Assembly (NCBI GenBank): GCA_913050035.1 | Contig: CAJXAC010000003.1 | Span: 399 to 64,398, forward strand | From: an uncultured Gammaproteobacteria bacterium | GTDB lineage: Bacteria > Pseudomonadota > Gammaproteobacteria > Pseudomonadales > Azotimanducaceae | Direction of reading: 5' to 3' | Length of the DNA: 64,000 nt | Part shown: positions 1 to 64,000 of the stretch, in pieces | How positions within the stretch are numbered: position 1 is the stretch's first letter | How the letters are laid out: each line of letters begins with the position of its first letter | Notes under the pieces: model-generated | Databases searched by the model: none | The model's input: the letters and a program-made list of their open reading frames with translations, nothing else | What the model was told of the DNA's origin: nothing | Program-made: the position numbers and the translations under genes

Positions 1-279
<279 letters not shown>

Positions 280-360
280 TCAAGCAAAAATTTACCCTGC
301 ACGAGCTAATAGTTGGCTTAGCCACCAAGTATTCGTGATAGTCCTTTTAACAGCGAGGAC

Positions 361-1560
361 TTATATCACGCCGTCTGCATGCAGCTGCGCGATGTCTTTA
401 GGGCTGTAGCCCAGTTCCGCGAAAACTTCATCGTTGTCCTGACCCAAGGTGGGTGGTGCTCTTTGAACTCTTGGGGGAGCAGGTTCGGTCACGTGGCTGG
501 CGCTCACCACTTTGGAGTTTTTGTCTGAGCCCTGTGGATTTGGGATCTCGGTAAGAATCAAGCGGTGATCGAATTGGGGCTCGGCGGCAACTTCGTCCAG
601 TGTTTGAATAGGAGCGCAGGGAATGCCTAGCTTGCCAAGTTCGTCGAGCCAGTGCTGGCTCGGCTGGGCAGCAATAAGCGGTTTAATTGCGGCATTGATC
701 TCATCAGTATGTTTAATACGCAAAGCGGGTTCCGGGAACTGGTCGTACATTTCGCCAACGCCCAGCAGGCCAAACAATTCTTTTGCGTGGGCTTCGCGTA
801 GGGCGACAATTTGTACGAAGCCGTCGGCGCTGGCGAAGACATTGGCGGTAGGCGACTTGGTCGGTGAACGATTCCCCATTAGTTCTGGCAGGGTATTGGT
901 AACCAAGTAGTTGCTCATTTGTGCAGCTTGCATGACCACAGCAGTGTCGAGCATGGACACATCTACTCGTTGACCCTCGCCCGTCAAGTGGCGCCGAAAC
1001 AGTGCAGCACCGATCGCAAAAGCTGCGTTTAGGGCCGTGCTCATGTCTACTGAAAAATAGCCGGTTCGAGTTGGTCCGGATTCAGGGTGTCCGCTAATAC
1101 TCATCATCCCTGAAGAGGCCTGAATTGCACCGTCAAAGGCTGGCAGTTCAGACTTAGGGCCTTTTTGCCCGTAGCCGGAAATTGAGGCGTAGACTAGATC
1201 AGGTTTGATGGCTTTGAGCGCGTCATAGCCAAAGCCCAGGCGCTCAATGGTGCCCGGCTTGAAGTTCTCAACCACAGCGTCCGCTGTGGCAACCAATTGG
1301 TTTATGACTTCTTTGGCCTTGGGGTGTTTCAGATCTAGAGTAATAGCGCGTTTGCCCAGATTGCAGGTTAAAAATGACGGTGCCATACCGTCGCTCCCTG
1401 TGGACATTAACCCGCGAGTGATATCGCCTGTCCCTGGCTGTTCTATCTTTATTACGTCAGCGCCGAGTTGCGCGAGTTGCTGTGTGGCAAACGGCCCGGC
1501 TAAGACTTGGGTAAAGTCGATGATGCGCAGTCCGGTAAATGCTTGGCGTGGATCGGCCAT
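361..1560 (-). CDS. CoA transferase, family III (CaiB/BaiF type)
   Basis: 399-aa ORF. GLRIIDFTQVLAGPFATQQLAQLGADVIKIEQPGTGD is the typical family III N-terminal region. Confidence 0.85.
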   Translation of the reverse strand: MADPRQAFTGLRIIDFTQVLAGPFATQQLAQLGADVIKIEQPGTGDITRGLMSTGSDGMAPSFLTCNLGKRAITLDLKHPKAKEVINQLVATADAVVENFKPGTIERLGFGYDALKAIKPDLVYASISGYGQKGPKSELPAFDGAIQASSGMMSISGHPESGPTRTGYFSVDMSTALNAAFAIGAALFRRHLTGEGQRVDVSMLDTAVVMQAAQMSNYLVTNTLPELMGNRSPTKSPTANVFASADGFVQIVALREAHAKELFGLLGVGEMYDQFPEPALRIKHTDEINAAIKPLIAAQPSQHWLDELGKLGIPCAPIQTLDEVAAEPQFDHRLILTEIPNPQGSDKNSKVVSASHVTEPAPPRVQRAPPTLGQDNDEVFAELGYSPKDIAQLHADGVI

Positions 1561-1586
1561 TTTGTCCCCCCTGATCTTCCCAGCTT

Positions 1587-2102
1587 CTAGCGTTGTACCA
1601 GTTCAAAAATCCATAGCGATCCGCGGCTGACTTCGCTTACGGGTATTTGGGCGCCATTGGCATATTTGCGGCTAAGCTCTGCGAGTACTGCAGGTAGTAC
1701 CGGGTCGTCTTTAATTCGTACCAGTTGCCGTGGATACAATTTAGCGTCGACTCGTAGAATGGCGCGCCCATCTTTTTCCGCTTGCAGCGGCCATTGCTTC
1801 CAAATTTTGCCGACGGTACTTAGCATATATCCGCTCGGTATGAAAATACGGCCATCATGCTCGACGATCCAAGTGGTGCGCGAACGCGCAGGATCCAGTA
1901 ATTGGAATTCGACGATGTCGTAATCTTTTACATAGCGCCAATCTGGTTCTTCGCTAACGACTTCGCCGCTACTGAATGCGCCACCTGTGATAATGCCCGT
2001 GGGTCCATCAGTGAACCGTGTAACTACAAAGAATGCCAAAACAACAACTACGATAACCGCAACAAATTTCCCAAACCAACCCATGCTAACCCTCCAGCTC
2101 AA
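1587..2102 (-). CDS. hypothetical membrane-anchored protein
   Basis: 171-aa ORF with one N-terminal hydrophobic helix (FVAVIVVVVLAFFVV). It lies 26 nt upstream of the CoA transferase on the same strand. No family recognised. Confidence 0.5.
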   Translation of the reverse strand: MSWRVSMGWFGKFVAVIVVVVLAFFVVTRFTDGPTGIITGGAFSSGEVVSEEPDWRYVKDYDIVEFQLLDPARSRTTWIVEHDGRIFIPSGYMLSTVGKIWKQWPLQAEKDGRAILRVDAKLYPRQLVRIKDDPVLPAVLAELSRKYANGAQIPVSEVSRGSLWIFELVQR

Positions 2103-2230
2103 TGACTCGGAAAGAGTACACTCGTTTTTAGGATGAGCGAACCATTATCGTTCGGCGCCGCCTTAGTGTTTTGGTGTCTTAGTGGACGGTTGCTAGGTTC
2201 GGGACCAGAGAATCTTTATTGGAGAACAAT

Positions 2231-3004
2231 ATGACAAGGCGATTAACTGCGTTGATTACCGGCGCTTCAGCAGGACTGGGTGCGGAATTTGCTCGACAAT
2301 TGTCGGCAAGCGGCTGCAACCTAATTCTTGTGGCAAGACGTGTTGAGCGTTTGCAGAACCTTGCTCGGCAATTGCAAGGTCAGTTTGCCGGTGTTGAAGT
2401 GCTGTGCATTGAGGCAGATTTAAGCCGAGTGGATGCTCCGGAACATATTCGTGAGAAAGTCAGTGTGCATGGTTGGCAGGTGGACTATTTAATCAATAAT
2501 GCCGGTGCTTCCGGTCCAGATTTTTTCGGAACCGAACCATGGGCCGAGCATCTCGACTATCTCAGGCTCATGCAAACCAGTGTTGCCGAGTTATGTCACT
2601 GCTTCATCCCTGCAATGCTCGAGCGCGGCTTTGGGCGGGTGATCAATGTTTCCTCGGTCTCAGGGCGTATTGCCGCTGCCAACAACTGCCACTACGGGCC
2701 TACTAAGACCTATCTCATAGCGCTGTCCGAAGCGTTGGCTTTGTCGGTAAAGAGGCGCGGGGTGCACGTTACCGCCCTATGTCCTGGTTTTACTCACACA
2801 GATTTCCACGCGACGGCGGGTCTCGATGATCTTAAGCAATCGACCCCCCAGTTTATGTGGTATAGCGCCGAAACTGTGGTGCGAGAGGGCTTACGAGCAG
2901 TGGAAAAAGGCCGGCTGGTTTGGGTGTCCGGCCGTTTCTACCGCTGGTTTGATCCGTTACTCCAGTCTGTTTGGACGCGCTGGTTGTTGCTTCGGCCGGG
3001 ATAA
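2231..3004 (+). CDS. short-chain dehydrogenase/reductase (SDR)
   Basis: TGASAGLG cofactor motif, NNAG, and a YxxxK-like YGPTK. ATG at 2231 preceded by GGAG at 2221-2224; the track start at 2219 is a TTG. Confidence 0.85.
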   Translation: MTRRLTALITGASAGLGAEFARQLSASGCNLILVARRVERLQNLARQLQGQFAGVEVLCIEADLSRVDAPEHIREKVSVHGWQVDYLINNAGASGPDFFGTEPWAEHLDYLRLMQTSVAELCHCFIPAMLERGFGRVINVSSVSGRIAAANNCHYGPTKTYLIALSEALALSVKRRGVHVTALCPGFTHTDFHATAGLDDLKQSTPQFMWYSAETVVREGLRAVEKGRLVWVSGRFYRWFDPLLQSVWTRWLLLRPG

Positions 3005-3091
3005 ACTGCTCCTCGCTGTCCAAGCCTAATTGCATAATCAGCTATTCCCCTTCGTGCAGAAGCCATCAATAATGGGGCAAGGGAGGGAGTT

Positions 3092-4396
3092 ATGGATAGT
3101 AAGAACGCACAGTCAGCTGCGAATAGGCGGCTGCTCTTCATTCTGTCAAATTTAGCGATTTTTATGATCGGCCTTGGCTTTGCTGTTCGCACTTCGATTG
3201 TAGGCGATCTGCAAGGAGACTTGTTTGATGAGTTAGATCTTGCGCGCTCGGCGACTATGGCGGCTGAGGTGTTGGCGGCAACGTTTATTGGATTTGCGCT
3301 GACCCTGCTGTTTGGCGCAGCCCTAGTTGATCTAATTGGCATGCGACGCATGCTGCTGCTCTCCGCTTTTGGATATTTTCTTGGTAGTGCCATGGTTGTC
3401 GGCGCTTCCTTCATGGCGCCCACCGTAGCGGCCTATTGGGTGGTGTATTTTGGTTTGCTTTTAACCGGTCTTGGCTGGGGGGCAGTGGAAGCGGCGACCA
3501 ATCCCCTTGTTGCGGCAGCTTATCCTGAGGAAAAAACTCACCGACTGAATATCCTGCACGCGTGGTGGCCGGCAGGCATCGTCATCGGAGGGCTTATCGG
3601 TATCTTCATCGCCACGGTTGGTATGCCCTGGCAGGTGAACCTTTTGGTGCTCATGATACCCGCGGTTGTGTTGGTGTTTATGGTACAGCGTGCGGAATTC
3701 CCGGTTACCGAGCGGGTTGCGATGGGGCTGTCGTATGAGGAGATGTTCGAGCAACTGTTTAAATCGCCGGGGTTTTGGATTTGGTTCGTATGCATGATGG
3801 GAACCGTGACTGCGGAACTGGCGCCCAGCCAATGGGTTAACGTGACCTTAACAAATGTTGTTGGTATGTCAGGTATCTGGGTGTTGATCTATATCAACGT
3901 CTTGATATTCGTTGGCCGCCATTTTGCCGGTCCGTTGGTTAATCGCCTGTCGAGCCCCGGATTGTTAACTATTGGCTGTGCGCTGGCAGCGCCTGGTCTG
4001 TACTTCCTCGCCATCGCAAATTCACCTATGACAGCCTTTGCCGCTGCGACGCTATGGGCCCTTGGCATCTGTTATTTCTATCCAACCATGATTGGTGCGG
4101 TGGCCGAGCGTTATCCCGCAGGTGGTGCTTTGATGATCGGATTGATGGGGTTTGCTGGCGGATTAGCTACCCAATTTCTACTGCCTGTTATGGGGCAGAT
4201 ATTCGATCAGGCCAAGTTGGCCGCAGCCGGCGGTGTCGCGGAATTTTCCGCGCTGGAAGGTGATGGCCTTGCGGAAGTTCTACGTATAGCCTCGACTCAG
4301 TCGTTTCAGATCGTTGCGGTGATTCCTCTATGTTTAATTCCAGTGTTTGCGATTCTCTGGTTTGTTGAACGTGGGAGGTCATATGCCGACAAATAG
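3092..4396 (+). CDS. MFS transporter
   Basis: 434 aa with about 12 hydrophobic segments and a typical MFS layout. The stop overlaps the next gene. Confidence 0.8.
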   Translation: MDSKNAQSAANRRLLFILSNLAIFMIGLGFAVRTSIVGDLQGDLFDELDLARSATMAAEVLAATFIGFALTLLFGAALVDLIGMRRMLLLSAFGYFLGSAMVVGASFMAPTVAAYWVVYFGLLLTGLGWGAVEAATNPLVAAAYPEEKTHRLNILHAWWPAGIVIGGLIGIFIATVGMPWQVNLLVLMIPAVVLVFMVQRAEFPVTERVAMGLSYEEMFEQLFKSPGFWIWFVCMMGTVTAELAPSQWVNVTLTNVVGMSGIWVLIYINVLIFVGRHFAGPLVNRLSSPGLLTIGCALAAPGLYFLAIANSPMTAFAAATLWALGICYFYPTMIGAVAERYPAGGALMIGLMGFAGGLATQFLLPVMGQIFDQAKLAAAGGVAEFSALEGDGLAEVLRIASTQSFQIVAVIPLCLIPVFAILWFVERGRSYADK

Positions 4397-4985
4397 CGAG
4401 GTTAATCCCACCAATCTAGAACGCAGAGATCTATTAAAGGGTTTGGCAGTTATTCTCGGTGCTGCCATTTCGCCAGCCTGTCAACGTGCCGCGGAAGTTC
4501 CGGCGGCTCAGCGGATGGCAGGTGTCGCCCGCTGGAGCTTAGAACAGAGAGCCATTGCTCATCGTTGCGCTGATCTGATTATGCCTGCCACCGACACGCC
4601 CAGTGCTTTGGCGGTCGGTGTAGGCGAGTTTATGGACTACGTCGCGAGCGTTTGGTTACAACAGTCAGAACTTGAGGAGCTTTTGGCTGGGCTAAACGGA
4701 CTCCAGGAGGAGGCGCAACGCCAATACACAAAAAACTTTGTCGATCTGAGTGAGATGGAGCAAGTGCAATTGCTTACTCAGATGGAGACAGCGAGTTCTG
4801 TCTTGAACGCGAGCTCGCAAGAGGAATTGCGCAGTAAGGTCTTTGCACGGTTGAAAGAACTGACGGTTGTAGGCTATTACTCATCCGAAGTTGGAGCGAA
4901 GCAGGAGCGGGTGTATGTGCCTATGCCTGGGCGATATGACGGATATTTCAAACTCAATAAGGTGGGGCGGCAGTGGTCGAGTTAG
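4383..4985 (+). CDS. Tat-signal small subunit of a flavoprotein dehydrogenase (gluconate 2-dehydrogenase subunit 3 family)
   Basis: ATG at 4383 follows GGGAGG at 4373-4378. Twin-arginine signal ERRDLLKGLAVILGAA. About 200 aa, immediately upstream of and overlapping a GMC flavoprotein gene. Confidence 0.7.
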   Translation: MPTNSEVNPTNLERRDLLKGLAVILGAAISPACQRAAEVPAAQRMAGVARWSLEQRAIAHRCADLIMPATDTPSALAVGVGEFMDYVASVWLQQSELEELLAGLNGLQEEAQRQYTKNFVDLSEMEQVQLLTQMETASSVLNASSQEELRSKVFARLKELTVVGYYSSEVGAKQERVYVPMPGRYDGYFKLNKVGRQWSS

Positions 4986-6676
4986 CAGCTTTGGAGCAAG
5001 TGGACGCCATCGTGGTGGGTTCCGGTATCAGTGGCGGATGGGCCGCCAAGGAGCTAGCTGAAAAGGGCCTTAATGTGTTGATGCTGGAGCGGGGTAAGCC
5101 CTTAACCCATGGCGCCGACTACATAGGTGAGCATCAGCCACCGTGGCAGCGTCCGAATATGGGGATGCGCCCGCGCGAGCTTTATGACCGCGAATATCCT
5201 GTGCAGTCGACGTCCTATGCCTTTGATGAAACCACCCGACACTTTTGGAACAACGATCAAGACAATCCGTACGACTATAACCCTGAAGAACCCTTTCATT
5301 GGCTTCGGGCGGATGTTGTTGGCGGACGCTCTCTACTTTGGGCGCGCCAGAGTTATCGCTGGAGCGATCTGGATTTTGCCGCGAACAAATTAGACGGCGT
5401 TGGCATTGATTGGCCCATTCGTTATGCCGAAATTGCACCCTGGTATTCCTATGTTGAGCAGTTCATCGGTGTTAGTGGGCAGGCGCTCGGGTTATCCCAA
5501 TTGCCGGACGGTGAGTTTCAAAAGCCCATGCAAATGAACGTAGTGGAAGACTACGTTGCTAAAAAGATTGCCGAGAAATTCCCAGATCGCGTTATGACCA
5601 TTGGTCGCACCGCAACGTTAACTGAACCACTACCGGGGCGCGCTGCCTGCCACTATTGCGGACCCTGCCATCGTGGCTGCACGGCTGGTGCTTATTTTAG
5701 TTCTCTCAGTAGCACCCTGCCGGCAGCTGAGGCGACCGGTAATTTTTCGTTGCGTGCCAACGCCTTGGTCGAGAGTTTGGAATATGATTCGGTAGCCAAG
5801 CGCATCAGTGCAGTTCGCATTGTCGACACCCAAACAGGCGAGCGCAGCCGACTCAGAGCAAAGCTAATCTTCTTGTGTGCCTCAACCATTGGTTCCACGC
5901 AAATTCTTTTGCAGTCGCCCGGGGGTGAGAATGGCCGAAGTTTTGCCAATGCCAGTGATTCATTGGGTCGCTATATGATGGACCACACCTATCAAGCGGG
6001 TGCGCGCGGCATCATTCCTGGTTTCCAAGAATATTACCCCTACGGTTATCGTCCTAACGGCATATACATACCGCGCTTCAGGAATGTGCAGGGCGATGAC
6101 GGACTTGGATTTACCCGTGGTTATGGCTATCAGGGTGGTGCAAATCGAATTGGCTGGCATGAACTAGCAAAGCGGACGCCGGGGTTTGGCGCTGACTTTA
6201 AGAATAGTTTGCGCACCCCTGGTCCTTGGCGCATGTCGCTCGGTGGTTTCGGCGAAATTCTTCCCTATGCGCACAACACGATGCGTCTTCATAAGAGTAA
6301 GAAAGACCGGTTTGGTAATCCTCAAGTAACTTTTAATTTCGAGTTTGGTGACAATGAACGGCGCCATCGAGAAGATCTTGTGGAGCAGGCGGCGGTAATG
6401 CTTGAGGCTGCGGGTGCCACAGATATTCAACGTTATAGCTGGCCAATGATCGGGGGCGCGGCGATTCACGAGATGGGTACGGCGCGCATGGGTCACGATC
6501 CTGCTGAGGCGGTGCTGAATGCGTATAACCAAACGCATGCTGCTGCCAATTTGTTCGTCACCGATGGCGCCTGCATGACGTCATCGTCGTGCGTAAATCC
6601 TTCGCTGACCTATATGGCGTTGACAGCCCGCGCGGCAAACTACGCGGTAGAGCAATTACAGGCGGGAGCAATTTAA
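4973..6676 (+). CDS. GMC family FAD-dependent oxidoreductase (catalytic subunit)
   Basis: DAIVVGSGISGGWAAKELAEKG FAD fold. C-terminal IHEMGTARMG and NLFVTDGA GMC motifs. Cys cluster CHYCGPCHRGC. Confidence 0.85.
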   Translation: MVELAALEQVDAIVVGSGISGGWAAKELAEKGLNVLMLERGKPLTHGADYIGEHQPPWQRPNMGMRPRELYDREYPVQSTSYAFDETTRHFWNNDQDNPYDYNPEEPFHWLRADVVGGRSLLWARQSYRWSDLDFAANKLDGVGIDWPIRYAEIAPWYSYVEQFIGVSGQALGLSQLPDGEFQKPMQMNVVEDYVAKKIAEKFPDRVMTIGRTATLTEPLPGRAACHYCGPCHRGCTAGAYFSSLSSTLPAAEATGNFSLRANALVESLEYDSVAKRISAVRIVDTQTGERSRLRAKLIFLCASTIGSTQILLQSPGGENGRSFANASDSLGRYMMDHTYQAGARGIIPGFQEYYPYGYRPNGIYIPRFRNVQGDDGLGFTRGYGYQGGANRIGWHELAKRTPGFGADFKNSLRTPGPWRMSLGGFGEILPYAHNTMRLHKSKKDRFGNPQVTFNFEFGDNERRHREDLVEQAAVMLEAAGATDIQRYSWPMIGGAAIHEMGTARMGHDPAEAVLNAYNQTHAAANLFVTDGACMTSSSCVNPSLTYMALTARAANYAVEQLQAGAI

Positions 6677-7563
6677 TGAGTGTGCGCAGAATTGCCGGCT
6701 ATGGTCTTCTGGTATTGCTGGTGGTGGGTGGTTTGTTTGCCTATCAAAATCGCCTATATCTGCGCATGGCGATACAGCAGCCCCAGTTGTTTCGAGAACC
6801 AGTATTAGATCAGAGCGCGCCACCATTGCCCGCGGACCTCGGCACTGTGGCCATTCTGAGTTTTTCCAAAACTAACGGCTATCGGCACCATGACAGCATT
6901 GCTGCTTCCATCAAGATGCTAGACGAGTTGGCGGCCGCCAACGGCTGGCAGATATTTCATACGGAAAATGGAGCGGTGTTTACACCTGAAAATCTGCAGC
7001 GGTTCGGCCTGATTATTTTGAACCATAAAAGCGGTACGGTTTGGACCGAGGCTCAACGGCAGGCACTAAAAAGCTATGTCGAAGAGGGTGGTACGCTCTT
7101 GGCACAGCACGCGGCTGGCGGTGATCAGGGATATGATTGGCCTTGGTATTTAGACCAAGTGTTGCGCGCTCAATTCGTTGACCATCCGATGACCCAGCAT
7201 ATTCAACCAGCTACTCTGATAGTTGAAGACCGCAGCCATCCAGCAACGGCGCATTTAGGCTCGGTCTGGCAGCGCAGTGATGAATGGTACAACTTTGTTG
7301 CAAGTCCCCGTGGCAATACCCAGGTCTTAATGAGCATTGACGAGGCTACCTATGATCCCGAGAAGAGCCCAATGGGTGCGGACCACCCTATGGTGTGGTG
7401 GCACCGAGTAGGCAAGGGTCGTGTGTTTTATAGTGCTCTAGGTCACACCCCGGAATCTTACTCAGAGCCGGATTTTCGGGCATTTATTCAAGGTGCCATA
7501 AGCTGGGGTTTAGATACTCCAACAAATAACGACAGCGAGGAGGGAGTAAGAGATGAATTTTGA
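6676..7563 (+). CDS. ThuA domain protein (trehalose-utilisation-like), membrane anchored
   Basis: ATG at 6676 overlaps the GMC stop (TAATG). N-terminal TM helix. GADHPMVWWHRVGKGRVFYSALGH resembles the ThuA signature region. Confidence 0.75.
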   Translation: MSVRRIAGYGLLVLLVVGGLFAYQNRLYLRMAIQQPQLFREPVLDQSAPPLPADLGTVAILSFSKTNGYRHHDSIAASIKMLDELAAANGWQIFHTENGAVFTPENLQRFGLIILNHKSGTVWTEAQRQALKSYVEEGGTLLAQHAAGGDQGYDWPWYLDQVLRAQFVDHPMTQHIQPATLIVEDRSHPATAHLGSVWQRSDEWYNFVASPRGNTQVLMSIDEATYDPEKSPMGADHPMVWWHRVGKGRVFYSALGHTPESYSEPDFRAFIQGAISWGLDTPTNNDSEEGVRDEF

Positions 7564-8824
7564 CATTCCAGAGAAGTTGCAGAGTTACTTGGATGAACTC
7601 GATCGATTCATTGAGCAAGAGATAAAACCCCTAGAAGAAGCAAACGACAATATTCGATTTTTCGATCACCGTCGTGAGGACGCGCGTACTGACTGGGAGC
7701 GTAATGGCCTGCCTAACGAAGATTGGGAGGCTCTGCTGGCTCAGGCAAAACGTGTAGCTGACGCCGCAGGGCATTATCGTTATCCGCTGCCCGAAGAGTA
7801 CGGGGGCAGTAATGGCACTAATCTTGATATGGCGGTGATTCGTGAACATCTGGCGACCAAGGGCTTGGGCTTACACAACGACTTACAAAACGAACACTCG
7901 ATAGTCGGCAATAACGTGGGCCTGTTGCTGATGATCGAGTACGGTACAGACGAGCAAAAAGCTGAGTGGATTGACGCGTTGGCTGAGGGGCGAGCAGGGT
8001 TTGCCTTTGGCATTACCGAGCCGGAGCATGGCTCCGATGCAACGCATATGGAGACCGTGGCCGAACGCGACGGTGACGAATGGATTATTAATGGCGCAAA
8101 AACTTGGAATACCGGTATTCACAAGGCCAAACACGATCTAATTTTCGCCCGAACCAGTGGTAAGGCTGGTGACGGCAACGGTATCACCGCATTTCTCACC
8201 CCCACTAATAGCGAGGGCTTCAAAGTCGAAGAAATGCTTTGGACTTTTAACATGCCTACCGATCATGGGCGGATCTCGATGGATAATGTGCGGGTACCGC
8301 ATAATTCAATCTTTGGTGGCGAGGGTCGCGGACTAGCAGTAGTGCAGCATTTCTTTAATGAAAACCGCATTCGCCAAGCTGCTTCTTCTCTAGGAGCTGC
8401 GCAATTCTGTATTAACGAGTCTATCGAGTATGCAAAACATCGAGCGCCGTTCGGTAAGCCGCTATCAAGTAATCAGGGCATTCAGTTCCCGTTAGTTGAG
8501 TTACAAACCCAGTGCGAGATGCTGCGGGCGCTAATTCATAAGACCGCCTGGCAGATGGATACCTATGGCGCCTTTTCTGTGTCGGACAAGGTATCGATGT
8601 GCAATTACTGGTCGAATCGTCTGTGTTGTGAAGCTGCAGATCGAGCCATGCAGGTGCATGGTGGTCTGGGCTATTCGCGGCATAAGCCATTCGAGCACAT
8701 CTATCGCCACCACCGTCGCTATCGCATCACTGAAGGGGCGGAGGAAATTCAGATGCGTCGGGTCGCGGGTTATCTTTTCGGTTTTATGAATCAGCGTGCT
8801 CCAAAAGGCGTTAAGGAATCCTGA
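7553..8824 (+). CDS. acyl-CoA dehydrogenase family protein (ACAD10/11- or LvaC-like)
   Basis: 423 aa. FGITEPEHGSDA, WIINGAKTW, and a C-terminal QVHGGLGY...RITEGAEEIQ typical of ACADs. Confidence 0.9.
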   Translation: MNFDIPEKLQSYLDELDRFIEQEIKPLEEANDNIRFFDHRREDARTDWERNGLPNEDWEALLAQAKRVADAAGHYRYPLPEEYGGSNGTNLDMAVIREHLATKGLGLHNDLQNEHSIVGNNVGLLLMIEYGTDEQKAEWIDALAEGRAGFAFGITEPEHGSDATHMETVAERDGDEWIINGAKTWNTGIHKAKHDLIFARTSGKAGDGNGITAFLTPTNSEGFKVEEMLWTFNMPTDHGRISMDNVRVPHNSIFGGEGRGLAVVQHFFNENRIRQAASSLGAAQFCINESIEYAKHRAPFGKPLSSNQGIQFPLVELQTQCEMLRALIHKTAWQMDTYGAFSVSDKVSMCNYWSNRLCCEAADRAMQVHGGLGYSRHKPFEHIYRHHRRYRITEGAEEIQMRRVAGYLFGFMNQRAPKGVKES

Positions 8825-8829
8825 TATCC

Positions 8830-10287
8830 ATGGAAGGGGCGATGGAGCTGTCGGTAGAGGCTATGCATGACCGGTTAGTAAGTGTGCTCGGTAAGATATT
8901 TGCTGATTTTGAGACACTAGAGAGCGTTGAGCGTTTGTCTGGCGGTGCCAGTCAAGAAACCTATCGCATTGAACTGACCCGTGGGGGCGAACCCACGGTT
9001 TTGGCTATGCGCCGGGCGTCCGGCGGGGTTGAGGGCGAGGTTACCGCAGCCCATCCCGGTCTTGCGGTAGAGGCATTACTGATGCAAACCGCAGCTCAGG
9101 CAGGTGTTCCAGAACCTCAAGTGCACTACGTGCTGCAACCCGAAGATGGCATCGGTGCTGGCTTTATCATGCAGTGGCTCGATGGGTATACACTTGGTGC
9201 GCAAATCGTCAAAGCACCGGAACTCGACGCCATTCGTCCGCAATTGGCGCGCCGCTGTGGCGAGGTGTTGGCTCAGATTCATGGCATCGACCTGGTGGCC
9301 AGTGGCTTAGACCAACACCTACAGCAGCAAACTGCAGAAGAGTATGTACGCCAAACCTGGCAGCGCTATCAGGATTTCAACACGCCGCAACCAATGATCG
9401 ATTACACGGCACGCTGGTTGTTAGATCACCTGCCCGAAAATGTCACACCGGCGCTCGTTCATAATGATTTCCGCAACGGTAATGTCATGATCGATGCTAC
9501 AGGCATAGTTGCGGTCTTGGATTGGGAGGTGGCCTATATAGGCGACCCCATGCGTGACCTTGGATGGATTCTTACTCACTCTTGGCGCTTTGGGCGCGAC
9601 GAGTTGCCGGTGGGCGGATTCGGTGAAGTTGCAGACTTATTTGCAGGCTATGAATCAGTGAGTGGTAAGGCGGTTGATCCGGAGGCTGTAAGGTTTTGGC
9701 AGGTCTTCGGCTCTTTTTGGTGGGCTGTTGGTTGTTTGGGAATGGCTGAACATTATCGCAATGGTCCGGATAAAACTGTGGAACGCCCGGCGATAGGGCG
9801 CCGCTCTTCTGAGTGCCAAGTCGACTGCGTGAACTTATTGATTCCGGGGTCTGTGGTACTAGAGCAGCCGAGACAGCCGGCGGCGGCGATGCCAGCCATG
9901 GAGGAACTGTTGACCAGTGTCAGCGATTTCCTGCGCGATGAGGTAATGACAAACACCCAAGGCCGTTTGCAATTTTTGGCCCGTGTGGCGGCTAATTCCC
10001 TAGACATTGTGCAACGCGAACAGGCTTTGGCGGCCCCAGGCTTGGCTAATGAAGAGCGGCGGCTAAGAGCGTTGTTCGGGGAGCCCGCGGACTCGGTCGT
10101 TGAGTTAGATGAGTTGCGCTGGCGGCTCGTGCATGAACTTAGAGACGGTACCATGCCGTTGCAATCAGACTTGCTGCAACAGCACTTGCGCACAACAGTT
10201 GTGAATCAGATCGCTATTGATCAACCGCGCTATGCCGGATTCAAAACAGCGACGAATAGAGCTAAAACTCAAATAGGTGGAGATTAA
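8830..10287 (+). CDS. APH-family phosphotransferase with an approximately 140-aa C-terminal extension
   Basis: Kinase catalytic loop HNDFRNGNVMID and metal-binding VLDWEVAYIGDPMRDL. The extension starts near aa 345 (nt 9862) and is helical-looking. Confidence 0.8.
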   Translation: MEGAMELSVEAMHDRLVSVLGKIFADFETLESVERLSGGASQETYRIELTRGGEPTVLAMRRASGGVEGEVTAAHPGLAVEALLMQTAAQAGVPEPQVHYVLQPEDGIGAGFIMQWLDGYTLGAQIVKAPELDAIRPQLARRCGEVLAQIHGIDLVASGLDQHLQQQTAEEYVRQTWQRYQDFNTPQPMIDYTARWLLDHLPENVTPALVHNDFRNGNVMIDATGIVAVLDWEVAYIGDPMRDLGWILTHSWRFGRDELPVGGFGEVADLFAGYESVSGKAVDPEAVRFWQVFGSFWWAVGCLGMAEHYRNGPDKTVERPAIGRRSSECQVDCVNLLIPGSVVLEQPRQPAAAMPAMEELLTSVSDFLRDEVMTNTQGRLQFLARVAANSLDIVQREQALAAPGLANEERRLRALFGEPADSVVELDELRWRLVHELRDGTMPLQSDLLQQHLRTTVVNQIAIDQPRYAGFKTATNRAKTQIGGD

Positions 10288-10290
10288 ATC

Positions 10291-11091
10291 ATGCAATTGG
10301 ACGGCAAATTAGCGGTAATCACGGGCGGTATCAGTGGGCTTGGACGGGCAACGGCGGAGCGTTTTGCCAAAGAGGGAGCTCAGGTTGTTATTGCGGATAT
10401 CAATGCCGAAAAAGGTGAAACGGCAGCTCAGGAGATGTCTGCCGGTGGTGCGGCAATTGAATTTATTGCGGTGAATGTAGCGGATGAGAGTAGCCAACAA
10501 GCGCTGTTTGACGATGTAGTGCGACGCTACGGGCAACTCGATATTGTAGTTGCCGCCGCAGGTATTTCCTCAGCAGGCTATGTTAGCGGTGAGGTTTCCG
10601 CCCCGGCTGAAGACCCTGAAGATAATTTTTTGTTCAACAAACCTATCGCAGATTGGCAGCGCGTGCTGGATGTCAATCTGACCGGGGTGGCGATCACCGA
10701 CCGTCTAGCGGCACGTCACATGTTAGCCCTAGGAACCAGCGGTTCGATCATCAATATCGCGTCTATCGCGGGCAAGCGTCCGTTACCTGGTGCTGCGGAT
10801 TATTGCGTCTCCAAGGCTGGAGTCATTATGTTGACCACTGTCTTCGCCACAGAACTTGCGACCAAGAATATTCGCGTTAACGCTATTGGACCTGGATTTA
10901 TTGAAACGCCAATGACCGCAAGTATTCGCCAGTCGCCTGAGTGGGTGCAGACGGTAATGCAAATGACACCAATGCAACGGTTTGGGCAGGCCCACGAAAT
11001 TGCCAATACGGCGCTGTTTTTAGCCAGCGATGAATCCAGCTATGTGTCCGGCCAAACCCTGTATCCTAGTGGCGGTATGTATACCGGCTAG
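10291..11091 (+). CDS. SDR family oxidoreductase (3-oxoacyl reductase-like)
   Basis: TGGISGLG cofactor motif, YCVSK catalytic motif, PGFIETPM. Confidence 0.9.
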   Translation: MQLDGKLAVITGGISGLGRATAERFAKEGAQVVIADINAEKGETAAQEMSAGGAAIEFIAVNVADESSQQALFDDVVRRYGQLDIVVAAAGISSAGYVSGEVSAPAEDPEDNFLFNKPIADWQRVLDVNLTGVAITDRLAARHMLALGTSGSIINIASIAGKRPLPGAADYCVSKAGVIMLTTVFATELATKNIRVNAIGPGFIETPMTASIRQSPEWVQTVMQMTPMQRFGQAHEIANTALFLASDESSYVSGQTLYPSGGMYTG

Positions 11092-11100
11092 GCCTTGCGG

Positions 11101-12114
11101 TTACCAAATAGAATCATAGGCGCTAAGGCTGGCAGTGCCACCGGTATGAATGAATACAACGTGCTCGTGGTTATCGAAATTGCCTAGGGTGATCTGATCG
11201 ATTAAGCCAGCAGCGGCTTTGCCAGAGTATACCGGGTCTAACAAAATACCTTCGAGGGCTGCGAACATTTTTATGGCATCCAGGCCTGCTTGGGTAGGTT
11301 GGCCATAGGCACCGCCGAAATAAGCATGATTGATGTGTATGGGTAGGTTTTCGATAGACTGCACAACATCAAAACGATCTTGCATTGATCGTAGCAAGCC
11401 AGTTATGCGCTGCTTAAGTGTATCCGGGTCAGGGTGAAAGACGTTTATGCCTAAAATATCTACGCCATAATCTTGAGCGGCATTACCAAATACCAGACCG
11501 GCTTGTGTTCCTGCACTGGCTGAAGCGTGAACAATTTGGGTTAGCGTGAACGGCGCCTGCCACATCAATTCGCTAATACAGCGGCTATAGCCTAGCGCGC
11601 CAATGGCGTTGGAGCCGCCGGCAGGGATTTGGTAAACCTTTTTTCCCTGCTGTTCTAGGCTACTTAAGATATGCAGGCGGCCCTCTTCAAAATCGTCCAG
11701 CTCGAAAGTATGGATGTGAGCGTTTAGTAGATGGTTGAACAGCATGTTGCCGTTATGCTGATAGTTTTGATCGCTTCGATCTACTCTGCGACTCAGCAGC
11801 AGGTGACATTCCATCCCTAACTTGGCACACGCCGCAGCGGTTTGTCTTGCATGATTAGACTGCACTGCACCGTAGCTCACTATTGTGTCCGCTCCGTGTT
11901 GTTGTGCATCAGCAATCAGGTATTCCAGCTTGCGGGTTTTATTGCCTCCGGTGGCAAGGCCGCTACAGTCATCCCGCTTGACCCAAATTTTTGGTCCACC
12001 AAGTTCAGCACTGAGCCGCGGTAGCGGCTCTAAAGGTGTTGGCCAGTGGCCCAGCGGCACAATTGGCTGGGCTGCCAGCCAGTCCGGGGCATTAAAGGTA
12101 TTCGCTGCTGTCAC
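11101..12114 (-). CDS. PLP-dependent D-cysteine desulfhydrase / ACC deaminase family protein
   Basis: GGNKTRKLEYLIADAQQHGADTIVSYGAVQSNHARQTAAACAKLG matches the DcyD/AcdS PLP-lysine region. Confidence 0.8.
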   Translation of the reverse strand: MTAANTFNAPDWLAAQPIVPLGHWPTPLEPLPRLSAELGGPKIWVKRDDCSGLATGGNKTRKLEYLIADAQQHGADTIVSYGAVQSNHARQTAAACAKLGMECHLLLSRRVDRSDQNYQHNGNMLFNHLLNAHIHTFELDDFEEGRLHILSSLEQQGKKVYQIPAGGSNAIGALGYSRCISELMWQAPFTLTQIVHASASAGTQAGLVFGNAAQDYGVDILGINVFHPDPDTLKQRITGLLRSMQDRFDVVQSIENLPIHINHAYFGGAYGQPTQAGLDAIKMFAALEGILLDPVYSGKAAAGLIDQITLGNFDNHEHVVFIHTGGTASLSAYDSIW

Positions 12115-12118
12115 AATA

Positions 12119-13039
12119 CTATTGCTCCGAAAGGGCGGGTTGCGCGCCGTGGTGAGTTAAGCACTGGCGGGCCAGAGCGATACCCGACTCGATTGCCGCG
12201 TCCAAATGAGTCAGCGGCTGCTTGGTATCTCTGAGTAACTGGCTCACCACGCCAGCGGTGAAGGCATCGCCACAGCCGGTGGGATCGACAACCGACGACA
12301 CTTCCTGCACCGGGTAATGCTTACTTTCGCCTGAGCTTAAAAGCACTTCAACCGCCGCTGCGCCGCGGGTAATGATGGTGGTCTTGGTCGAAAGAACCTC
12401 CGCTGCATGGGTGCGAATATGATTAGCTTCATGCTCATTCACCACTAGCCAATGGGCATATTTTGCACATGCGGTAAGCATGGCAGCATCCATCTGGTCG
12501 GTAAATTGCCCAGGACACCAAACCACCAAGGCGGAAGGATTGTGCCGATGAATAAAGGCCATAGTGCCCAGCATTAAATCTGGTGGGAACGGTGCGCACA
12601 GCAGTAACCGGCAACTTGTTAGCTGTGCGGTCATCGCCGCGAGGTGTTCGCCCCAGGCGGTAACGGCAACGTCTGGCCCTGAATGGAAGGCGGTAAATTG
12701 CTGATGGTTTGGGTCGCTGAGGATATAGGCGGTAGCGCAACGCGCGCGCGTATCTCTTAAAACGCCAGTTAAATCCACGAGCTTTGCTCGCAGTGCGGTT
12801 TGATAGCGTGCGTCATCACTGCCGGTAATGCTCAATAACAGTGGTGGGTGTCCTAACCCACTCAGGTGAAAAGCTAAATTGCCGCCGCAGCCGCCCAGAT
12901 GCTCGTTGGGTGCGCTGACTTTGCAATTCAGGCCAGGCCCGCCGGGGCCGAAGGCATGTTGGGTTGTTGCGATGCGGTCATAGGCCAGCGCCCCTAATAC
13001 CGCCACGGGTGCATTGTTAGGCACGTTTTTTGTCAACAA
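12119..13039 (-). CDS. PfkB family carbohydrate/nucleoside kinase
   Basis: C-terminal PfkB signature DPTGCGDAFTAG. It ends 4 nt before the downstream desulfhydrase-like gene. Confidence 0.8.
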   Translation of the reverse strand: MLTKNVPNNAPVAVLGALAYDRIATTQHAFGPGGPGLNCKVSAPNEHLGGCGGNLAFHLSGLGHPPLLLSITGSDDARYQTALRAKLVDLTGVLRDTRARCATAYILSDPNHQQFTAFHSGPDVAVTAWGEHLAAMTAQLTSCRLLLCAPFPPDLMLGTMAFIHRHNPSALVVWCPGQFTDQMDAAMLTACAKYAHWLVVNEHEANHIRTHAAEVLSTKTTIITRGAAAVEVLLSSGESKHYPVQEVSSVVDPTGCGDAFTAGVVSQLLRDTKQPLTHLDAAIESGIALARQCLTHHGAQPALSEQ

Positions 13040-13298
13040 AGATCTCCGCCGCAGCCCACAGCGTTACCTTGGCGCGGGTTTTCAGTGGCAGGTCTCTCGC
13101 TGTCTCCAAGCGTGATAAGAACCGGCCTAACCGGGGCTGTTTTGCCAGCTGTCGGGCCATAAAGGGAGAGGCGCTGGCTAGACAAATTGTGCCGATGGCA
13201 AAGAAGATAAAACCAGGCATTAGCGGAACCGCGAGACCAATAAAGCCCAGAACCATGCACAAGCTACCGATAATGCCGAGAGAGATACGTACAATCAT
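13017..13298 (-). CDS. YbaN/DUF454 family small inner-membrane protein
   Basis: 93 aa with two hydrophobic helices. GIIGSLCMVLGFIGLAVPLMPGFIFFAIG resembles YbaN. It overlaps the start of the PfkB gene. Confidence 0.6.
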   Translation of the reverse strand: MIVRISLGIIGSLCMVLGFIGLAVPLMPGFIFFAIGTICLASASPFMARQLAKQPRLGRFLSRLETARDLPLKTRAKVTLWAAAEIFVDKKRA

Positions 13299-13486
13299 AA
13301 AAGTTGCAAGGTTGCTGATTTACAGACAAGTAAGCATGAACCGTACCAAAAGATAGGCTCCATGGGCATGGGTCTTGGAGGGTATTTTTTCCAACGCTTG
13401 CATTATTTCGCCAAAAAATGGCAAAAAGACCTTATGTGGTTTCGTTAATTCTCGCTTAGTCCATGCCCTGGCTTGGGAGTCCAATC

Positions 13487-14131
13487 ATGCTCACGATTGA
13501 AATTTTTTCTGACGTCATCTGCCCATGGTGCTTTATTGGTAAGCGCCGCTTGGATAAAGCGCTTGATGGAGAAACAGGCGCAGGGGTCACTGTGCGGTGG
13601 CGCCCCTATCAGTTATATCCGCATGCGCCGATCGAGGGTTGGGATCGTCAGGATTTTATGCAGCGACGTTATGGCGCAGCGGCTGAATCTGGGCGAGTGC
13701 CCAGTCGGATTCGCGAAGAAGCCGAGCAAGAGGGGCTCGACTTGCGCTATGACCTTATCAGGCGAGTGCCAAATACACTGTTAGCACACCGCTTAATGGA
13801 GCTAGCCGAATTAAAGGACAGTCAACACGCGTTAGCAGAGGCCCTGTTCGTCGGTTATTTCTGCAATGGCGAGGACGTTGGTGATATCGATACCCTTGCT
13901 GGTATAGGCGCGCAAGTGGGATTAGACCCCAATGAGACCCACAAGCTGCTCGCCGGCGACTTTGCCCAAGAGGAGGTGCAACAGCAGTTGCAACGGGCAC
14001 CGGAATTGGGTGTGGTTGGGGTACCAGGTTACGTGCTCGGCGGTGGGTTTTTGTTGCCCGGGGCGCAAAGCGTGGACACCATGCAGCAGATTATAACGCG
14101 AGCAAAGTTACGTCTCGGTAATGGGTTATAG
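13487..14131 (+). CDS. DsbA-family oxidoreductase (FrnE / 2-hydroxychromene-2-carboxylate isomerase-like)
   Basis: IEIFSDVICPWCFIGKRRL with a CPWC motif. ATG at 13487 follows GGGAG. Confidence 0.8.
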   Translation: MLTIEIFSDVICPWCFIGKRRLDKALDGETGAGVTVRWRPYQLYPHAPIEGWDRQDFMQRRYGAAAESGRVPSRIREEAEQEGLDLRYDLIRRVPNTLLAHRLMELAELKDSQHALAEALFVGYFCNGEDVGDIDTLAGIGAQVGLDPNETHKLLAGDFAQEEVQQQLQRAPELGVVGVPGYVLGGGFLLPGAQSVDTMQQIITRAKLRLGNGL

Positions 14132-15001
14132 ATCGGCGAATCCTTTGACATGGTCCATATCGTGGGCCGGGATCTGATCATGGGGATCACCTACAACTTT
14201 TGCCGGAATCCCCGCCACCGTGACGTTAGGCGGCACATCGTTGAGCACCACGCTGCCTGCTCCGACTTTGGCGTTAACGCCTACCTCGATATTGCCGATG
14301 ATCTTGCAGCCCGCAGACAGCAGCACGCCGCGGCGAATTTTCGGGTGTCGGTCACCACTGGTTTTACCGGTTCCTCCCAGCGTTACAGAGTGCAGGATTG
14401 ATACGTCATCTTCGACTACCGCGGTTTCACCGATAACAATACCTGTGGCGTGATCAAGCATGATGCCTGAACCTACGGTTGCAGCTGGGTGGAGATCCAC
14501 TCCCAGAGTTACGCTGATCTGGTTTTGAAAAAATTGCGCCAATGTGCGCCGTTCTTTTTTCCACAACCAATGGGCAATGCGGTGCGCCTGTAGGGCATGG
14601 AAACCCTTAAAGAATAAAAACGAACTGGATAAATCGTCGCAGGCAGGGTCGCGTGTATAGGTTGCAATGATGTCGATTTCCGCAGAGCTCAGAATCTCGG
14701 CATCATCATGGGTAGCCTCGGCTATGACGTCGCGGATTAACATTGTTGGCAACATGGGGTTGTCGAGTTTGCTCGCCAGACGAAAACTCAGTGCATCGCC
14801 AAACGTGCGATGATTCAGAATTGTGGCGTGGAAATAGCTGCCTAGAATAGGCTCTTCTTTAGCCTTGCGTTCGGCTTCTTCGCGCATCAGTGGCCATAGG
14901 TCTTCTGGACCGCTTATGGTTTTTAGCTCATCTTTTTCCGATCCGGCAATGATCTGCGCGAAACGCTGTTCGCTGTCGATGAGGTTGCTAACCTGAGCCA
15001 T
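14126..15001 (-). CDS. cysE: serine O-acetyltransferase
   Basis: SATase N-domain plus hexapeptide repeats (GIVIGETAVVEDDVSILHSVTLGGTGK...DRHPKI). Start chosen at MAQVSN (15001). The upstream in-frame extension to 15109 would overlap the nadK promoter region. Confidence 0.85.
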   Translation of the reverse strand: MAQVSNLIDSEQRFAQIIAGSEKDELKTISGPEDLWPLMREEAERKAKEEPILGSYFHATILNHRTFGDALSFRLASKLDNPMLPTMLIRDVIAEATHDDAEILSSAEIDIIATYTRDPACDDLSSSFLFFKGFHALQAHRIAHWLWKKERRTLAQFFQNQISVTLGVDLHPAATVGSGIMLDHATGIVIGETAVVEDDVSILHSVTLGGTGKTSGDRHPKIRRGVLLSAGCKIIGNIEVGVNAKVGAGSVVLNDVPPNVTVAGIPAKVVGDPHDQIPAHDMDHVKGFADL

Positions 15002-15153
15002 GAAGCCCTCCATTCGCTCTTTGGCGTGTATCAGCCTGAGGAGCGTAGACAGATTTGCTTTGATTGCAAGCATTGTCGCGCTCAAAACCCGTGTGTAAGG
15101 TGGGTACAAAATTTTGGATACACTGCGCGTTCATCCGTGAGAACAGTAAGCAC

Positions 15154-16059
15154 ATGGGTTCACAACAAGAAAAAATAAGCTTCCGGCGGGTCGGTGTAGT
15201 GGCCCGGCACCACACCGAGACCATACTCGACAGCGTTCTAAATGTTGAAGCGGTCCTGCAAGAGGCGCGCATTGATGTCGTGGTAGATGCTGATACAGCG
15301 GCGGTATTGCCTAACGGCGTGCATAGCGTAGTAGACAAATCTGCGCTGGAGAGCTTGGATTTGGTGGTTGTGGTAGGTGGCGACGGCAGCCTGCTTGGCT
15401 ATGGTCGCGACCTAGCGGCCTCCGGGGTTCCGGTAGTTGGCGTAAACCGAGGAGGGTTGGGCTTTCTTGCTGCGGTTTCGCCAGAGCAGATCGACGGGTC
15501 ATTCGCGCAAATTCTGCGTGGTGATTTTGCCATTGAGGAACACTTTTTATTACAGGCCTCAGTAAACCGCGAGGGTCAGGTGATCGCCAAGCAGAGCGCC
15601 CTGAATGATGTGGTGGTGAATCCGGGTAGCCCGGCACGAATGATGGAGTTTGCATTGTGGGTAGACGATGAATACGTCTATGACCAGCGCTCGGACGGTC
15701 TTATTATCGCCAGTCCCACTGGTTCAACGGCCTACGCACTATCAGCGGGTGGACCGATAATGCACCCTGGCTTAGACGCGATCGTAATCGTGCCGATGTT
15801 TCCGCATACACTGACATCACGGCCGCTAGTGGTGCCTGGCGAAAAAGTGTTGCGCTTACGTCTGTTGGATGTCTCAGATGCGGAGCCGCAAATGAGCTGT
15901 GATTCTCAGGTCCATGTAGAACTGCAGATCGGCGACGAGATAGTTATTGAAAAGCACGCGGCGCCACTGCGATTACTGTACCCGCCGGGTCACAGTTTTT
16001 ATCAATCCTGCCGCAGTAAATTGGATTGGGGTAGTCGCCTTGGCGGGCAACGCTCCTAG
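15154..16059 (+). CDS. nadK: NAD kinase
   Basis: GGDGSLL motif, NRGGLGFL, PTGSTAYALSAGGPI. ATG at 15154. Confidence 0.9.
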   Translation: MGSQQEKISFRRVGVVARHHTETILDSVLNVEAVLQEARIDVVVDADTAAVLPNGVHSVVDKSALESLDLVVVVGGDGSLLGYGRDLAASGVPVVGVNRGGLGFLAAVSPEQIDGSFAQILRGDFAIEEHFLLQASVNREGQVIAKQSALNDVVVNPGSPARMMEFALWVDDEYVYDQRSDGLIIASPTGSTAYALSAGGPIMHPGLDAIVIVPMFPHTLTSRPLVVPGEKVLRLRLLDVSDAEPQMSCDSQVHVELQIGDEIVIEKHAAPLRLLYPPGHSFYQSCRSKLDWGSRLGGQRS

Positions 16060-16067
16060 CAATATCC

Positions 16068-16676
16068 CTATTGGGGTAGGTCGGTGGGATAATCGATGTC
16101 CTGAATGATCCCGGTATCATTGCAGTCAAAGTAATCGATTTGATTGCCCCGACGCTTTACTAACCGTCGTGCGCCCTCATCTCCGCTACTGGTCCTTACC
16201 TCATGGAACAATTGCCGGTGGATGCCAATGGGGTGGCCTTGCTTTCGCTCTAGAGGCTGGTCTCCTGTAGCGGTCAGGCGTGGTTGGATCAGTGGCGCGG
16301 TGCTGTTTTGTGCATGGGCGAAAAGGCCGGCTAAGGTCTTCTGCGCTACATAAGGCATGTCCAAGAGTGCAACGAAGGCCCAAGTCCAATCCAGATCAGT
16401 AAAGCCGGCGCTCAGTGAATGCCCCATACCCTTATGCGCTAGCGGTGCGCGCACGATCTCTAAGTTTGGATGATTTGGTAAATCGATTCCGAGCTGATTA
16501 GGGTTGTCTTCTGGGCGTAATACCAAGCGTACGTTTGAAAAGACTGGGCAGTAGCGGGCAAGTGTAGTGGCTGCAACCGTCTTACGGTCCAGCAATTCTA
16601 TGCGCTTATCCCGGCCAAACCGCCGGCTGAAGCCGGCCCCGAGAATTACACAGCCGATGGTCGGGAGCGCAGCCAT
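16068..16676 (-). CDS. MobA/MocA-like nucleotidyltransferase (molybdenum cofactor cytidylyl/guanylyl transferase family)
   Basis: N-terminal GCVILGAGFSRRFGRDK is the NTP_transf_3-type motif. It lies directly downstream of xdhC. Confidence 0.7.
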   Translation of the reverse strand: MAALPTIGCVILGAGFSRRFGRDKRIELLDRKTVAATTLARYCPVFSNVRLVLRPEDNPNQLGIDLPNHPNLEIVRAPLAHKGMGHSLSAGFTDLDWTWAFVALLDMPYVAQKTLAGLFAHAQNSTAPLIQPRLTATGDQPLERKQGHPIGIHRQLFHEVRTSSGDEGARRLVKRRGNQIDYFDCNDTGIIQDIDYPTDLPQ

Positions 16677-16681
16677 TTAAA

Positions 16682-17695
16682 TCAGGCGCTTGCGGAGCTT
16701 TTCTCAGTAGATGGGCTTACTGCACTAGCTTCGAGGTGCTGGGTTTTACGTTCAGCTGTAATCTCAGCAAGAACCGCAATAGCGATCTCCGGAGGCGTTT
16801 TACTGCCGATGGGCAGGCCTATAGGTGCGTGTAAACGCGACAGCGCGTGTTCCGAGACATCCAGCGCCAGCAATCGCTCGCGGCGACTCGCAGAGGTACG
16901 AGAGGAGCCCATGGCGCCCACATAGAAGGCCTGAGTATTCAATGCCTCCATCAGGCCCATATCGTCAATTCGCGGGTCGTGGGTCATTGCCACGATAGCG
17001 GTGGCATGATCATCGGCATGGGTGCGAACCGCATCGTCAGGCATGTCGCATACTTTCATAACCCCGTCGACGGGAAACTGCTCAAGCAGGTCCTCTCGTG
17101 GATCGCAGACGGTTACTTGGTAATCCAACATCTTTGCCATGTCCGCCAGATATTGACTCACCATACCGGCACCGATAATGAATAACTGATAGCTTGGGCC
17201 GTAGGTATGCTGCAGCACTTGATGCTCGCCTGACCAACTCAATGGTGCAGGCTCAGTAGCTGGCGCCAATTGCACAGTGTTTTTAGCAACGTCGATGCTA
17301 CGTAAAACCCAGCAGCGCTCGTTTAATGCCTGATACAACTGATCGAACTGTTCTATTGTTTGCGCGTCTGGCTGTTGCGGTTCGATCACGATGTTGAGAT
17401 GACCACCGCAGGGTAACCCGAATTTTTCGGTATCTTCGGCAGTAACCCCGTAACGGAAGAACTGAGGGTGTTCAGCCGCCAGTTCACCGGCCAAAAGTTT
17501 GTCTTTGAGGTCATCCTCAACGCAGCCACCAGATAGCGAACCCACCATTACACCGTCGCTGTTGCAGGCCAGTAAGGAACCGATGGGGCGTGGCGAAGAG
17601 CCCCAGGTTTCTACCACCGTGGCCAGCCAGCAGTGGTCGCCGTTGCGCAACCAAGTTAAAACTTGGTTTATGACTTCTTTGTCGACAGCTTGCAT
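16682..17695 (-). CDS. XdhC/CoxI family molybdoenzyme maturation protein
   Basis: N-terminal XdhC region (CWLATVVETWGSSPRPIGS) and a C-terminal Rossmann-like LFIIGAGMVSQYLADMA. Confidence 0.8.
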   Translation of the reverse strand: MQAVDKEVINQVLTWLRNGDHCWLATVVETWGSSPRPIGSLLACNSDGVMVGSLSGGCVEDDLKDKLLAGELAAEHPQFFRYGVTAEDTEKFGLPCGGHLNIVIEPQQPDAQTIEQFDQLYQALNERCWVLRSIDVAKNTVQLAPATEPAPLSWSGEHQVLQHTYGPSYQLFIIGAGMVSQYLADMAKMLDYQVTVCDPREDLLEQFPVDGVMKVCDMPDDAVRTHADDHATAIVAMTHDPRIDDMGLMEALNTQAFYVGAMGSSRTSASRRERLLALDVSEHALSRLHAPIGLPIGSKTPPEIAIAVLAEITAERKTQHLEASAVSPSTEKSSASA

Positions 17696-17750
17696 TCCAT
17701 CACTCTCAATAAAATTGGCTTTGCTATTATGCGCCTAAGTTTAACCCAAC

Positions 17751-18614
17751 TTGGGCAAAGCGGTGATTGCAGGTCAACTCGATGGTTTACGTATAACAGC
17801 GCCGCCAATAGCGGGCGATGCGCGCTATGAGTTAGCCATTGGTGCGGAGCGCGTGCATTTGAATGACCTGCTGGGACGCGGGTTACGCATAAAACTGCGC
17901 CCGCAAAAACATTGCAGACATTGCCAAAAGGCTGTCACCAAATTCCAGCGCGGCGGGTACTGTGGCGACTGCTTTTTCGCTCTAGCGCGATGTGATACCT
18001 GCTTTGTAAATCCGCAGCGATGTCACTTTGCTTTAGGGACCTGCCGTGAGCCCGATTGGGGTATGCAAACCTGTATGCAGCCCCATGTGGTGTATCTAGC
18101 CAATAGTGGTGGTCTAAAGGTAGGCCTCACTCAAGACCAAAAGCAGCAACAACGCTGGCTTTCCCAGGGAGCAACTCAGGGCCTAGTTATTGCCCAGGCG
18201 ACGAGCCGCCGTGCCGCGGGGATTTTGGAAGCCACAATTGCGCAGCAGATTAGTGACCGTACACAATGGCGTAAAATGGTCGCCCTACCGCCCGTGCCGG
18301 TTGACTTGCAAGAGCTGCGGCAACGCTTGCAGCAATCGGTAGAGTTACCCGCGGACTGCCAGTGGGTAACGGATGCAACCGAGCAGCAGTTAACCTATCC
18401 TGTGCAGGCGTACGCACCGCCGCGACAGCACCAACTCAATGCAGATAAGCTTGAGCTTGCCGACAATCTAGTTGGTATAAAAGGCCAATATCTCTTGCTG
18501 CAGCATGGTGTATTTAATGTGGCAAGACATGTTGGGCTCAATGTTGAACTCAACATAACGACACCGATTTCAGTATTGGAAGCTCATCAGAGCGATCAGT
18601 TGTCGCTGTTTTAA
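17751..18614 (+). CDS. DUF2797-like Cys-rich protein
   Basis: 287 aa with a zinc-ribbon-like cluster CRHCQKAV...YCGDCFFALARCDTC. Its position upstream of pepN is as I recall for DUF2797. Non-ATG (TTG) start. Confidence 0.55.
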   Translation: MGKAVIAGQLDGLRITAPPIAGDARYELAIGAERVHLNDLLGRGLRIKLRPQKHCRHCQKAVTKFQRGGYCGDCFFALARCDTCFVNPQRCHFALGTCREPDWGMQTCMQPHVVYLANSGGLKVGLTQDQKQQQRWLSQGATQGLVIAQATSRRAAGILEATIAQQISDRTQWRKMVALPPVPVDLQELRQRLQQSVELPADCQWVTDATEQQLTYPVQAYAPPRQHQLNADKLELADNLVGIKGQYLLLQHGVFNVARHVGLNVELNITTPISVLEAHQSDQLSLF

Positions 18615-18671
18615 CCATTAAAGATGGCGTTCAGCGCGATGCCCGTTTATTGACAACTCATAGGAACAACC

Positions 18672-21344
18672 GTGCAACAAGGATTACCTCAACCGATAGC
18701 GCTAGCCGATTACCAAGCACCAGATTACCGCACAGTGAACACTGATCTTATCTTTGATATTCGCGATGGGGTCACTGAAGTTACCAGCACCTTGGATATT
18801 CAACGCCAGACGCCTGAGGGTTCGGTATTGCAGTTGGATGGACAAGAGTTGGAGCTGGTCAGTGTAGAACTTGATGGACGTTTGTTGTCCAGTAACGAAT
18901 TTCAGATCGATAATGAGCAACTGATTCTTCGGGATCTGCAAGATCAACATCAGTTGCGCATCGTGACGCGTATCCATCCGGAGCAAAATACGGCCCTTGA
19001 GGGTCTGTATCGGTCGAGCAAGATGTATTGTACGCAATGCGAGGCCCAAGGTTTTCGTAAGATCACCTACTATCAAGATCGCCCCGATGTGCTAGCAAAA
19101 TTTAGGACCACGATTATTGCCGATGGCGTGCGCTATCCGAACCTATTGTCCAATGGCAACTTGGTCGCCGAAGAACAGATGGCCGATGGGCGGAAAAAAG
19201 TAACTTGGGAAGATCCGTTCGCTAAACCCTGTTATCTGTTTGCGCTGGTGGCCGGTGACCTTGCTGTGCTGGAAGATCAGTTCACCACCATGAGCGGCCG
19301 CGATGTCGCGTTAAAGATCTTTTCAGAATCACACAATATTGACCAATGTCATTACGCGATGGATGCCTTAAAACGCTCAATGCGGTGGGATGAGGAGCGT
19401 TTTGGTCGTGAATATGACCTAGATATTTTCATGATTGTCGCGGTCGAAGATTTCAATATGGGGGCCATGGAAAATAAAGGCCTCAATATTTTTAATACCT
19501 CCTGTGTGCTCGCGTCGCCAGACACCGCGACTGATGATGCGTATCAGCGTGTCGAAGCAGTGGTTGCACATGAGTATTTTCATAACTGGTCGGGCAACCG
19601 GGTAACGTGCAGAGATTGGTTTCAGCTGAGCTTGAAGGAGGGATTTACGGTATTTCGTGATGCCGAGTTCTCGGCGGACATGAACTCTCGGGCGGTTAAA
19701 CGGATCGAAGACGTTGGTTTTTTGCGTTCGATTCAATTTGCCGAAGATGCCAGCCCGTTAGCGCATCCAGTGCGCCCAAGCTCGTACATTGAAATTTCGA
19801 ACTTTTATACTACCACCATTTATGAAAAAGGTGCCGAGGTTGTGGGTATGTATCGAACTTTGCTTGGCGATGAAAAATTTCGTCGCGGCACTGATCTGTA
19901 CTTCGATCGCCATGACGGTGAGGCGGCGACGACTGATGACTTTATGCGTGCTATGAGCGATGCTGGAGATGTTGATCTTGAGCAATTTAAGCGCTGGTAT
20001 GAGCAGGCGGGCACACCTAACCTACGAGTTGCGGAGCAATACGAAAGTCAGACCTTAACGCTGACCATCGAGCAATCCTGTCCGCCAACACCAGAACAGG
20101 AGCAAAAACTGCCATTCCATATGCCGGTGCTACTCGGGTTACTGGATAAGGATGGTCAGGATCTTGCTTTAACTGCTGATCAACTGGATACCAATGCGCA
20201 GTTTGAATTGCGTGATAACCGGCATTCGGTGATGGTTAATCTAAGAGAGTCGACAACGCGAATTGCGTTTACTGGATTAACTGAAAAACCGGTTGTTAGT
20301 TTTCTGCGGCAATTTTCTGCGCCGGTGAAAGTCCAATACCAGCGGCCCGCAGCGGAGTTGGATTTCCTTGCCAGGCACGATCAGGACGGTTTTGTGCGTT
20401 GGGATGCTCTGCAATCCATGTGGATGTCCCACTTTGATGTACAGCAGTCTGGTACCGACGCGCGGCCACACGACGCCGTGCGCAGCATTGCTGAGCAGGC
20501 GCTGACTCTCAAACATAGTGATGAGAAGCTGTTAGCAGCAACTATGTTGGCGGTGCCCAGCGAACTCTATTTGTTTGAGCAATTGCGTGGCTTCGATGCT
20601 CACGCCCTGTTGGATTCTCGGGACGCAGCATTGGCTTTAGTTGCGACCCAATCTGCCGATCTTTGGCGGAGCCTTTATGAAGCCTATGCCGCTCGAGGAC
20701 CCTACCAAGTAGACGCTAATAGCATTGCTGATCGTGCGCTGGCTAATATTGGTTTCAACTATTGGTGTCGCAGCCTAGCAGCGCAAAATGAAATCGTAGA
20801 GTTGCACTCGCAGTTGCAGCTGCGGTACGCCAGCGTCGACAACCTTACGGATCGACTCACGGTGATGGCCTTGGTGTGTCGATTGCCAGAAGTAGGGCAA
20901 ACCATGCGCGAAGAGATCTTGGAAGATTTCTATTCTCAGTGGCAGCAGCAGGCGTTAGTGATTGATTTATGGTTTAACCTGCAAGCCCAAAGCCCGATTA
21001 CGGATATTGCAGGCATCGAAAAACTAGTCGCCCATCCGAGTTTTGATCTCAAGAATCCGAATCGTGTTCGTTCAGTCTATGGTGCTTTCGGCATGCTCAA
21101 CTTACGCCAGTTACATGCATTAGACGGTAGCGGTTATCAATTTGTTGCAGCAGCAGTGGCAGAGGTGGACGCCTTAAATCCGCAAATTGCGGCTCGGTTG
21201 GCCACGCCTCTCACTCGATGGAAGAAATTTGATACCCAACGTCAGGAGCTTATGCAGAATGCGCTGCGTTCGCTCGTGGCCAATGATGTTCGGGCGCCCT
21301 CAAAGGATTTGTTTGAGATCGTTAGTAAAAGCCTAAAAAGCTAA
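18672..21344 (+). CDS. pepN: aminopeptidase N
   Basis: GAMEN exopeptidase motif and the HEYFHNWSGNRVT...LKEG zinc site. 890 aa. Confidence 0.95.
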   Translation: MQQGLPQPIALADYQAPDYRTVNTDLIFDIRDGVTEVTSTLDIQRQTPEGSVLQLDGQELELVSVELDGRLLSSNEFQIDNEQLILRDLQDQHQLRIVTRIHPEQNTALEGLYRSSKMYCTQCEAQGFRKITYYQDRPDVLAKFRTTIIADGVRYPNLLSNGNLVAEEQMADGRKKVTWEDPFAKPCYLFALVAGDLAVLEDQFTTMSGRDVALKIFSESHNIDQCHYAMDALKRSMRWDEERFGREYDLDIFMIVAVEDFNMGAMENKGLNIFNTSCVLASPDTATDDAYQRVEAVVAHEYFHNWSGNRVTCRDWFQLSLKEGFTVFRDAEFSADMNSRAVKRIEDVGFLRSIQFAEDASPLAHPVRPSSYIEISNFYTTTIYEKGAEVVGMYRTLLGDEKFRRGTDLYFDRHDGEAATTDDFMRAMSDAGDVDLEQFKRWYEQAGTPNLRVAEQYESQTLTLTIEQSCPPTPEQEQKLPFHMPVLLGLLDKDGQDLALTADQLDTNAQFELRDNRHSVMVNLRESTTRIAFTGLTEKPVVSFLRQFSAPVKVQYQRPAAELDFLARHDQDGFVRWDALQSMWMSHFDVQQSGTDARPHDAVRSIAEQALTLKHSDEKLLAATMLAVPSELYLFEQLRGFDAHALLDSRDAALALVATQSADLWRSLYEAYAARGPYQVDANSIADRALANIGFNYWCRSLAAQNEIVELHSQLQLRYASVDNLTDRLTVMALVCRLPEVGQTMREEILEDFYSQWQQQALVIDLWFNLQAQSPITDIAGIEKLVAHPSFDLKNPNRVRSVYGAFGMLNLRQLHALDGSGYQFVAAAVAEVDALNPQIAARLATPLTRWKKFDTQRQELMQNALRSLVANDVRAPSKDLFEIVSKSLKS

Positions 21345-21605
21345 TATAAAAAGTTAGATATTATCAATATGGGGCGCGTACCGCTAATAAGGTCATGTGC
21401 AGATGGCGCTTATCTGGCTAAAAAGTAACAAATAAATACCGTTACAGAAAAATAAACTACCGTCTATCGTGTGTTGCTGGTATTGCACTGGCGCTGTTGC
21501 AATCATTTGTTATGGATAGACTTCGTGGTCCACGGGTGCTGGACGAGGTTTCCGAAAGTAGCATGTGATTTTGGCTCGCGCAGTCGGAGGATTAGCTACA
21601 GCATA

Positions 21606-21640
21606 TTTTGCACGGCCTAATCGCAAAACAAAGTGCAAAA
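21606..21640. repeat. 8-bp perfect inverted repeat (TTTTGCAC ... GTGCAAAA, 19-nt spacer) overlapping direct GCAAAACA repeats
   Basis: Read directly: TTTTGCAC at 21606-21613 and GTGCAAAA at 21633-21640. GCAAAACA occurs at 21623-21630 and 21635-21642. It lies in the 445-bp non-coding gap. Function unknown. Confidence 0.3.
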
Positions 21641-21789
21641 CAAGCAAACCGGAAATACAGCAGAGGTTTTATGTTGCTCTCTCTGGAGATGCATGACCTG
21701 TAATTTGGTGGCTACCGAGTTTCTCTAAGCTTAGTTCTCTCGCGTAGGACTATTGATTGTGGCTTTGATAAAAGTTTCTGGAGGTTTCG

Positions 21790-22113
21790 ATGGTGGTCTT
21801 AAGGCAAGTATTTGTTGTATTTACCTTTGCGAGTGTATTCGCTTTGTCTGGTGTTTTTGCTGAGTCGACTCAGCTAGGTTCACAAGCTGCTGCGAGCGGC
21901 GGTGGTGGAGCCGCCGCAGGTGCAGGTACTGTTGCGGCCGGTGGTATTGCCGCAGGCACTGCTGTAGCTGTCGGCATTGTCGGCGCGGCACTGCTGGCGG
22001 TTATAGCCGATCAGATAAACGATGACGGAAACAACGCGACAGACAAGAAAGAGGAAGTAGTGCCATCGTCTACGACCACGACAACCACCACCACCGCGAC
22101 TAGCGGAACCTAA
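21790..22113 (+). CDS. small secreted/membrane protein, Gly/Ala-rich with a poly-Thr tail (no family recognised)
   Basis: GGAGG at 21780-21784, 5 nt before the ATG. Sec-type signal MVVLRQVFVVFTFASVFALSGVFA. GxxxG-rich hydrophobic core, then an acidic linker and SSTTTTTTTTATSGT. Confidence 0.55.
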   Translation: MVVLRQVFVVFTFASVFALSGVFAESTQLGSQAAASGGGGAAAGAGTVAAGGIAAGTAVAVGIVGAALLAVIADQINDDGNNATDKKEEVVPSSTTTTTTTTATSGT

Positions 22114-22133
22114 ATCCCGCAAACCACAGGGGC

Positions 22134-23834
22134 TCAAGTGGAAGGATACAGTGCCGGGAGCGACTCGCTATTTTTTTGTTGCTGGCTTGCGGTACTTTTG
22201 TTGCGTAGCAGCTCCTCAGCTAGGCTAACAATTTCTTTTGGGTCGTGGAGTTCAGGCGCTGGGCTATAACACCAAAAGTTCAGTGTTGATACAAAACGCT
22301 GGGCGTCTGGTTGTTCCGCAGTCCAAGTTCGCAAGGCTTTATCCGCTGGCATTGCGTATCGAAGTTGCAAATACTGCCTTAGCGAATGTTGAATAGCCGA
22401 GGTATCTGCACGTCTAATTTGCTTTAGCAATATTCGTCTGGATCGGCGGAGCGCCCAACTGCGGGTTGCCAGAGCGGTTCTGATTACCCTAGCCGCGAGC
22501 ATTGCTCCTAAGAGTATCGCAACTATCGCAAGCGACCACCGCAATACCTGGCTTAATGTTCCTGAAAGAGCATTATTAAATTCGCCTGCGTTATCTTGGC
22601 TGTTCTCAGTGTTGATTGCGTCCGCCAGTGAGTCTGGTCCTACTGCTGGTGGGTTGGCTGTGATTTCCTGTGGGTTGATCGAAGTGCCTAGGGCTTGGAA
22701 TGTCGTAGCGGCAAGAGTGCTGCGTCTAATTTGATTGGTTTTGGTGTCCCACCATACGATTTTGTTGGCCGGCAGCTGCAAAGTCCCTGGGTTTAAAGGC
22801 ATAAGGTTGCGCCGTTCGATTCGTTGGCCGATGACGTTTTGACCTTGAGTATTGTCTATAAGCTGGGCGGGCTGGGGATACTGTCGAAAAGCATCACTAG
22901 ATAGGACCGAAGAAAGTGGGGGCACGCTCGCACCGGTATTTCCTTCCACGGTGATTTTTACGGTCTGTGTTAGCGTATCGCCCACGTTTACTACAGCCCC
23001 GCTCAGGGCTGGTTCGAAGCTTTGGCTAAGGGTGACGTTTGTTGCTGGCAGCCAAGGCGCATCTCTTGGATAATTCTTTGGGACCGGCATAACCGTAATT
23101 GTTTCTTCTTCGGTAGCGACGCGTACGCCCTTGCGCGATACCCGGCCACTATTGAGTATGCGCACGCTCGCTGTTATTTCCGCTGCAGGAACGGTTAGCG
23201 TGCCGCTGGCTTCTGGAAAGATGGCATAGTTTTGCGTGACCACACCGTAGTTGCGCCCATTGCGCTGGATGTTGGTGGTTTGATTTTCTCCTAGGGTGAT
23301 CACTTTGGCGTCCGGGATGTTAGGTGCGCCAGGTTGGCCGCCGTACAGTTGCACGCCGTTGGAAAAGAATAGCTTCCGTTGCATGGAGATTTGACCTTGT
23401 ACGTAAACTCTGGTGCTGGAAAACGTTTGCTCATAAAACACCAACTCGTTTATTTGTTGGCGTGTGCTTGGTGCCAGCGGTTGCACGTCTAATGTTAGTG
23501 GTTGGGTTGAGAAGTTGCCGATGCGAATTGGCGGTATGGGCAGTTTGCCGGTTTTTTTCGGTTGCAGTGTGATCTGGTAATCCACCCAGCTCTGAGTTCG
23601 GCCATTTATGTATTGGTACTGGCTGCTGGTATTGTTACCCATGATGTGGAAATTTTTTTCTAAATCAGTCAAATCTAACGTTTCAGCGCGACGGGTGTCG
23701 TGCGCGCGAATGACCAGCCTGACGGATTCCAATTCCTCTATGGAGTCGTTTGAAAGGCGCACGCTGAGTTCAGCATGGGCGTAGGGTAAAAATAGTGTCA
23801 GCAGTAATGTGCCTGTTGCGCGTAGGTTCACCAC
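22134..23834 (-). CDS. BatD family (oxygen-tolerance) protein
   Basis: 566 aa with an N-terminal signal, a late TM helix and a C-terminal cytoplasmic tail. It is the last gene of the MoxR/VWA operon and overlaps the upstream gene by 7 nt. Confidence 0.75.
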   Translation of the reverse strand: MVNLRATGTLLLTLFLPYAHAELSVRLSNDSIEELESVRLVIRAHDTRRAETLDLTDLEKNFHIMGNNTSSQYQYINGRTQSWVDYQITLQPKKTGKLPIPPIRIGNFSTQPLTLDVQPLAPSTRQQINELVFYEQTFSSTRVYVQGQISMQRKLFFSNGVQLYGGQPGAPNIPDAKVITLGENQTTNIQRNGRNYGVVTQNYAIFPEASGTLTVPAAEITASVRILNSGRVSRKGVRVATEEETITVMPVPKNYPRDAPWLPATNVTLSQSFEPALSGAVVNVGDTLTQTVKITVEGNTGASVPPLSSVLSSDAFRQYPQPAQLIDNTQGQNVIGQRIERRNLMPLNPGTLQLPANKIVWWDTKTNQIRRSTLAATTFQALGTSINPQEITANPPAVGPDSLADAINTENSQDNAGEFNNALSGTLSQVLRWSLAIVAILLGAMLAARVIRTALATRSWALRRSRRILLKQIRRADTSAIQHSLRQYLQLRYAMPADKALRTWTAEQPDAQRFVSTLNFWCYSPAPELHDPKEIVSLAEELLRNKSTASQQQKNSESLPALYPST

Positions 23835-25588
23835 ACTTTTTCTCCCTGTCGGTGCTCATAGTTGCCATCGCGCAGTCTTTGTTTGGTCTCGTGTTGAAAT
23901 TTTCTTCGTAATAAACCGCCCGGTTCGTCGGGTACTCGGCGCAGCCACTGCTCTAGCGCCTCTCGTTTTTCGTCGCGGTTGACCATTTCTTGGCGCTGTT
24001 GGTCCTGATTTTCTCCCTCAGCTTCTTGCTCCGACTGGCGTTGTTCGTCGTTGGGTTCTGAGGTGGGCTCATCCGATTGTTGATCGGATTGCTGTTGCTG
24101 ATCGTTGCTTTGACTTTGCTCCGAATCGTTGGGTCGCTGGTCTTGCTGGTTTTCGCTGCCCTCTTGCTTTGCTTCTTCTTGTTGTTGCTGTTGTTGCTGT
24201 AGCAGGCGCTCAACGAGAGCTTTGTTGAAGGTGGCATCTTCGTGAGCAGGGTCTTCGGTAAGTACTTTTGTATAAAGATCTAAAGCCCGTTGATAATTGC
24301 CAAGTCGCGCTTGGGCGTTGGCACTATTGTATGTACCCGTGTTGCTGCGGTCTTGACCAAAACCACGCAGAGCGTCTCCCCAATCGCCGGTGCGATAGCG
24401 CGCCACTGCTCGCCATTGGGGGTCTTGAAATAAAATAGCTGCTTTTTCTGGTTCGCCGGCGGTTAAAGCCTGATGAGCACGCTGGTCGTCGCGCCACCAT
24501 AACTTTTCCCAGAGCGTCCCGGGCGTTATTTGATTTGCTGCTGAATCTGTAGCAGCGACTGCGTCAAGACTGGGTGTTGCGAAGGCGCAGGCCAGCATGA
24601 CCAATGCGCCGCGGCGAAAACCTAACAGGCATAGTGGCAGCAATAGTACGGCGAGCCAGTGACCCTGATCAAACCATGTGTCAAATTCGCGTTCTACCTC
24701 GATTGAGGCGTCTTCCGTGGGTAGTGGGGTCGATAGGGCGAGGGTGAAGTCATCGTCGCTGAGGCTGAGTTTGGAGTATTTGCCGTAACTTAGATTTGCA
24801 ACCTCGGCGAGCCTGCGCTCGTCCAGTAAGGCAATAATCTGGTTTCCCTCTTGGCTCAAAAGGTAGCGCCTCGACTCGTTAGCGGGCTCTAGCGGAATAG
24901 CCCCGCCCTCATAGGTGCCGATCCCAATGATAGAGATGGGAAAGGCGCGATTGCGGTGGCTGCTTACCGAACTGACTCGATCTATGCCATCCGTAATCAT
25001 CAGGATTCGGCCTTCGCTCATGTTTGCGTTGCTGAACAGTTCTTTCGCTATTTCCAGGCCGTGGTTTGGGTTGCTGCCCAGTACTGGCATCATTCCCGGA
25101 TCTAACGCTCCCAAAAGGTTTTCAATGGTTGCTGCGTCATCGGTCAGCGGCACTACTGCGTGGGCATCACCGGCATAGGCCACTAAGGCTGTCATACCTT
25201 CTTTGCGCGCACGCAGAATGTCAGTAATTTTTTGCCGTGCGCGCACTATGCGCGAGGGTTTTAGATCTTCAGCCCACATAGATAGAGAAAGATCCAGCAG
25301 CACAATTAATGCGTCATTCTTCTGCTCAACGTTCTGGGGTAGTTTCTCCCAAGTTGGCCCTGCTAGGCCGACCACAGCCAGAGTCAGGGCACTAAGGATC
25401 AAGCCGCGTAGCCATTGGCCTGATCGGGTCTCTTCGATATCCAGTAAAACGGGTAATAGCTCTTTGCTGATCGCGCTCTGCCAGGCCGAGCCTGAGCGGG
25501 TGCGGCGAAACCAGAACCAAGCAAGAACTAAGATTGGAACCAAGGCGAAAAACCACTGCGGACGGATGAAATGGAACGTTTCAATCAT
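23828..25588 (-). CDS. VWA plus TPR domain protein (BatB/BatC-like fusion)
   Basis: N-terminal TM helices, MIDAS motif LLDLSLSM, a TPR-like segment (ARLGNYQRALDLYTKVL), and a Q/E/D/S-rich tail. Confidence 0.8.
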   Translation of the reverse strand: MIETFHFIRPQWFFALVPILVLAWFWFRRTRSGSAWQSAISKELLPVLLDIEETRSGQWLRGLILSALTLAVVGLAGPTWEKLPQNVEQKNDALIVLLDLSLSMWAEDLKPSRIVRARQKITDILRARKEGMTALVAYAGDAHAVVPLTDDAATIENLLGALDPGMMPVLGSNPNHGLEIAKELFSNANMSEGRILMITDGIDRVSSVSSHRNRAFPISIIGIGTYEGGAIPLEPANESRRYLLSQEGNQIIALLDERRLAEVANLSYGKYSKLSLSDDDFTLALSTPLPTEDASIEVEREFDTWFDQGHWLAVLLLPLCLLGFRRGALVMLACAFATPSLDAVAATDSAANQITPGTLWEKLWWRDDQRAHQALTAGEPEKAAILFQDPQWRAVARYRTGDWGDALRGFGQDRSNTGTYNSANAQARLGNYQRALDLYTKVLTEDPAHEDATFNKALVERLLQQQQQQQEEAKQEGSENQQDQRPNDSEQSQSNDQQQQSDQQSDEPTSEPNDEQRQSEQEAEGENQDQQRQEMVNRDEKREALEQWLRRVPDEPGGLLRRKFQHETKQRLRDGNYEHRQGEKVW

Positions 25589-25591
25589 GGT

Positions 25592-26602
25592 TTAGCTGCT
25601 TGGCCTGCGTTGCCGGCGCAAAATATCGGTAAGTAGGAGCAAGATAAGACAGCCAAGACTTGCTGTCAGTGGCCAATAATAGAGCGCCTGTATTGGGCGA
25701 TAGGTTTCTGCTTCCTGAGTCACTGGTTCCAATTCGTCGATCTTGGTGTAGATCTGCATCAATGCTTGTGGGTCTCTGGCGCGAAAATATTGACCACTGG
25801 TTACCTGGGCGATGTCGCGTAAGGTGGCCTCATCAAGGTCGGCAGAGGGATTAGTGACGCGATTGCCGAGGGCGCGAAATACGCTGGGTAGGCGCATTTC
25901 GTCAGCGCCGACGCCCACGGTGTATATCGTAATACCGTCGCGAGCGGCGAGTTCAGCTGCTTTTGCCGGCTCTACTTCACCGACATTATTAGCCCCGTCT
26001 GTTAGCAAAATCAGTACTTTCTCATCATGAGGTCTTTGGCGCAGGCGTTTTACCGCAAGTCCTATGGCGTCGCCAATGGCGGTTTTGCCGCCTGCAATGC
26101 CGACCGGGGCCTCGACCAATAGGCGATTCACGCTCTTAAGATCGAAAGTAAGGGGGGCTTGTAGATAGGCGTTTGTCCCAAACAATATCAACCCAACGCG
26201 ATCTCCAAGGCGGGCCTGGGCAAACTGACCTACCACCGCTTTCACAATCGTCAGCCGATCTAGGAATTCATCATTAACCCGCATGTCCTTGGTCGCCATG
26301 CTCCCCGAAATGTCCACCGCAAGCATCAAGTCCCGGCCTGATGTAGGCAAGGTGACTGGATCACCTGTCCATTGAGGGCGTGCACTGGCGGCAACGAGAA
26401 ATAACCAAGTTAGCCAAACAAGTGTTAGTTTCAATAGTTGGCGCTGCCAGTCGTTGCTGTGGTTGACCTCGGCCGCAGAGAAAGCAACTAAATCTGGAAC
26501 GGTGAGGGCTGATTCGGTGCGTTGGCTTGGCCGCATGAATGTTCGCACCAGTAACGGCGCCGGTGCGACAGCGAAAGCCCAAGGCCAAAGCCACTCAATC
26601 AC
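25592..26602 (-). CDS. VWA domain protein (BatA-like)
   Basis: MIDAS motif LAVDISGSM, flanking TM helices, 336 aa. Confidence 0.85.
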   Translation of the reverse strand: MIEWLWPWAFAVAPAPLLVRTFMRPSQRTESALTVPDLVAFSAAEVNHSNDWQRQLLKLTLVWLTWLFLVAASARPQWTGDPVTLPTSGRDLMLAVDISGSMATKDMRVNDEFLDRLTIVKAVVGQFAQARLGDRVGLILFGTNAYLQAPLTFDLKSVNRLLVEAPVGIAGGKTAIGDAIGLAVKRLRQRPHDEKVLILLTDGANNVGEVEPAKAAELAARDGITIYTVGVGADEMRLPSVFRALGNRVTNPSADLDEATLRDIAQVTSGQYFRARDPQALMQIYTKIDELEPVTQEAETYRPIQALYYWPLTASLGCLILLLLTDILRRQRRPSS

Positions 26603-27110
26603 TGGAATTCTCGGCCAGCAGTCGGGGTGTACGCGTTGGGTGTACGCGTGTTAGCAATTTTTGCAGAAGTTGATCCACGGCCGCGACTTCTGCTGACGCG
26701 CCCGGTGAAAAGCGCTGTGTGCCAAGTATTTGACCGCATCCTGCGCTAAATTCTTGACCATTGGAGATAGTGTCCAAAGCGTTAAGCCATTGCTCATCCG
26801 ATGTCGCGCCGAGATTGCGGACGCCCAGCGCATTCACTAGCAGTCGTTTGAGTATTTCATTGCTCTCGTTAACGTATTGTAGAGAATCGATGTGCCCCTG
26901 GTCATGGCTGTCTCTCAGTGTTTTGATCATATTTTGCGCGCTGCGGATAGGTCGGCGAGCCTTGTGCGCGCGCCAAAGCAGCCTACCGGTAAAGACCGAT
27001 ACGGCGACTATTGCTGTGGCCAGCAGCCACCAGCCTGGTGCCGGAGGCCACCATTCCGGCGCCAGTGGTGCGTGGACATCACGCAACTGCTGGAGTGGGT
27101 TGTCTTGCAT
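26595..27110 (-). CDS. DUF4381 domain protein
   Basis: Start taken at MQDNPLQQL (27110), which shares one nt with the DUF58 stop (TGATG). EWWPPAPGWWLLA followed by a TM helix is the DUF4381 hallmark as I recall it. Confidence 0.65.
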   Translation of the reverse strand: MQDNPLQQLRDVHAPLAPEWWPPAPGWWLLATAIVAVSVFTGRLLWRAHKARRPIRSAQNMIKTLRDSHDQGHIDSLQYVNESNEILKRLLVNALGVRNLGATSDEQWLNALDTISNGQEFSAGCGQILGTQRFSPGASAEVAAVDQLLQKLLTRVHPTRTPRLLAENSSD

Positions 27111-28054
27111 CAGCTTACGAGATCCGATGACAGCTCGATACTGTGGGTTGCAAGGCAGCGATAGTTCATAGATGGATGACGACACATATCCTGCAGCGCA
27201 TCGCAGCGGTTTTGGAATTGCTGGGCGTAGTTCCTGCGTATTCGCGGGTTACCAGAAAAGAAATTAACCCGCTGCTCGCCATCGGTCACACTGTAGTGGC
27301 CTGTTGGGGGTAGTTCTTTGTCCAGTGGGTCATAAACATGAATCAGATCTACCTGATTATTTCGTGCCAGCCGCTGCAGATGAGTGCGCCACATATCTGA
27401 GTCACCGGTAAAGTCACTGACAACAAAGATGCGAAAGCGATTATGGGTTAGCCGTTGTAGTTGCTGTAAGCCGGCAAGTTGAGGAGAGTCAGACAGCCTG
27501 CCCGGGTGACGAGTTAAAGACTGATTGGATAAAGCCAACTGATTAAGCAGACGCCCGACGGCGCGGCTGCTGCGGTAGGGCCGGAACAGGTGCTGATCGT
27601 GATTATCAACGATCACCGCGCCGACTCGATCACCAGCGTCAAGGGTTTGCCAGGCGATGCGTGCCGTTATGTCGGCTGCAGCCACAGATTTTAAGCGCAG
27701 CTGTGACCCAAAGAACATCTGTTGGCTTTGGTCGACAAAAATTAGCACCGGGCGTTCCCGTTCTTCGCGGAATATCTTCGTGTGCGGCTTGTTTTTTCTT
27801 GCGGTTACCCGCCAATCAATCATTCGAGCATCGTCGCCAGGTTGGTACTGACGGACTTCTGAAAAGTCGACGCCGCGGCCTCGAGTTTTCGATATCTTCA
27901 ATCCGGATTGATGTCCTACGGCATTACTTTTGCTGGTCAGATTTTTTTGCGCGCTATGACGCAGACTCAGCAGTTGTTGCAGATCGACGTAGGCGCCTGT
28001 TAGGGCGTTTGTGATTTGAGAAGTCGAACTGATTTCAGGCACAGGGTTACGCAA
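27110..28054 (-). CDS. DUF58 domain protein
   Basis: GVDFSEVRQYQPGDDARMIDWRVTARKNKPHTKIFREERERPV is the classical DUF58 core. It lies downstream of MoxR. Confidence 0.85.
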   Translation of the reverse strand: MRNPVPEISSTSQITNALTGAYVDLQQLLSLRHSAQKNLTSKSNAVGHQSGLKISKTRGRGVDFSEVRQYQPGDDARMIDWRVTARKNKPHTKIFREERERPVLIFVDQSQQMFFGSQLRLKSVAAADITARIAWQTLDAGDRVGAVIVDNHDQHLFRPYRSSRAVGRLLNQLALSNQSLTRHPGRLSDSPQLAGLQQLQRLTHNRFRIFVVSDFTGDSDMWRTHLQRLARNNQVDLIHVYDPLDKELPPTGHYSVTDGEQRVNFFSGNPRIRRNYAQQFQNRCDALQDMCRHPSMNYRCLATHSIELSSDLVS

Positions 28055-28062
28055 GGGTGGGG

Positions 28063-29031
28063 CTAAGGTACGGGTACGTTTTGCAGCAAAAGGTCAATCA
28101 CCTGGTCGCTAGTGATGCCTTGTGCATCTGCCTCGAAAGACAATATAAGGCGGTGGCGCAGCACATCATGGGCAACGTTTTGGATATCTTGTGGGGTTAC
28201 GAAATCGCGGCCATCAAGCCAAGCCAGCGCTCGGGCACAGGTGTCCAAGCCAATAGTGCCACGTGGGCTGCTGCCGTAATCGAGCCACTTTGCCAATTCT
28301 CTCTGGGGTGCGCGGCTGGCCATAACCAATTCCACCAGATAACGTTCCACCGGCTCTGCCATGTGTAGATTCAGCAGGTCCTTGCGCGCGCTGAATAGAT
28401 CCAACTGGGTTAGTTTGCGCGGTGTTTGATTCGATGTGCTTTGTGATTCTTGCCGCACTAGGTGCAGGATTTTTTGCTCAGCGTCTCTATCCGGATAGTC
28501 GACCACTAGGTGCATTAGGAATCGGTCTAATTGCGCCTCTGGCAGGGGGTATGTGCCTTCTTGCTCAATCGGGTTTTGGGTGGCCATGACTAAAAATAGC
28601 TCTGGCAGTGGAAAGGTCTCGCGGCCCACGCTGACTTGGTGCTCGGCCATTGCCTCGAGTAGGGCGGATTGAACTTTTGCGGGCGCGCGGTTGATTTCGT
28701 CGGCAAGGATCAGGTTGTGAAAAATTGGCCCAGGCTGAAAATTAAAGCTGCCATCTTCAGGCCTGTAGATTTCTGTGCCGGTGACATCGCTGGGTAAAAG
28801 GTCAGGAGTAAATTGAATACGGTGGAAGTCTCCTTCGATCAGTTCAGATAATTCTTTGATTGCCCGCGTCTTCGCGAGTCCTGGCGCGCCCTCTACTAAA
28901 AGGTGGCCGCCGCAAAGCAGTGCCATCATTAATCGCTCGACCAAAGCCTCTTGGCCGATGATTTTTTCGCCCAGCCATTTGGTCGCTGCGACGATGGCGG
29001 CATGGGGTGACTGTGTGTCCAGGGTGTTCAT
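28063..29031 (-). CDS. MoxR-family AAA+ ATPase
   Basis: Walker A LVEGAPGLAKT, Walker B LILADEINRA, 322 aa. Confidence 0.9.
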   Translation of the reverse strand: MNTLDTQSPHAAIVAATKWLGEKIIGQEALVERLMMALLCGGHLLVEGAPGLAKTRAIKELSELIEGDFHRIQFTPDLLPSDVTGTEIYRPEDGSFNFQPGPIFHNLILADEINRAPAKVQSALLEAMAEHQVSVGRETFPLPELFLVMATQNPIEQEGTYPLPEAQLDRFLMHLVVDYPDRDAEQKILHLVRQESQSTSNQTPRKLTQLDLFSARKDLLNLHMAEPVERYLVELVMASRAPQRELAKWLDYGSSPRGTIGLDTCARALAWLDGRDFVTPQDIQNVAHDVLRHRLILSFEADAQGITSDQVIDLLLQNVPVP

Positions 29032-29148
29032 CGTAAAAAGCTTGTATTGTGCAGAAAGCCAGCATTGTAGACTCGGACTTTAATTGGGGAAAGCGTCACT
29101 AGCGTTGAAACTCTGTGCCGAGGACCGCGCTCGTATTAAACTGCTGCA

Positions 29149-30162
29149 ATGTTCGAAACAAGCCAAAAACTCCTGCTTAAATTACCGCCAGAGATCGCAC
29201 ATGAAGTGGCCATCTCCGGATTACGCTTATTGGGCCGTCTGCCAGGGCGCGCACAGCCTTATACGTCTGCAAAAAAACGTTTATTCGGTTGCGAATTCGC
29301 AAACCCGATTGGGCTTGCGGCTGGGCTGGATAAAGACGCAAAAGCAGTCGCCGGGCTTGCGCGTCTTGGCTTTGGTTTTGTCGAGGTGGGTACGGTTACG
29401 CCACGTCCGCAACCAGGCAATCCGCGGCCGCGACTGTTTCGCTTGCCTGAACATCAAGCGTTAATAAATCGAATGGGCTTTAATAATCAGGGTGTTGTGA
29501 CCATGGTGCGGCGGCTTGATGCATTGCGTGCCCGGGACCAGCTCGGAGGCACTATTGTTGGTGTTAATTTGGGCAAAAATAAGGACACCCCTTTGGGCGC
29601 GGCAGCTGGCGACTACACCGTATGCATGCAGCGCCTCCATTCACTGGCCGACTATTTCACCTTGAATCTTTCGTCGCCGAATACGCCTGGCTTACGTCAA
29701 TTGCAGCATGGCAGCGAGTTGTCAGAATTGCTCGACCAAGTTAAGGAAATGCAGCAACGTCTGGCACAAGGCGGCGGCGTTACGCCGCTGTTGTTGAAGG
29801 TGGCTCCTGATCTTGATGACGAGGATATAGAGCGAATTGCCGAACAGGTTGTCAGACATGAATTGGAAGGTCTGATAGCGACCAATACCACGCTCGATCG
29901 GGGCGCTGTTGCCGGGCACCCGTCAAGTGCAGAGGCTGGCGGTTTGAGTGGTGCGCCTTTGACGGAGGTCAGCTGTTCTGTGGTGCAAAAATTCCGCCGG
30001 ATATTACCGGCACAATTGCCGATTGTCGGGGTCGGAGGCATTGGCAGCGTTAAAGACGCTCAAGCTATGCTAGATTCTGGTGCAAATTTGCTACAAATAT
30101 ACACATCCTTCATCTACCAAGGCCCCAAATTGGTGCGGTCTCTTGCTCAAAATGTCGCTTAA
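29149..30162 (+). CDS. pyrD: dihydroorotate dehydrogenase (quinone), class 2
   Basis: GLAAGLDKD, FGFVEVGTVTPRPQPGNPRPRLFR, LNLSSPNTPGLR, GVGGI. Confidence 0.95.
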   Translation: MFETSQKLLLKLPPEIAHEVAISGLRLLGRLPGRAQPYTSAKKRLFGCEFANPIGLAAGLDKDAKAVAGLARLGFGFVEVGTVTPRPQPGNPRPRLFRLPEHQALINRMGFNNQGVVTMVRRLDALRARDQLGGTIVGVNLGKNKDTPLGAAAGDYTVCMQRLHSLADYFTLNLSSPNTPGLRQLQHGSELSELLDQVKEMQQRLAQGGGVTPLLLKVAPDLDDEDIERIAEQVVRHELEGLIATNTTLDRGAVAGHPSSAEAGGLSGAPLTEVSCSVVQKFRRILPAQLPIVGVGGIGSVKDAQAMLDSGANLLQIYTSFIYQGPKLVRSLAQNVA

Positions 30163-30262
30163 CGCGCCAAAATAAATATTTTTCTCAAAATCTGCACTCT
30201 AATGTGGCGCGAATGCAGGCGATCGGTTTAAATAGGTGCTTCTACCACCTAGAGAGATTGTG

Positions 30263-31543
30263 ATGAAAGGACTGCTAACCATCGCGCTGATGCTTTGTGC
30301 CAGCCCCGTTTTTGCCAATGATGGAATCAGCGGCGCCGATACTGCTTGGATCATGACCGCTACGGCGTTGGTGCTGTTTATGACTTTGCCTGGATTGTCG
30401 TTGTTCTACGGCGGCTTAGTGCGAAGCAAAAACGTATTGAGCGTGCTAATGCAATGCTTTGCGATCGCCTGCCTTATGTCCATTCTTTGGATGGTGGTTG
30501 GTTACTCCCTAGCGTTTGGTGATGGCGGGTCTATGAACGCCTTTATCGGCGGGTTCGACAATGTTCTTTTGGCTGGGATTGGTGAGGGCACTGCTTCTGG
30601 CACTATTCCAGAGAGTGTGTTCGCGTTATTTCAAATGACCTTCGCAGTGATTACGCCAGCGCTGATCGTTGGTGGCTTCGCAGAAAGAATGCGCTTTTCT
30701 GCCGTACTGTTGTTTTGCGCCGCTTGGCTTATTTTGGTCTACGCACCGATTTGCCACTGGGTCTGGGGCGGTGGTTGGCTTTCTGAGCGTGGCGTAATGG
30801 ATTTCGCTGGGGGTACTGTGGTGCATATCACAGCCGGCGTAGCTGCCCTGGTCGCTGCAATGGTATTGGGTAATCGTCGAGGATTCCCGCAACAAGCCAT
30901 GCCACCGCACAACATGACTCTGACCGTTATGGGTGCGGGCATGCTTTGGGTCGGTTGGTTTGGTTTCAACGGCGGTAGCGCGTTGGCGGCCAACGGCGAC
31001 GCGGGTATGGCGATGTTGGTAACGCATATTTCTGCGGCCACTGGCGCCTTTACCTGGATGGTTATGGAGCGAATTCGTTTTGGCAAAGCGTCGGCGCTAG
31101 GCATTGTCACTGGCATGGTTGCGGGTTTAGGTACGATCACACCGGCATCGGGTTATGTAGGGCCCGGTGGTGCGTTGATTATCGGTCTTAGCGCTGGTGT
31201 TGTATGTTTCTTCGCGACCATCTACATCAAGCAAAGGCTGAAAATAGATGACTCGCTAGATGTATTCCCGGTGCATGGTGTAGGGGGTATTCTCGGTATG
31301 CTGCTAACGGGTGTTTTTGCAAGCAATGCCCTGGGTGTATTCAGCGGTCAGGAAGACATTGCGATTACTTCCCAAGTTGGCACACAGGCCCTCGGTGTGG
31401 TCGCCACAGTGCTATACACTGGGGTAGTGACTTGGGGGATCCTAAAGTTCACCGATGCTATGGTCGGTAATCGAGTTGACGAGGATCAAGAGCAGGAAGG
31501 TCTCGATCTTGTGTCCCATAACGAGCGCGGCTACGACCTATAA
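30263..31543 (+). CDS. amt: ammonium transporter
   Basis: Signal-like N-terminus, then DTAWIMTATALVLFMTLPGLSLFYGGLVR, VHITAG and FPVHGVGGILG, which are Amt signatures. Confidence 0.9.
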   Translation: MKGLLTIALMLCASPVFANDGISGADTAWIMTATALVLFMTLPGLSLFYGGLVRSKNVLSVLMQCFAIACLMSILWMVVGYSLAFGDGGSMNAFIGGFDNVLLAGIGEGTASGTIPESVFALFQMTFAVITPALIVGGFAERMRFSAVLLFCAAWLILVYAPICHWVWGGGWLSERGVMDFAGGTVVHITAGVAALVAAMVLGNRRGFPQQAMPPHNMTLTVMGAGMLWVGWFGFNGGSALAANGDAGMAMLVTHISAATGAFTWMVMERIRFGKASALGIVTGMVAGLGTITPASGYVGPGGALIIGLSAGVVCFFATIYIKQRLKIDDSLDVFPVHGVGGILGMLLTGVFASNALGVFSGQEDIAITSQVGTQALGVVATVLYTGVVTWGILKFTDAMVGNRVDEDQEQEGLDLVSHNERGYDL

Positions 31544-31571
31544 ATAGGTATTGCGGGCGCTAGTGTGGGGC

Positions 31572-32540
31572 TCAGTGCGTGCTGCGCGCGAAGGCAGTAC
31601 GCACCAACAGGTCTATAAGTTTTTCAAAATTCAGACCAAGGGCCCCAGCGCCGTCAGGGTAAAGACTGGTTGGTGTCATTCCGGGCAGGGTATTAACTTC
31701 TAGCAACGTGATGTTATTCGTGGCGTCTACGAGGAAGTCAGCGCGAGATAAATCTCGTAACCCCAGAGCCGAATGGGCGGCGACTGCTATACGCTGCAGT
31801 TCAGTAGTGACCTCTGGGGCAAGATCTGCTGGGACTATATGCTCACTTTGCCCGGGGGTGTAGCGATTCTCGTAGTCATACCATTGATTTGCCGCTGTAC
31901 GAATTTCGATCACTGGATGTGCCAGCAGGTCCGTTGACGTATGCAATACGCCCACAGTGATTTCTTTACCGGCGATGAAGGGTTCAACTAAACAATCGCC
32001 GAACTGTAGGGCTGCATTTAGCGCTGCATACAAGTCGCCGCCTTTAGGCAGCAATTGCACTCCAAGAGCTGAGCCTGTGTTGAGTGGCTTGATTGCAACT
32101 TGACTGCCAAAAGCCTGCTCAATGTCGTTGACAGTGGTTTCTAGATCCGCCGTGCTGGCAACGATGCGCTCTGGGCTTACCGGTAGGTTGTGCGATCGAA
32201 ATACAGACTTTGCAACAGCTTTATCCATCGCCAGAGCGCTGCCGCGGACCCCGCTACCGACATAGGGCAGACCGAGCATTTCGAGTAAGCCCTGAACTGT
32301 GCCGTCTTCACCAGGAGGACCATGCAGTGCTGGGAATACCACGTCTGGCTGTAATTTCATTAAAGTAGCCGGGCACTTGCGGTCCAGTTCAATCAAGCTG
32401 CTGTTGTGTCCTAGGGCCGTTAATGCTTTGTGAACTTCAGCGGCAGAACGACGCGATACCTCAGCTTCGGCGGATTCGCCTCCAGCCAGCACGGCGACGT
32501 TTAAAATGGTGTTATCGGCGGTTTGGATCTGCTCGGTCAT
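31572..32540 (-). CDS. ddl: D-alanine--D-alanine ligase
   Basis: [43 protein letters not shown]. Confidence 0.9.
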
Positions 32541-32546
32541 ATGGCA

Positions 32547-33113
32547 TTAAGGTCTCAACTTGGCCCTCGAGTCAATAACGCACCAGCGCTGATGATCCCG
32601 CCATGCACCATCGAGAAACAAAAAATTCTTTGATAAGCCCTCATATTCAAAACCGCAGCGGCGCACTAGCTCCTGGGAGCGTAGATTATCGGGCTGGATG
32701 TTAGCCTCCAGCCGATGCAGGCCCATGGTGCTGAACGCATAGTCGATTAATCGCGTCAATCCTGCTTGCATGTAGCCCTGGCCTTGAAAGGTCGCTCCCA
32801 CGTAATAACCGAGTGATGCGCTGAGAAAAGAACCGCGAACGATGTTGTTTATGTTTATCACACCAACGATGACTTCATCGGTCCCGCGGCAGATGGCAAA
32901 CCCCTCATGATCGTTACGGCGAATCCGCTGCAGATAATATTTAAACAGGGCTGGCGTGGTAGGGGCTTGTATCCAAGGTTGGTGTAATTCTTCACTGGCG
33001 CGCATGAGCGCAAGAAATTCTGCCTCGTCGTTATGCGTTACCCGCCTTAGATAAATATCGTTACAAGGCCTCACGAGGTTTCTCGTTGTTGGAATTAAGG
33101 CTTTGCGCGCCAA
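32547..33113 (-). CDS. GNAT family N-acetyltransferase (RimJ/RimL-like)
   Basis: 188 aa. QGQGYMQAGLTRLIDYAF...LHRLEANIQPDN is typical of RimJ/L-type acetyltransferases. The exact start is uncertain because it overlaps the upstream small ORF. Confidence 0.8.
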   Translation of the reverse strand: MARKALIPTTRNLVRPCNDIYLRRVTHNDEAEFLALMRASEELHQPWIQAPTTPALFKYYLQRIRRNDHEGFAICRGTDEVIVGVININNIVRGSFLSASLGYYVGATFQGQGYMQAGLTRLIDYAFSTMGLHRLEANIQPDNLRSQELVRRCGFEYEGLSKNFLFLDGAWRDHQRWCVIDSRAKLRP

Positions 33114-33300
33114 TAAAATCTGTAATGGTCGGGGTAAGTAAGCCCAGACCGATTGCCATGACCAGTACTGGGTGAAAATCCCTCGTTCCTACGTGCGTCA
33201 GTGCTGTCAGCGAAAAGTCGATTTGTTGCCATGCCAATACGCCGTAGGTGATCAGTGCAAAACTGAGGGTCAGTAAAAGGTAGCGGATGGTCTGGCGCAT
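33061..33300 (-). CDS. possible small two-helix membrane protein
   Basis: 79-aa ORF with two hydrophobic stretches. No family recognised; it overlaps the GNAT start by about 50 nt. Confidence 0.3.
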   Translation of the reverse strand: MRQTIRYLLLTLSFALITYGVLAWQQIDFSLTALTHVGTRDFHPVLVMAIGLGLLTPTITDFIGAQSLNSNNEKPREAL

Positions 33301-33363
33301 ATATTTGGCAACTTGCTTAAGTTGGCGTGGATATTAGTGGCTTCTTTACGTGTATGACAGTGT

Positions 33364-34344
33364 TCAGCCGTCTTCAGTGACTCGGCTAAAAAAATAAGCT
33401 GCGCCGCGCCGACGCAACCAAGCCGCAGAAAATTGTTCACGATCGTAACAACGTGCGACGTCCACAGTATCTGCTGCGGCTGGATCCATGACATATACTT
33501 CACTGTCGCTGAGGCCATACACCAACACTAGATGGCCGGCAGTGCGTTTGAGTGGTGCCGTATCTAATTCACCGGGGTCAAAACGAATACTGCATATTAC
33601 CGGTGTTTGTTGCAGTAACGCCTGCTCAATTGTTGACCAATTGGTACTGCATTCTACTGCGGCTAGGCAATTTAAACGGCTGGCCTGATAAATCGCTTGA
33701 GGCCACATACCATAGGCTTTCGTGACTGGGTCATAACAGTCCGAGATCAGTTCGGTCCATAATTTCGTGTATTGCGCGGATGTGTTGAGCCTATGCAGAT
33801 AGGCTATTGCCATGGCAAGTGCGGTGGGCGAACAAATGCGGCTTCGAATAGCACTGGCGGCGGCCATTTGACTGATCGCGGGTGGTGGCTCCAAGCGGGT
33901 TGCGCTGATTGGGTTGCATGTACTAGAGACTTCTAAAGGACGCGCCGAGGCCACGCAAAGATAGTCACGTGGTCGCGAGTTACAGGCGACTCGCAGAACC
34001 AGACGCGCTGCTGTGATCGGATGGTGAGAGTGCCAACAATCTATGTGATCGCTCAGTTGTGGGTTATTGTCGCTATGCTCGGGGAATAATACGTGGTCGC
34101 TAGTGGCAGGAAGAGGGCGCAGGACATTCTTACCGTCGGCATGTTGCAGCATAAATTGGTACTGGTACTCAGCGTCGACGAGGGCAAAGCTCGGAACGAT
34201 AATATGCTCTGGCGGCAGGTCATTAAGATCTATTGAGGTCTGCCATAGCGCCGATTCAAGCGCCTCCCACTGTGCCGGACCGGACATTGGCAACGGATAC
34301 TGCGTAACGGCTTGGGTTTCACCGAGGCGTCGGGTAAATTTCAT
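33364..34344 (-). CDS. papain-fold (peptidase C39-like) domain protein with an unrecognised N-terminal domain
   Basis: Start taken at MKFTRR (34344). Candidate catalytic Cys context ICSPTALAMAIAYL and His context GHLVLVYG...VYVMDPA resemble C39-like peptidases. Confidence 0.45.
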   Translation of the reverse strand: MKFTRRLGETQAVTQYPLPMSGPAQWEALESALWQTSIDLNDLPPEHIIVPSFALVDAEYQYQFMLQHADGKNVLRPLPATSDHVLFPEHSDNNPQLSDHIDCWHSHHPITAARLVLRVACNSRPRDYLCVASARPLEVSSTCNPISATRLEPPPAISQMAAASAIRSRICSPTALAMAIAYLHRLNTSAQYTKLWTELISDCYDPVTKAYGMWPQAIYQASRLNCLAAVECSTNWSTIEQALLQQTPVICSIRFDPGELDTAPLKRTAGHLVLVYGLSDSEVYVMDPAAADTVDVARCYDREQFSAAWLRRRGAAYFFSRVTEDG

Positions 34345-34451
34345 TGTTGAATGATAGCGCGCTGATCGTATAACTGAAATTAGATACGGTAGTGCGCTGC
34401 CCGGGAAGCAACGAAGAATACGAAGACTATGATTTTGGAACATGCCCGCAG

Positions 34452-34697
34452 ATGCGAGAAATAGTTCTCTATACGACTGAACATTGCAGTCTGTGCGATG
34501 TAGCAATGGATTTGTTGTTGTCTCTGCCGGAGATCAAGGGTTGTGCCCTCAGGACGTTAGATATCGCCAGCAGCGACCGACTGATGGCTGAATTTGGCCA
34601 GCGTATTCCGGTAGTAGCCATTGGCAACGTCCAGCTTGATGCGCCTTTTGATGCTGAAAAATTGCGTGATTGGCTGCAGAATAATACCGTGGACTGA
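34452..34697 (+). CDS. glutaredoxin-like protein (DUF836 type)
   Basis: MREIVLYTTEHCSLCD has a CxxC motif in a thioredoxin-fold context. About 81 aa. Confidence 0.65.
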   Translation: MREIVLYTTEHCSLCDVAMDLLLSLPEIKGCALRTLDIASSDRLMAEFGQRIPVVAIGNVQLDAPFDAEKLRDWLQNNTVD

Positions 34698-34727
34698 TAG
34701 AAGGCCACGTTTTTGGAGGGAAAAATT

Positions 34728-35867
34728 GTGAAAGCCAGTGAATATCAACTTGCTCAACAGAGCTATGTGAGCCAGGGCATGGCGCGTGCTTTAACCTTGG
34801 GGAATCGTGGTCCATTGAGGTTCGATCAGCAGGGTCGTTTGCATGAGGATATCTTAGAGGCATATTGGCGAACCGGTTTTTATGTCTTTGAAAATGTCAT
34901 TGACCCATCTGAAATTAAGTTACTGCAAGCAGAAATCGAAAACCTGTTGGCACGGGCGCCGGTGGACAATGGCGCATTGGAAGACGCTCAGGGCAGGCCT
35001 GCTTTTGGCCAGGAATTCGCGCGCCCAATTTATTCTCTGATACCGCCCCTAACCGATCCTTGGGGAGGCACTGATAAGCTCAATGGCCGGCATCCAACAA
35101 AAATGACGCAGCCAGAATCGGCGTCAAGTGCGCCAAAAAAAGTGGTGTTCTTAATGTCGGGAATGTGCCAAACCATGGATTCTGGCCTCAGGTTATACGG
35201 ACATCCGGAATTGTTGAAAATCGCTGCCTCCATCAATGGCGATGACTTTGTCCCCTATAATGATGCGATTTTTATTAAACAACCTGGATTAGGTGGTTCG
35301 GTGTCGTGGCATCAGGATGGTGTTACCCATTGGGATTCACCGCAGTGGGATCAGGGCATCCATGGCTTTAACTTTCAGGTTCAGCTCTACGATACATCGG
35401 CACAGAGTTGTTTATGGGTAGTGCCGGGCACCCATAAGGACGGTAAGTTAGACATAAAGCAGAGGGTTGCCGACAACGCTGGGTCTGAATTTTTGCCGGA
35501 CGCTGTACCGCTATTTGCTGCAGCAGGGGACGTGACCATTGTTAACCGGCAAGCACTGCATGGTTCATTCGCCAATACTTCAAAAGATATGCGCGTGTCG
35601 CTGACCTTCGGTTTTCATCGGCGGTCTTCAGTGCTTGGGGCTAGCGGTGCGCTAAGCCAGTCGAATGACGAGGTCTATGATGCACAGCGCATTGACCGTC
35701 GCTCTCAGGTTGTCGCAGTAGCGATCGATGCACGGCAGCAGTTCTATCCAGAAGAGTCCCGTTATCAATATCTGCCAATGTTGGGCCGAGAAGCACAATT
35801 GGCGCATTCAGAAGAGAATTGGGAGCGAGTGATTCGCGATTATAATTTGCACGACCTGTCGATTTAA
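34728..35867 (+). CDS. phytanoyl-CoA dioxygenase (PhyH) family Fe(II)/2-oxoglutarate oxygenase
   Basis: HxD iron motif in SVSWHQDGVTHW and a later LHGSFAN. GTG at 34728 is 7 nt after GGAGGG; the track start is the TTG at 34713. Confidence 0.75.
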   Translation: MKASEYQLAQQSYVSQGMARALTLGNRGPLRFDQQGRLHEDILEAYWRTGFYVFENVIDPSEIKLLQAEIENLLARAPVDNGALEDAQGRPAFGQEFARPIYSLIPPLTDPWGGTDKLNGRHPTKMTQPESASSAPKKVVFLMSGMCQTMDSGLRLYGHPELLKIAASINGDDFVPYNDAIFIKQPGLGGSVSWHQDGVTHWDSPQWDQGIHGFNFQVQLYDTSAQSCLWVVPGTHKDGKLDIKQRVADNAGSEFLPDAVPLFAAAGDVTIVNRQALHGSFANTSKDMRVSLTFGFHRRSSVLGASGALSQSNDEVYDAQRIDRRSQVVAVAIDARQQFYPEESRYQYLPMLGREAQLAHSEENWERVIRDYNLHDLSI

Positions 35868-36703
35868 TCGCCCGTATCGAAGCCAAATAGCCGTTGTGCG
35901 TTGGCTGAACACAATTGGCCTAATTCCTGGGGGCTCTGCCCGCGTAGCTCTGCGAGCTGGTTCAGTACAAATGGCAGTAAGGCCGGCTCGTTTCGACGTC
36001 GGTATTTCTTGAGTGCGGCGAGTGTGTCTGGGAACATCCGGGCATTTTCCGGGGCATTATGTGGTCGCAAAAATGGCCCATCGGTTTCAATCATTATGCG
36101 ATTGTCGGGTATCAAGCCCACTAGTTCTCGGAGTGCGCCCCCGCGCGCCTCGTCACACAGCCAGCCGGTAATGCCGATATAACAGTCAGCATTTAGATAG
36201 TTGTCGAGCTCTTCAGCACTGCCAGTAAAACAGTGCACAATAATGCTGAGTGGCTGGATAGGTTGGGTAAGCCAATGCAAAACCTCGCCTTGGCTGTCCC
36301 TATCGTGAACGAATATTGGCAGTGTTGTTTCGCTGGCGACCTCGATTTGCGCCTGAAAAGCTCGTCTTTGGGCTGCCGGCTCGGAAAAGTTGCGATTGAA
36401 ATCTAAACCGCATTCACCGATTGCCGATACTAATCTGTGTTTGCTGAGCTCGCGCAGTCGCTTGCTGTCACTATCTTTCCAAGTTTGTGCATCGTGAGGA
36501 TGAACTCCAGCCGTGGTCAGTAGTTGTGGCCAGTTTTTTTCGTTCTCGGCGTATTCACACAGCACCTTATTTGCCGACACCATATCCAGATCAGTAGCGC
36601 AGGCTAATATACCGGTGATGCCCGCTTGGGCTGAGCGTTCTAGGATCTCGGATTGGTCGTCGCCGAATTGCGAGTTCTGCAGGTTTACACAGATATCGAT
36701 CAT
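35864..36703 (-). CDS. TatD family metal-dependent hydrolase
   Basis: MIDICVNL, GVHPHDA, AIGECGLDF, IHCFTG, ETDGPFL. Confidence 0.85.
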   Translation of the reverse strand: MIDICVNLQNSQFGDDQSEILERSAQAGITGILACATDLDMVSANKVLCEYAENEKNWPQLLTTAGVHPHDAQTWKDSDSKRLRELSKHRLVSAIGECGLDFNRNFSEPAAQRRAFQAQIEVASETTLPIFVHDRDSQGEVLHWLTQPIQPLSIIVHCFTGSAEELDNYLNADCYIGITGWLCDEARGGALRELVGLIPDNRIMIETDGPFLRPHNAPENARMFPDTLAALKKYRRRNEPALLPFVLNQLAELRGQSPQELGQLCSANAQRLFGFDTGD

Positions 36704-38715
36704 GATGAACTCTGAGCGACGCTGCGTTCTCCTGGGCTTAAGATATTTGCTGGAGTGTCGAGTAATTGGTTGTAGACATAGGTGAAAGCAAGCACGTTTT
36801 TTACATAGTTGCGGGTTTCACTAAACGGTATTGTTTCTATCCATACGTCCATGGGCATGCCATCAATACCCTTTATCCAGCGATCGACTCTATGTTCGCC
36901 TGCGTTATATGCCGCGATGGCCAATGGCCGCTGACCTTCGAAGCGATCAATTAACCACGCCAGATGGTAGCTGCCTAATTGGATATTGATCTTAGGGTTG
37001 TTCAGTTGGGTGGCAAAATTGCTGGGTAATCGAGCTCGCTTTGCTACTAACTTTGCGGTGGCGGGCATCAGTTGCATTAGTCCGCGGGCGCCGGCAGGTG
37101 ATTTCGCTGTGGGCTGATAAGCCGACTCTTGTCGCGCCACAGCACGTAACAGCCCAGGAGCGACGTCTTGCTTGTGTGCGGCTGAGTTGAAATCGGAGCT
37201 AAAGGTCACAGGAAAGCGCAGGACTAAGTCGTCCATGGCCTCGGCCAAATTAGCGCTGCGTATAGCCAACGACAGATTGCCTATGTCTCTGGCCAGATGG
37301 CCTAATTTTCGTTTCTCATCATTAGTGGCCGTATCTAGTGCTCGATACCATTCCCGGCGCCCATTGAGATTTTCGCCAACGGCGAATAGTTCAATTGCGC
37401 GTTGGGCGCTGGCGTTACTGGCGAGGTCAAAAGTTGCTGGCTTGGGGGTGCCGGCCTGCAGTTTTTGCAATGGCATATCCAAAGCTAGCGCGGCCATGAA
37501 ACCATAGTAGTGTCGTTGTCCAGCAAGTTGCCGCAGCATTTTTTGTGGGTCGGGTGTATCCATGTCGGGTGGTTGAGCCGAAGCCGTTTGCTGCAGTGCC
37601 CTTGCCCACCAATACTGCCAGCGTTGGGTGGTCTTTTCGCCGCTTGGTAACTGGGTTACCCAGTGCACCAGTTCATCCCAGTTCTGCTGAGCCAGCGCTG
37701 CCTCGGCGAGCCCTTGGGTGGCAAAAGAAGATGTGAACTGCGCGCGCTCAGCTGCACTCGGAAAGGTGCCAGCTCCCGCCAATCCGACCTGAATATGCTC
37801 GGCGATGATTGAGCGTTGCACTGGGCTAAATGAGTGGGTTTCTGCATAGCGCGCCCAGGCCTTCGCCGCGTCCTCGGCGCCGTTTCTGCTCAGACGCATA
37901 AGCCCGTGCTGAATGATGGTTCTATTCTGGGCGTTGTCCCGAGCGAAACGGCTGCGCTTAGTCACACGTTTGGGTTGTGTATGCACTTGATAATAGGCCT
38001 CAGCCGCGCGTTTCTTGGTACCGGTAAAAAATCTGAGCAAATAGCGAGAAAGTTTGCGCTGGTTGTTTTTTATCGAAGCATCGAAACGTTGCCATGCTAT
38101 TTCTTCAGTAAATCGTGGGGTCGTGCGCCAGACATCGAAGATAGGATCACAGGCTTTTGGTTGGGATTTTGGGCTGAGCCAAAGATCGGTGGTCCAATCT
38201 AAGGCTTTTTTGCGCTGTTCCCGCCCATAGAGCGCACGCACGTAGTAGCAGCGCAATTCAGCGTCGCGGCTGCGCTGGTAGTCTGCGTCAGAAAAATTTT
38301 GCAGTAGCGTCGTCCAGTGGCGCTTTTGGCCAAGCTTCTTTAACCAACGGCGAAACATGATGTCGCTGGGGGCGAGATCGCTGTGTTCGTCCATAAAGCT
38401 TCTGATTTCTTTGGCTGACGCGCGGTTTAGTCGACCGTTAACGCGGTGGTAATCCAAGTATGGGCGCAACGGATAGTTATCTAGACGTTTGGCTTTTGCT
38501 CTGAATTTGCTTACGGCACCGCGGCGCAAATCTTCCAAGGCTTGTTGATACAGAGCGCGCTGCTCGAATAGGCTCGAATCGTCGTCCGCTTTTGTTGCGG
38601 CATGGGCAATGGGGGCTAGGCTGGCCAATAAAAGTAACAGTAAACTCGGGCGGAGTAACACCGCTGCCGGCAACCGATAAATTAGTGAACGAGTCTTCCC
38701 GGCGAGTAATACCAT
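36700..38715 (-). CDS. slt: soluble lytic murein transglycosylase (Slt70-like)
   Basis: Signal peptide, a long superhelical N-domain, and the C-terminal SLT catalytic region RQESAYQPTAKSPAGARGLMQLMPATA...AAYNAG. Confidence 0.9.
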   Translation of the reverse strand: MVLLAGKTRSLIYRLPAAVLLRPSLLLLLLASLAPIAHAATKADDDSSLFEQRALYQQALEDLRRGAVSKFRAKAKRLDNYPLRPYLDYHRVNGRLNRASAKEIRSFMDEHSDLAPSDIMFRRWLKKLGQKRHWTTLLQNFSDADYQRSRDAELRCYYVRALYGREQRKKALDWTTDLWLSPKSQPKACDPIFDVWRTTPRFTEEIAWQRFDASIKNNQRKLSRYLLRFFTGTKKRAAEAYYQVHTQPKRVTKRSRFARDNAQNRTIIQHGLMRLSRNGAEDAAKAWARYAETHSFSPVQRSIIAEHIQVGLAGAGTFPSAAERAQFTSSFATQGLAEAALAQQNWDELVHWVTQLPSGEKTTQRWQYWWARALQQTASAQPPDMDTPDPQKMLRQLAGQRHYYGFMAALALDMPLQKLQAGTPKPATFDLASNASAQRAIELFAVGENLNGRREWYRALDTATNDEKRKLGHLARDIGNLSLAIRSANLAEAMDDLVLRFPVTFSSDFNSAAHKQDVAPGLLRAVARQESAYQPTAKSPAGARGLMQLMPATAKLVAKRARLPSNFATQLNNPKINIQLGSYHLAWLIDRFEGQRPLAIAAYNAGEHRVDRWIKGIDGMPMDVWIETIPFSETRNYVKNVLAFTYVYNQLLDTPANILSPGERSVAQSSS

Positions 38716-38739
38716 TAAAAATTCAGTTAACAGGCGGGT

Positions 38740-39192
38740 CTAGGTAGATTCGCTGTCGTCATGGCCAACGCGCACGGCCAAAACGTCGCAACTGGCACCA
38801 TGTAGAACGCCATTGGCTGTAGAGCCTAGTAGCAGTGCTAAGCCATGCCTTCCGTGGCTGCCGACGACAATAATATCTGCTCCTGCTTCCTCAGCGGTGC
38901 GCTGAATCTCGCTCTCCGGCCGACCAAAAATAAGATGTTGGTGGGTTTCCGGAACATTCAAAGTGGCTGAAAATTCTTGCAAATGGGCTGCGGCTTGATC
39001 CTGGATTTGCTCTTGGACGGTCGATAGGTCCATGGGCACATCACCCCCGTAGGCAAGGCTCAATGGCTCGATAACGTGCACAACGTGAAGCTCGGCGTCA
39101 AAGGCATTCACCAGTTGGGTCGCGCGCTCGGCGACTTTGAGAGATTCCTCAGTCAGGTCTACTGCCAGCATAATTTTTTGGTACTTAGACAT
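38740..39192 (-). CDS. universal stress protein (UspA family)
   Basis: 150 aa. ADIIVVGSHGRHGLALLLGSTANGVLHGASCDVLAV is the ATP-binding Usp motif. Confidence 0.9.
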   Translation of the reverse strand: MSKYQKIMLAVDLTEESLKVAERATQLVNAFDAELHVVHVIEPLSLAYGGDVPMDLSTVQEQIQDQAAAHLQEFSATLNVPETHQHLIFGRPESEIQRTAEEAGADIIVVGSHGRHGLALLLGSTANGVLHGASCDVLAVRVGHDDSEST

Positions 39193-39246
39193 TGTGCAAG
39201 CCTTGCGTGCTGATCGCTATTGGGCGGAAGATACAATGTCCTTCTG

Positions 39247-39909
39247 ATGCTAACAAGTAGGGGTAGATGGGTGGTTTGGTTAATTATTGTGGCAGTGCTA
39301 GCTCTGGCAGTTGGTCCTATTTTCTACCTTTTACCGAGTGCGCAAGATCGCTTTCTTGCAGGCCTGCGTCAGCATGCGCGGCAATTGGGGTTTTCCATGC
39401 AGCTGCAGAGACTAGCGAAATTGAATCCGACCGCAGCCGAACGGGTCAGCGCTTCCGGCCAACAGCGTGCCCCGGTGGTTGAATGCATGCGCTATCAGTG
39501 GCTGATACGGGAACCAATACATGCACCACTCGACATAGTGTTACGGCGCTTGCCCGACTCAGTCACAGTGTCTGTGCAAGAGGCGATTGCGGGTTGGGGT
39601 GTTGCTAAGTCGGGTGAGCGACGAAATACAGACCACGCAGGGCTGCTTGAAATAGCCCAACACTTAGAGCTGCAACACAGCTTATTCGAGTGTGTACGGA
39701 ATTTGCCGGATGCAGTTTTAGCGCTGGGTATTGAAGCACGCTCGGTAAGCATTTACTGGCACGAGGAGGCGGCTGTGCCAAGAAGCGCCGATGAAAAAGG
39801 CCGACTTGCTGATGGCAAAAACCTGATAGAGGATTTACGTGGTCGTCTACAAACTTTGGCATTGGCAATCGTCCAGACCTATGGCGAGCGCGACAATGCG
39901 CCCTCGTAA
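39247..39909 (+). CDS. hypothetical membrane-anchored protein
   Basis: ATG at 39247, a single TM helix (WVVWLIIVAVLALAVGPIFYLL), and a soluble C-terminal domain. No family recognised. Confidence 0.45.
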   Translation: MLTSRGRWVVWLIIVAVLALAVGPIFYLLPSAQDRFLAGLRQHARQLGFSMQLQRLAKLNPTAAERVSASGQQRAPVVECMRYQWLIREPIHAPLDIVLRRLPDSVTVSVQEAIAGWGVAKSGERRNTDHAGLLEIAQHLELQHSLFECVRNLPDAVLALGIEARSVSIYWHEEAAVPRSADEKGRLADGKNLIEDLRGRLQTLALAIVQTYGERDNAPS

Positions 39910-39989
39910 ATGCTTCGGTCCGGGGCTCTGTGCACTTTCACAGAGGTGCCGTCGACTCAGACAAGTTTGTTACGAAGTGGAGGGATTTC

Positions 39990-40019
39990 TTGACAGCAAT
40001 GATCTCCTAGGCCTATAAA
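39990..40019 (+). promoter_or_regulatory. sigma-70-like promoter upstream of topA
   Basis: TTGACA at 39990-39995, an 18-nt spacer, and TATAAA at 40014-40019, about 95 nt upstream of the topA ATG. Confidence 0.4.
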
Positions 40020-40113
40020 TCGCGCGTCGTGAACTGCGTGGCTTGAATTTCCGGGTGTAATGGACACTCATGCCGCGTTTTATTTATACAATTTGCTATT
40101 TTCATGGAGTTTT

Positions 40114-42756
40114 ATGGCTAGATCATTGGTCATCGTCGAATCGCCGGCCAAAGCGAAGACCATTAATAAGTATTTGGGTAGCGACTATATTGTGAAGTCC
40201 AGTGTTGGGCATATTCGCGATTTACCTACGGGCGCCCGTGCAGCTGACCCAAAAGCTAGAGCTAAGGAAGCGCAAAAGACTAAGGCGCTGCCGCCAGAGG
40301 AGCGTGCTGCATACAAGAAGAAGCGCGCGCGCGAGCAACTTGTGCGGCGCATGGGCATCAATCCCGATCAATCCTGGTCTGCTGAGTACGAAATTTTGCC
40401 CGGCAAAGAAAAAGTAGTGGACGAACTGCGGCGCTTAGCGAAAAGCGCACCTACCGTTTATCTTGCAACGGATCTTGATCGTGAAGGCGAGGCTATTGCT
40501 TGGCACCTGCGAGAGGCGATAGGCGGTGATGAAAGTCGCTATCGTCGCGTGGTGTTCAACGAAATCACCCAGAAAGCGATTCAGGAAGCCTTCGTTGATC
40601 CAGGCGAATTGGATATGAACCGCGTATATGCCCAGCAGGCTAGGCGCTTTCTCGACCGAGTGGTCGGTTTTGAACTTTCACCTTTGCTCTGGTCCAAAGT
40701 AGCGCGAGGGTTGTCCGCTGGTCGAGTGCAAAGCGTGGCGGTAAAACTTATCGTCGAGCGAGAGCGTGAAATTCGCGCCTTTGTGCCTGAGGAGTATTGG
40801 GACTTGTTTGCGGATTTACTGCGCGATGGCGATGCCGCACCCATTCGATTTCAGGTAAGCCGTCAGGCTGGAGAAGCGTTTCGGCCGCAGAGTCAGATGG
40901 TTACCGAAGAGGCTATGGCTGCGCTGCAAGGTGCGGAATTCTCTGTCAGCCAACGTGAGGACCGTCCCACACGAACGAAACCTAATGCACCTTTTATAAC
41001 GTCAACTTTGCAACAGTCCGCCAGTACCCGCCTGAGTTTTTCCGTTAAGAAAACCATGACCATGGCCCAGCGCCTGTATGAAGCAGGCTACATCACTTAT
41101 ATGCGGACGGATTCTACAAATCTCAGCGCGGAAGCGGTTGAGGCATGCCGAGACCATGTATTAACTGAATTCGGTGCAGCGTACTTGCCAGAGCAAAAGC
41201 GCACCTACACGGCCAAGGACGACGCCCAAGAGGCTCACGAGGCAATTAGACCCTCCGATGTCAATGTTCGTCCTGAACAATTGAATGGCGTTGATGCAGA
41301 TGCGGTGCGCCTCTACGATCTTATTCGCAATCAGTTCATGGCATGCCAGATGACCGATGCGGAATATCTGAGCACGTCCATTAAAGCTCAGGCCGCAGAC
41401 TTCGAGTTACGGATTCGCGGCCGTATTTTGAAATTCGACGGGTTCACTCGAGTGCTGCCGCCATTGTCGCGAAAGGAAGAGGACACGCCGCTGCCAGATT
41501 TGCAGCCTGGGCAAGTTCTAACCCTAAATGGGCTTGAACCTGTTCAACATTTCACCAAACCAACGCCGCGGTTTGGTGAAGCTAGTCTGGTTAGGGAATT
41601 GGAAAAGCTTGGCATAGGGCGCCCATCTACCTACGCGAGCATTATTTCTACAATTCAGGATCGTGGCTATGTGAGCCTCAATAACCGCCGCTTTTATGCC
41701 GAGAAAATAGGCGAATTGGTAACGGACCGATTATCAGAAAATTTCACTAACCTGATGGATTACGGCTTCACAGCGGGTATGGAAGAAGAACTCGACAAAG
41801 TCGCTCATGGTGAAGCGATGTGGAATCAGGTGCTTGATAATTTCTATACTGATTTTAGTTCTAAGCTCGATCAAGCCCAAGCGCTTGAGGGTGGTATGCG
41901 GCCCAATGCGCCAACAGATACCGATATTGAATGCCCTACTTGCGGGCGGCATATGCAAATCCGCAACGGCTCTACAGGTGTGTTCTTGGGCTGCTCTGGA
42001 TATAGCCTAAAGCCGAAAGAGCGCTGTACCACTACCATGAACCTGATTCCGGGCGAAGAGGCCGTAGACGTTGATCTGGATGAAGAGGGCGAATCCAAAT
42101 TACTCCGGCGTATGAAGAAGTGCCCAAAGTGCCAAACGCCAATGCTTAGTCACCTCCTCGACGAACAACGCAAACTGCATATTTGCGGCAATAGTCCGGA
42201 TTGTGATGGTTACTTGATTGAGCGTGGTCAGTTCAAAATCAAAGGCTATGACGGCCCAGTCCTCGACTGCGATAAGTGCGGTGCAGAAATGCAGCTAAAG
42301 TCAGGACGTTTTGGTAAGTATTTTGGCTGCACAGAATGCAAAAATACTCGTAAGTTACTGCGAAATGGTGAGCCGGCGCCGCCAAAAGCAGATCCAGTGC
42401 CCATGCCCGAGCTGGAGTGCGAGAAAGTACCGGATCATTACTTGTTGCGTGATGGAGCTTCCGGCATTTTCTTGGCCGCCAGTCAGTTCCCAAAGCACCG
42501 TGAAACCCGTGCGCCGAAGGTGATCGAGATCAAGCCTCATGCGAATGAGCTTGATCCAAAGTTTCAGTACTTAGTTGAAGCTCCTGAGCGCGATCCTGAC
42601 GGTAATCTGGCGATCATCCGCTACAGTCGCAAGACCAAGGAGCAGTACGTGCAGTCCGAAATTGAGGGCAAGGCGACTGGCTGGAAAGCCTACTATCAGG
42701 ACGGTCGTTGGGTAGAAGAGCTCAAGGCCGCGAAGAAGGCGAAAACGTCGGCCTAG
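40114..42756 (+). CDS. topA: DNA topoisomerase I
   Basis: [22 protein letters not shown] (TOPRIM), the active-site region YITYMRTDS, and C-terminal CxxC zinc ribbons. ATG at 40114. Confidence 0.95.
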
Positions 42757-42786
42757 GAGCCAACCGGTTAGCGGCCAGGTAAAGGG

Positions 42787-43422
42787 CTAAAGGTGCTGGC
42801 GAATAACGCCAACCGACAAGCCCTCAATCGCAAAGTTTTGGGTCGCTAAATCTACTTCAATTGGCTGGTAGGCGTCGTTTTCTGGAAGCAGCATCACTTG
42901 GTTGCGGCGTTTCGTGCGTTGAAAGCGTTTCACGGTAACTTCCTGTTCGATTCGTGCCACCACGATTTGGCCATGGGTTGCGACCTCAGTTTTATGAACG
43001 GCTAATAAATCGCCGTCGAATATGCCCGCGTTCATCATGCTGTCACCGCGAACGCGCAGTAGATAGTCGGCATGAGGTTGGAAAAAGCTCGCCGGCAAAT
43101 CGATGCGGTCTTCAATGTTTTCCTCAGCCAATATGGGGTCGCCGGCTGCGACTCGACCCACAACGGGTAACCCCGGATCCACTAAATCGGGTAGGCGTAT
43201 GCCCCGCGACGTTCCTGGAATCATTTCTATCGCGCCTTTGCGAGCCAGTGCTTTCAGGTGCTCTTCCGCTGCATTTGCAGACTTAAATCCAAGTTCTTTT
43301 GCGATATCAGCTCGTGTTGGTGGATAGCCAGTATCGACTATGTACTGACGAATCAGCTCCAGCACCTGAGTTTGCCGCGCGGTAAGAGCAGCGGGAGTCG
43401 TCATTTGGCTTACATTGGCCAT
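42787..43422 (-). CDS. lexA: LexA repressor
   Basis: [12 protein letters not shown]...[20 protein letters not shown] region, the VAAG cleavage site, and the Ser/Lys dyad context GDSMMNAG ... VTVKRF. Confidence 0.95.
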
Positions 43423-43430
43423 AGCGGATC

Positions 43431-43446
43431 CTGGGTAAACATACAG
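43431..43446 (-). promoter_or_regulatory. SOS box 1 (LexA operator) upstream of lexA
   Basis: On the lexA strand it reads CTGTATGTTTACCCAG (CTGT-N8-CCAG), 9 nt upstream of the start codon. Confidence 0.7.
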
Positions 43447-43448
43447 TG

Positions 43449-43464
43449 CTGGTAGTATATACAG
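43449..43464 (-). promoter_or_regulatory. SOS box 2 (LexA operator) upstream of lexA
   Basis: On the lexA strand it reads CTGTATATACTACCAG. The tandem arrangement mirrors the two operators of E. coli lexA. Confidence 0.7.
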
Positions 43465-43613
43465 AGGTTGGGGCGCCTGACCAGTGCCAATTTGCTAAAA
43501 CCCGATTCAGTTCAGTGCCTTCATATGATGGATTCGCTGCGCGTACGCGCTACTATGGTTCGTGCGCTTCGAGTAAGAGCATAGTCAGCAATTTCAAGCC
43601 AACGGATTTTTGT

Positions 43614-44690
43614 ATGCAAACAATATTGGATTTTTTGGCCACTCATGGCTGGATTGCCGAAGTCTTTCTCATAATGTTACTCACGGCAGTGCTCCGCCTT
43701 ATGCTTAAAGTGTCCCTAGATCGCTTGGCGCGACAGGCACAAAAGAGCAAAAACTACTGGGACGATGCGCTGGTAGAGGCAGGGCGCCGTCCTGCAGGCA
43801 TAGCGGTGTGGGCGCTGGGCATTAGTCTCGCGGCAGAAGTGGTTGGGGGCGATGCCCAAGCGGAGATCTTTCAGTACATCGACAGCATGCGCGACGTGGC
43901 TGTGGTGTGGTTACTGGTGTGGTTTGCCCTGCGTTTCATTCGCATGATTGAAGAGCACTACATAGCGAATCACACCGAAGATAAGTCCCTTGATCAAACT
44001 ACCGCGTCTGCGGTGGGCAAGCTTTTACGAGCCACCGTTGCGATCACTGGAACGTTGCTTGTGCTGCAGGCTTTTGGGGTGTCTGTTTCTGGAGTTTTGG
44101 CGTTTGGTGGTATCGGCGGCATCGCTATTGGTTTTGCCGCGCGGGATCTGCTCGCAAACTTTTTTGGCGCCTTGATGATTTTCTTAGATCGTCCGTTTTC
44201 GGTAGGCGATTGGGTGCGTTCACCAGACCGAGATATCGAAGGTACTGTGGAAGATATCGGGTGGCGATTAACGCGCATACGCACGTTCGATAAGCGGCCG
44301 CTTTATTTGCCTAATTCAATTTTTTCGAGTCTGGCGGTGGAAAATCCTTCGCGCATGTATAACCGGCGTATTTACGAGACTATAGGGCTTCGTTATGACG
44401 ATATTGGCTCTATGGAGGGTATCGTCACCGGTGTGCGCGAGATGTTGCAGCAAAGTGACGAAATCGATCAGCAGCAGGTTTTAATGGTGAATTTTGTGAC
44501 CTTTGGGCCGTCGTCCGTAGACTTCTTCATTTATGCGTTTACCAAGACGGTTGATTGGCAGACCTATCATGAAGTTAAACAGCGCATATTGTTAAACATT
44601 GCGCAAATTATTGAACGGCATAACGCGGAAATTGCCTTCCCTACGCAGACCTTGCATGTGTTACCAGAACCCGGAGGCGATGCTCGGTGA
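43614..44690 (+). CDS. mechanosensitive ion channel (MscS family)
   Basis: TM helices followed by ANFFGALMIFLDRPFSVGDWV...GTVEDIGWRLTRIRTFDKRPLYLPNS, the MscS pore and beta-domain signature. ATG at 43614. Confidence 0.85.
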   Translation: MQTILDFLATHGWIAEVFLIMLLTAVLRLMLKVSLDRLARQAQKSKNYWDDALVEAGRRPAGIAVWALGISLAAEVVGGDAQAEIFQYIDSMRDVAVVWLLVWFALRFIRMIEEHYIANHTEDKSLDQTTASAVGKLLRATVAITGTLLVLQAFGVSVSGVLAFGGIGGIAIGFAARDLLANFFGALMIFLDRPFSVGDWVRSPDRDIEGTVEDIGWRLTRIRTFDKRPLYLPNSIFSSLAVENPSRMYNRRIYETIGLRYDDIGSMEGIVTGVREMLQQSDEIDQQQVLMVNFVTFGPSSVDFFIYAFTKTVDWQTYHEVKQRILLNIAQIIERHNAEIAFPTQTLHVLPEPGGDAR

Positions 44691-45268
44691 TGAATCTTGG
44701 CGACTTGCCCTATGCGAGTGGTGTGCCGGATGAAGTGAGTCGAGGTTTTTCTCAGGCAGAACAGTTGTATTCGCCCGCGCGGATGAGTCAGGCCATTGAT
44801 CGCATGGCCATCGGGATAACTGTCGCTTTGCAAGACCAAAATCCAGTATTGCTAAGTCTGCTGCCCGGTGGCCTATTTTTGACCGGCCAGTTAATGGCGC
44901 GTTTGGTTATGCCCATGCAAATTGGCTATTTGGACATCGGCGGTAGTGCGGAAAGCCAGCATGAGCCTCAGGCCAGTTGGCGTAACAGTTCCCATCCTGA
45001 GTTGCGTGGGCGTAATGTTTTGCTGGTTGGGGATGTCCTGAATTGTGCATCGACTCTGCAAGCATTACGGGACTGGTTGCTTACCCAAGAGGTCGCTTCG
45101 TCGCATTACGCGGTGATGGTAGAGCAACCCGCCGCAGACTCATCTAACCGTAGCGCAGTGGCAGATTTTGTCGGTGTGGAGGCCCCAAATCGGCCTATAT
45201 TTGGTTGTGGCACAGATTTTTGTGGCTACGGTCGCAACTTGCCGGCACTCTACGCTATTGCGCGCTAG
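44690..45268 (+). CDS. type I phosphoribosyltransferase-like protein (HPRT-like, atypical PRPP loop)
   Basis: The ATG overlaps the MscS stop (TGATG). The PRT-like core NVLLVGDVLNCASTLQAL deviates from the canonical hhhhEDhhDTGxT. Confidence 0.6.
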   Translation: MNLGDLPYASGVPDEVSRGFSQAEQLYSPARMSQAIDRMAIGITVALQDQNPVLLSLLPGGLFLTGQLMARLVMPMQIGYLDIGGSAESQHEPQASWRNSSHPELRGRNVLLVGDVLNCASTLQALRDWLLTQEVASSHYAVMVEQPAADSSNRSAVADFVGVEAPNRPIFGCGTDFCGYGRNLPALYAIAR

Positions 45269-46271
45269 TTAATGCCTTAGCCTCTTGTAAGGCACGCCAG
45301 CTACTTTCTAGCGTCGGGTTAGCCGCAATGGGCTCAATATTGATCAGTACGCCCATCAACGGGTGGTCTAGATAGTGCAATTCGCCACTGCGCATGCGCC
45401 GGCTCTCATTCAATAACGCGTATTGGTTTGAAGAAGGGTCCGGATGTAACCACAACTTAGTGTTGGCGTGCAGGTAGCGGCCCAGGGTTATGCCAATGTG
45501 GCCGTTTAGGCGCATGAACTGGGTCGTCAGCTGTAGATTTTGCACAGGTAAATGGATGCGTTGCGGCGCGTCCCGAGGAGGCACTGGCTGTTGCCAACGC
45601 CCGTGGAAAACTACGTTCAGTTCTGGTGCTAAAGCAATACTACGCAGCTGTTCCTGTAGCATTAGTTGCTCATCGTTCAGCCACTGCCAACTGCCGCTGT
45701 CTATGTTGTCGTTGAATTGTTGCAGGGCGCGCATGAAGTTTTCTTCGGCACCGCTGATCGGTGAAACCGTAACGGTTTCAACTGTTTCAGTATCCGGTTC
45801 GGGCTCATAAACGTCTATAGGATCGACGCTGAGTGGGTTAGTTTCTGCGGCCGTGAGCGGTGGTATCAGTGTTATTTGGCTACCTGCTGGGGAAAATTCA
45901 TTCAGCAGTTCTGTTTCAAAGCCGTTGCTTAAGACGATTTTCATGAAGTCCGGCAGTTGGGCATCGGCGTCCACTCGACAGTAGCGGCGATTTAAGGTGG
46001 CGGTCCAAAATTGATTTGAGTTTTGTGCTCGCTGCTGGATGTGCTGAGCCGGTAAGGCCATAAGATCTTGGGGCCAGACTGGTTGCGGCTCCTCCTGCAA
46101 CGGCTCCATGAGGGTGTCACTCGTGGGTTCGCGCAAAAATACGATCACTTCAATAGCGAACCGGTTGGCCGGCAGCGCATCCTTCAAGTTTGTCAGATCT
46201 CGAGGCGTGGTCGCGCTTGCGTAAATGCTTAAACCGCAGCATAGTATAAATGTCAGCGGGCGCCACATCAT
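45255..46271 (-). CDS. CsiV-like peptidoglycan-associated protein
   Basis: Signal peptide, N-terminal RFAIEVIVF and C-terminal LHYLDHPLMGVLINIEP resemble my memory of the CsiV family. It lies immediately downstream of mfd. Confidence 0.55.
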   Translation of the reverse strand: MMWRPLTFILCCGLSIYASATTPRDLTNLKDALPANRFAIEVIVFLREPTSDTLMEPLQEEPQPVWPQDLMALPAQHIQQRAQNSNQFWTATLNRRYCRVDADAQLPDFMKIVLSNGFETELLNEFSPAGSQITLIPPLTAAETNPLSVDPIDVYEPEPDTETVETVTVSPISGAEENFMRALQQFNDNIDSGSWQWLNDEQLMLQEQLRSIALAPELNVVFHGRWQQPVPPRDAPQRIHLPVQNLQLTTQFMRLNGHIGITLGRYLHANTKLWLHPDPSSNQYALLNESRRMRSGELHYLDHPLMGVLINIEPIAANPTLESSWRALQEAKALTSAQ

Positions 46272-46272
46272 T

Positions 46273-49200
46273 TCAGGCTGCCGCCTCTTGCTGTGGCGTC
46301 AAGCGTTCCAGCAGTTCATGTGCGAATGCTAGGCGTTGCTCAAAGGTCTCAAGGGCACATTGAATGCGCAGGGTCGAGGAGCCTTCGAGCCGGAACGTAT
46401 GGCTTTCTTGCTGGACCAAATTGACGATCATCAACGGCTCGACGCGAGTAGTTTTACTGAATTCTAGTTTGCCGCGCTCTTCTCCAAGATCCAATTTCAC
46501 AATACCAAGTGATTGTGCTAACAATTTGACTTGGGTGACGCTGAATAGCTGTTTCAGCTGGCTGGGTAGTAGGCCAAAGCGGTCGATGATTTCAACTTGT
46601 AACGCGTCCAGCGCAGCGCTGTCTTTGGCGCTGGCGATACGCTTATACAAAATCAGCCGAGCCTGCACATCTGGTAGGTAGTCGTCTGGGATCAGGGTCG
46701 GCGCATGCAAATTGACCTCCTGATTCACTGGTTCGAGTGGACTGTCCAGGTCGGGTATTTTTCCAGAGCGTAATGCTTCCACAGCCTGATTAAGCATCTC
46801 CATGTACAACGAGAACCCAATAGACTCAATTTGTCCAGATTGATCGTCGCCCAGTAGTTCTCCGGCGCCACGTATTTCCATATCGTGGGTTGCCAGAGTG
46901 AAGCCGACACCAAGATCGCCAGCGGCCTCGATTGCGTCAAGACGCTTTACTGCATCGGCACTTAAACTCCGTGGTTCTGGAGTTAGCAGATATGCATATG
47001 CTTGGCGGTGGCTGCGGCCCACCCGGCCACGCAACTGATGTAGTTGAGCGAGGCCGAATTTATCTGCCCGCTCGATGATTATGGTGTTGGCGTTGGGAAT
47101 GTCTAAGCCTGTTTCGATAATGGTGGTGCAGACTAAAACATTAAGTCGCCGGTGATAAAAGTCATTCATCACCTGCTCTAACTCTAGTTTTTTCATCTGA
47201 CCATGGCCGATACCGATGCGCGCCTCAGGCACCAAGTCGCGCAAAGTTTGGGCGGCCTGCTCGATGCTGCGAACTTCGTTGTGCAGGAAAAACACCTGAC
47301 CACCGCGCATCAATTCGCGACTGATTGCTTCACGCACGCTTTGCTCGCGCCGCTGTTGAACAAAGGTTTTTATGGACAGACGCTTCGCTGGCGGGGTGGC
47401 TATTATCGACAGATCACGAATACCACTCAGCGACATATTTAAAGTTCTTGGTATTGGTGTAGCGGTCAGGGTCATAACATCAACTTCCGCACGCAGAGCG
47501 CGCAGGCGTTCTTTTTGTCGTACCCCGAAGCGGTGCTCCTCATCGATAATTACCAGGCCGAGATCCTTAAAGCCAAAGTCTGTGCCCAGTACCTTATGGG
47601 TACCAATAACGATGTCGGCCTGACCGTTGCGGCAGCGCTCGGCGACAGCTAGATTCTCTGCATTGCTGCGCAAGCGACTAACGGCTTCTATGGTCACAGG
47701 CCACTGTGCGAAACGGTCGCGGAAGGAGTCGAAGTGCTGCTGTGCGAGCAGCGTGGTAGGCACCAGAATGACTACTTGTTTATTACTCTGTACTGCGACA
47801 AACGCAGCACGCATGGCGACCTCTGTTTTACCAAAGCCGACGTCCCCACAGACCAAGCGATCCATGGCGCGCTCTGCTGCTAGGTCGTGCAGTGTGGCGT
47901 CAATTGCCGTTTGTTGGTCTGGTGTGACCTCAAACGGGAATTCGGCTGCGAATCTCGCGTACTCCGCCGCCTCGGCCGCTAACTGATGGGAGAGTTTCAG
48001 TTCCCGTCGCGCGTAGATGTCGAGTAGTTCTGCCGCGACGTCGATGACCTTTTCTGCTGCTCGGCGTTTCGCGCGCTCCCACTGATCGGAGCCAAGCCGA
48101 TGCAGTGGTGCAAGCTCCTCCTCGGCGCCGGCATATCGCCCAATTAAATGCAGTGATGTGACGGGCACATAAAGCTTGGCACCGCCCGCATAGCTGAGCG
48201 TCAGAAATTCTTGCGGCGCGTCATCAATGTCTAAAGTATCTAGACCAAGGTATCGACCCACTCCGTGCTGCGTATGCACAACCGGCGCGCCGATGCTTAG
48301 TTCGGTCAAATTGCGCACTATTTGGTCGGTATCAATTACCGCGGCAGACTCTGTCGTTTTCGAGCTCTGTCGGGCACCCAGCACTTCTGTTTCTGTGACG
48401 ATAAGTGCGTGATCTGACCACAGACCCTCGGCCAGAGGCCCAACGGTGATGTAATGCTCCTGATGATTGGCTTTTTTATAGTCCTGAAAACTTTCCAATG
48501 GTTTGGCATGTATCCCGGCTTTACGCAGCATTTCGTCAAAAATTTCGCGTCGTCCGGCGGTTTCTGCGACAAACAAGGCGGGTAAGGACTGGTCATTTAA
48601 AAAGTTGATTAGTGCGCTTGCGGGCTGTGCAAGCCGCGGATTGGCATGCAGATCCGGAAAGTCGTTGCCGTTAAAAACCCGTTCGTGTTTGTGCGGGGTT
48701 GAACTAATAGATATGCGGCGATACTGGGCAAGGTGATGGCGCAGTGTCTGCTCATCAAGATAGAGCGCTTTAGGATCTAAAATAGGCCGCTCAACATCGT
48801 GGCGTAATGACTCGTACCGGGCAGACACTTCTGCGAGATATTGCTCGCATGCCTCCATTACACCATCTTCCACTACAAATAGCGTGTTTTCGGGTAGGTA
48901 ATCGAAGAGTGTTGCCATCTGGTCAAAGAAAAACGGTAAATAGTATTCGATGCCGTTGGGTGCAATGTAGCTTGAGACGTCCTGATAAATACTGCAGCGG
49001 CGTACATCAACGTTAAACGCGTTATGCCATTGATCGCGGAAGTGGGCGATGGCTGCATCGTCGAAGGGAAACTCTTTGCCGGGTAGGATTTTTAGTTCAT
49101 TGATCTGCGCTACGCTGAGCTGTGAGTCTGGATCGAATGTGCGCAAGGTGTCGATTTCTTCGTCGAACAGATCAATGCGGACCGGTAACTCGGCGCCCAT

Positions 49201-49770
49201 GGGAAAGATATCCATGACGGCACCGCGCACGGCGTATTGACCGCGCTCAGTTACCGTATCTGTTGCTTGGTAGCCGGCTGCTTCAAGTCGCAAGCGCTGG
49301 GATTCAGTGTCGAATATTTGTCCGCGCTTGAGGTCGAAGCAGGCCCCATCGAGAAAGCTTGTAGGTGCAATTTTTTGTACCAGCGTCGGCGCTGGGACAA
49401 TCAGTAGCCCTTGTTGTTGGTTGCGCAGATGCTGTAGGCACGCCAGACGCTCTGAAGTGATGTCCTGATGGGGTGAGAACGCGTCATAGGGTAGGGTTTC
49501 CCAATCTGGGAACCTTAAGATTTGATGCGGCTCTGTAGACGACTGAAAAAAGCGAATCCCGGATGCCCATTCTTCTGTGCTGGCAGGCTCGGCCGTTACG
49601 AGGACGATCATTTGTGGTGTCAGCGCGGACGTTTGCTGGCGCAGATGGGTTGAGAACTCGCTGAGCGCCAACAAGTGGGCGCTACCGTTAAGGCCGCGCC
49701 AGGTGAGTTGTTCGCCAGCGCGTTGAGGCAGCAAGTCCTCAGCTGTCGTTGGTAAAATCAGGTGGGTCAC
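46273..49770 (-). CDS. mfd: transcription-repair coupling factor
   Basis: 1165 aa. Helicase motifs LVCGDVGFGKTEVA, DEEHRFGV, TATPIPRT and QLHQLRGRVGR. UvrB-homology N-domain and a TRG motif region. Confidence 0.95.
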   Translation of the reverse strand: MTHLILPTTAEDLLPQRAGEQLTWRGLNGSAHLLALSEFSTHLRQQTSALTPQMIVLVTAEPASTEEWASGIRFFQSSTEPHQILRFPDWETLPYDAFSPHQDITSERLACLQHLRNQQQGLLIVPAPTLVQKIAPTSFLDGACFDLKRGQIFDTESQRLRLEAAGYQATDTVTERGQYAVRGAVMDIFPMGAELPVRIDLFDEEIDTLRTFDPDSQLSVAQINELKILPGKEFPFDDAAIAHFRDQWHNAFNVDVRRCSIYQDVSSYIAPNGIEYYLPFFFDQMATLFDYLPENTLFVVEDGVMEACEQYLAEVSARYESLRHDVERPILDPKALYLDEQTLRHHLAQYRRISISSTPHKHERVFNGNDFPDLHANPRLAQPASALINFLNDQSLPALFVAETAGRREIFDEMLRKAGIHAKPLESFQDYKKANHQEHYITVGPLAEGLWSDHALIVTETEVLGARQSSKTTESAAVIDTDQIVRNLTELSIGAPVVHTQHGVGRYLGLDTLDIDDAPQEFLTLSYAGGAKLYVPVTSLHLIGRYAGAEEELAPLHRLGSDQWERAKRRAAEKVIDVAAELLDIYARRELKLSHQLAAEAAEYARFAAEFPFEVTPDQQTAIDATLHDLAAERAMDRLVCGDVGFGKTEVAMRAAFVAVQSNKQVVILVPTTLLAQQHFDSFRDRFAQWPVTIEAVSRLRSNAENLAVAERCRNGQADIVIGTHKVLGTDFGFKDLGLVIIDEEHRFGVRQKERLRALRAEVDVMTLTATPIPRTLNMSLSGIRDLSIIATPPAKRLSIKTFVQQRREQSVREAISRELMRGGQVFFLHNEVRSIEQAAQTLRDLVPEARIGIGHGQMKKLELEQVMNDFYHRRLNVLVCTTIIETGLDIPNANTIIIERADKFGLAQLHQLRGRVGRSHRQAYAYLLTPEPRSLSADAVKRLDAIEAAGDLGVGFTLATHDMEIRGAGELLGDDQSGQIESIGFSLYMEMLNQAVEALRSGKIPDLDSPLEPVNQEVNLHAPTLIPDDYLPDVQARLILYKRIASAKDSAALDALQVEIIDRFGLLPSQLKQLFSVTQVKLLAQSLGIVKLDLGEERGKLEFSKTTRVEPLMIVNLVQQESHTFRLEGSSTLRIQCALETFEQRLAFAHELLERLTPQQEAAA

Positions 49771-50035
49771 GTTATGAAATGTCGGTACATAAACCCGCTA
49801 GTTTACCTGCATTGAACGCTGCGCGGGCTGCTATCGACGGGAAAATTTGCCAGTCCAAGAGCCGGTGCGGTGCTGCCTTTCTGTAGAGCGGGTTTTGCTG
49901 CTCAAGCCACGGCGAGTACTGGCGTTAATGCAACCCCTAAGCTAAAGTTGGGCCAGATTGCGGCGATGGGCGCCGCTTTTCAATGAGGGGTATCAAGCGC
50001 TCTGGTCGTACTGCAAGGCCGGCGTAAAAAATCAT

Positions 50036-51820
50036 ATGCAATCCACAAATGTTGATGATCCTAACTACTTCCACAAGGTTGTAGATTGTCAGTGGGCGTG
50101 CCCAGCGCATACGCCCGTTCCTGAATATATTCGCTTAATTGCTGAGGAACGCTACACCGAAGCGTACATGCTGAATTGGGATTCCAATGTATTCCCGGGT
50201 GTACTCGGGCGTACCTGCGATCGTCCCTGTGAGCCGGCCTGTAGGCGCGTACGCACTGAAGAAAAGCCGGTCGCGATTTGTCGCCTGAAACGTGTCGCTG
50301 CCGACAATAAAGGGGATGTCAGCGCATATATGCCAGCGGTGCCCACAGCGAAAAATGGCAAGCGGATTGCGCTGATCGGCGCTGGCCCGGCATCCCTGGC
50401 GGTTGCTCGGGATTTATTGCCGTTTGGGTACGAGGTGCACTTATTCGAGAAGGATGCGAAAGGTGGTGGCTTTATGCGTTCGCAGATCCCCGCATTTCGG
50501 TTGCCAGAAGAGGTCCTTGATGAAGAGGTTGAGCGCATTTTAGATATGGGCGTTGTCTGCCATTTCGGTGAGGAAATCGGCAGTATGAAAACGCTTATGG
50601 AGCAGGACTTCGATGCCTACTTTGTCGGCACAGGGGCACCCCGTGGTCGCGATTTAGAGCTATTGGGTCGGCAAGAGGTTGATGACTATATTCATATCGG
50701 CATTGATTGGTTGTCCAGTGTGGCGTTTGGGCACATAACCGAAATCAGCGGCAAGGTGATAGTGATGGGCGGTGGTAACACCGCGATGGACTGTTGCCGA
50801 ACATCGCTGCGCCTGGGCGCAGAATCGGTCAAAGTTGTGGTGCGCTCAGCATTTGAGGTGATGAAGGCTTCGGAGTGGGAAAAAGAAGACGCGATGCGTG
50901 AAGGCATTCCGATCATCAACAACCGCCCACCAAAAGAATTTGTGCATGAAAATGGCAAGCTAAAAGGCGTGTTATTCGAGTGCGTCGAGCCAGTGCGGGG
51001 CGAGGATGGTCGTTTACGTTACGAACCGACGGGCGAGCCTGATGAGTTCATTGAGGCTGATCATGTCCTTATGGCGATTGGGCAGGATAATCATTGCCCA
51101 TGGATTGAGCGCGATTTGGGGATTGAGTTCGACAAGTGGGATTGTCCGGTACTGGATGAGGTCACGTTGCAATCAGATAACCCCAAAGTATTTTTTGGTG
51201 GTGATAGTGCATTTGGACCGGAGAATATCATTTGGGCCTCGGCCCATGCTCATCGGGCCGCAATAAGTATTCACTTGCTCTGTCAGGGTAAGGATCTGAA
51301 AGCCGATCGGCCACCCGAGGGTGTTAACTTATTATCGACCAAGATGGGCGTGCATGAGTGGGCTTATGACGCCGAACATGACGCATCGGCGCGAAATCTG
51401 GTGCCCTTGGTCGAGCACACTACGGCGCTGACCAATATCAAAGTTGAGGTTGAGCTCGGATTCGATGAGGCACTGGCCGCTCAGGAAGCGCAGCGCTGTC
51501 TCAACTGTGATGTGCAGACGGTGTTTGCGGAAAAGCTCTGTATCGAATGCGATGCATGTGTCGACATTTGTCCAATGGATTGCATCTCATTTGTTACCAA
51601 CGACGAAGAGCCGGCGTTGCGTCAGACCCTCACGGCCCCTGCCATGAATACAGAGCAAGCACTCTATGTATCTACTGATCTGCCAACCGGGCGGGTTATG
51701 GTGAAGGACGAAGACGTCTGTTTGCATTGTGGACTTTGTGCCGAGCGATGCCCAACAAACGCCTGGGATATGCAACGCTCTGTAGTGCATGTTCCGCAAT
51801 TGGGTTCGTTCGCATCATGA
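50036..51820 (+). CDS. GltD-like NAD(P)H flavoprotein fused to a 2x[4Fe-4S] ferredoxin domain (KorC-like)
   Basis: N-terminal Cys clusters (CQWACPAHTP, CDRPCEPAC), two dinucleotide folds (IALIGAGPASLAVA, VIVMGGGNTAMD), and C-terminal CLNCD...CIECDACVDICP and CLHCGLCAERCP. ATG at 50036. Confidence 0.75.
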   Translation: MQSTNVDDPNYFHKVVDCQWACPAHTPVPEYIRLIAEERYTEAYMLNWDSNVFPGVLGRTCDRPCEPACRRVRTEEKPVAICRLKRVAADNKGDVSAYMPAVPTAKNGKRIALIGAGPASLAVARDLLPFGYEVHLFEKDAKGGGFMRSQIPAFRLPEEVLDEEVERILDMGVVCHFGEEIGSMKTLMEQDFDAYFVGTGAPRGRDLELLGRQEVDDYIHIGIDWLSSVAFGHITEISGKVIVMGGGNTAMDCCRTSLRLGAESVKVVVRSAFEVMKASEWEKEDAMREGIPIINNRPPKEFVHENGKLKGVLFECVEPVRGEDGRLRYEPTGEPDEFIEADHVLMAIGQDNHCPWIERDLGIEFDKWDCPVLDEVTLQSDNPKVFFGGDSAFGPENIIWASAHAHRAAISIHLLCQGKDLKADRPPEGVNLLSTKMGVHEWAYDAEHDASARNLVPLVEHTTALTNIKVEVELGFDEALAAQEAQRCLNCDVQTVFAEKLCIECDACVDICPMDCISFVTNDEEPALRQTLTAPAMNTEQALYVSTDLPTGRVMVKDEDVCLHCGLCAERCPTNAWDMQRSVVHVPQLGSFAS

Positions 51821-53655
51821 GTGGAAAAATGCAAGTAAAGTACAACGATTTCGTAATTCGCTTCGCCAATGTGAACGGCTCCGGTTCAGCTAGCGCTAAC
51901 GGTATGTTCGCTAAAGCATTGTTTCGTATGGGTATTCCAGTTGCGACTCGGAATATTTTTCCGTCCAACATTCAGGGATTGCCAACGTGGTTTGAGGTAC
52001 GAGTCAGCGAGCAGGGCTACCTCGGACGGCGCGAGGGTGTGGACATCATGGTGGCCATGAATGCGGAGACTTTAGTTGAAGATGTTGCCAGCGTGTCGCC
52101 TGGTGGCTACCTGCTATACGACAATTCGAAGCCCTTGGCTAAAACCTTGCGCCGAGATGATGTCAATGAGATTGGTATTCCAATAGCGACCATGATGCTG
52201 CCAGAGTTTGCTGACCCGAAACAACGCAGCCTATTCAAGAACATCACATATTTGGGCGCTTTAGCCGGATTGCTGAATATTGAATTTGATGTGATCACCG
52301 GCATGGTGGCTACGCAATATAAAGGCAAAGATGCGCTTATCGCACCGAATATCCACGCCTTAGAGCTAGGGCGAAATTACGCTTTGCAGTACTTACAGGC
52401 ACCATTGCCGTTGCAAGTCAGGCGCTCTGATGCCGTTGGCGATCGTATTATGATGGACGGAAATGATGCCGCGGGACTCGGCGCCGTCTATGGCGGTGCT
52501 ACTGTCTGTGCTTGGTATCCTATTACTCCGTCTACGTCGGTGGCCGAAAGTTTTGAAAACCATGCGAATCGACTGCGTGTTGATGAAACCAGTGGTAAGA
52601 AGAAATTTGCCATCATTCAGGTAGAAGACGAGTTGGCGGCCATTGGTGTGGTGATTGGAGCGGCGTGGAATGGAGCCCGTGCTTTCACAGCTACAAGCGG
52701 CCCGGGTATTTCACTTATGTCTGAGTTTTTGGGTCTGGCCTATTTTGCTGAGATCCCGGCCGTGGTTTGGGATATTCAGCGTTCTGGCCCGTCTACCGGC
52801 ATGCCTACGCGTACCCAACAAGGTGATTTGATTGGTGCTGCATATGCGTCTCATGGTGATACCAAGCACCCGTTACTTTTTCCAGCAACGCCAAAAGAGT
52901 GTTTTGACTTTGCCACAGCTGCTTTGGATCTTGCGGATCGTGCGCAGACGCCCATTCTGGTCATGAGTGATCTAGAGCTGGGAATGAACGACAACCTAAG
53001 CGAACCACTGCAGTGGGATGACGCTGTTCGTTATGATCGCGGTAAAGTGCTCGATAGTGAGGCGCTAGAAAACAGTGAAGTATTCGGCCGTTATCTGGAT
53101 GTGGACGGCGATGGAATTGGCTACAGAACGCTGCCAGGGACCCATCCTGATAAGGGTGCGTTCTTTACCCGCGGTACTTCCCGAGATGAATTCGCCGCCT
53201 ATACCGAGTCGCCGGAAGCTTATGAACGCAACATGCAGCGTTTGGAGCTAAAGTGGCAGACCATCCGCGGCTTGGTGCCTGCTGCAGAAATCGACGATCA
53301 AAAGCGCCGAGTGGGTGTGTTGTTCTTCGGCACCACTGCACTGCCGATGCCAGAAGCATTAGATCTCTTGCACGCAGACGGAATAGCCCTAGACAGCTGC
53401 CGTGTCCGTGCATTCCCATTTGGTGCGGAGGTGGAAGCGTTTGTGCAAGAGCATGATTTGATATTCGTTGTAGAACAGAATCGTGATGCTCAGATGCGTA
53501 CGTTATTGATTAACGAATTGCAGACGGCGCCAGCCAAACTCGTACCTGTCCTCTACTATGCGGGTCTGTCTATATCGGCGGACACGATTCATCAGCAGAT
53601 CAATGAATACTTTACCGCCAACAAGTTATCTCGAATCTCGGAGGTGCAATCATGA
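51817..53655 (+). CDS. korA: 2-oxoacid:acceptor oxidoreductase, alpha subunit
   Basis: The ATG overlaps the upstream stop (ATGA). FANVNGSGSASAN and YPITPST motifs typical of KorA/OFOR alpha. Confidence 0.85.
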   Translation: MSGKMQVKYNDFVIRFANVNGSGSASANGMFAKALFRMGIPVATRNIFPSNIQGLPTWFEVRVSEQGYLGRREGVDIMVAMNAETLVEDVASVSPGGYLLYDNSKPLAKTLRRDDVNEIGIPIATMMLPEFADPKQRSLFKNITYLGALAGLLNIEFDVITGMVATQYKGKDALIAPNIHALELGRNYALQYLQAPLPLQVRRSDAVGDRIMMDGNDAAGLGAVYGGATVCAWYPITPSTSVAESFENHANRLRVDETSGKKKFAIIQVEDELAAIGVVIGAAWNGARAFTATSGPGISLMSEFLGLAYFAEIPAVVWDIQRSGPSTGMPTRTQQGDLIGAAYASHGDTKHPLLFPATPKECFDFATAALDLADRAQTPILVMSDLELGMNDNLSEPLQWDDAVRYDRGKVLDSEALENSEVFGRYLDVDGDGIGYRTLPGTHPDKGAFFTRGTSRDEFAAYTESPEAYERNMQRLELKWQTIRGLVPAAEIDDQKRRVGVLFFGTTALPMPEALDLLHADGIALDSCRVRAFPFGAEVEAFVQEHDLIFVVEQNRDAQMRTLLINELQTAPAKLVPVLYYAGLSISADTIHQQINEYFTANKLSRISEVQS

Positions 53656-54707
53656 CTTTTGTGGCAAAGCCAAAAGTTCACCACCCAAATCTGCCCCTAA
53701 ACGAGCTTGGACTGACACGGCGCGACTATGAGGGCTCGGTCTCGACACTGTGCGCAGGCTGTGGTCATGACTCTGTAAGCGCTGCAATCGTGCAGGCTTG
53801 TGCGGAATTATCGTTGCCGCCACATCGGTTTGCGAAAGTTTCAGGTATCGGCTGTTCTTCCAAAACACCGAGCTATTTTTTGAATAAGAGCCATGGCTTC
53901 AACTCTGTGCATGGGCGCATGCCCAGCGTTATGACGGGCGCTAATTTGGCCAATCGAGAATTGCTGGGTATTGGCGTATCTGGTGACGGCGACAGTGCAT
54001 CCATAGGATTGGGGCAATTTGCACATATCGTGCGGCGGCGTATCAATATGCTGTACTTGGTTGATAACAACGGCACCTACGGTTTAACCAAGGGTCAGTT
54101 TTCTGCGACCAATGACAAAGGCTCAACCAGTAAGAAAGGTGCTCCCAATCTCTATGAGCCAATCGATCTGGTCAGCATGGCCCTGCAAATTGGCGCAACA
54201 TTTGTTGCACGCAGTTTTTCCGGTGATAAAACGCAATTGGTTCCGCTGATAAAGGCGGCGCTAAAACACAAGGGGATGGCGTTTATTGATGTGATCTCTC
54301 CATGTGTAGCGTTCAACAACCATAATGGTTCGACCAAGAGCTATGAGTTCGTTCGTGAGCACACTCAAGAACTGGTAAATGCGGATCTAATCATGACTCA
54401 TCCCGAGGTCACTGTAGACTATGCGGAAGGCAGCCGCGAGGATGTGTCGATGCCGGACGGCAGCACTCTGCGCCTGCATAAACTAGATGCGGATTATGAT
54501 GCCCATGATCGGGTGGGCGCGTTGAACTATGTGCAGCGCTCCCAGGAGCAGGGCGAAGTCGTTACTGGTTTGCTCTATGTCGATCCTGACCCGGTGGAAT
54601 GTCATGACATCATGGACACTGTGGACCAGCCGTTAAATGAGTTGAACGAGGCCCAGTTGTGTCCGGGCAGTGCGGCCCTTGCCGACATAAATGCCAGTTA
54701 CCGCTAG
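53652..54707 (+). CDS. korB: 2-oxoacid:ferredoxin oxidoreductase, beta subunit (TPP-binding)
   Basis: ATGA overlap with korA. CAGCGH Cys motif, GIGCSS, and GDGDSASIG...DNNGTYGLTKGQ TPP motif. Confidence 0.85.
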   Translation: MTFVAKPKVHHPNLPLNELGLTRRDYEGSVSTLCAGCGHDSVSAAIVQACAELSLPPHRFAKVSGIGCSSKTPSYFLNKSHGFNSVHGRMPSVMTGANLANRELLGIGVSGDGDSASIGLGQFAHIVRRRINMLYLVDNNGTYGLTKGQFSATNDKGSTSKKGAPNLYEPIDLVSMALQIGATFVARSFSGDKTQLVPLIKAALKHKGMAFIDVISPCVAFNNHNGSTKSYEFVREHTQELVNADLIMTHPEVTVDYAEGSREDVSMPDGSTLRLHKLDADYDAHDRVGALNYVQRSQEQGEVVTGLLYVDPDPVECHDIMDTVDQPLNELNEAQLCPGSAALADINASYR

Positions 54708-54782
54708 GCTACTGATCTAGGTAGACAGCCATGAGCTGTTACAGAGGTGCCGGGAACAGATAGGGATTTCTTAATTTCGCTG

Positions 54783-54810
54783 TTGCCCACTGGTCGGTAA
54801 TTCCTATAAT
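54783..54810 (+). promoter_or_regulatory. sigma-70-like promoter upstream of gap
   Basis: TTGCCC at 54783-54788, a 16-nt spacer, and a perfect TATAAT at 54805-54810, about 70 nt before the GTG start at 54881. Confidence 0.4.
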
Positions 54811-54880
54811 GGCGCCGCATTTGCAACGGTGAGCCGGTGCGCTCAGCTGTAACAACGCTACGATCGAAAGAGGAAACGCT

Positions 54881-56350
54881 GTGGCATTACCCAGTCTTGA
54901 TGATTACTTCCCCGATTGGAAAGAACGAGAAGCGCTTGCTGAAGCAATGATCCCGTTGATCGGGAAGTTGTACCGGAAGAACGTCGTGGTTTACTGCTAC
55001 GGTCGTGCGCTCTACAACCAAAGCGTGACCCAGTTGATGAAAGCCCACCGCTATGTCCGCCAGCTTGCGCAGAATGAATTATCGGAATTTGAAACCTACC
55101 CCATCTTAGTGGCGATGAGCGAGCTTGATCTTGGGCCTTGTCATGTCGATGTGGGCAAAATGGCCTCCACGCTAATCGAAAGATCGATCAAAGATGAGGC
55201 TGAAATTAAGCAATATGTGCAGGAGCAATGTGCCAAGGTCGTTGGTGTCACAACGCCGCCGTTAGCGGCGCCCCAAGACATTGTGTTATTCGGCTTTGGC
55301 CGCATTGGGCGGCTGTTAGCGCGTCTGTTGATCGAGAAGACCGGTGGTGGCACCCAGTTGCGACTGCGCGCTATTGTTGTGCGGCGAAGTGGCGCTAACG
55401 ATCTTGCGAAACGGGCGGGCTTGCTGCGCCGTGACTCAGTGCACGGAAGTTTCCAAGGCACCCTCCGGGTAGACGAAGAAAACGAATGCATTATCGCTAA
55501 CGGCAATGTTATTCGGGTGATCTATGCGGACGGGCCCGACAAAGTCGACTATACGTCCTACGGCATAAACAATGCCATCATCATAGACAATACCGGTGCC
55601 TGGAGTGATGAAGAGGGTCTATCGCAACACCTCAAGTCCAAGGGCGCTGCCCGGGTAATTCTTACGGCACCAGGCAAGGGTGGCATAAAAAATATCGTCG
55701 CAGGTATTAACCATAGCGATATTGAGCCAGAAGATGCTGTGCTGGCGGCGGCCAGTTGCACCACTAATGCGATCGTGCCGGTGTTGAAAGCGGTCAACGA
55801 CCGCTTTGGTATTGTCAACGGGCATATGGAAACCGTGCATGCCTATACTAATGATCAAAATTTGATCGATAACTTCCATAAGAAGAACCGTCGCGGTCGT
55901 GGCGCGCCGCTCAATATGGTGATTACTGAAACTGGTGCATCTTCTGCGGTAACCAAGCTATTACCAGAGTTGGATGGCAAGCTCACCGGCAACGCCATTC
56001 GCGTACCGACGCCAAATGTTTCCCTAGTGATATTGAATTTGACTCTGGATGAAGCAACAAGCCAAGAAGATATGAAGGAGTTCCTTCGTACCTCGGCGTT
56101 GTATGGCAAATTGCAACGACAGATAGATTTCACTACTTCGCCGGATATTGTCTCTTCAGATTTAGTCGGTAACCGGCATGCTTGTATTGTCGATGGCGAA
56201 GCCATTATCGCTAAAGACAATCGGGTCGTGCTCTATGTTTGGTACGACAACGAGTTCGGGTATTCATGCCAAGTTGTGCGTGTGGTGCAAAAGATGGCTG
56301 GGATCTCGTATCCGTTGATTCCAGAAAATGCCGAAGATATGGGGTTTTAG
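54881..56350 (+). CDS. gap: glyceraldehyde-3-phosphate dehydrogenase, long form with an approximately 130-aa N-terminal extension
   Basis: FGFGRIGRLL NAD fold begins near aa 137. Catalytic ASCTTNA and WYDNEFGY. GTG start preceded by AAGAGGAA. Confidence 0.9.
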   Translation: MALPSLDDYFPDWKEREALAEAMIPLIGKLYRKNVVVYCYGRALYNQSVTQLMKAHRYVRQLAQNELSEFETYPILVAMSELDLGPCHVDVGKMASTLIERSIKDEAEIKQYVQEQCAKVVGVTTPPLAAPQDIVLFGFGRIGRLLARLLIEKTGGGTQLRLRAIVVRRSGANDLAKRAGLLRRDSVHGSFQGTLRVDEENECIIANGNVIRVIYADGPDKVDYTSYGINNAIIIDNTGAWSDEEGLSQHLKSKGAARVILTAPGKGGIKNIVAGINHSDIEPEDAVLAAASCTTNAIVPVLKAVNDRFGIVNGHMETVHAYTNDQNLIDNFHKKNRRGRGAPLNMVITETGASSAVTKLLPELDGKLTGNAIRVPTPNVSLVILNLTLDEATSQEDMKEFLRTSALYGKLQRQIDFTTSPDIVSSDLVGNRHACIVDGEAIIAKDNRVVLYVWYDNEFGYSCQVVRVVQKMAGISYPLIPENAEDMGF

Positions 56351-56359
56351 TCGCTTCTT

Positions 56360-57844
56360 ATGAAGGTTAGAACCCGCATCGCCCCATCGCCAACGGGCGA
56401 TCCTCATGTTGGCACAGCATATATGGCGCTGTTCAACTGGGTGTTTGCGCGGCAGCATGAAGGCGAGTTTATTCTGCGCATAGAAGATACGGACCAAGCC
56501 CGTAGCACAACAGCTTCTGAACAAGCGATTTTCACCGCGCTGCAGTGGCTGGGCCTAGACTGGGACGAGGGCCCAGATGTGGAGGGTGCCAAGGGCCCCT
56601 ATCGCCAAAGTGAGCGTAAAGAGCTCTATTTGCAACACGTTCAGACGCTTCTCGACAAAAACCACGCGTTTTATTGCTTTTGCTCCAAGGAGCGTCTAGA
56701 CACGGTCAGAGCAGAGCAGCAGGCGGCGAAACAAACCACACGCTATGACGGACACTGTGCGAACCTAAGCGCTGAAGAGGTGCAAGCGCGTCTCGCGGCG
56801 GGTGAAGAGCATGTTGTGCGTATGCGTGTGCCTGAGACGGGCGACTGCACTTTTCGTGATCGCTTGCGCGGCGAAATCACCATCCCTTATTCCCAGATTG
56901 ATATGCAGGTTTTGCTTAAAGCTGATGGGATGCCGACCTATCATCTGGCGGTAGTGGTTGATGATCATCATATGGACATCACACACATTCTGCGTGGCGA
57001 GGAGTGGCTCAATTCGGTTCCGAAGCATCAGTTGCTCTACAGCTACTTCGACTGGCCGATGCCGGAACTGATTCATTTGCCGCTGCTGCGTAATACTGAT
57101 CAAAGCAAGTTGTCCAAGCGCAAAAATCCAACTAGCGTGACCTATTACCGAGATCAGGGGTTCCTGCCGGAGGCGCTTTGTAACTATCTTGGTCTGATGG
57201 GTTGGTCGATGCCTAACGAGCAGGAATTGTTTTCACTGCAGGAAATGATCAACGCCTTTGATGTGGATCGGATTTCGACCAGTGGGCCGATCTTTGATCA
57301 AGACAAATTAAAATGGATGAATGGACAGTACCTCCGCGGACTGGATGCTGACACCTATGCTGCGAAAGTCTCAGCCTGGATGTTTAACGAGGAGCGTTTG
57401 GCCGCGTTGATTCCATTGGTGCAACAGCGGGCAGAGCGACTGTCTGACTTGGTGCCGTTGATCGACTATTTGGTTGGAGCGCGTAGGCCGCTGGATCCAG
57501 ATGATTTCGAGCACAAGAAACTGGAACGGGCGCAGGTGGTTAAGGTTTTACATCACACCCTTGCGATGTTCGATCGCAAGCGTGAGTGGCTCAGAGATGA
57601 TCTTTATGCATCTTGCAATCAACTCGCGGAACAATGCGACATGAAGCTGCGAGATTTTTTGTTCCCTCTATTCATTGCCATTAGCGGCCGTGAAGTGTCC
57701 TTGCCGCTATTTGATTCGCTGGTATTCCTCGGCGCAGATTTGAGCCGTGGGCGTTTGCGCGATGCATTGGAGGTGCTAAACGTCTCGGGTAAGGAGCGCA
57801 AGCGTCTCGATAAGGCTGTTGAGCAACTACATTTTTCCGATTAA
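56360..57844 (+). CDS. gltX: glutamate--tRNA ligase
   Basis: RIAPSPTGDPHVGTAY (HIGH) and KLSKRK (KMSKS). Confidence 0.95.
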   Translation: MKVRTRIAPSPTGDPHVGTAYMALFNWVFARQHEGEFILRIEDTDQARSTTASEQAIFTALQWLGLDWDEGPDVEGAKGPYRQSERKELYLQHVQTLLDKNHAFYCFCSKERLDTVRAEQQAAKQTTRYDGHCANLSAEEVQARLAAGEEHVVRMRVPETGDCTFRDRLRGEITIPYSQIDMQVLLKADGMPTYHLAVVVDDHHMDITHILRGEEWLNSVPKHQLLYSYFDWPMPELIHLPLLRNTDQSKLSKRKNPTSVTYYRDQGFLPEALCNYLGLMGWSMPNEQELFSLQEMINAFDVDRISTSGPIFDQDKLKWMNGQYLRGLDADTYAAKVSAWMFNEERLAALIPLVQQRAERLSDLVPLIDYLVGARRPLDPDDFEHKKLERAQVVKVLHHTLAMFDRKREWLRDDLYASCNQLAEQCDMKLRDFLFPLFIAISGREVSLPLFDSLVFLGADLSRGRLRDALEVLNVSGKERKRLDKAVEQLHFSD

Positions 57845-57859
57845 GTACTGCCAGGGAGA

Positions 57860-57888
57860 TTGACAGCGTCTGAGCGCCTCCCTACCAT
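57860..57888 (+). promoter_or_regulatory. possible promoter for tRNA-Ala
   Basis: TTGACA at 57860-57865, a 17-nt spacer, TACCAT at 57883-57888, then a GC-rich discriminator (GCGCGCAG) before the tRNA 5' end at 57901. Confidence 0.35.
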
Positions 57889-57900
57889 GCGCGCAGTCTT

Positions 57901-57976
57901 GGGGCCATAGCTCAGCTGGGAGAGCGCGTGAATGGCATTCACGAGGTCGGGAGTTCGATCCTCCCTGGCTCCACCA
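57901..57976 (+). tRNA. tRNA-Ala (anticodon GGC), CCA encoded
   Basis: Hand-folded 76-nt cloverleaf. Acceptor stem GGGGCCA/TGGCTCC with the Ala identity pair G3:U70. D-arm GCTC/GAGC. Anticodon stem CGTGA/TCACG with loop ATGGCAT. T-arm GGGAG-TTCGATC-CTCCC. Confidence 0.95.
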
Positions 57977-58104
57977 ATCTTTACTTTTCTCCTTCCCCTA
58001 ACCGGCTGGTGCGCAAGAGTCATTCCGGTCATGATAACGGGGTTATGCGAGCCAATATTCCACAACGAGTCAGTTAACTTTAAGAGCTATCGAGTAGGTC
58101 AAAC

Positions 58105-58371
58105 ATGAGCGCACAGGATTTTGTCGTACCCGGTTGGAGAGAAGTAGACAACTGTTTATGTAGAGATTTCGAATTTGTGGATTTTTCTAGCGCATTCGCT
58201 TTTATGACCCGAGTAGCGCTGTTGGCCGAGCATTCGGAACATCACCCCAATTGGGCAAACATTTACAATAAAGTCAGTATTCAGTTGACCACTCATGATG
58301 CAGGTAATTCGGTGACTGGGAAGGATTACGGATTAGCATTGGGCATCAATCAAATTTTTGATGGCGGCTGA
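58105..58371 (+). CDS. 4a-hydroxytetrahydrobiopterin dehydratase (PCD/DCoH family)
   Basis: 88 aa. [25 protein letters not shown] contains the PCD HHP motif. Confidence 0.85.
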
Positions 58372-58461
58372 AACAATTACTTTGATTAGATCGTGATGGT
58401 AAAATTCGCCGCGGGGGCGCATTAAACATAATTAATATAAAAACAGAGGAGCAAAATACAC

Positions 58462-58782
58462 ATGCCTAGAATTAAGTACATCGAACACAACGGTACTGAG
58501 CACGAAGTTGACGCTGAGGTCGGCATTTCGGTGATGCAGGCTGCTCTTGATGATCTTGTCCCCGGTATCGACGCAGATTGTGGCGGCGAGTGCTCTTGTG
58601 CGACGTGTCATGTAATGGTTAAAGAAGAGTGGCTGGCTAAAACTGGTGCCCCAGACGCCGGCGAAGAATCTATGCTTGATTTAAATCCGGAGCGTCAGCC
58701 GAATTCCCGATTGTCGTGCCAGATTGCCGTTACCGAAGAGCTTGATGGCTTGGTTGTAGACCTACCGGAGTTTCAATTCTAA
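58462..58782 (+). CDS. 2Fe-2S ferredoxin (putidaredoxin/adrenodoxin type)
   Basis: [12 protein letters not shown] plus the distal SRLSCQI cysteine. 106 aa. GAGGAG RBS. Confidence 0.9.
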
Positions 58783-60026
58783 TGAGCGAAGCAGCACCGC
58801 TGAGGATGATTGATTTTCAGCCCCAAGATATCCCGTTGGAAGATTTTGATATAAGCCAGCGGGAATTGTGGGCTGAAGATGCGAAGATGGAATATTTCGC
58901 GCGCCTTCGTGACGAAGCGCCAGTTCACTTTTGTAAAGATTCTGAATTCGGACCGTATTGGTCGCTGACCCGCTATGCCGACATCATGGAAGTTGATTCA
59001 AACTGGCAGGATTTTTCCTCTGAGCCGGCGATCACGATTATCGATCCCGAAGAAGACTTCCCCTTACCTATGTTTATTGCGATGGATCCGCCAAAACACG
59101 ACGATCAGCGCAAAACTGTCCAAGGTGCGGTGGCGCCGGCGAACTTAAAAAACCTAGAAAGCACGATTCGTGGCCGCGTACAAAAGGTCTTGGATGATCT
59201 TCCTTTGGGCGAGGAATTCGATTGGGTCGATCGAGTATCGATTGAACTTACGACTCAGATGTTGGCGACGTTGTTCGATTTCCCTTTTGAAGATCGACGC
59301 AAGTTGACACGTTGGTCGGATGTCGCGACCGGCGGCCCGGAGACTGGTGTTGTCGAAACTGAAGAGCAGCGCCAAGAAGAGCTTATGGAATGTTTGGCGT
59401 ACTTTACGCGCCTATGGCAAGAGCGGCAGGAGCAGGGGCTGTCGAATGACTTTATCTCTATGCTCGCGCATGGTGAGGCAACCAAGGATATGGCGCCTGA
59501 AGAATATTTAGGCAATCTGGTTCTGTTGATCGTTGGGGGTAATGACACAACACGCAACTCGATGACGGGTGGTGTGCTGGCCCTGAATGAAAATCCTGGA
59601 GAATATGCCAAGTTGCGCAATAACCCAGGCGTAATACCGAACATGGTGTCGGAGATCATTCGCTGGCAGACGCCGCTTGCGCATATGCGCAGAATTGCTA
59701 ACCGTGATTACGAAATTAATGGCCAGACTATAAAGCAGGGCGACAAGGTCATCATGTGGTACTTGTCTGGGAATCGCGATGAGCGTGCCATTGAAAATCC
59801 TAACGAGTTTATTATTGATCGCGCGCGCGCTCGGCAGCATCTGTCATTTGGATTTGGCCCACATCGTTGTATGGGTAATCGTTTGGCGGAGCTCCAATTG
59901 CGTATTCTCTGGGAAGAGATTCAGCAGCGCTTTCATATGATTGAAGTGGTAGGCGATGTTGAGCTTGTGCCGTCAAATTTTGTTCATGGATACACTAAAA
60001 TGCCGGTAGTAGTGCATCCTCTGTAG
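58782..60026 (+). CDS. cytochrome P450, CYP153 family (alkane/terminal hydroxylase type)
   Basis: Long colinear matches to my memory of CYP153A6: PMFIAMDPPKHD, EFDWV.RVSIELTT.MLATLFDFP, LLIVGGNDTTRNSMTGGVLALNE, SEIIRWQTPL.HMRR, and the haem loop HLSFGFGPHRCMGNRLAELQLRILWEE. Confidence 0.9.
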   Translation: MSEAAPLRMIDFQPQDIPLEDFDISQRELWAEDAKMEYFARLRDEAPVHFCKDSEFGPYWSLTRYADIMEVDSNWQDFSSEPAITIIDPEEDFPLPMFIAMDPPKHDDQRKTVQGAVAPANLKNLESTIRGRVQKVLDDLPLGEEFDWVDRVSIELTTQMLATLFDFPFEDRRKLTRWSDVATGGPETGVVETEEQRQEELMECLAYFTRLWQERQEQGLSNDFISMLAHGEATKDMAPEEYLGNLVLLIVGGNDTTRNSMTGGVLALNENPGEYAKLRNNPGVIPNMVSEIIRWQTPLAHMRRIANRDYEINGQTIKQGDKVIMWYLSGNRDERAIENPNEFIIDRARARQHLSFGFGPHRCMGNRLAELQLRILWEEIQQRFHMIEVVGDVELVPSNFVHGYTKMPVVVHPL

Positions 60027-60099
60027 CGTGAGTCTCTAGCTGACATTGCGGGTAGTGCAGGGGACTTGCACTAGTTATCTTCATTGCGGGGGGCAAAAA

Positions 60100-61305
60100 G
60101 TGACGCAACATATAGGACGACAAGGCCGTTCATGGGGCGTCTGGCTGTATGCGTCAGTCGCAATGTTTGCATGCTCAATGTGCTTTGCGGCGTCTCTATC
60201 CGAACCGGTCAGTAAGACATCTATTGCGCCGCTGCAACCAGAGACGATCTATGTCCAGCGTTTACAGCAACCGTCACCGCACTGGCTGATTCTTAACGAT
60301 CCCAACTTCTCGGGTAACATGGATTCTAAAATCTATGTGATTGATGCCGACCGCAATCACATGCTGGGCATGCTTTCTGCTGGCGGTTGGCGTAATGCTG
60401 TTGAGTACAGTCCGGATTTTTCCACGATTTATTCCCCAGAAACTTACTATACCCGCACCACCCGAGGTCAGCGCACGGATGTTTTGAGTTTTTACGATGT
60501 GTCCTCTTTGAGTGTGATTGATGAGGTTGAAATTCCAGCAAAGAGGGGCTCGGGGGCTGCCCATCGTGCATACAGTGGGCGCAGCGACGATGGTCGTTTT
60601 GTTTATGTGTTCAATATGACACCAGCCATGACGGTAACGGTGGTTGATGTACGCGCGCGCAAGGTTACTGCAGAAATTAGCACGGATGGATGCGCCATGA
60701 TTTATCCGAGCGGCAATCTTTCGTTTCTTAGTTTATGCGGTAATGGCCGGATGCGGCAGACCATTTTGACGACCCAGGGCGAACTCGAGCAAACCCGCTT
60801 CACCGATGTTTTCTTCGATCCGCAACAAGATCCATTGACGGAAAAAGCCTCGCGTTTAAACGGCGATTGGTATTTCGTGAGTTTTCACGGTGCAGTGCAT
60901 CGGGTGGAGGCTTCGGATGCTGGGGTCAATCCGAGTAAGCGTTGGGCGCTGCTTAAGCCGTCTGAGTTAGATCAGGGCTGGCGACCCGGTGGTGCACATT
61001 TTGTCGCCAGTCATCGCTCGGGACTTTTGTTTTTGGGAATGAATCGAGATGGCCCGGATTCACACAAGCAACCGGCACAAGAAATTTGGGTGATGAATAT
61101 AGACGATATGTCCCAGCATAAAGTCATCGAGCCACCTGGACCGGTCACTCAACTGGCGGTATCTCAAGATTCCCAGCCGTTATTAGCAGCTGCCAGTGAA
61201 GGTCCTGAAATATACCTTTTCGATGCCCTCACGGGAGTCCAGAAAAATAGCCTCACTGCGCCGATTTTAGGTGCGGGTATTCTGCAATTTGTCGACGCGC
61301 GCTGA
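60100..61305 (+). CDS. mauB: TTQ amine dehydrogenase heavy (large) subunit homologue, beta-propeller
   Basis: RGQRTDVLSFYD, DQGWRPGG and SQDSQPLLAA parallel the remembered MADH heavy-chain RGERTDYVEVFD, ADGWRPGG and SQDEKPLLYA. GTG at 60100 gives a Sec-like signal. The track start is the TTG at 60046, and an ATG at 60163 is also in frame. Confidence 0.8.
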   Translation: MTQHIGRQGRSWGVWLYASVAMFACSMCFAASLSEPVSKTSIAPLQPETIYVQRLQQPSPHWLILNDPNFSGNMDSKIYVIDADRNHMLGMLSAGGWRNAVEYSPDFSTIYSPETYYTRTTRGQRTDVLSFYDVSSLSVIDEVEIPAKRGSGAAHRAYSGRSDDGRFVYVFNMTPAMTVTVVDVRARKVTAEISTDGCAMIYPSGNLSFLSLCGNGRMRQTILTTQGELEQTRFTDVFFDPQQDPLTEKASRLNGDWYFVSFHGAVHRVEASDAGVNPSKRWALLKPSELDQGWRPGGAHFVASHRSGLLFLGMNRDGPDSHKQPAQEIWVMNIDDMSQHKVIEPPGPVTQLAVSQDSQPLLAAASEGPEIYLFDALTGVQKNSLTAPILGAGILQFVDAR

Positions 61306-61880
61306 TGACTTGGCTTGTTCTATCGAGTGTTTTGCTCGCGATCTGTATTGTCGCACTGAGTATCGTTACGTTTTCGTTAGCGCGCCAAATTGGTGTATTG
61401 CACGAACGTTCACAGCCAGTGGCAAGCGAGCTGCGGACCGCGTCCGTTGGCGAAGGCACTAAGCTAGAGAGACTGGACATACCTGTGGATCATTCGGTAG
61501 ACACAGTGAGTCTGTTATTTGTTGCTACAGGCTGTCCTCTGTGCCGTATGTTGCATTCGCCTTTTTCGGTGCTGAAAGAAAATCATGCGGCTCTAGGTGC
61601 TTACTGGGTGTTTGCTGGGGATACGCCCGAAGCGGTTGGTGCCTATGCTGCTGAGCATGGCATTGCGGCGGCGAGTATGTTGGTCGAACCTCAGTTAGCT
61701 ATTCAATGTGCGGTAATTAATACGCCCACATTGGTTTTGCTGCAGCGCGATAACCAGGGGTGGCAGTTGCAAGCACGGCGGAACATAACCAGTTCCCGCC
61801 AATTGCAGACGCTAATGGATGCTTATCTTGTGCAAGCCGAAAAAGTTAGTGCGGATTATAGATTGGGAGTGCGAGCATGA
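61305..61880 (+). CDS. mauD: MauD-like membrane-anchored thioredoxin-fold protein
   Basis: N-terminal TM helix followed by LARQIGVLHER (compare MauD LARQVGVLYER) and a CPLC redox motif. The start overlaps the mauB stop (TGATG). Confidence 0.75.
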   Translation: MTWLVLSSVLLAICIVALSIVTFSLARQIGVLHERSQPVASELRTASVGEGTKLERLDIPVDHSVDTVSLLFVATGCPLCRMLHSPFSVLKENHAALGAYWVFAGDTPEAVGAYAAEHGIAAASMLVEPQLAIQCAVINTPTLVLLQRDNQGWQLQARRNITSSRQLQTLMDAYLVQAEKVSADYRLGVRA

Positions 61881-62392
61881 GTCGATTTGATGATTGGATT
61901 GATCGAGCGACCCGTAAAATCGCGCAACGTTCATCGCGGCGGCGTTTTTTGGCGCGTTTTGGTAGCGCTTTGGTGGCCGCAACAACCCTACCGGTATTAC
62001 CGGTAGGGCGCAGTCATGCAGCGGGCCCCCAAGCGGCTGAGGAAGGCGATCCATTGGCCTGCGACTATTGGCGACATTGCGCAATTGACGGTTATTTGTG
62101 CGGTTGCTGTGGCGGATCCGTCAATTCATGTCCACCGGGTACTGAAATTTCGCCTGTGAGTTGGATCGGTACCTGCACGAACCCTGTAGACGGGCGCGAC
62201 TATGTGATTTCTTACAATGATTGTTGTGGTAAATCTGGCTGTGGCCGTTGTTTTTGCAATACCAACGAAGGAGATAAGCCGATTTATATGCCGGCAAAGA
62301 GCAATGATATTAACTGGTGCCTCGGAACCAGTACGAATGCCTATCATTGTTCAACAGCCGTTGTTATTGGTACCGCATCGGCGCAATCCTAG
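61877..62392 (+). CDS. mauA: TTQ amine dehydrogenase light (small) subunit homologue
   Basis: Tat-like signal SSRRRFLARFGSALVAA. The core CDYWRHCAIDGYLCGCCGGSVNSCPPGTEISPVSWIGTC...DCCG...INWCLG...YHCS is colinear with the remembered MADH beta subunit, including both TTQ Trp positions. ATGA overlap with mauD. Confidence 0.85.
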   Translation: MSRFDDWIDRATRKIAQRSSRRRFLARFGSALVAATTLPVLPVGRSHAAGPQAAEEGDPLACDYWRHCAIDGYLCGCCGGSVNSCPPGTEISPVSWIGTCTNPVDGRDYVISYNDCCGKSGCGRCFCNTNEGDKPIYMPAKSNDINWCLGTSTNAYHCSTAVVIGTASAQS

Positions 62393-62511
62393 GACTGATT
62401 TTCGCTGTTTCTGATTCAGTCACAGGGCAGAGTGTTATACAGTGTGGCCGTGGGGAATTCTCTGCGCGATCAGCAGTAGAGGTCTAACAAATTAAACTTA
62501 AGGAGTAAGCG

Positions 62512-63012
62512 ATGTCGCTTGTAGCTGTAATGGAAACCAATAAAGGCACGATTCGGTTGGACCTTTATGCTGAGGAAACGCCTATGACTGTGGCGAATTT
62601 CGTCAATTTGGCGCAACGAGGTTTTTATGACGGCTTGTCTTTTCATCGAGTCATTGCGGATTTTATGATTCAAGGCGGATGCCCACTTGGTACCGGAACC
62701 GGTGGCCCTGGGTATCGATTTGGTGACGAGTTCAATAGCGCTTTGCGCCATGATGGGCCTGGTAAATTCTCAATGGCGAATGCCGGACCAGGAACCAATG
62801 GTTCACAGTTTTTTATTACTCATGTACCAACGCCATGGTTAGACGATGCGCATACAATTTTTGGTGCTGTGCAAGGGGATGCGGATCAAGAAATTGTTAA
62901 TTCCATTATTCAGGGTGATCAAATTGTGGCTGTGACGATTGAGGGTGATGCCACCGACTTATTGGCATCGGTTCCCGAAGTTCAGGAGTGGAACGCGCAA
63001 CTCGACGCTTAG
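62512..63012 (+). CDS. ppiB: peptidyl-prolyl cis-trans isomerase, cyclophilin type (cytoplasmic)
   Basis: [37 protein letters not shown]. Confidence 0.9.
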
Positions 63013-63049
63013 CCGAACGGCGTTGCGGGCGGCATAGGAGGGTGGAGCC

Positions 63050-64000
63050 TTGCAAGAACAGTTACTGTTTGCCGATCTGAAGGTACTAGACGTTGGCAGT
63101 TGGATTGCGGCTCCGGTTGCGACTACGATGCTGGCGGACTACGGGGCACAGGTTATAAAGGTTGAAGCCCCTGATCTCGGCGACGGTTATCGAAACTTTG
63201 CTGATATGCCTGGGTCACCGGATGCGGACACCAATTACACATGGCATATGGACAACCGCAACAAGCGCTCGATTAGCTTGAATCTGAAAAGTGAGGCCGG
63301 GCGTAAAATTCTCCGGCAAATGGTAAGCGAGTGCGATGTCTATGTCACAAATCTGCCCCAGCCGATGCGTCGGCAGTGGCAATTGACCTATGATGATCTG
63401 GCGACGGTTAACCCGTCTATGATTTATGCCTCGTTAACGGCATATGGAGAGAAAGGGCCTGAGCGTGATCGCGAAGGCTTCGACTTAGTCGCTTACTGGT
63501 CGCGGTCGGGTCTAATGGACCTTGTGCACGCACCTGGAGCGCCACCAGGGCCAGCATTGCCCGGCATGGGCGATCACCCCACGGCAGTAACTTTATATGC
63601 GGGTATCGTCACCGCGTTGCTCAAGCGTGGGCAAACGGGTCAAGGCAGCCATGTCCATACCTCGTTAATGGCGAATGGCGTATGGTCAGCGTCATGCATC
63701 GCTCAAGGGGTATTTGCTGACGCCGATTTCAATAATTATTTTGCTAATCAATCGCGTCAATTTACGCGCTTACTCTATGAGGCGAATGACGGCCGATGGC
63801 TGCAGTTTTCCATGGTGCGTACTGATGATGAGGTTGATGCGTTATTTGTTGCCCTGGACAGGCCCGATTTACTGATTGATCCGCGTTTCGCCACCTCTGA
63901 GGCGCGGTTAGAAAATGGTGAGGCGCTAAAAGCTGAACTGATAAAAGCCATCGCGCAGCGCTCCTCGGCGGACTGGATGGGCATATTTGCAGAGTCTGGT
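63050..64000 (+). CDS. CoA transferase, family III (5' part; continues past the right edge)
   Basis: TTG at 63050 follows AGGAGGGTGG. My translation gives LKVLDVGSWIAAPVATTMLADYGAQVIKVEAPDLGDGYR...GFDLVAYWSRSGLMD, open to the window end. It is not in the ORF track because there is no stop. Confidence 0.8.
   Translation, partial: MQEQLLFADLKVLDVGSWIAAPVATTMLADYGAQVIKVEAPDLGDGYRNFADMPGSPDADTNYTWHMDNRNKRSISLNLKSEAGRKILRQMVSECDVYVTNLPQPMRRQWQLTYDDLATVNPSMIYASLTAYGEKGPERDREGFDLVAYWSRSGLMDLVHAPGAPPGPALPGMGDHPTAVTLYAGIVTALLKRGQTGQGSHVHTSLMANGVWSASCIAQGVFADADFNNYFANQSRQFTRLLYEANDGRWLQFSMVRTDDEVDALFVALDRPDLLIDPRFATSEARLENGEALKAELIKAIAQRSSADWMGIFAESG

Follow-up and report, generated by a model that had tools for sequence, protein, structure and literature searches.

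A ferredoxin–CYP153A pair and an aromatic amine dehydrogenase-like gene set are probably independent neighbors in a marine gammaproteobacterial backbone

Do a ferredoxin–cytochrome P450 pair and a TTQ amine dehydrogenase, encoded side by side on one strand, belong to a single pathway? The initial annotation of the 64-kb stretch of DNA analyzed here (the window) proposed that the two systems form one functional operon and knew of no described operon of this type; we likewise found no published description of a Fdx–CYP153/TTQ dehydrogenase arrangement in the literature. All five genes, with their overlaps and gaps, lie in the window sequence where that annotation had placed them, and their packing is as tight as it had described (Table 1). 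The ferredoxin stop and the P450 start share TAATG (58780-58784), the heavy-subunit and MauD-like genes overlap in TGATG (61303-61307), and the MauD-like and light-subunit genes overlap in ATGA (61877-61880). The P450 stop codon is TAG at 60024-60026, and a 119-nt gap follows mauA. A consensus scan of the 90-nt gap 5' of the ferredoxin gene returned no sigma-70 match. The comparisons below suggest that the locus probably holds two independent, individually ordinary modules that happen to adjoin in a chromosomal backbone conserved across a clade of uncultured marine gammaproteobacteria.

Table 1. Features of the five-gene locus and its flanks, in window coordinates.
Feature	Coordinates	Strand	Basis or remark
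Intergenic region 5' of ferredoxin gene, AT-rich, 90 nt	58372..58461	+	Presumed promoter of the Fdx-P450 unit
[2Fe-2S] ferredoxin (Fdx), adrenodoxin/putidaredoxin-type, 106 aa	58462..58782	+	Pfam Fer2, 2.5e-11
CYP153A-type cytochrome P450, 414 aa	58782..60026	+	PDB best match CYP153A7 (3RWL)
Hairpin in P450-mauB gap, 9-bp stem, 3-nt loop	60053..60073	+	Terminator-like site scan
Heavy (alpha) subunit, AADH-like TTQ amine dehydrogenase, 401 aa	60100..61305	+	Pfam Me-amine-dh_H, 1.2e-35
Membrane-anchored thioredoxin-fold protein, divergent MauD-like paralog, 191 aa	61305..61880	+	TIGR02661, weak match
Light (beta) subunit, TTQ carrier, 171 aa	61877..62392	+	Pfam Me-amine-dh_L, 2.2e-52
Cyclophilin-type PPIase, backbone gene	62512..63012	+	Pfam Pro_isomerase, 7.3e-41
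Family III CoA-transferase (CoAT), backbone gene, cut by window end	63050..64000	+	Pfam CoA_transf_3, 2.9e-80

Profile and homology searches confirmed the families first named for all five proteins: the adrenodoxin-type ferredoxin, the CYP153-type P450, the MADH/AADH-type heavy and light subunits and, weakly, the middle ORF as MauD. The ferredoxin has its cluster cysteines at C40, C46, C49 and C86, and its orthologs (72-95% identity) immediately precede the P450 in every relative; it is the predicted redox partner of the P450. The latter aligns with CYP153A7 at 573 bits and 65.7% identity (261/397), and its I-helix LLIVGGNDTTRN (GGNDTTRN), EIIR (EXXR) and heme loop FGFGPHRCMG mark it, by sequence, as a true CYP153A type. 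The named comparison systems are the CYP153A omega-hydroxylases of alkanes and alkyl chains, CYP153A7 of Sphingopyxis macrogoltabida (3RWL) and CYP153A33 of Marinobacter (5FYF). The window shares with them these P450 motifs and a ferredoxin gene immediately 5', which appears translationally coupled to the P450 gene through TAATG. A ferredoxin reductase and an AraC-type regulator are usual in described CYP153 operons, whereas the window pair has neither in cis and sits in a housekeeping backbone, not in an alkane-degradation cluster. The CYP153A6 operon carries both Fdx and FdR (PMC5607502).

The dehydrogenase subunits are closest to aromatic amine dehydrogenase (AADH), nearer to it than to MADH. 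Against PDB sequences the heavy subunit, which has a signal-like hydrophobic segment at its N-terminus, scores 141.5 bits with AADH alpha and about 105 bits with MADH alpha. The light subunit best matches AADH beta (167 bits); it has 14 Cys, a twin-arginine leader (SRRRFLARFG from residue 19) and the cofactor tryptophans W96 and W147, both conserved within SWIGTC and NDINWC in the alignment to AADH beta. The middle ORF, labeled a mauD homolog in the initial annotation, is MauD-like, but it reaches only 36.9 bits against TIGR02661 (cut-off 188.6), where the canonical MauD of relatives reaches 151-163 bits. It has no Pfam match, carries a CPLC motif at residues 77-80 and is 27% identical over 90 aa to that canonical MauD, which is encoded downstream. 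A MauD-like ORF (27-84% identity) separates mauB from mauA at every marine-clade locus. The window copy is a divergent, fast-evolving MauD-like paralog.

Two known systems provide the closest comparisons for this gene set. With the AADH of Alcaligenes faecalis (aauBEDA; PDB 2AGL and others), its best match in the PDB, it shares both TTQ tryptophans, a Cys-rich light chain with a long RR leader, MauE and MauD accessory genes, and the lack of a linked mauG. The aau cluster reportedly has no mauG, in an account given by Chistoserdov in 2001. The gene order differs (B-E-D-A in aauBEDA, B-D'-A ... PPIase-CoAT-E-D here), as does the presence of the extra MauD-like paralog (D'), and no cytochrome c, azurin or amicyanin gene lies near the window dehydrogenase. 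A mono-heme cytochrome c gene directly follows mauA in almost all non-marine relatives. The MADH mau clusters of Paracoccus and Methylobacterium (mauFBEDACJGMN) have in common with the window the heavy and light families, the TTQ tryptophans and MauD/MauE-type accessory proteins. Unlike MADH, the window proteins all score below the NCBIfam equivalog cut-offs (heavy 133 vs 454, light 169 vs 197, MauD 37 vs 189), and mauG, mauF, mauC (amicyanin), mauJ, mauM and mauN were not found.

The biogenesis partners were located by comparison with the closest relative (L016), in which the CoA-transferase gene is followed by MauE (14264-14767) and the canonical MauD (14826-15425); in the source genome these two would sit about 260 nt and 820 nt past base 64000. 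MauE of the relatives is assigned to PF07291. Every mau-plus locus that extends far enough has both MauE and canonical MauD, and no mau-less locus has them. It is this pair, downstream of PPIase and CoA-transferase, that co-varies with mauB-D-A, which speaks for two modules. The PPIase occurs in mau-plus and mau-less relatives alike; it belongs to neither module and parts mauA from the MauE-MauD pair. Two mau-plus loci (L015 and L024) have no CoA-transferase, and there MauE directly follows the PPIase.

How far does the adjacency extend? The initial annotation had allowed that it might be unique to the strain. Our neighborhood survey found the five-gene arrangement in at least nine GTDB species-representative MAGs (labeled K189A clade, Ca. 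Azotimanducaceae or Pseudomonadales; uncultured marine gammaproteobacteria) and in many metagenome contigs; the adjacency is nevertheless confined to one syntenic clade, in which each module has been lost separately. The backbone order is the same in all relatives (OFOR-GAPDH-like-GltX-tRNA-Ala-pterin dehydratase-Fdx-P450-[variable slot]-PPIase-CoAT-SelD-like fusion). Because this synteny is kept, the Fdx-P450/mau adjacency would be inherited along with unrelated housekeeping genes. Whether mau genes are present or not, P450 orthologs (77-99% identity) are found at this same backbone position. The ferredoxin–P450 pair is retained in five mau-less lineages (L004-L011; P450 77-82% identity), where the variable slot holds an alpha/beta-hydrolase, a nitroreductase or nothing. 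Conversely, compared with its sibling L024, L015 has lost about 1065 bp from inside the P450 by a clean deletion, with mauB, D', A, E, D and the ferredoxin intact. Since relatives lose either set and keep the other, two ordinary modules explain the locus better than one new pathway. Outside the clade, a CYP153-type P450 is found at 0/19 non-marine genome loci of the same dehydrogenase subfamily, and the nearest outgroup heavy chain (L124, 57% identity) has a TetR/beta-lactamase-like context that includes neither Fdx nor P450. The adjacency is kept with heavy chains down to 53-55% identity (L024, L125) and in lineages of 46% to 55% GC, an observation that we count against a reading as two modules.

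The junction between P450 and mauB bears directly on transcription. The heavy-subunit ORF has two candidate starts, TTG 60046 and GTG 60100. The latter is more likely, because it follows a conserved GGGGGG Shine-Dalgarno kept in relatives, because orthologs are 401 aa long, and because a start at 60046 would put the hairpin inside the ORF; it leaves a 73-nt gap after the P450. The initial annotation had looked to a promoter or terminator within 60027-60100 as a sign of separate units. The first-listed site of the terminator-like scan is there, a hairpin whose T-rich tail (GTTATCTTCATT) is weak and whose folding energy is unexceptional (z = -1.33), and a consensus scan of the gap gave no promoter-like site. 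Despite sequence divergence, a hairpin recurs at about the same place in most folded orthologous loci, with a T6 tail in L012 and L023; L024 has none in the gap. In mau-less L006, L008 and L010, canonical rho-independent terminators lie directly 3' of the P450. These terminators, together with the hairpin at the same position elsewhere, argue for two modules. The window hairpin is terminator-like and probably leaky. Given a hairpin without a good U-tract and no promoter in the gap, mauBDA may depend on the Fdx-P450 promoter, and co-transcription by read-through is possible. We count the poor U-tract and the lack of a promoter against separate modules.

The same features would suit one inducible five-gene operon for a class of substrates requiring both enzymes, such as long-chain alkylamines or aryl-alkylamines (terminal hydroxylation in the cytoplasm, oxidative deamination in the periplasm), or answering a shared inducer. 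The shared strand, the short gap and the persistence of the arrangement across species favor it, as does the finding that P450s of a second, unrelated family lie no more than 10 kb from homologous TTQ clusters in sediment and soil bacteria, in varying arrangements (5/19 genome loci; 5/29 metagenome loci longer than 8 kb). We count this recurrence, too, against two modules. The annotated Woeseiaceae loci, however, carry that P450 inside large aromatic-catabolic islands, which suffice by themselves to explain its proximity; a looser pathway-level link of P450s with these dehydrogenases may still exist. Further, either module is lost without the other, three mau-less sister lineages have canonical terminators after the P450, the enzymes work in different compartments, and neither the locus nor the set of window ORFs tested yielded an aldehyde or alcohol dehydrogenase, a regulator or a transporter. 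An operon of this kind is thus unlikely, and the junction hairpin, the single-clade adjacency and the independent losses do not bear out the one first proposed.

A recent horizontal insertion of the mau cassette 3' of the P450, with adjacency as a chance event of one lineage, is very improbable. The content of the P450-PPIase slot does differ among relatives, but neither GC nor skew is anomalous across the mau genes, and the cassette keeps to that slot in lineages whose heavy chains are 53-99% identical. Moreover, one mau-less lineage (L010 and L011) still has a mauA pseudogene (in-frame stop, N-terminus gone) and MauD fragments; these remnants point to a cassette ancestral to the clade and later lost.

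The initial annotation also raised, much more speculatively, an oxygenation step by the P450 in cofactor maturation. In such a role the P450 and ferredoxin would hydroxylate or cross-link the light-subunit Trp in the cytoplasm before Tat export, in place of MauG. The twin-arginine leader and the absence of a MauG-like di-heme gene from the window and from within 10 kb in marine-clade relatives agree with it, and there is a precedent in QhpG, a cytoplasmic monooxygenase that modifies Trp before export in other tryptophylquinone enzymes; the first hydroxylation of TTQ biogenesis is autocatalytic by presumption only (PMC7876137). This role is scarcely credible, as L015 has every mau gene and no P450, mau-less lineages conserve the Fdx-P450 pair, the P450 is a typical CYP153A close to an alkane hydroxylase, and, of the 19 non-marine loci of the subfamily, 14 lack a P450 within 10 kb and almost none has MauG nearby.

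We therefore return to two independent modules. The first would consist of the ferredoxin and CYP153A genes as a bicistronic, translationally coupled unit that ends in the hairpin or a terminator; it would encode a cytoplasmic class I P450 system, with the reductase encoded elsewhere. Judging by its identity to CYP153A7, the P450 most likely hydroxylates alkanes or alkyl chains at the terminal position. The second would be a periplasmic AADH-like TTQ primary-amine dehydrogenase of three translationally coupled genes (heavy subunit, MauD-like paralog and twin-arginine light subunit), with MauE and canonical MauD further downstream, outside the window. Read-through may account for part of mau transcription, with neither module dependent on the other. 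The dehydrogenase would convert a primary amine to an aldehyde and ammonium, plausibly for nitrogen scavenging.

The five open reading frames and all of their junctions lie in the window sequence exactly where the initial annotation had placed them. The ferredoxin and P450 genes have TAATG (58780-58784) in common, the end of the heavy-subunit gene mauB and the start of the MauD-like frame D' have TGATG in common, and D' and the light-subunit gene mauA have ATGA in common; gaps of 90 nt before the ferredoxin gene and 119 nt after mauA flank the group. The mauB start is likely the GTG at 60100, because a conserved GGGGGG Shine-Dalgarno sequence precedes it and the orthologues are 401 aa long, and the P450-mauB gap is therefore 73 nt. 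In several relatives (L001, L013 and L019-L021; L numbers denote homologous loci from MAGs and metagenomes) a gene for a DUF1761 membrane protein occupies the position of the gap after mauA (62393-62511); this gene is absent in the window and is present only as a fragment in L018.

Comparison with solved structures bears out the CYP153-like character that had been claimed for the P450. The best match is CYP153A7 (3RWL), with 573 bits and 261/397 identical residues (65.7%), and other CYP153A structures score 480-556 bits. A P450 belongs to CYP153 if it shares 40% or more of its amino acids with named members of the family, and to subfamily A from 55% upward; the window P450 lies above both thresholds. 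The required core motifs (I-helix GGNDTTRN, EXXR and the haem-thiolate loop FxxGxHxCxG) are all found in the translation as LLIVGGNDTTRNSM, EIIRW and FGFGPHRCMG, aligned with those of CYP153A7. By these measures the protein is a bona fide, orthodox CYP153A; its most likely reaction is the hydroxylation of alkanes or alkyl chains at the terminal methyl group. The ferredoxin, with its cysteines Cys40/46/49/86, is translationally coupled to the P450. No classical ferredoxin reductase is adjacent to the P450, and neither a reductase nor an aldehyde dehydrogenase nor a regulator is found among 10 candidate ORFs elsewhere in the window. The pair (Fdx-P450) would constitute a cytoplasmic class I P450 system, in which the ferredoxin carries electrons to CYP153A from a reductase encoded elsewhere.

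The attribution of the genes that follow to an enzyme like methylamine dehydrogenase (MADH) or aromatic amine dehydrogenase (AADH) was confirmed by Pfam matches for both subunits (the beta-propeller PF06433 for the heavy subunit, E = 1.2e-35, and the small Cys-rich PF02975 for the light subunit) and by similarity to the AADH and MADH subunits in the PDB. There the light subunit reaches 167 bits against AADH beta, and the heavy subunit 141.5 bits against AADH alpha versus about 105 bits against MADH; both subunits are nearer AADH than MADH. None of the three proteins reaches the curated equivalog cut-off for MADH proper in NCBIfam (TIGR02658/02659/02661), the scores being 133.2 versus 454.45 for the heavy subunit, 169.4 versus 196.85 for the light subunit and 36.9 versus 188.6 for the D' product. 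The last of these had been named mauD; with its membrane anchor and CPLC motif it is indeed MauD-like, if weakly so, but it is not the canonical MauD. Alignment with AADH and MADH light chains shows that both tryptophans that form the TTQ cofactor are kept, as W96 (SWIGTC) and W147 (NDINWC), the equivalents of W57 and W108 of MADH beta. The light subunit has a twin-arginine leader.

Positions of the genes in the window and of the related genes and slots in homologous loci
Feature	Locus	Position	Strand	Remarks
Ferredoxin gene	window	58462-58782	+	adrenodoxin-type [2Fe-2S]; Pfam Fer2 2.5e-11
P450 gene	window	58782-60026	+	CYP153A by sequence; stop at 60024-60026
Heavy-subunit gene mauB	window	60100-61305	+	likely GTG start at 60100
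MauD-like gene D'	window	61305-61880	+	TIGR02661 36.9 bits
Light-subunit gene mauA	window	61877-62392	+	PF02975 2.2e-52
MauE + canonical MauD pair	L016	14264-15425		PF07291, TIGR02661
MauE + canonical MauD pair	L001	13836-14951		PF07291, TIGR02661
MauE + canonical MauD pair	L012	13269-14433		PF07291, TIGR02661
Variable slot	L006, L007			empty
Variable slot	L008-L011			alpha/beta-hydrolase
Variable slot	L004			hydrolase + nitroreductase + DUF1761
Variable slot	L005			additional oxidoreductases
Second-family P450, Woeseiaceae	L031	8619-9839	-	
Second-family P450, Woeseiaceae	L033	about 8500-9655	-	
Second-family P450, soil MAG	L035	14383-15594		
Second-family P450, soil MAG	L036	17955-19166		
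Second-family P450, soil MAG	L039			
Second-family P450 + mauB, metagenome	L044, L046, L102, L104, L108, L114, L117			

Homologues of the P450 number in the thousands, and many marine ones are 77-99% identical to it. The contigs that carry the latter have one backbone in common, in the order Fer4/Pyr_redox_2 protein, 2-oxoacid:ferredoxin oxidoreductase (two subunits), GAPDH-like protein, GltX, tRNA-Ala, pterin-4a-carbinolamine dehydratase, ferredoxin, P450, a variable slot, PPIase, CoA-transferase and a SelD-like fusion. At P450 identities of at least 90% the slot holds mauB-D'-A, and at 77-82% (L004-L011) it is without these genes. In two of the mau-less loci, L010 (10119-10466) and L011, a mauA pseudogene (77% identical, with an in-frame stop and without N-terminus or leader) lies between the alpha/beta-hydrolase gene and PPIase, and MauD fragments are found further downstream; these lineages therefore formerly had mau genes, which decayed while Fdx-P450 stayed. 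An rve_3 transposase fragment lies near this pseudogene.

Several backbone genes have features of their own. In the window the upstream trio (49958-54707) encodes a Fer4_20/Pyr_redox_2/Fer4 protein and the alpha and beta subunits of the 2-oxoacid:ferredoxin oxidoreductase. The GAPDH-family gene (54881-56350) encodes an unusually long protein of 489 aa (Gp_dh_N + Gp_dh_C), which is 74-98% identical across all relatives. The tRNA-Ala(GGC) gene lies at 57901-57976, flanked by gltX and the gene for pterin-4a-carbinolamine dehydratase, and a sigma-70-like promoter match (10/12) is seen just upstream of it, at 57860-57888.

From the side of the dehydrogenase, 92 heavy-subunit homologues were detectable in a set of 5.8 billion proteins. 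A scan of GTDB species representatives with a 9-sequence heavy-chain alignment (a 14-sequence version was too divergent) yielded 28 heavy-chain loci, nine from the marine clade, that is, the syntenic uncultured relatives of the window organism, and 19 non-marine. Naive longest-ORF calls, spurious and over-extended in high-GC loci, were replaced by those of a GC3-filtered caller; some calls are imperfect (for example, the over-extended mauB of L033), and tblastn anchors were relied on. The full Fdx-P450-mauB-D'-A array is present in eight of the nine marine-clade loci, and the ninth contig begins inside mauB. Marine heavy-chain identity goes as low as 55% (L024, and also L125 from Tara). The metagenomic locus L015 (heavy chain 54%) keeps the backbone, the ferredoxin and the mau genes, with a P450 site of only 330 bp. 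Alignment of L015:8672-9000 with its sibling L024:820-2052 reveals that about 1065 bp have been cleanly deleted from within the P450 gene, of which only ~77 nt at the start and ~90 nt at the end are left; an orphan but intact ferredoxin gene stands directly upstream of intact mau genes. The next-closest heavy chain (L124, 57%), the nearest outgroup to those of the marine clade, is found in the order TetR, beta-lactamase-like protein, mauB and mauA, with no ferredoxin, P450 or MauD. The beta-lactamase-family protein of this locus (L124:1083-5102) has 576 aa, and the B and A genes overlap with no MauD between them; the arrangement may point to an amine route that involves an amidase or esterase.

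Three states are thus seen: P450 and mau genes together, P450 without mau genes (L004-L011) and mau genes with the P450 deleted (L015). Given these states and the mauBA genes of L124 without a P450, Fdx-P450 and mauB-D'-A were not found to be gained or lost jointly across genomes. CYP153 and TTQ genes are adjacent in a single syntenic clade only.

The dehydrogenase set of this clade is larger than the window shows. Wherever a marine locus with mau genes is long enough to show it, the gene for the membrane protein MauE (PF07291) and then a gene for a 199-200-aa thioredoxin-fold protein follow PPIase, usually with the CoA-transferase gene between PPIase and MauE. The thioredoxin-fold protein is a good MauD (TIGR02661 151-163 bits, CPIC motif). 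The pair of MauE and canonical MauD is absent from every mau-less locus. In L016, the closest relative, MauE and MauD start about 260 nt and 820 nt past the equivalent of the window end (base 64000); it follows that the window organism has a split TTQ set, B-D'-A ... E-D, which continues past base 64000. Non-marine relatives, in contrast, have the classical order mauB-E-D-A, and their D matches the downstream MauD and not the product of 61305-61880. A mono-haem cytochrome c gene follows mauA directly in almost all of these non-marine relatives (L026-L043; e.g., L029:12757-13260), whereas the marine clade is without one: the 64-kb window and the available flanks of the marine relatives encode neither a c-type cytochrome nor a cupredoxin (amicyanin, azurin). 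No ORF with two CxxCH motifs, as in a MauG-like di-haem protein, occurs in the 64-kb window or within 10 kb on either side in the marine-clade relatives, and the locus has a single CxxCH match, the CATCH of the ferredoxin itself.

The P450-mauB gap contains a 9-bp hairpin (60053-60073), the first-listed terminator-like site in the scan of the region, with a weak tail (GTTATCTTCATT). A hairpin is present near the same position in most orthologous loci despite sequence divergence (none in L024), with a T6 run after it in L012 and L023, and textbook rho-independent terminators follow the P450 stop in the mau-less loci L006, L008 and L010. The argument from the hairpin rests on this positional conservation and on the terminators of the sister lineages; in folding energy the gap does not stand out (z = -1.33). 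No promoter was recognized by scan or by eye in the gap (60027-60099), including the stretch from hairpin to GTG, and an Rfam search for regulatory RNA in the region returned the tRNA-Ala only. Of the terminator and the independent promoter that the initial annotation had considered for this junction, the sequence shows a hairpin whose T-tail is weak, and no promoter match. The hairpin would derive from a terminator that closed an autonomous Fdx-P450 unit, and in lineages with mau genes it may leak sufficiently for mauB-D'-A to be transcribed by read-through.

These observations point to Fdx-P450 and the dehydrogenase as two known enzyme systems that are neighbors by descent. Of the five-gene functional operon proposed at the outset, the gene identities and the packing stand, but the functional union of the P450 with the dehydrogenase does not agree with the three presence/absence states. 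Same-strand tight packing within a syntenic backbone is, as a caution, weak evidence for function.

A lead comes from a different P450 family, which is enriched close to the homologous TTQ clusters of sediment and soil bacteria. In 5 of the 19 non-marine genome loci a P450 lies no more than 10 kb from the mau genes. These P450s resemble the CYP107/BioI type; those of Woeseiaceae and of soil MAGs are 53-56% identical to each other, but their identity to the window P450 is only 24-27%. When metagenomes were scanned with this second family, 80 loci were obtained; seven of them carry mauB, five of these being among the 29 loci that exceed 8 kb, and the arrangements vary, divergent or on the same strand. 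The co-occurrence with mauB is far above chance for so rare an enzyme. Annotation of the Woeseiaceae loci places the genes within large aromatic-catabolic islands (aldehyde dehydrogenase, PaaK-like ligase, FAA-hydrolase, CHMI, a DHDPS-like gene, Rieske dioxygenase subunits, MarR and AraC regulators and a TonB receptor), and shared pathway membership is therefore sufficient to explain the proximity of P450 and TTQ genes there. This explanation is not transferable to the marine clade, because no such genes surround its pair. The alpha/beta-hydrolase in the slot of mau-less marine loci shows no significant similarity to the hydrolase beside the soil second-family P450. P450s may have been recruited repeatedly beside AADH-type TTQ dehydrogenases to act on the same amine-derived carbon skeletons (CYP153A in the marine clade, CYP107/BioI-like enzymes in Woeseiaceae and soil), with the marine mauB-D'-A read through from the Fdx-P450 promoter; the array would then be a facultative operon, serving a surface-ocean route for alkyl- or aryl-alkyl-amines that has gone unrecognised. 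We consider this doubtful. The literature searched, also under the clade names and for aau/mauG, gave nothing relevant and no described natural CYP153-TTQ operon, in agreement with the initial annotation. Were the coupling true, it would represent a new catabolic logic that joins a cytoplasmic P450 to a periplasmic quinoprotein, and it might bear on how TTQ gets its first oxygen.

The bolder suggestion, that the P450 is a TTQ maturase, fares worse. In the current view of TTQ biogenesis, the substrate of MauG is a 7-hydroxy-Trp that has been formed beforehand, with a first hydroxylation presumed to be autocatalytic, and in the CTQ enzyme QHNDH the hydroxylation is carried out by the cytoplasmic flavoprotein QhpG (PMC7876137); a cytoplasmic P450 maturase is therefore conceivable in principle. 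The L015 deletion, the retention of Fdx-P450 in mau-less lineages and the orthodox CYP153A sequence argue strongly against it. Recent horizontal transfer of the mau cassette was rejected, as there is no composition anomaly and the mau-less relatives hold remnants.

The dehydrogenase module comprises the heavy and light subunits with MauE, MauD and the MauD-like paralogue. The heavy subunit, by its signal peptide, and the light subunit, by its RR leader, would both be exported, and MauE, MauD and the paralogue would assist in the maturation of disulfides and TTQ. The alpha2beta2 enzyme would convert a primary amine, the probable substrate, to aldehyde and ammonium and pass the electrons to a periplasmic acceptor. 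The anatomy of the marine AADH-like set is hereby corrected: it is split, it has an extra MauD paralogue, and it is without a linked cytochrome c or MauG. Nitrogen scavenging is a plausible physiological role, and the dehydrogenase may matter for the scavenging of amine nitrogen by abundant uncultured marine Gammaproteobacteria.
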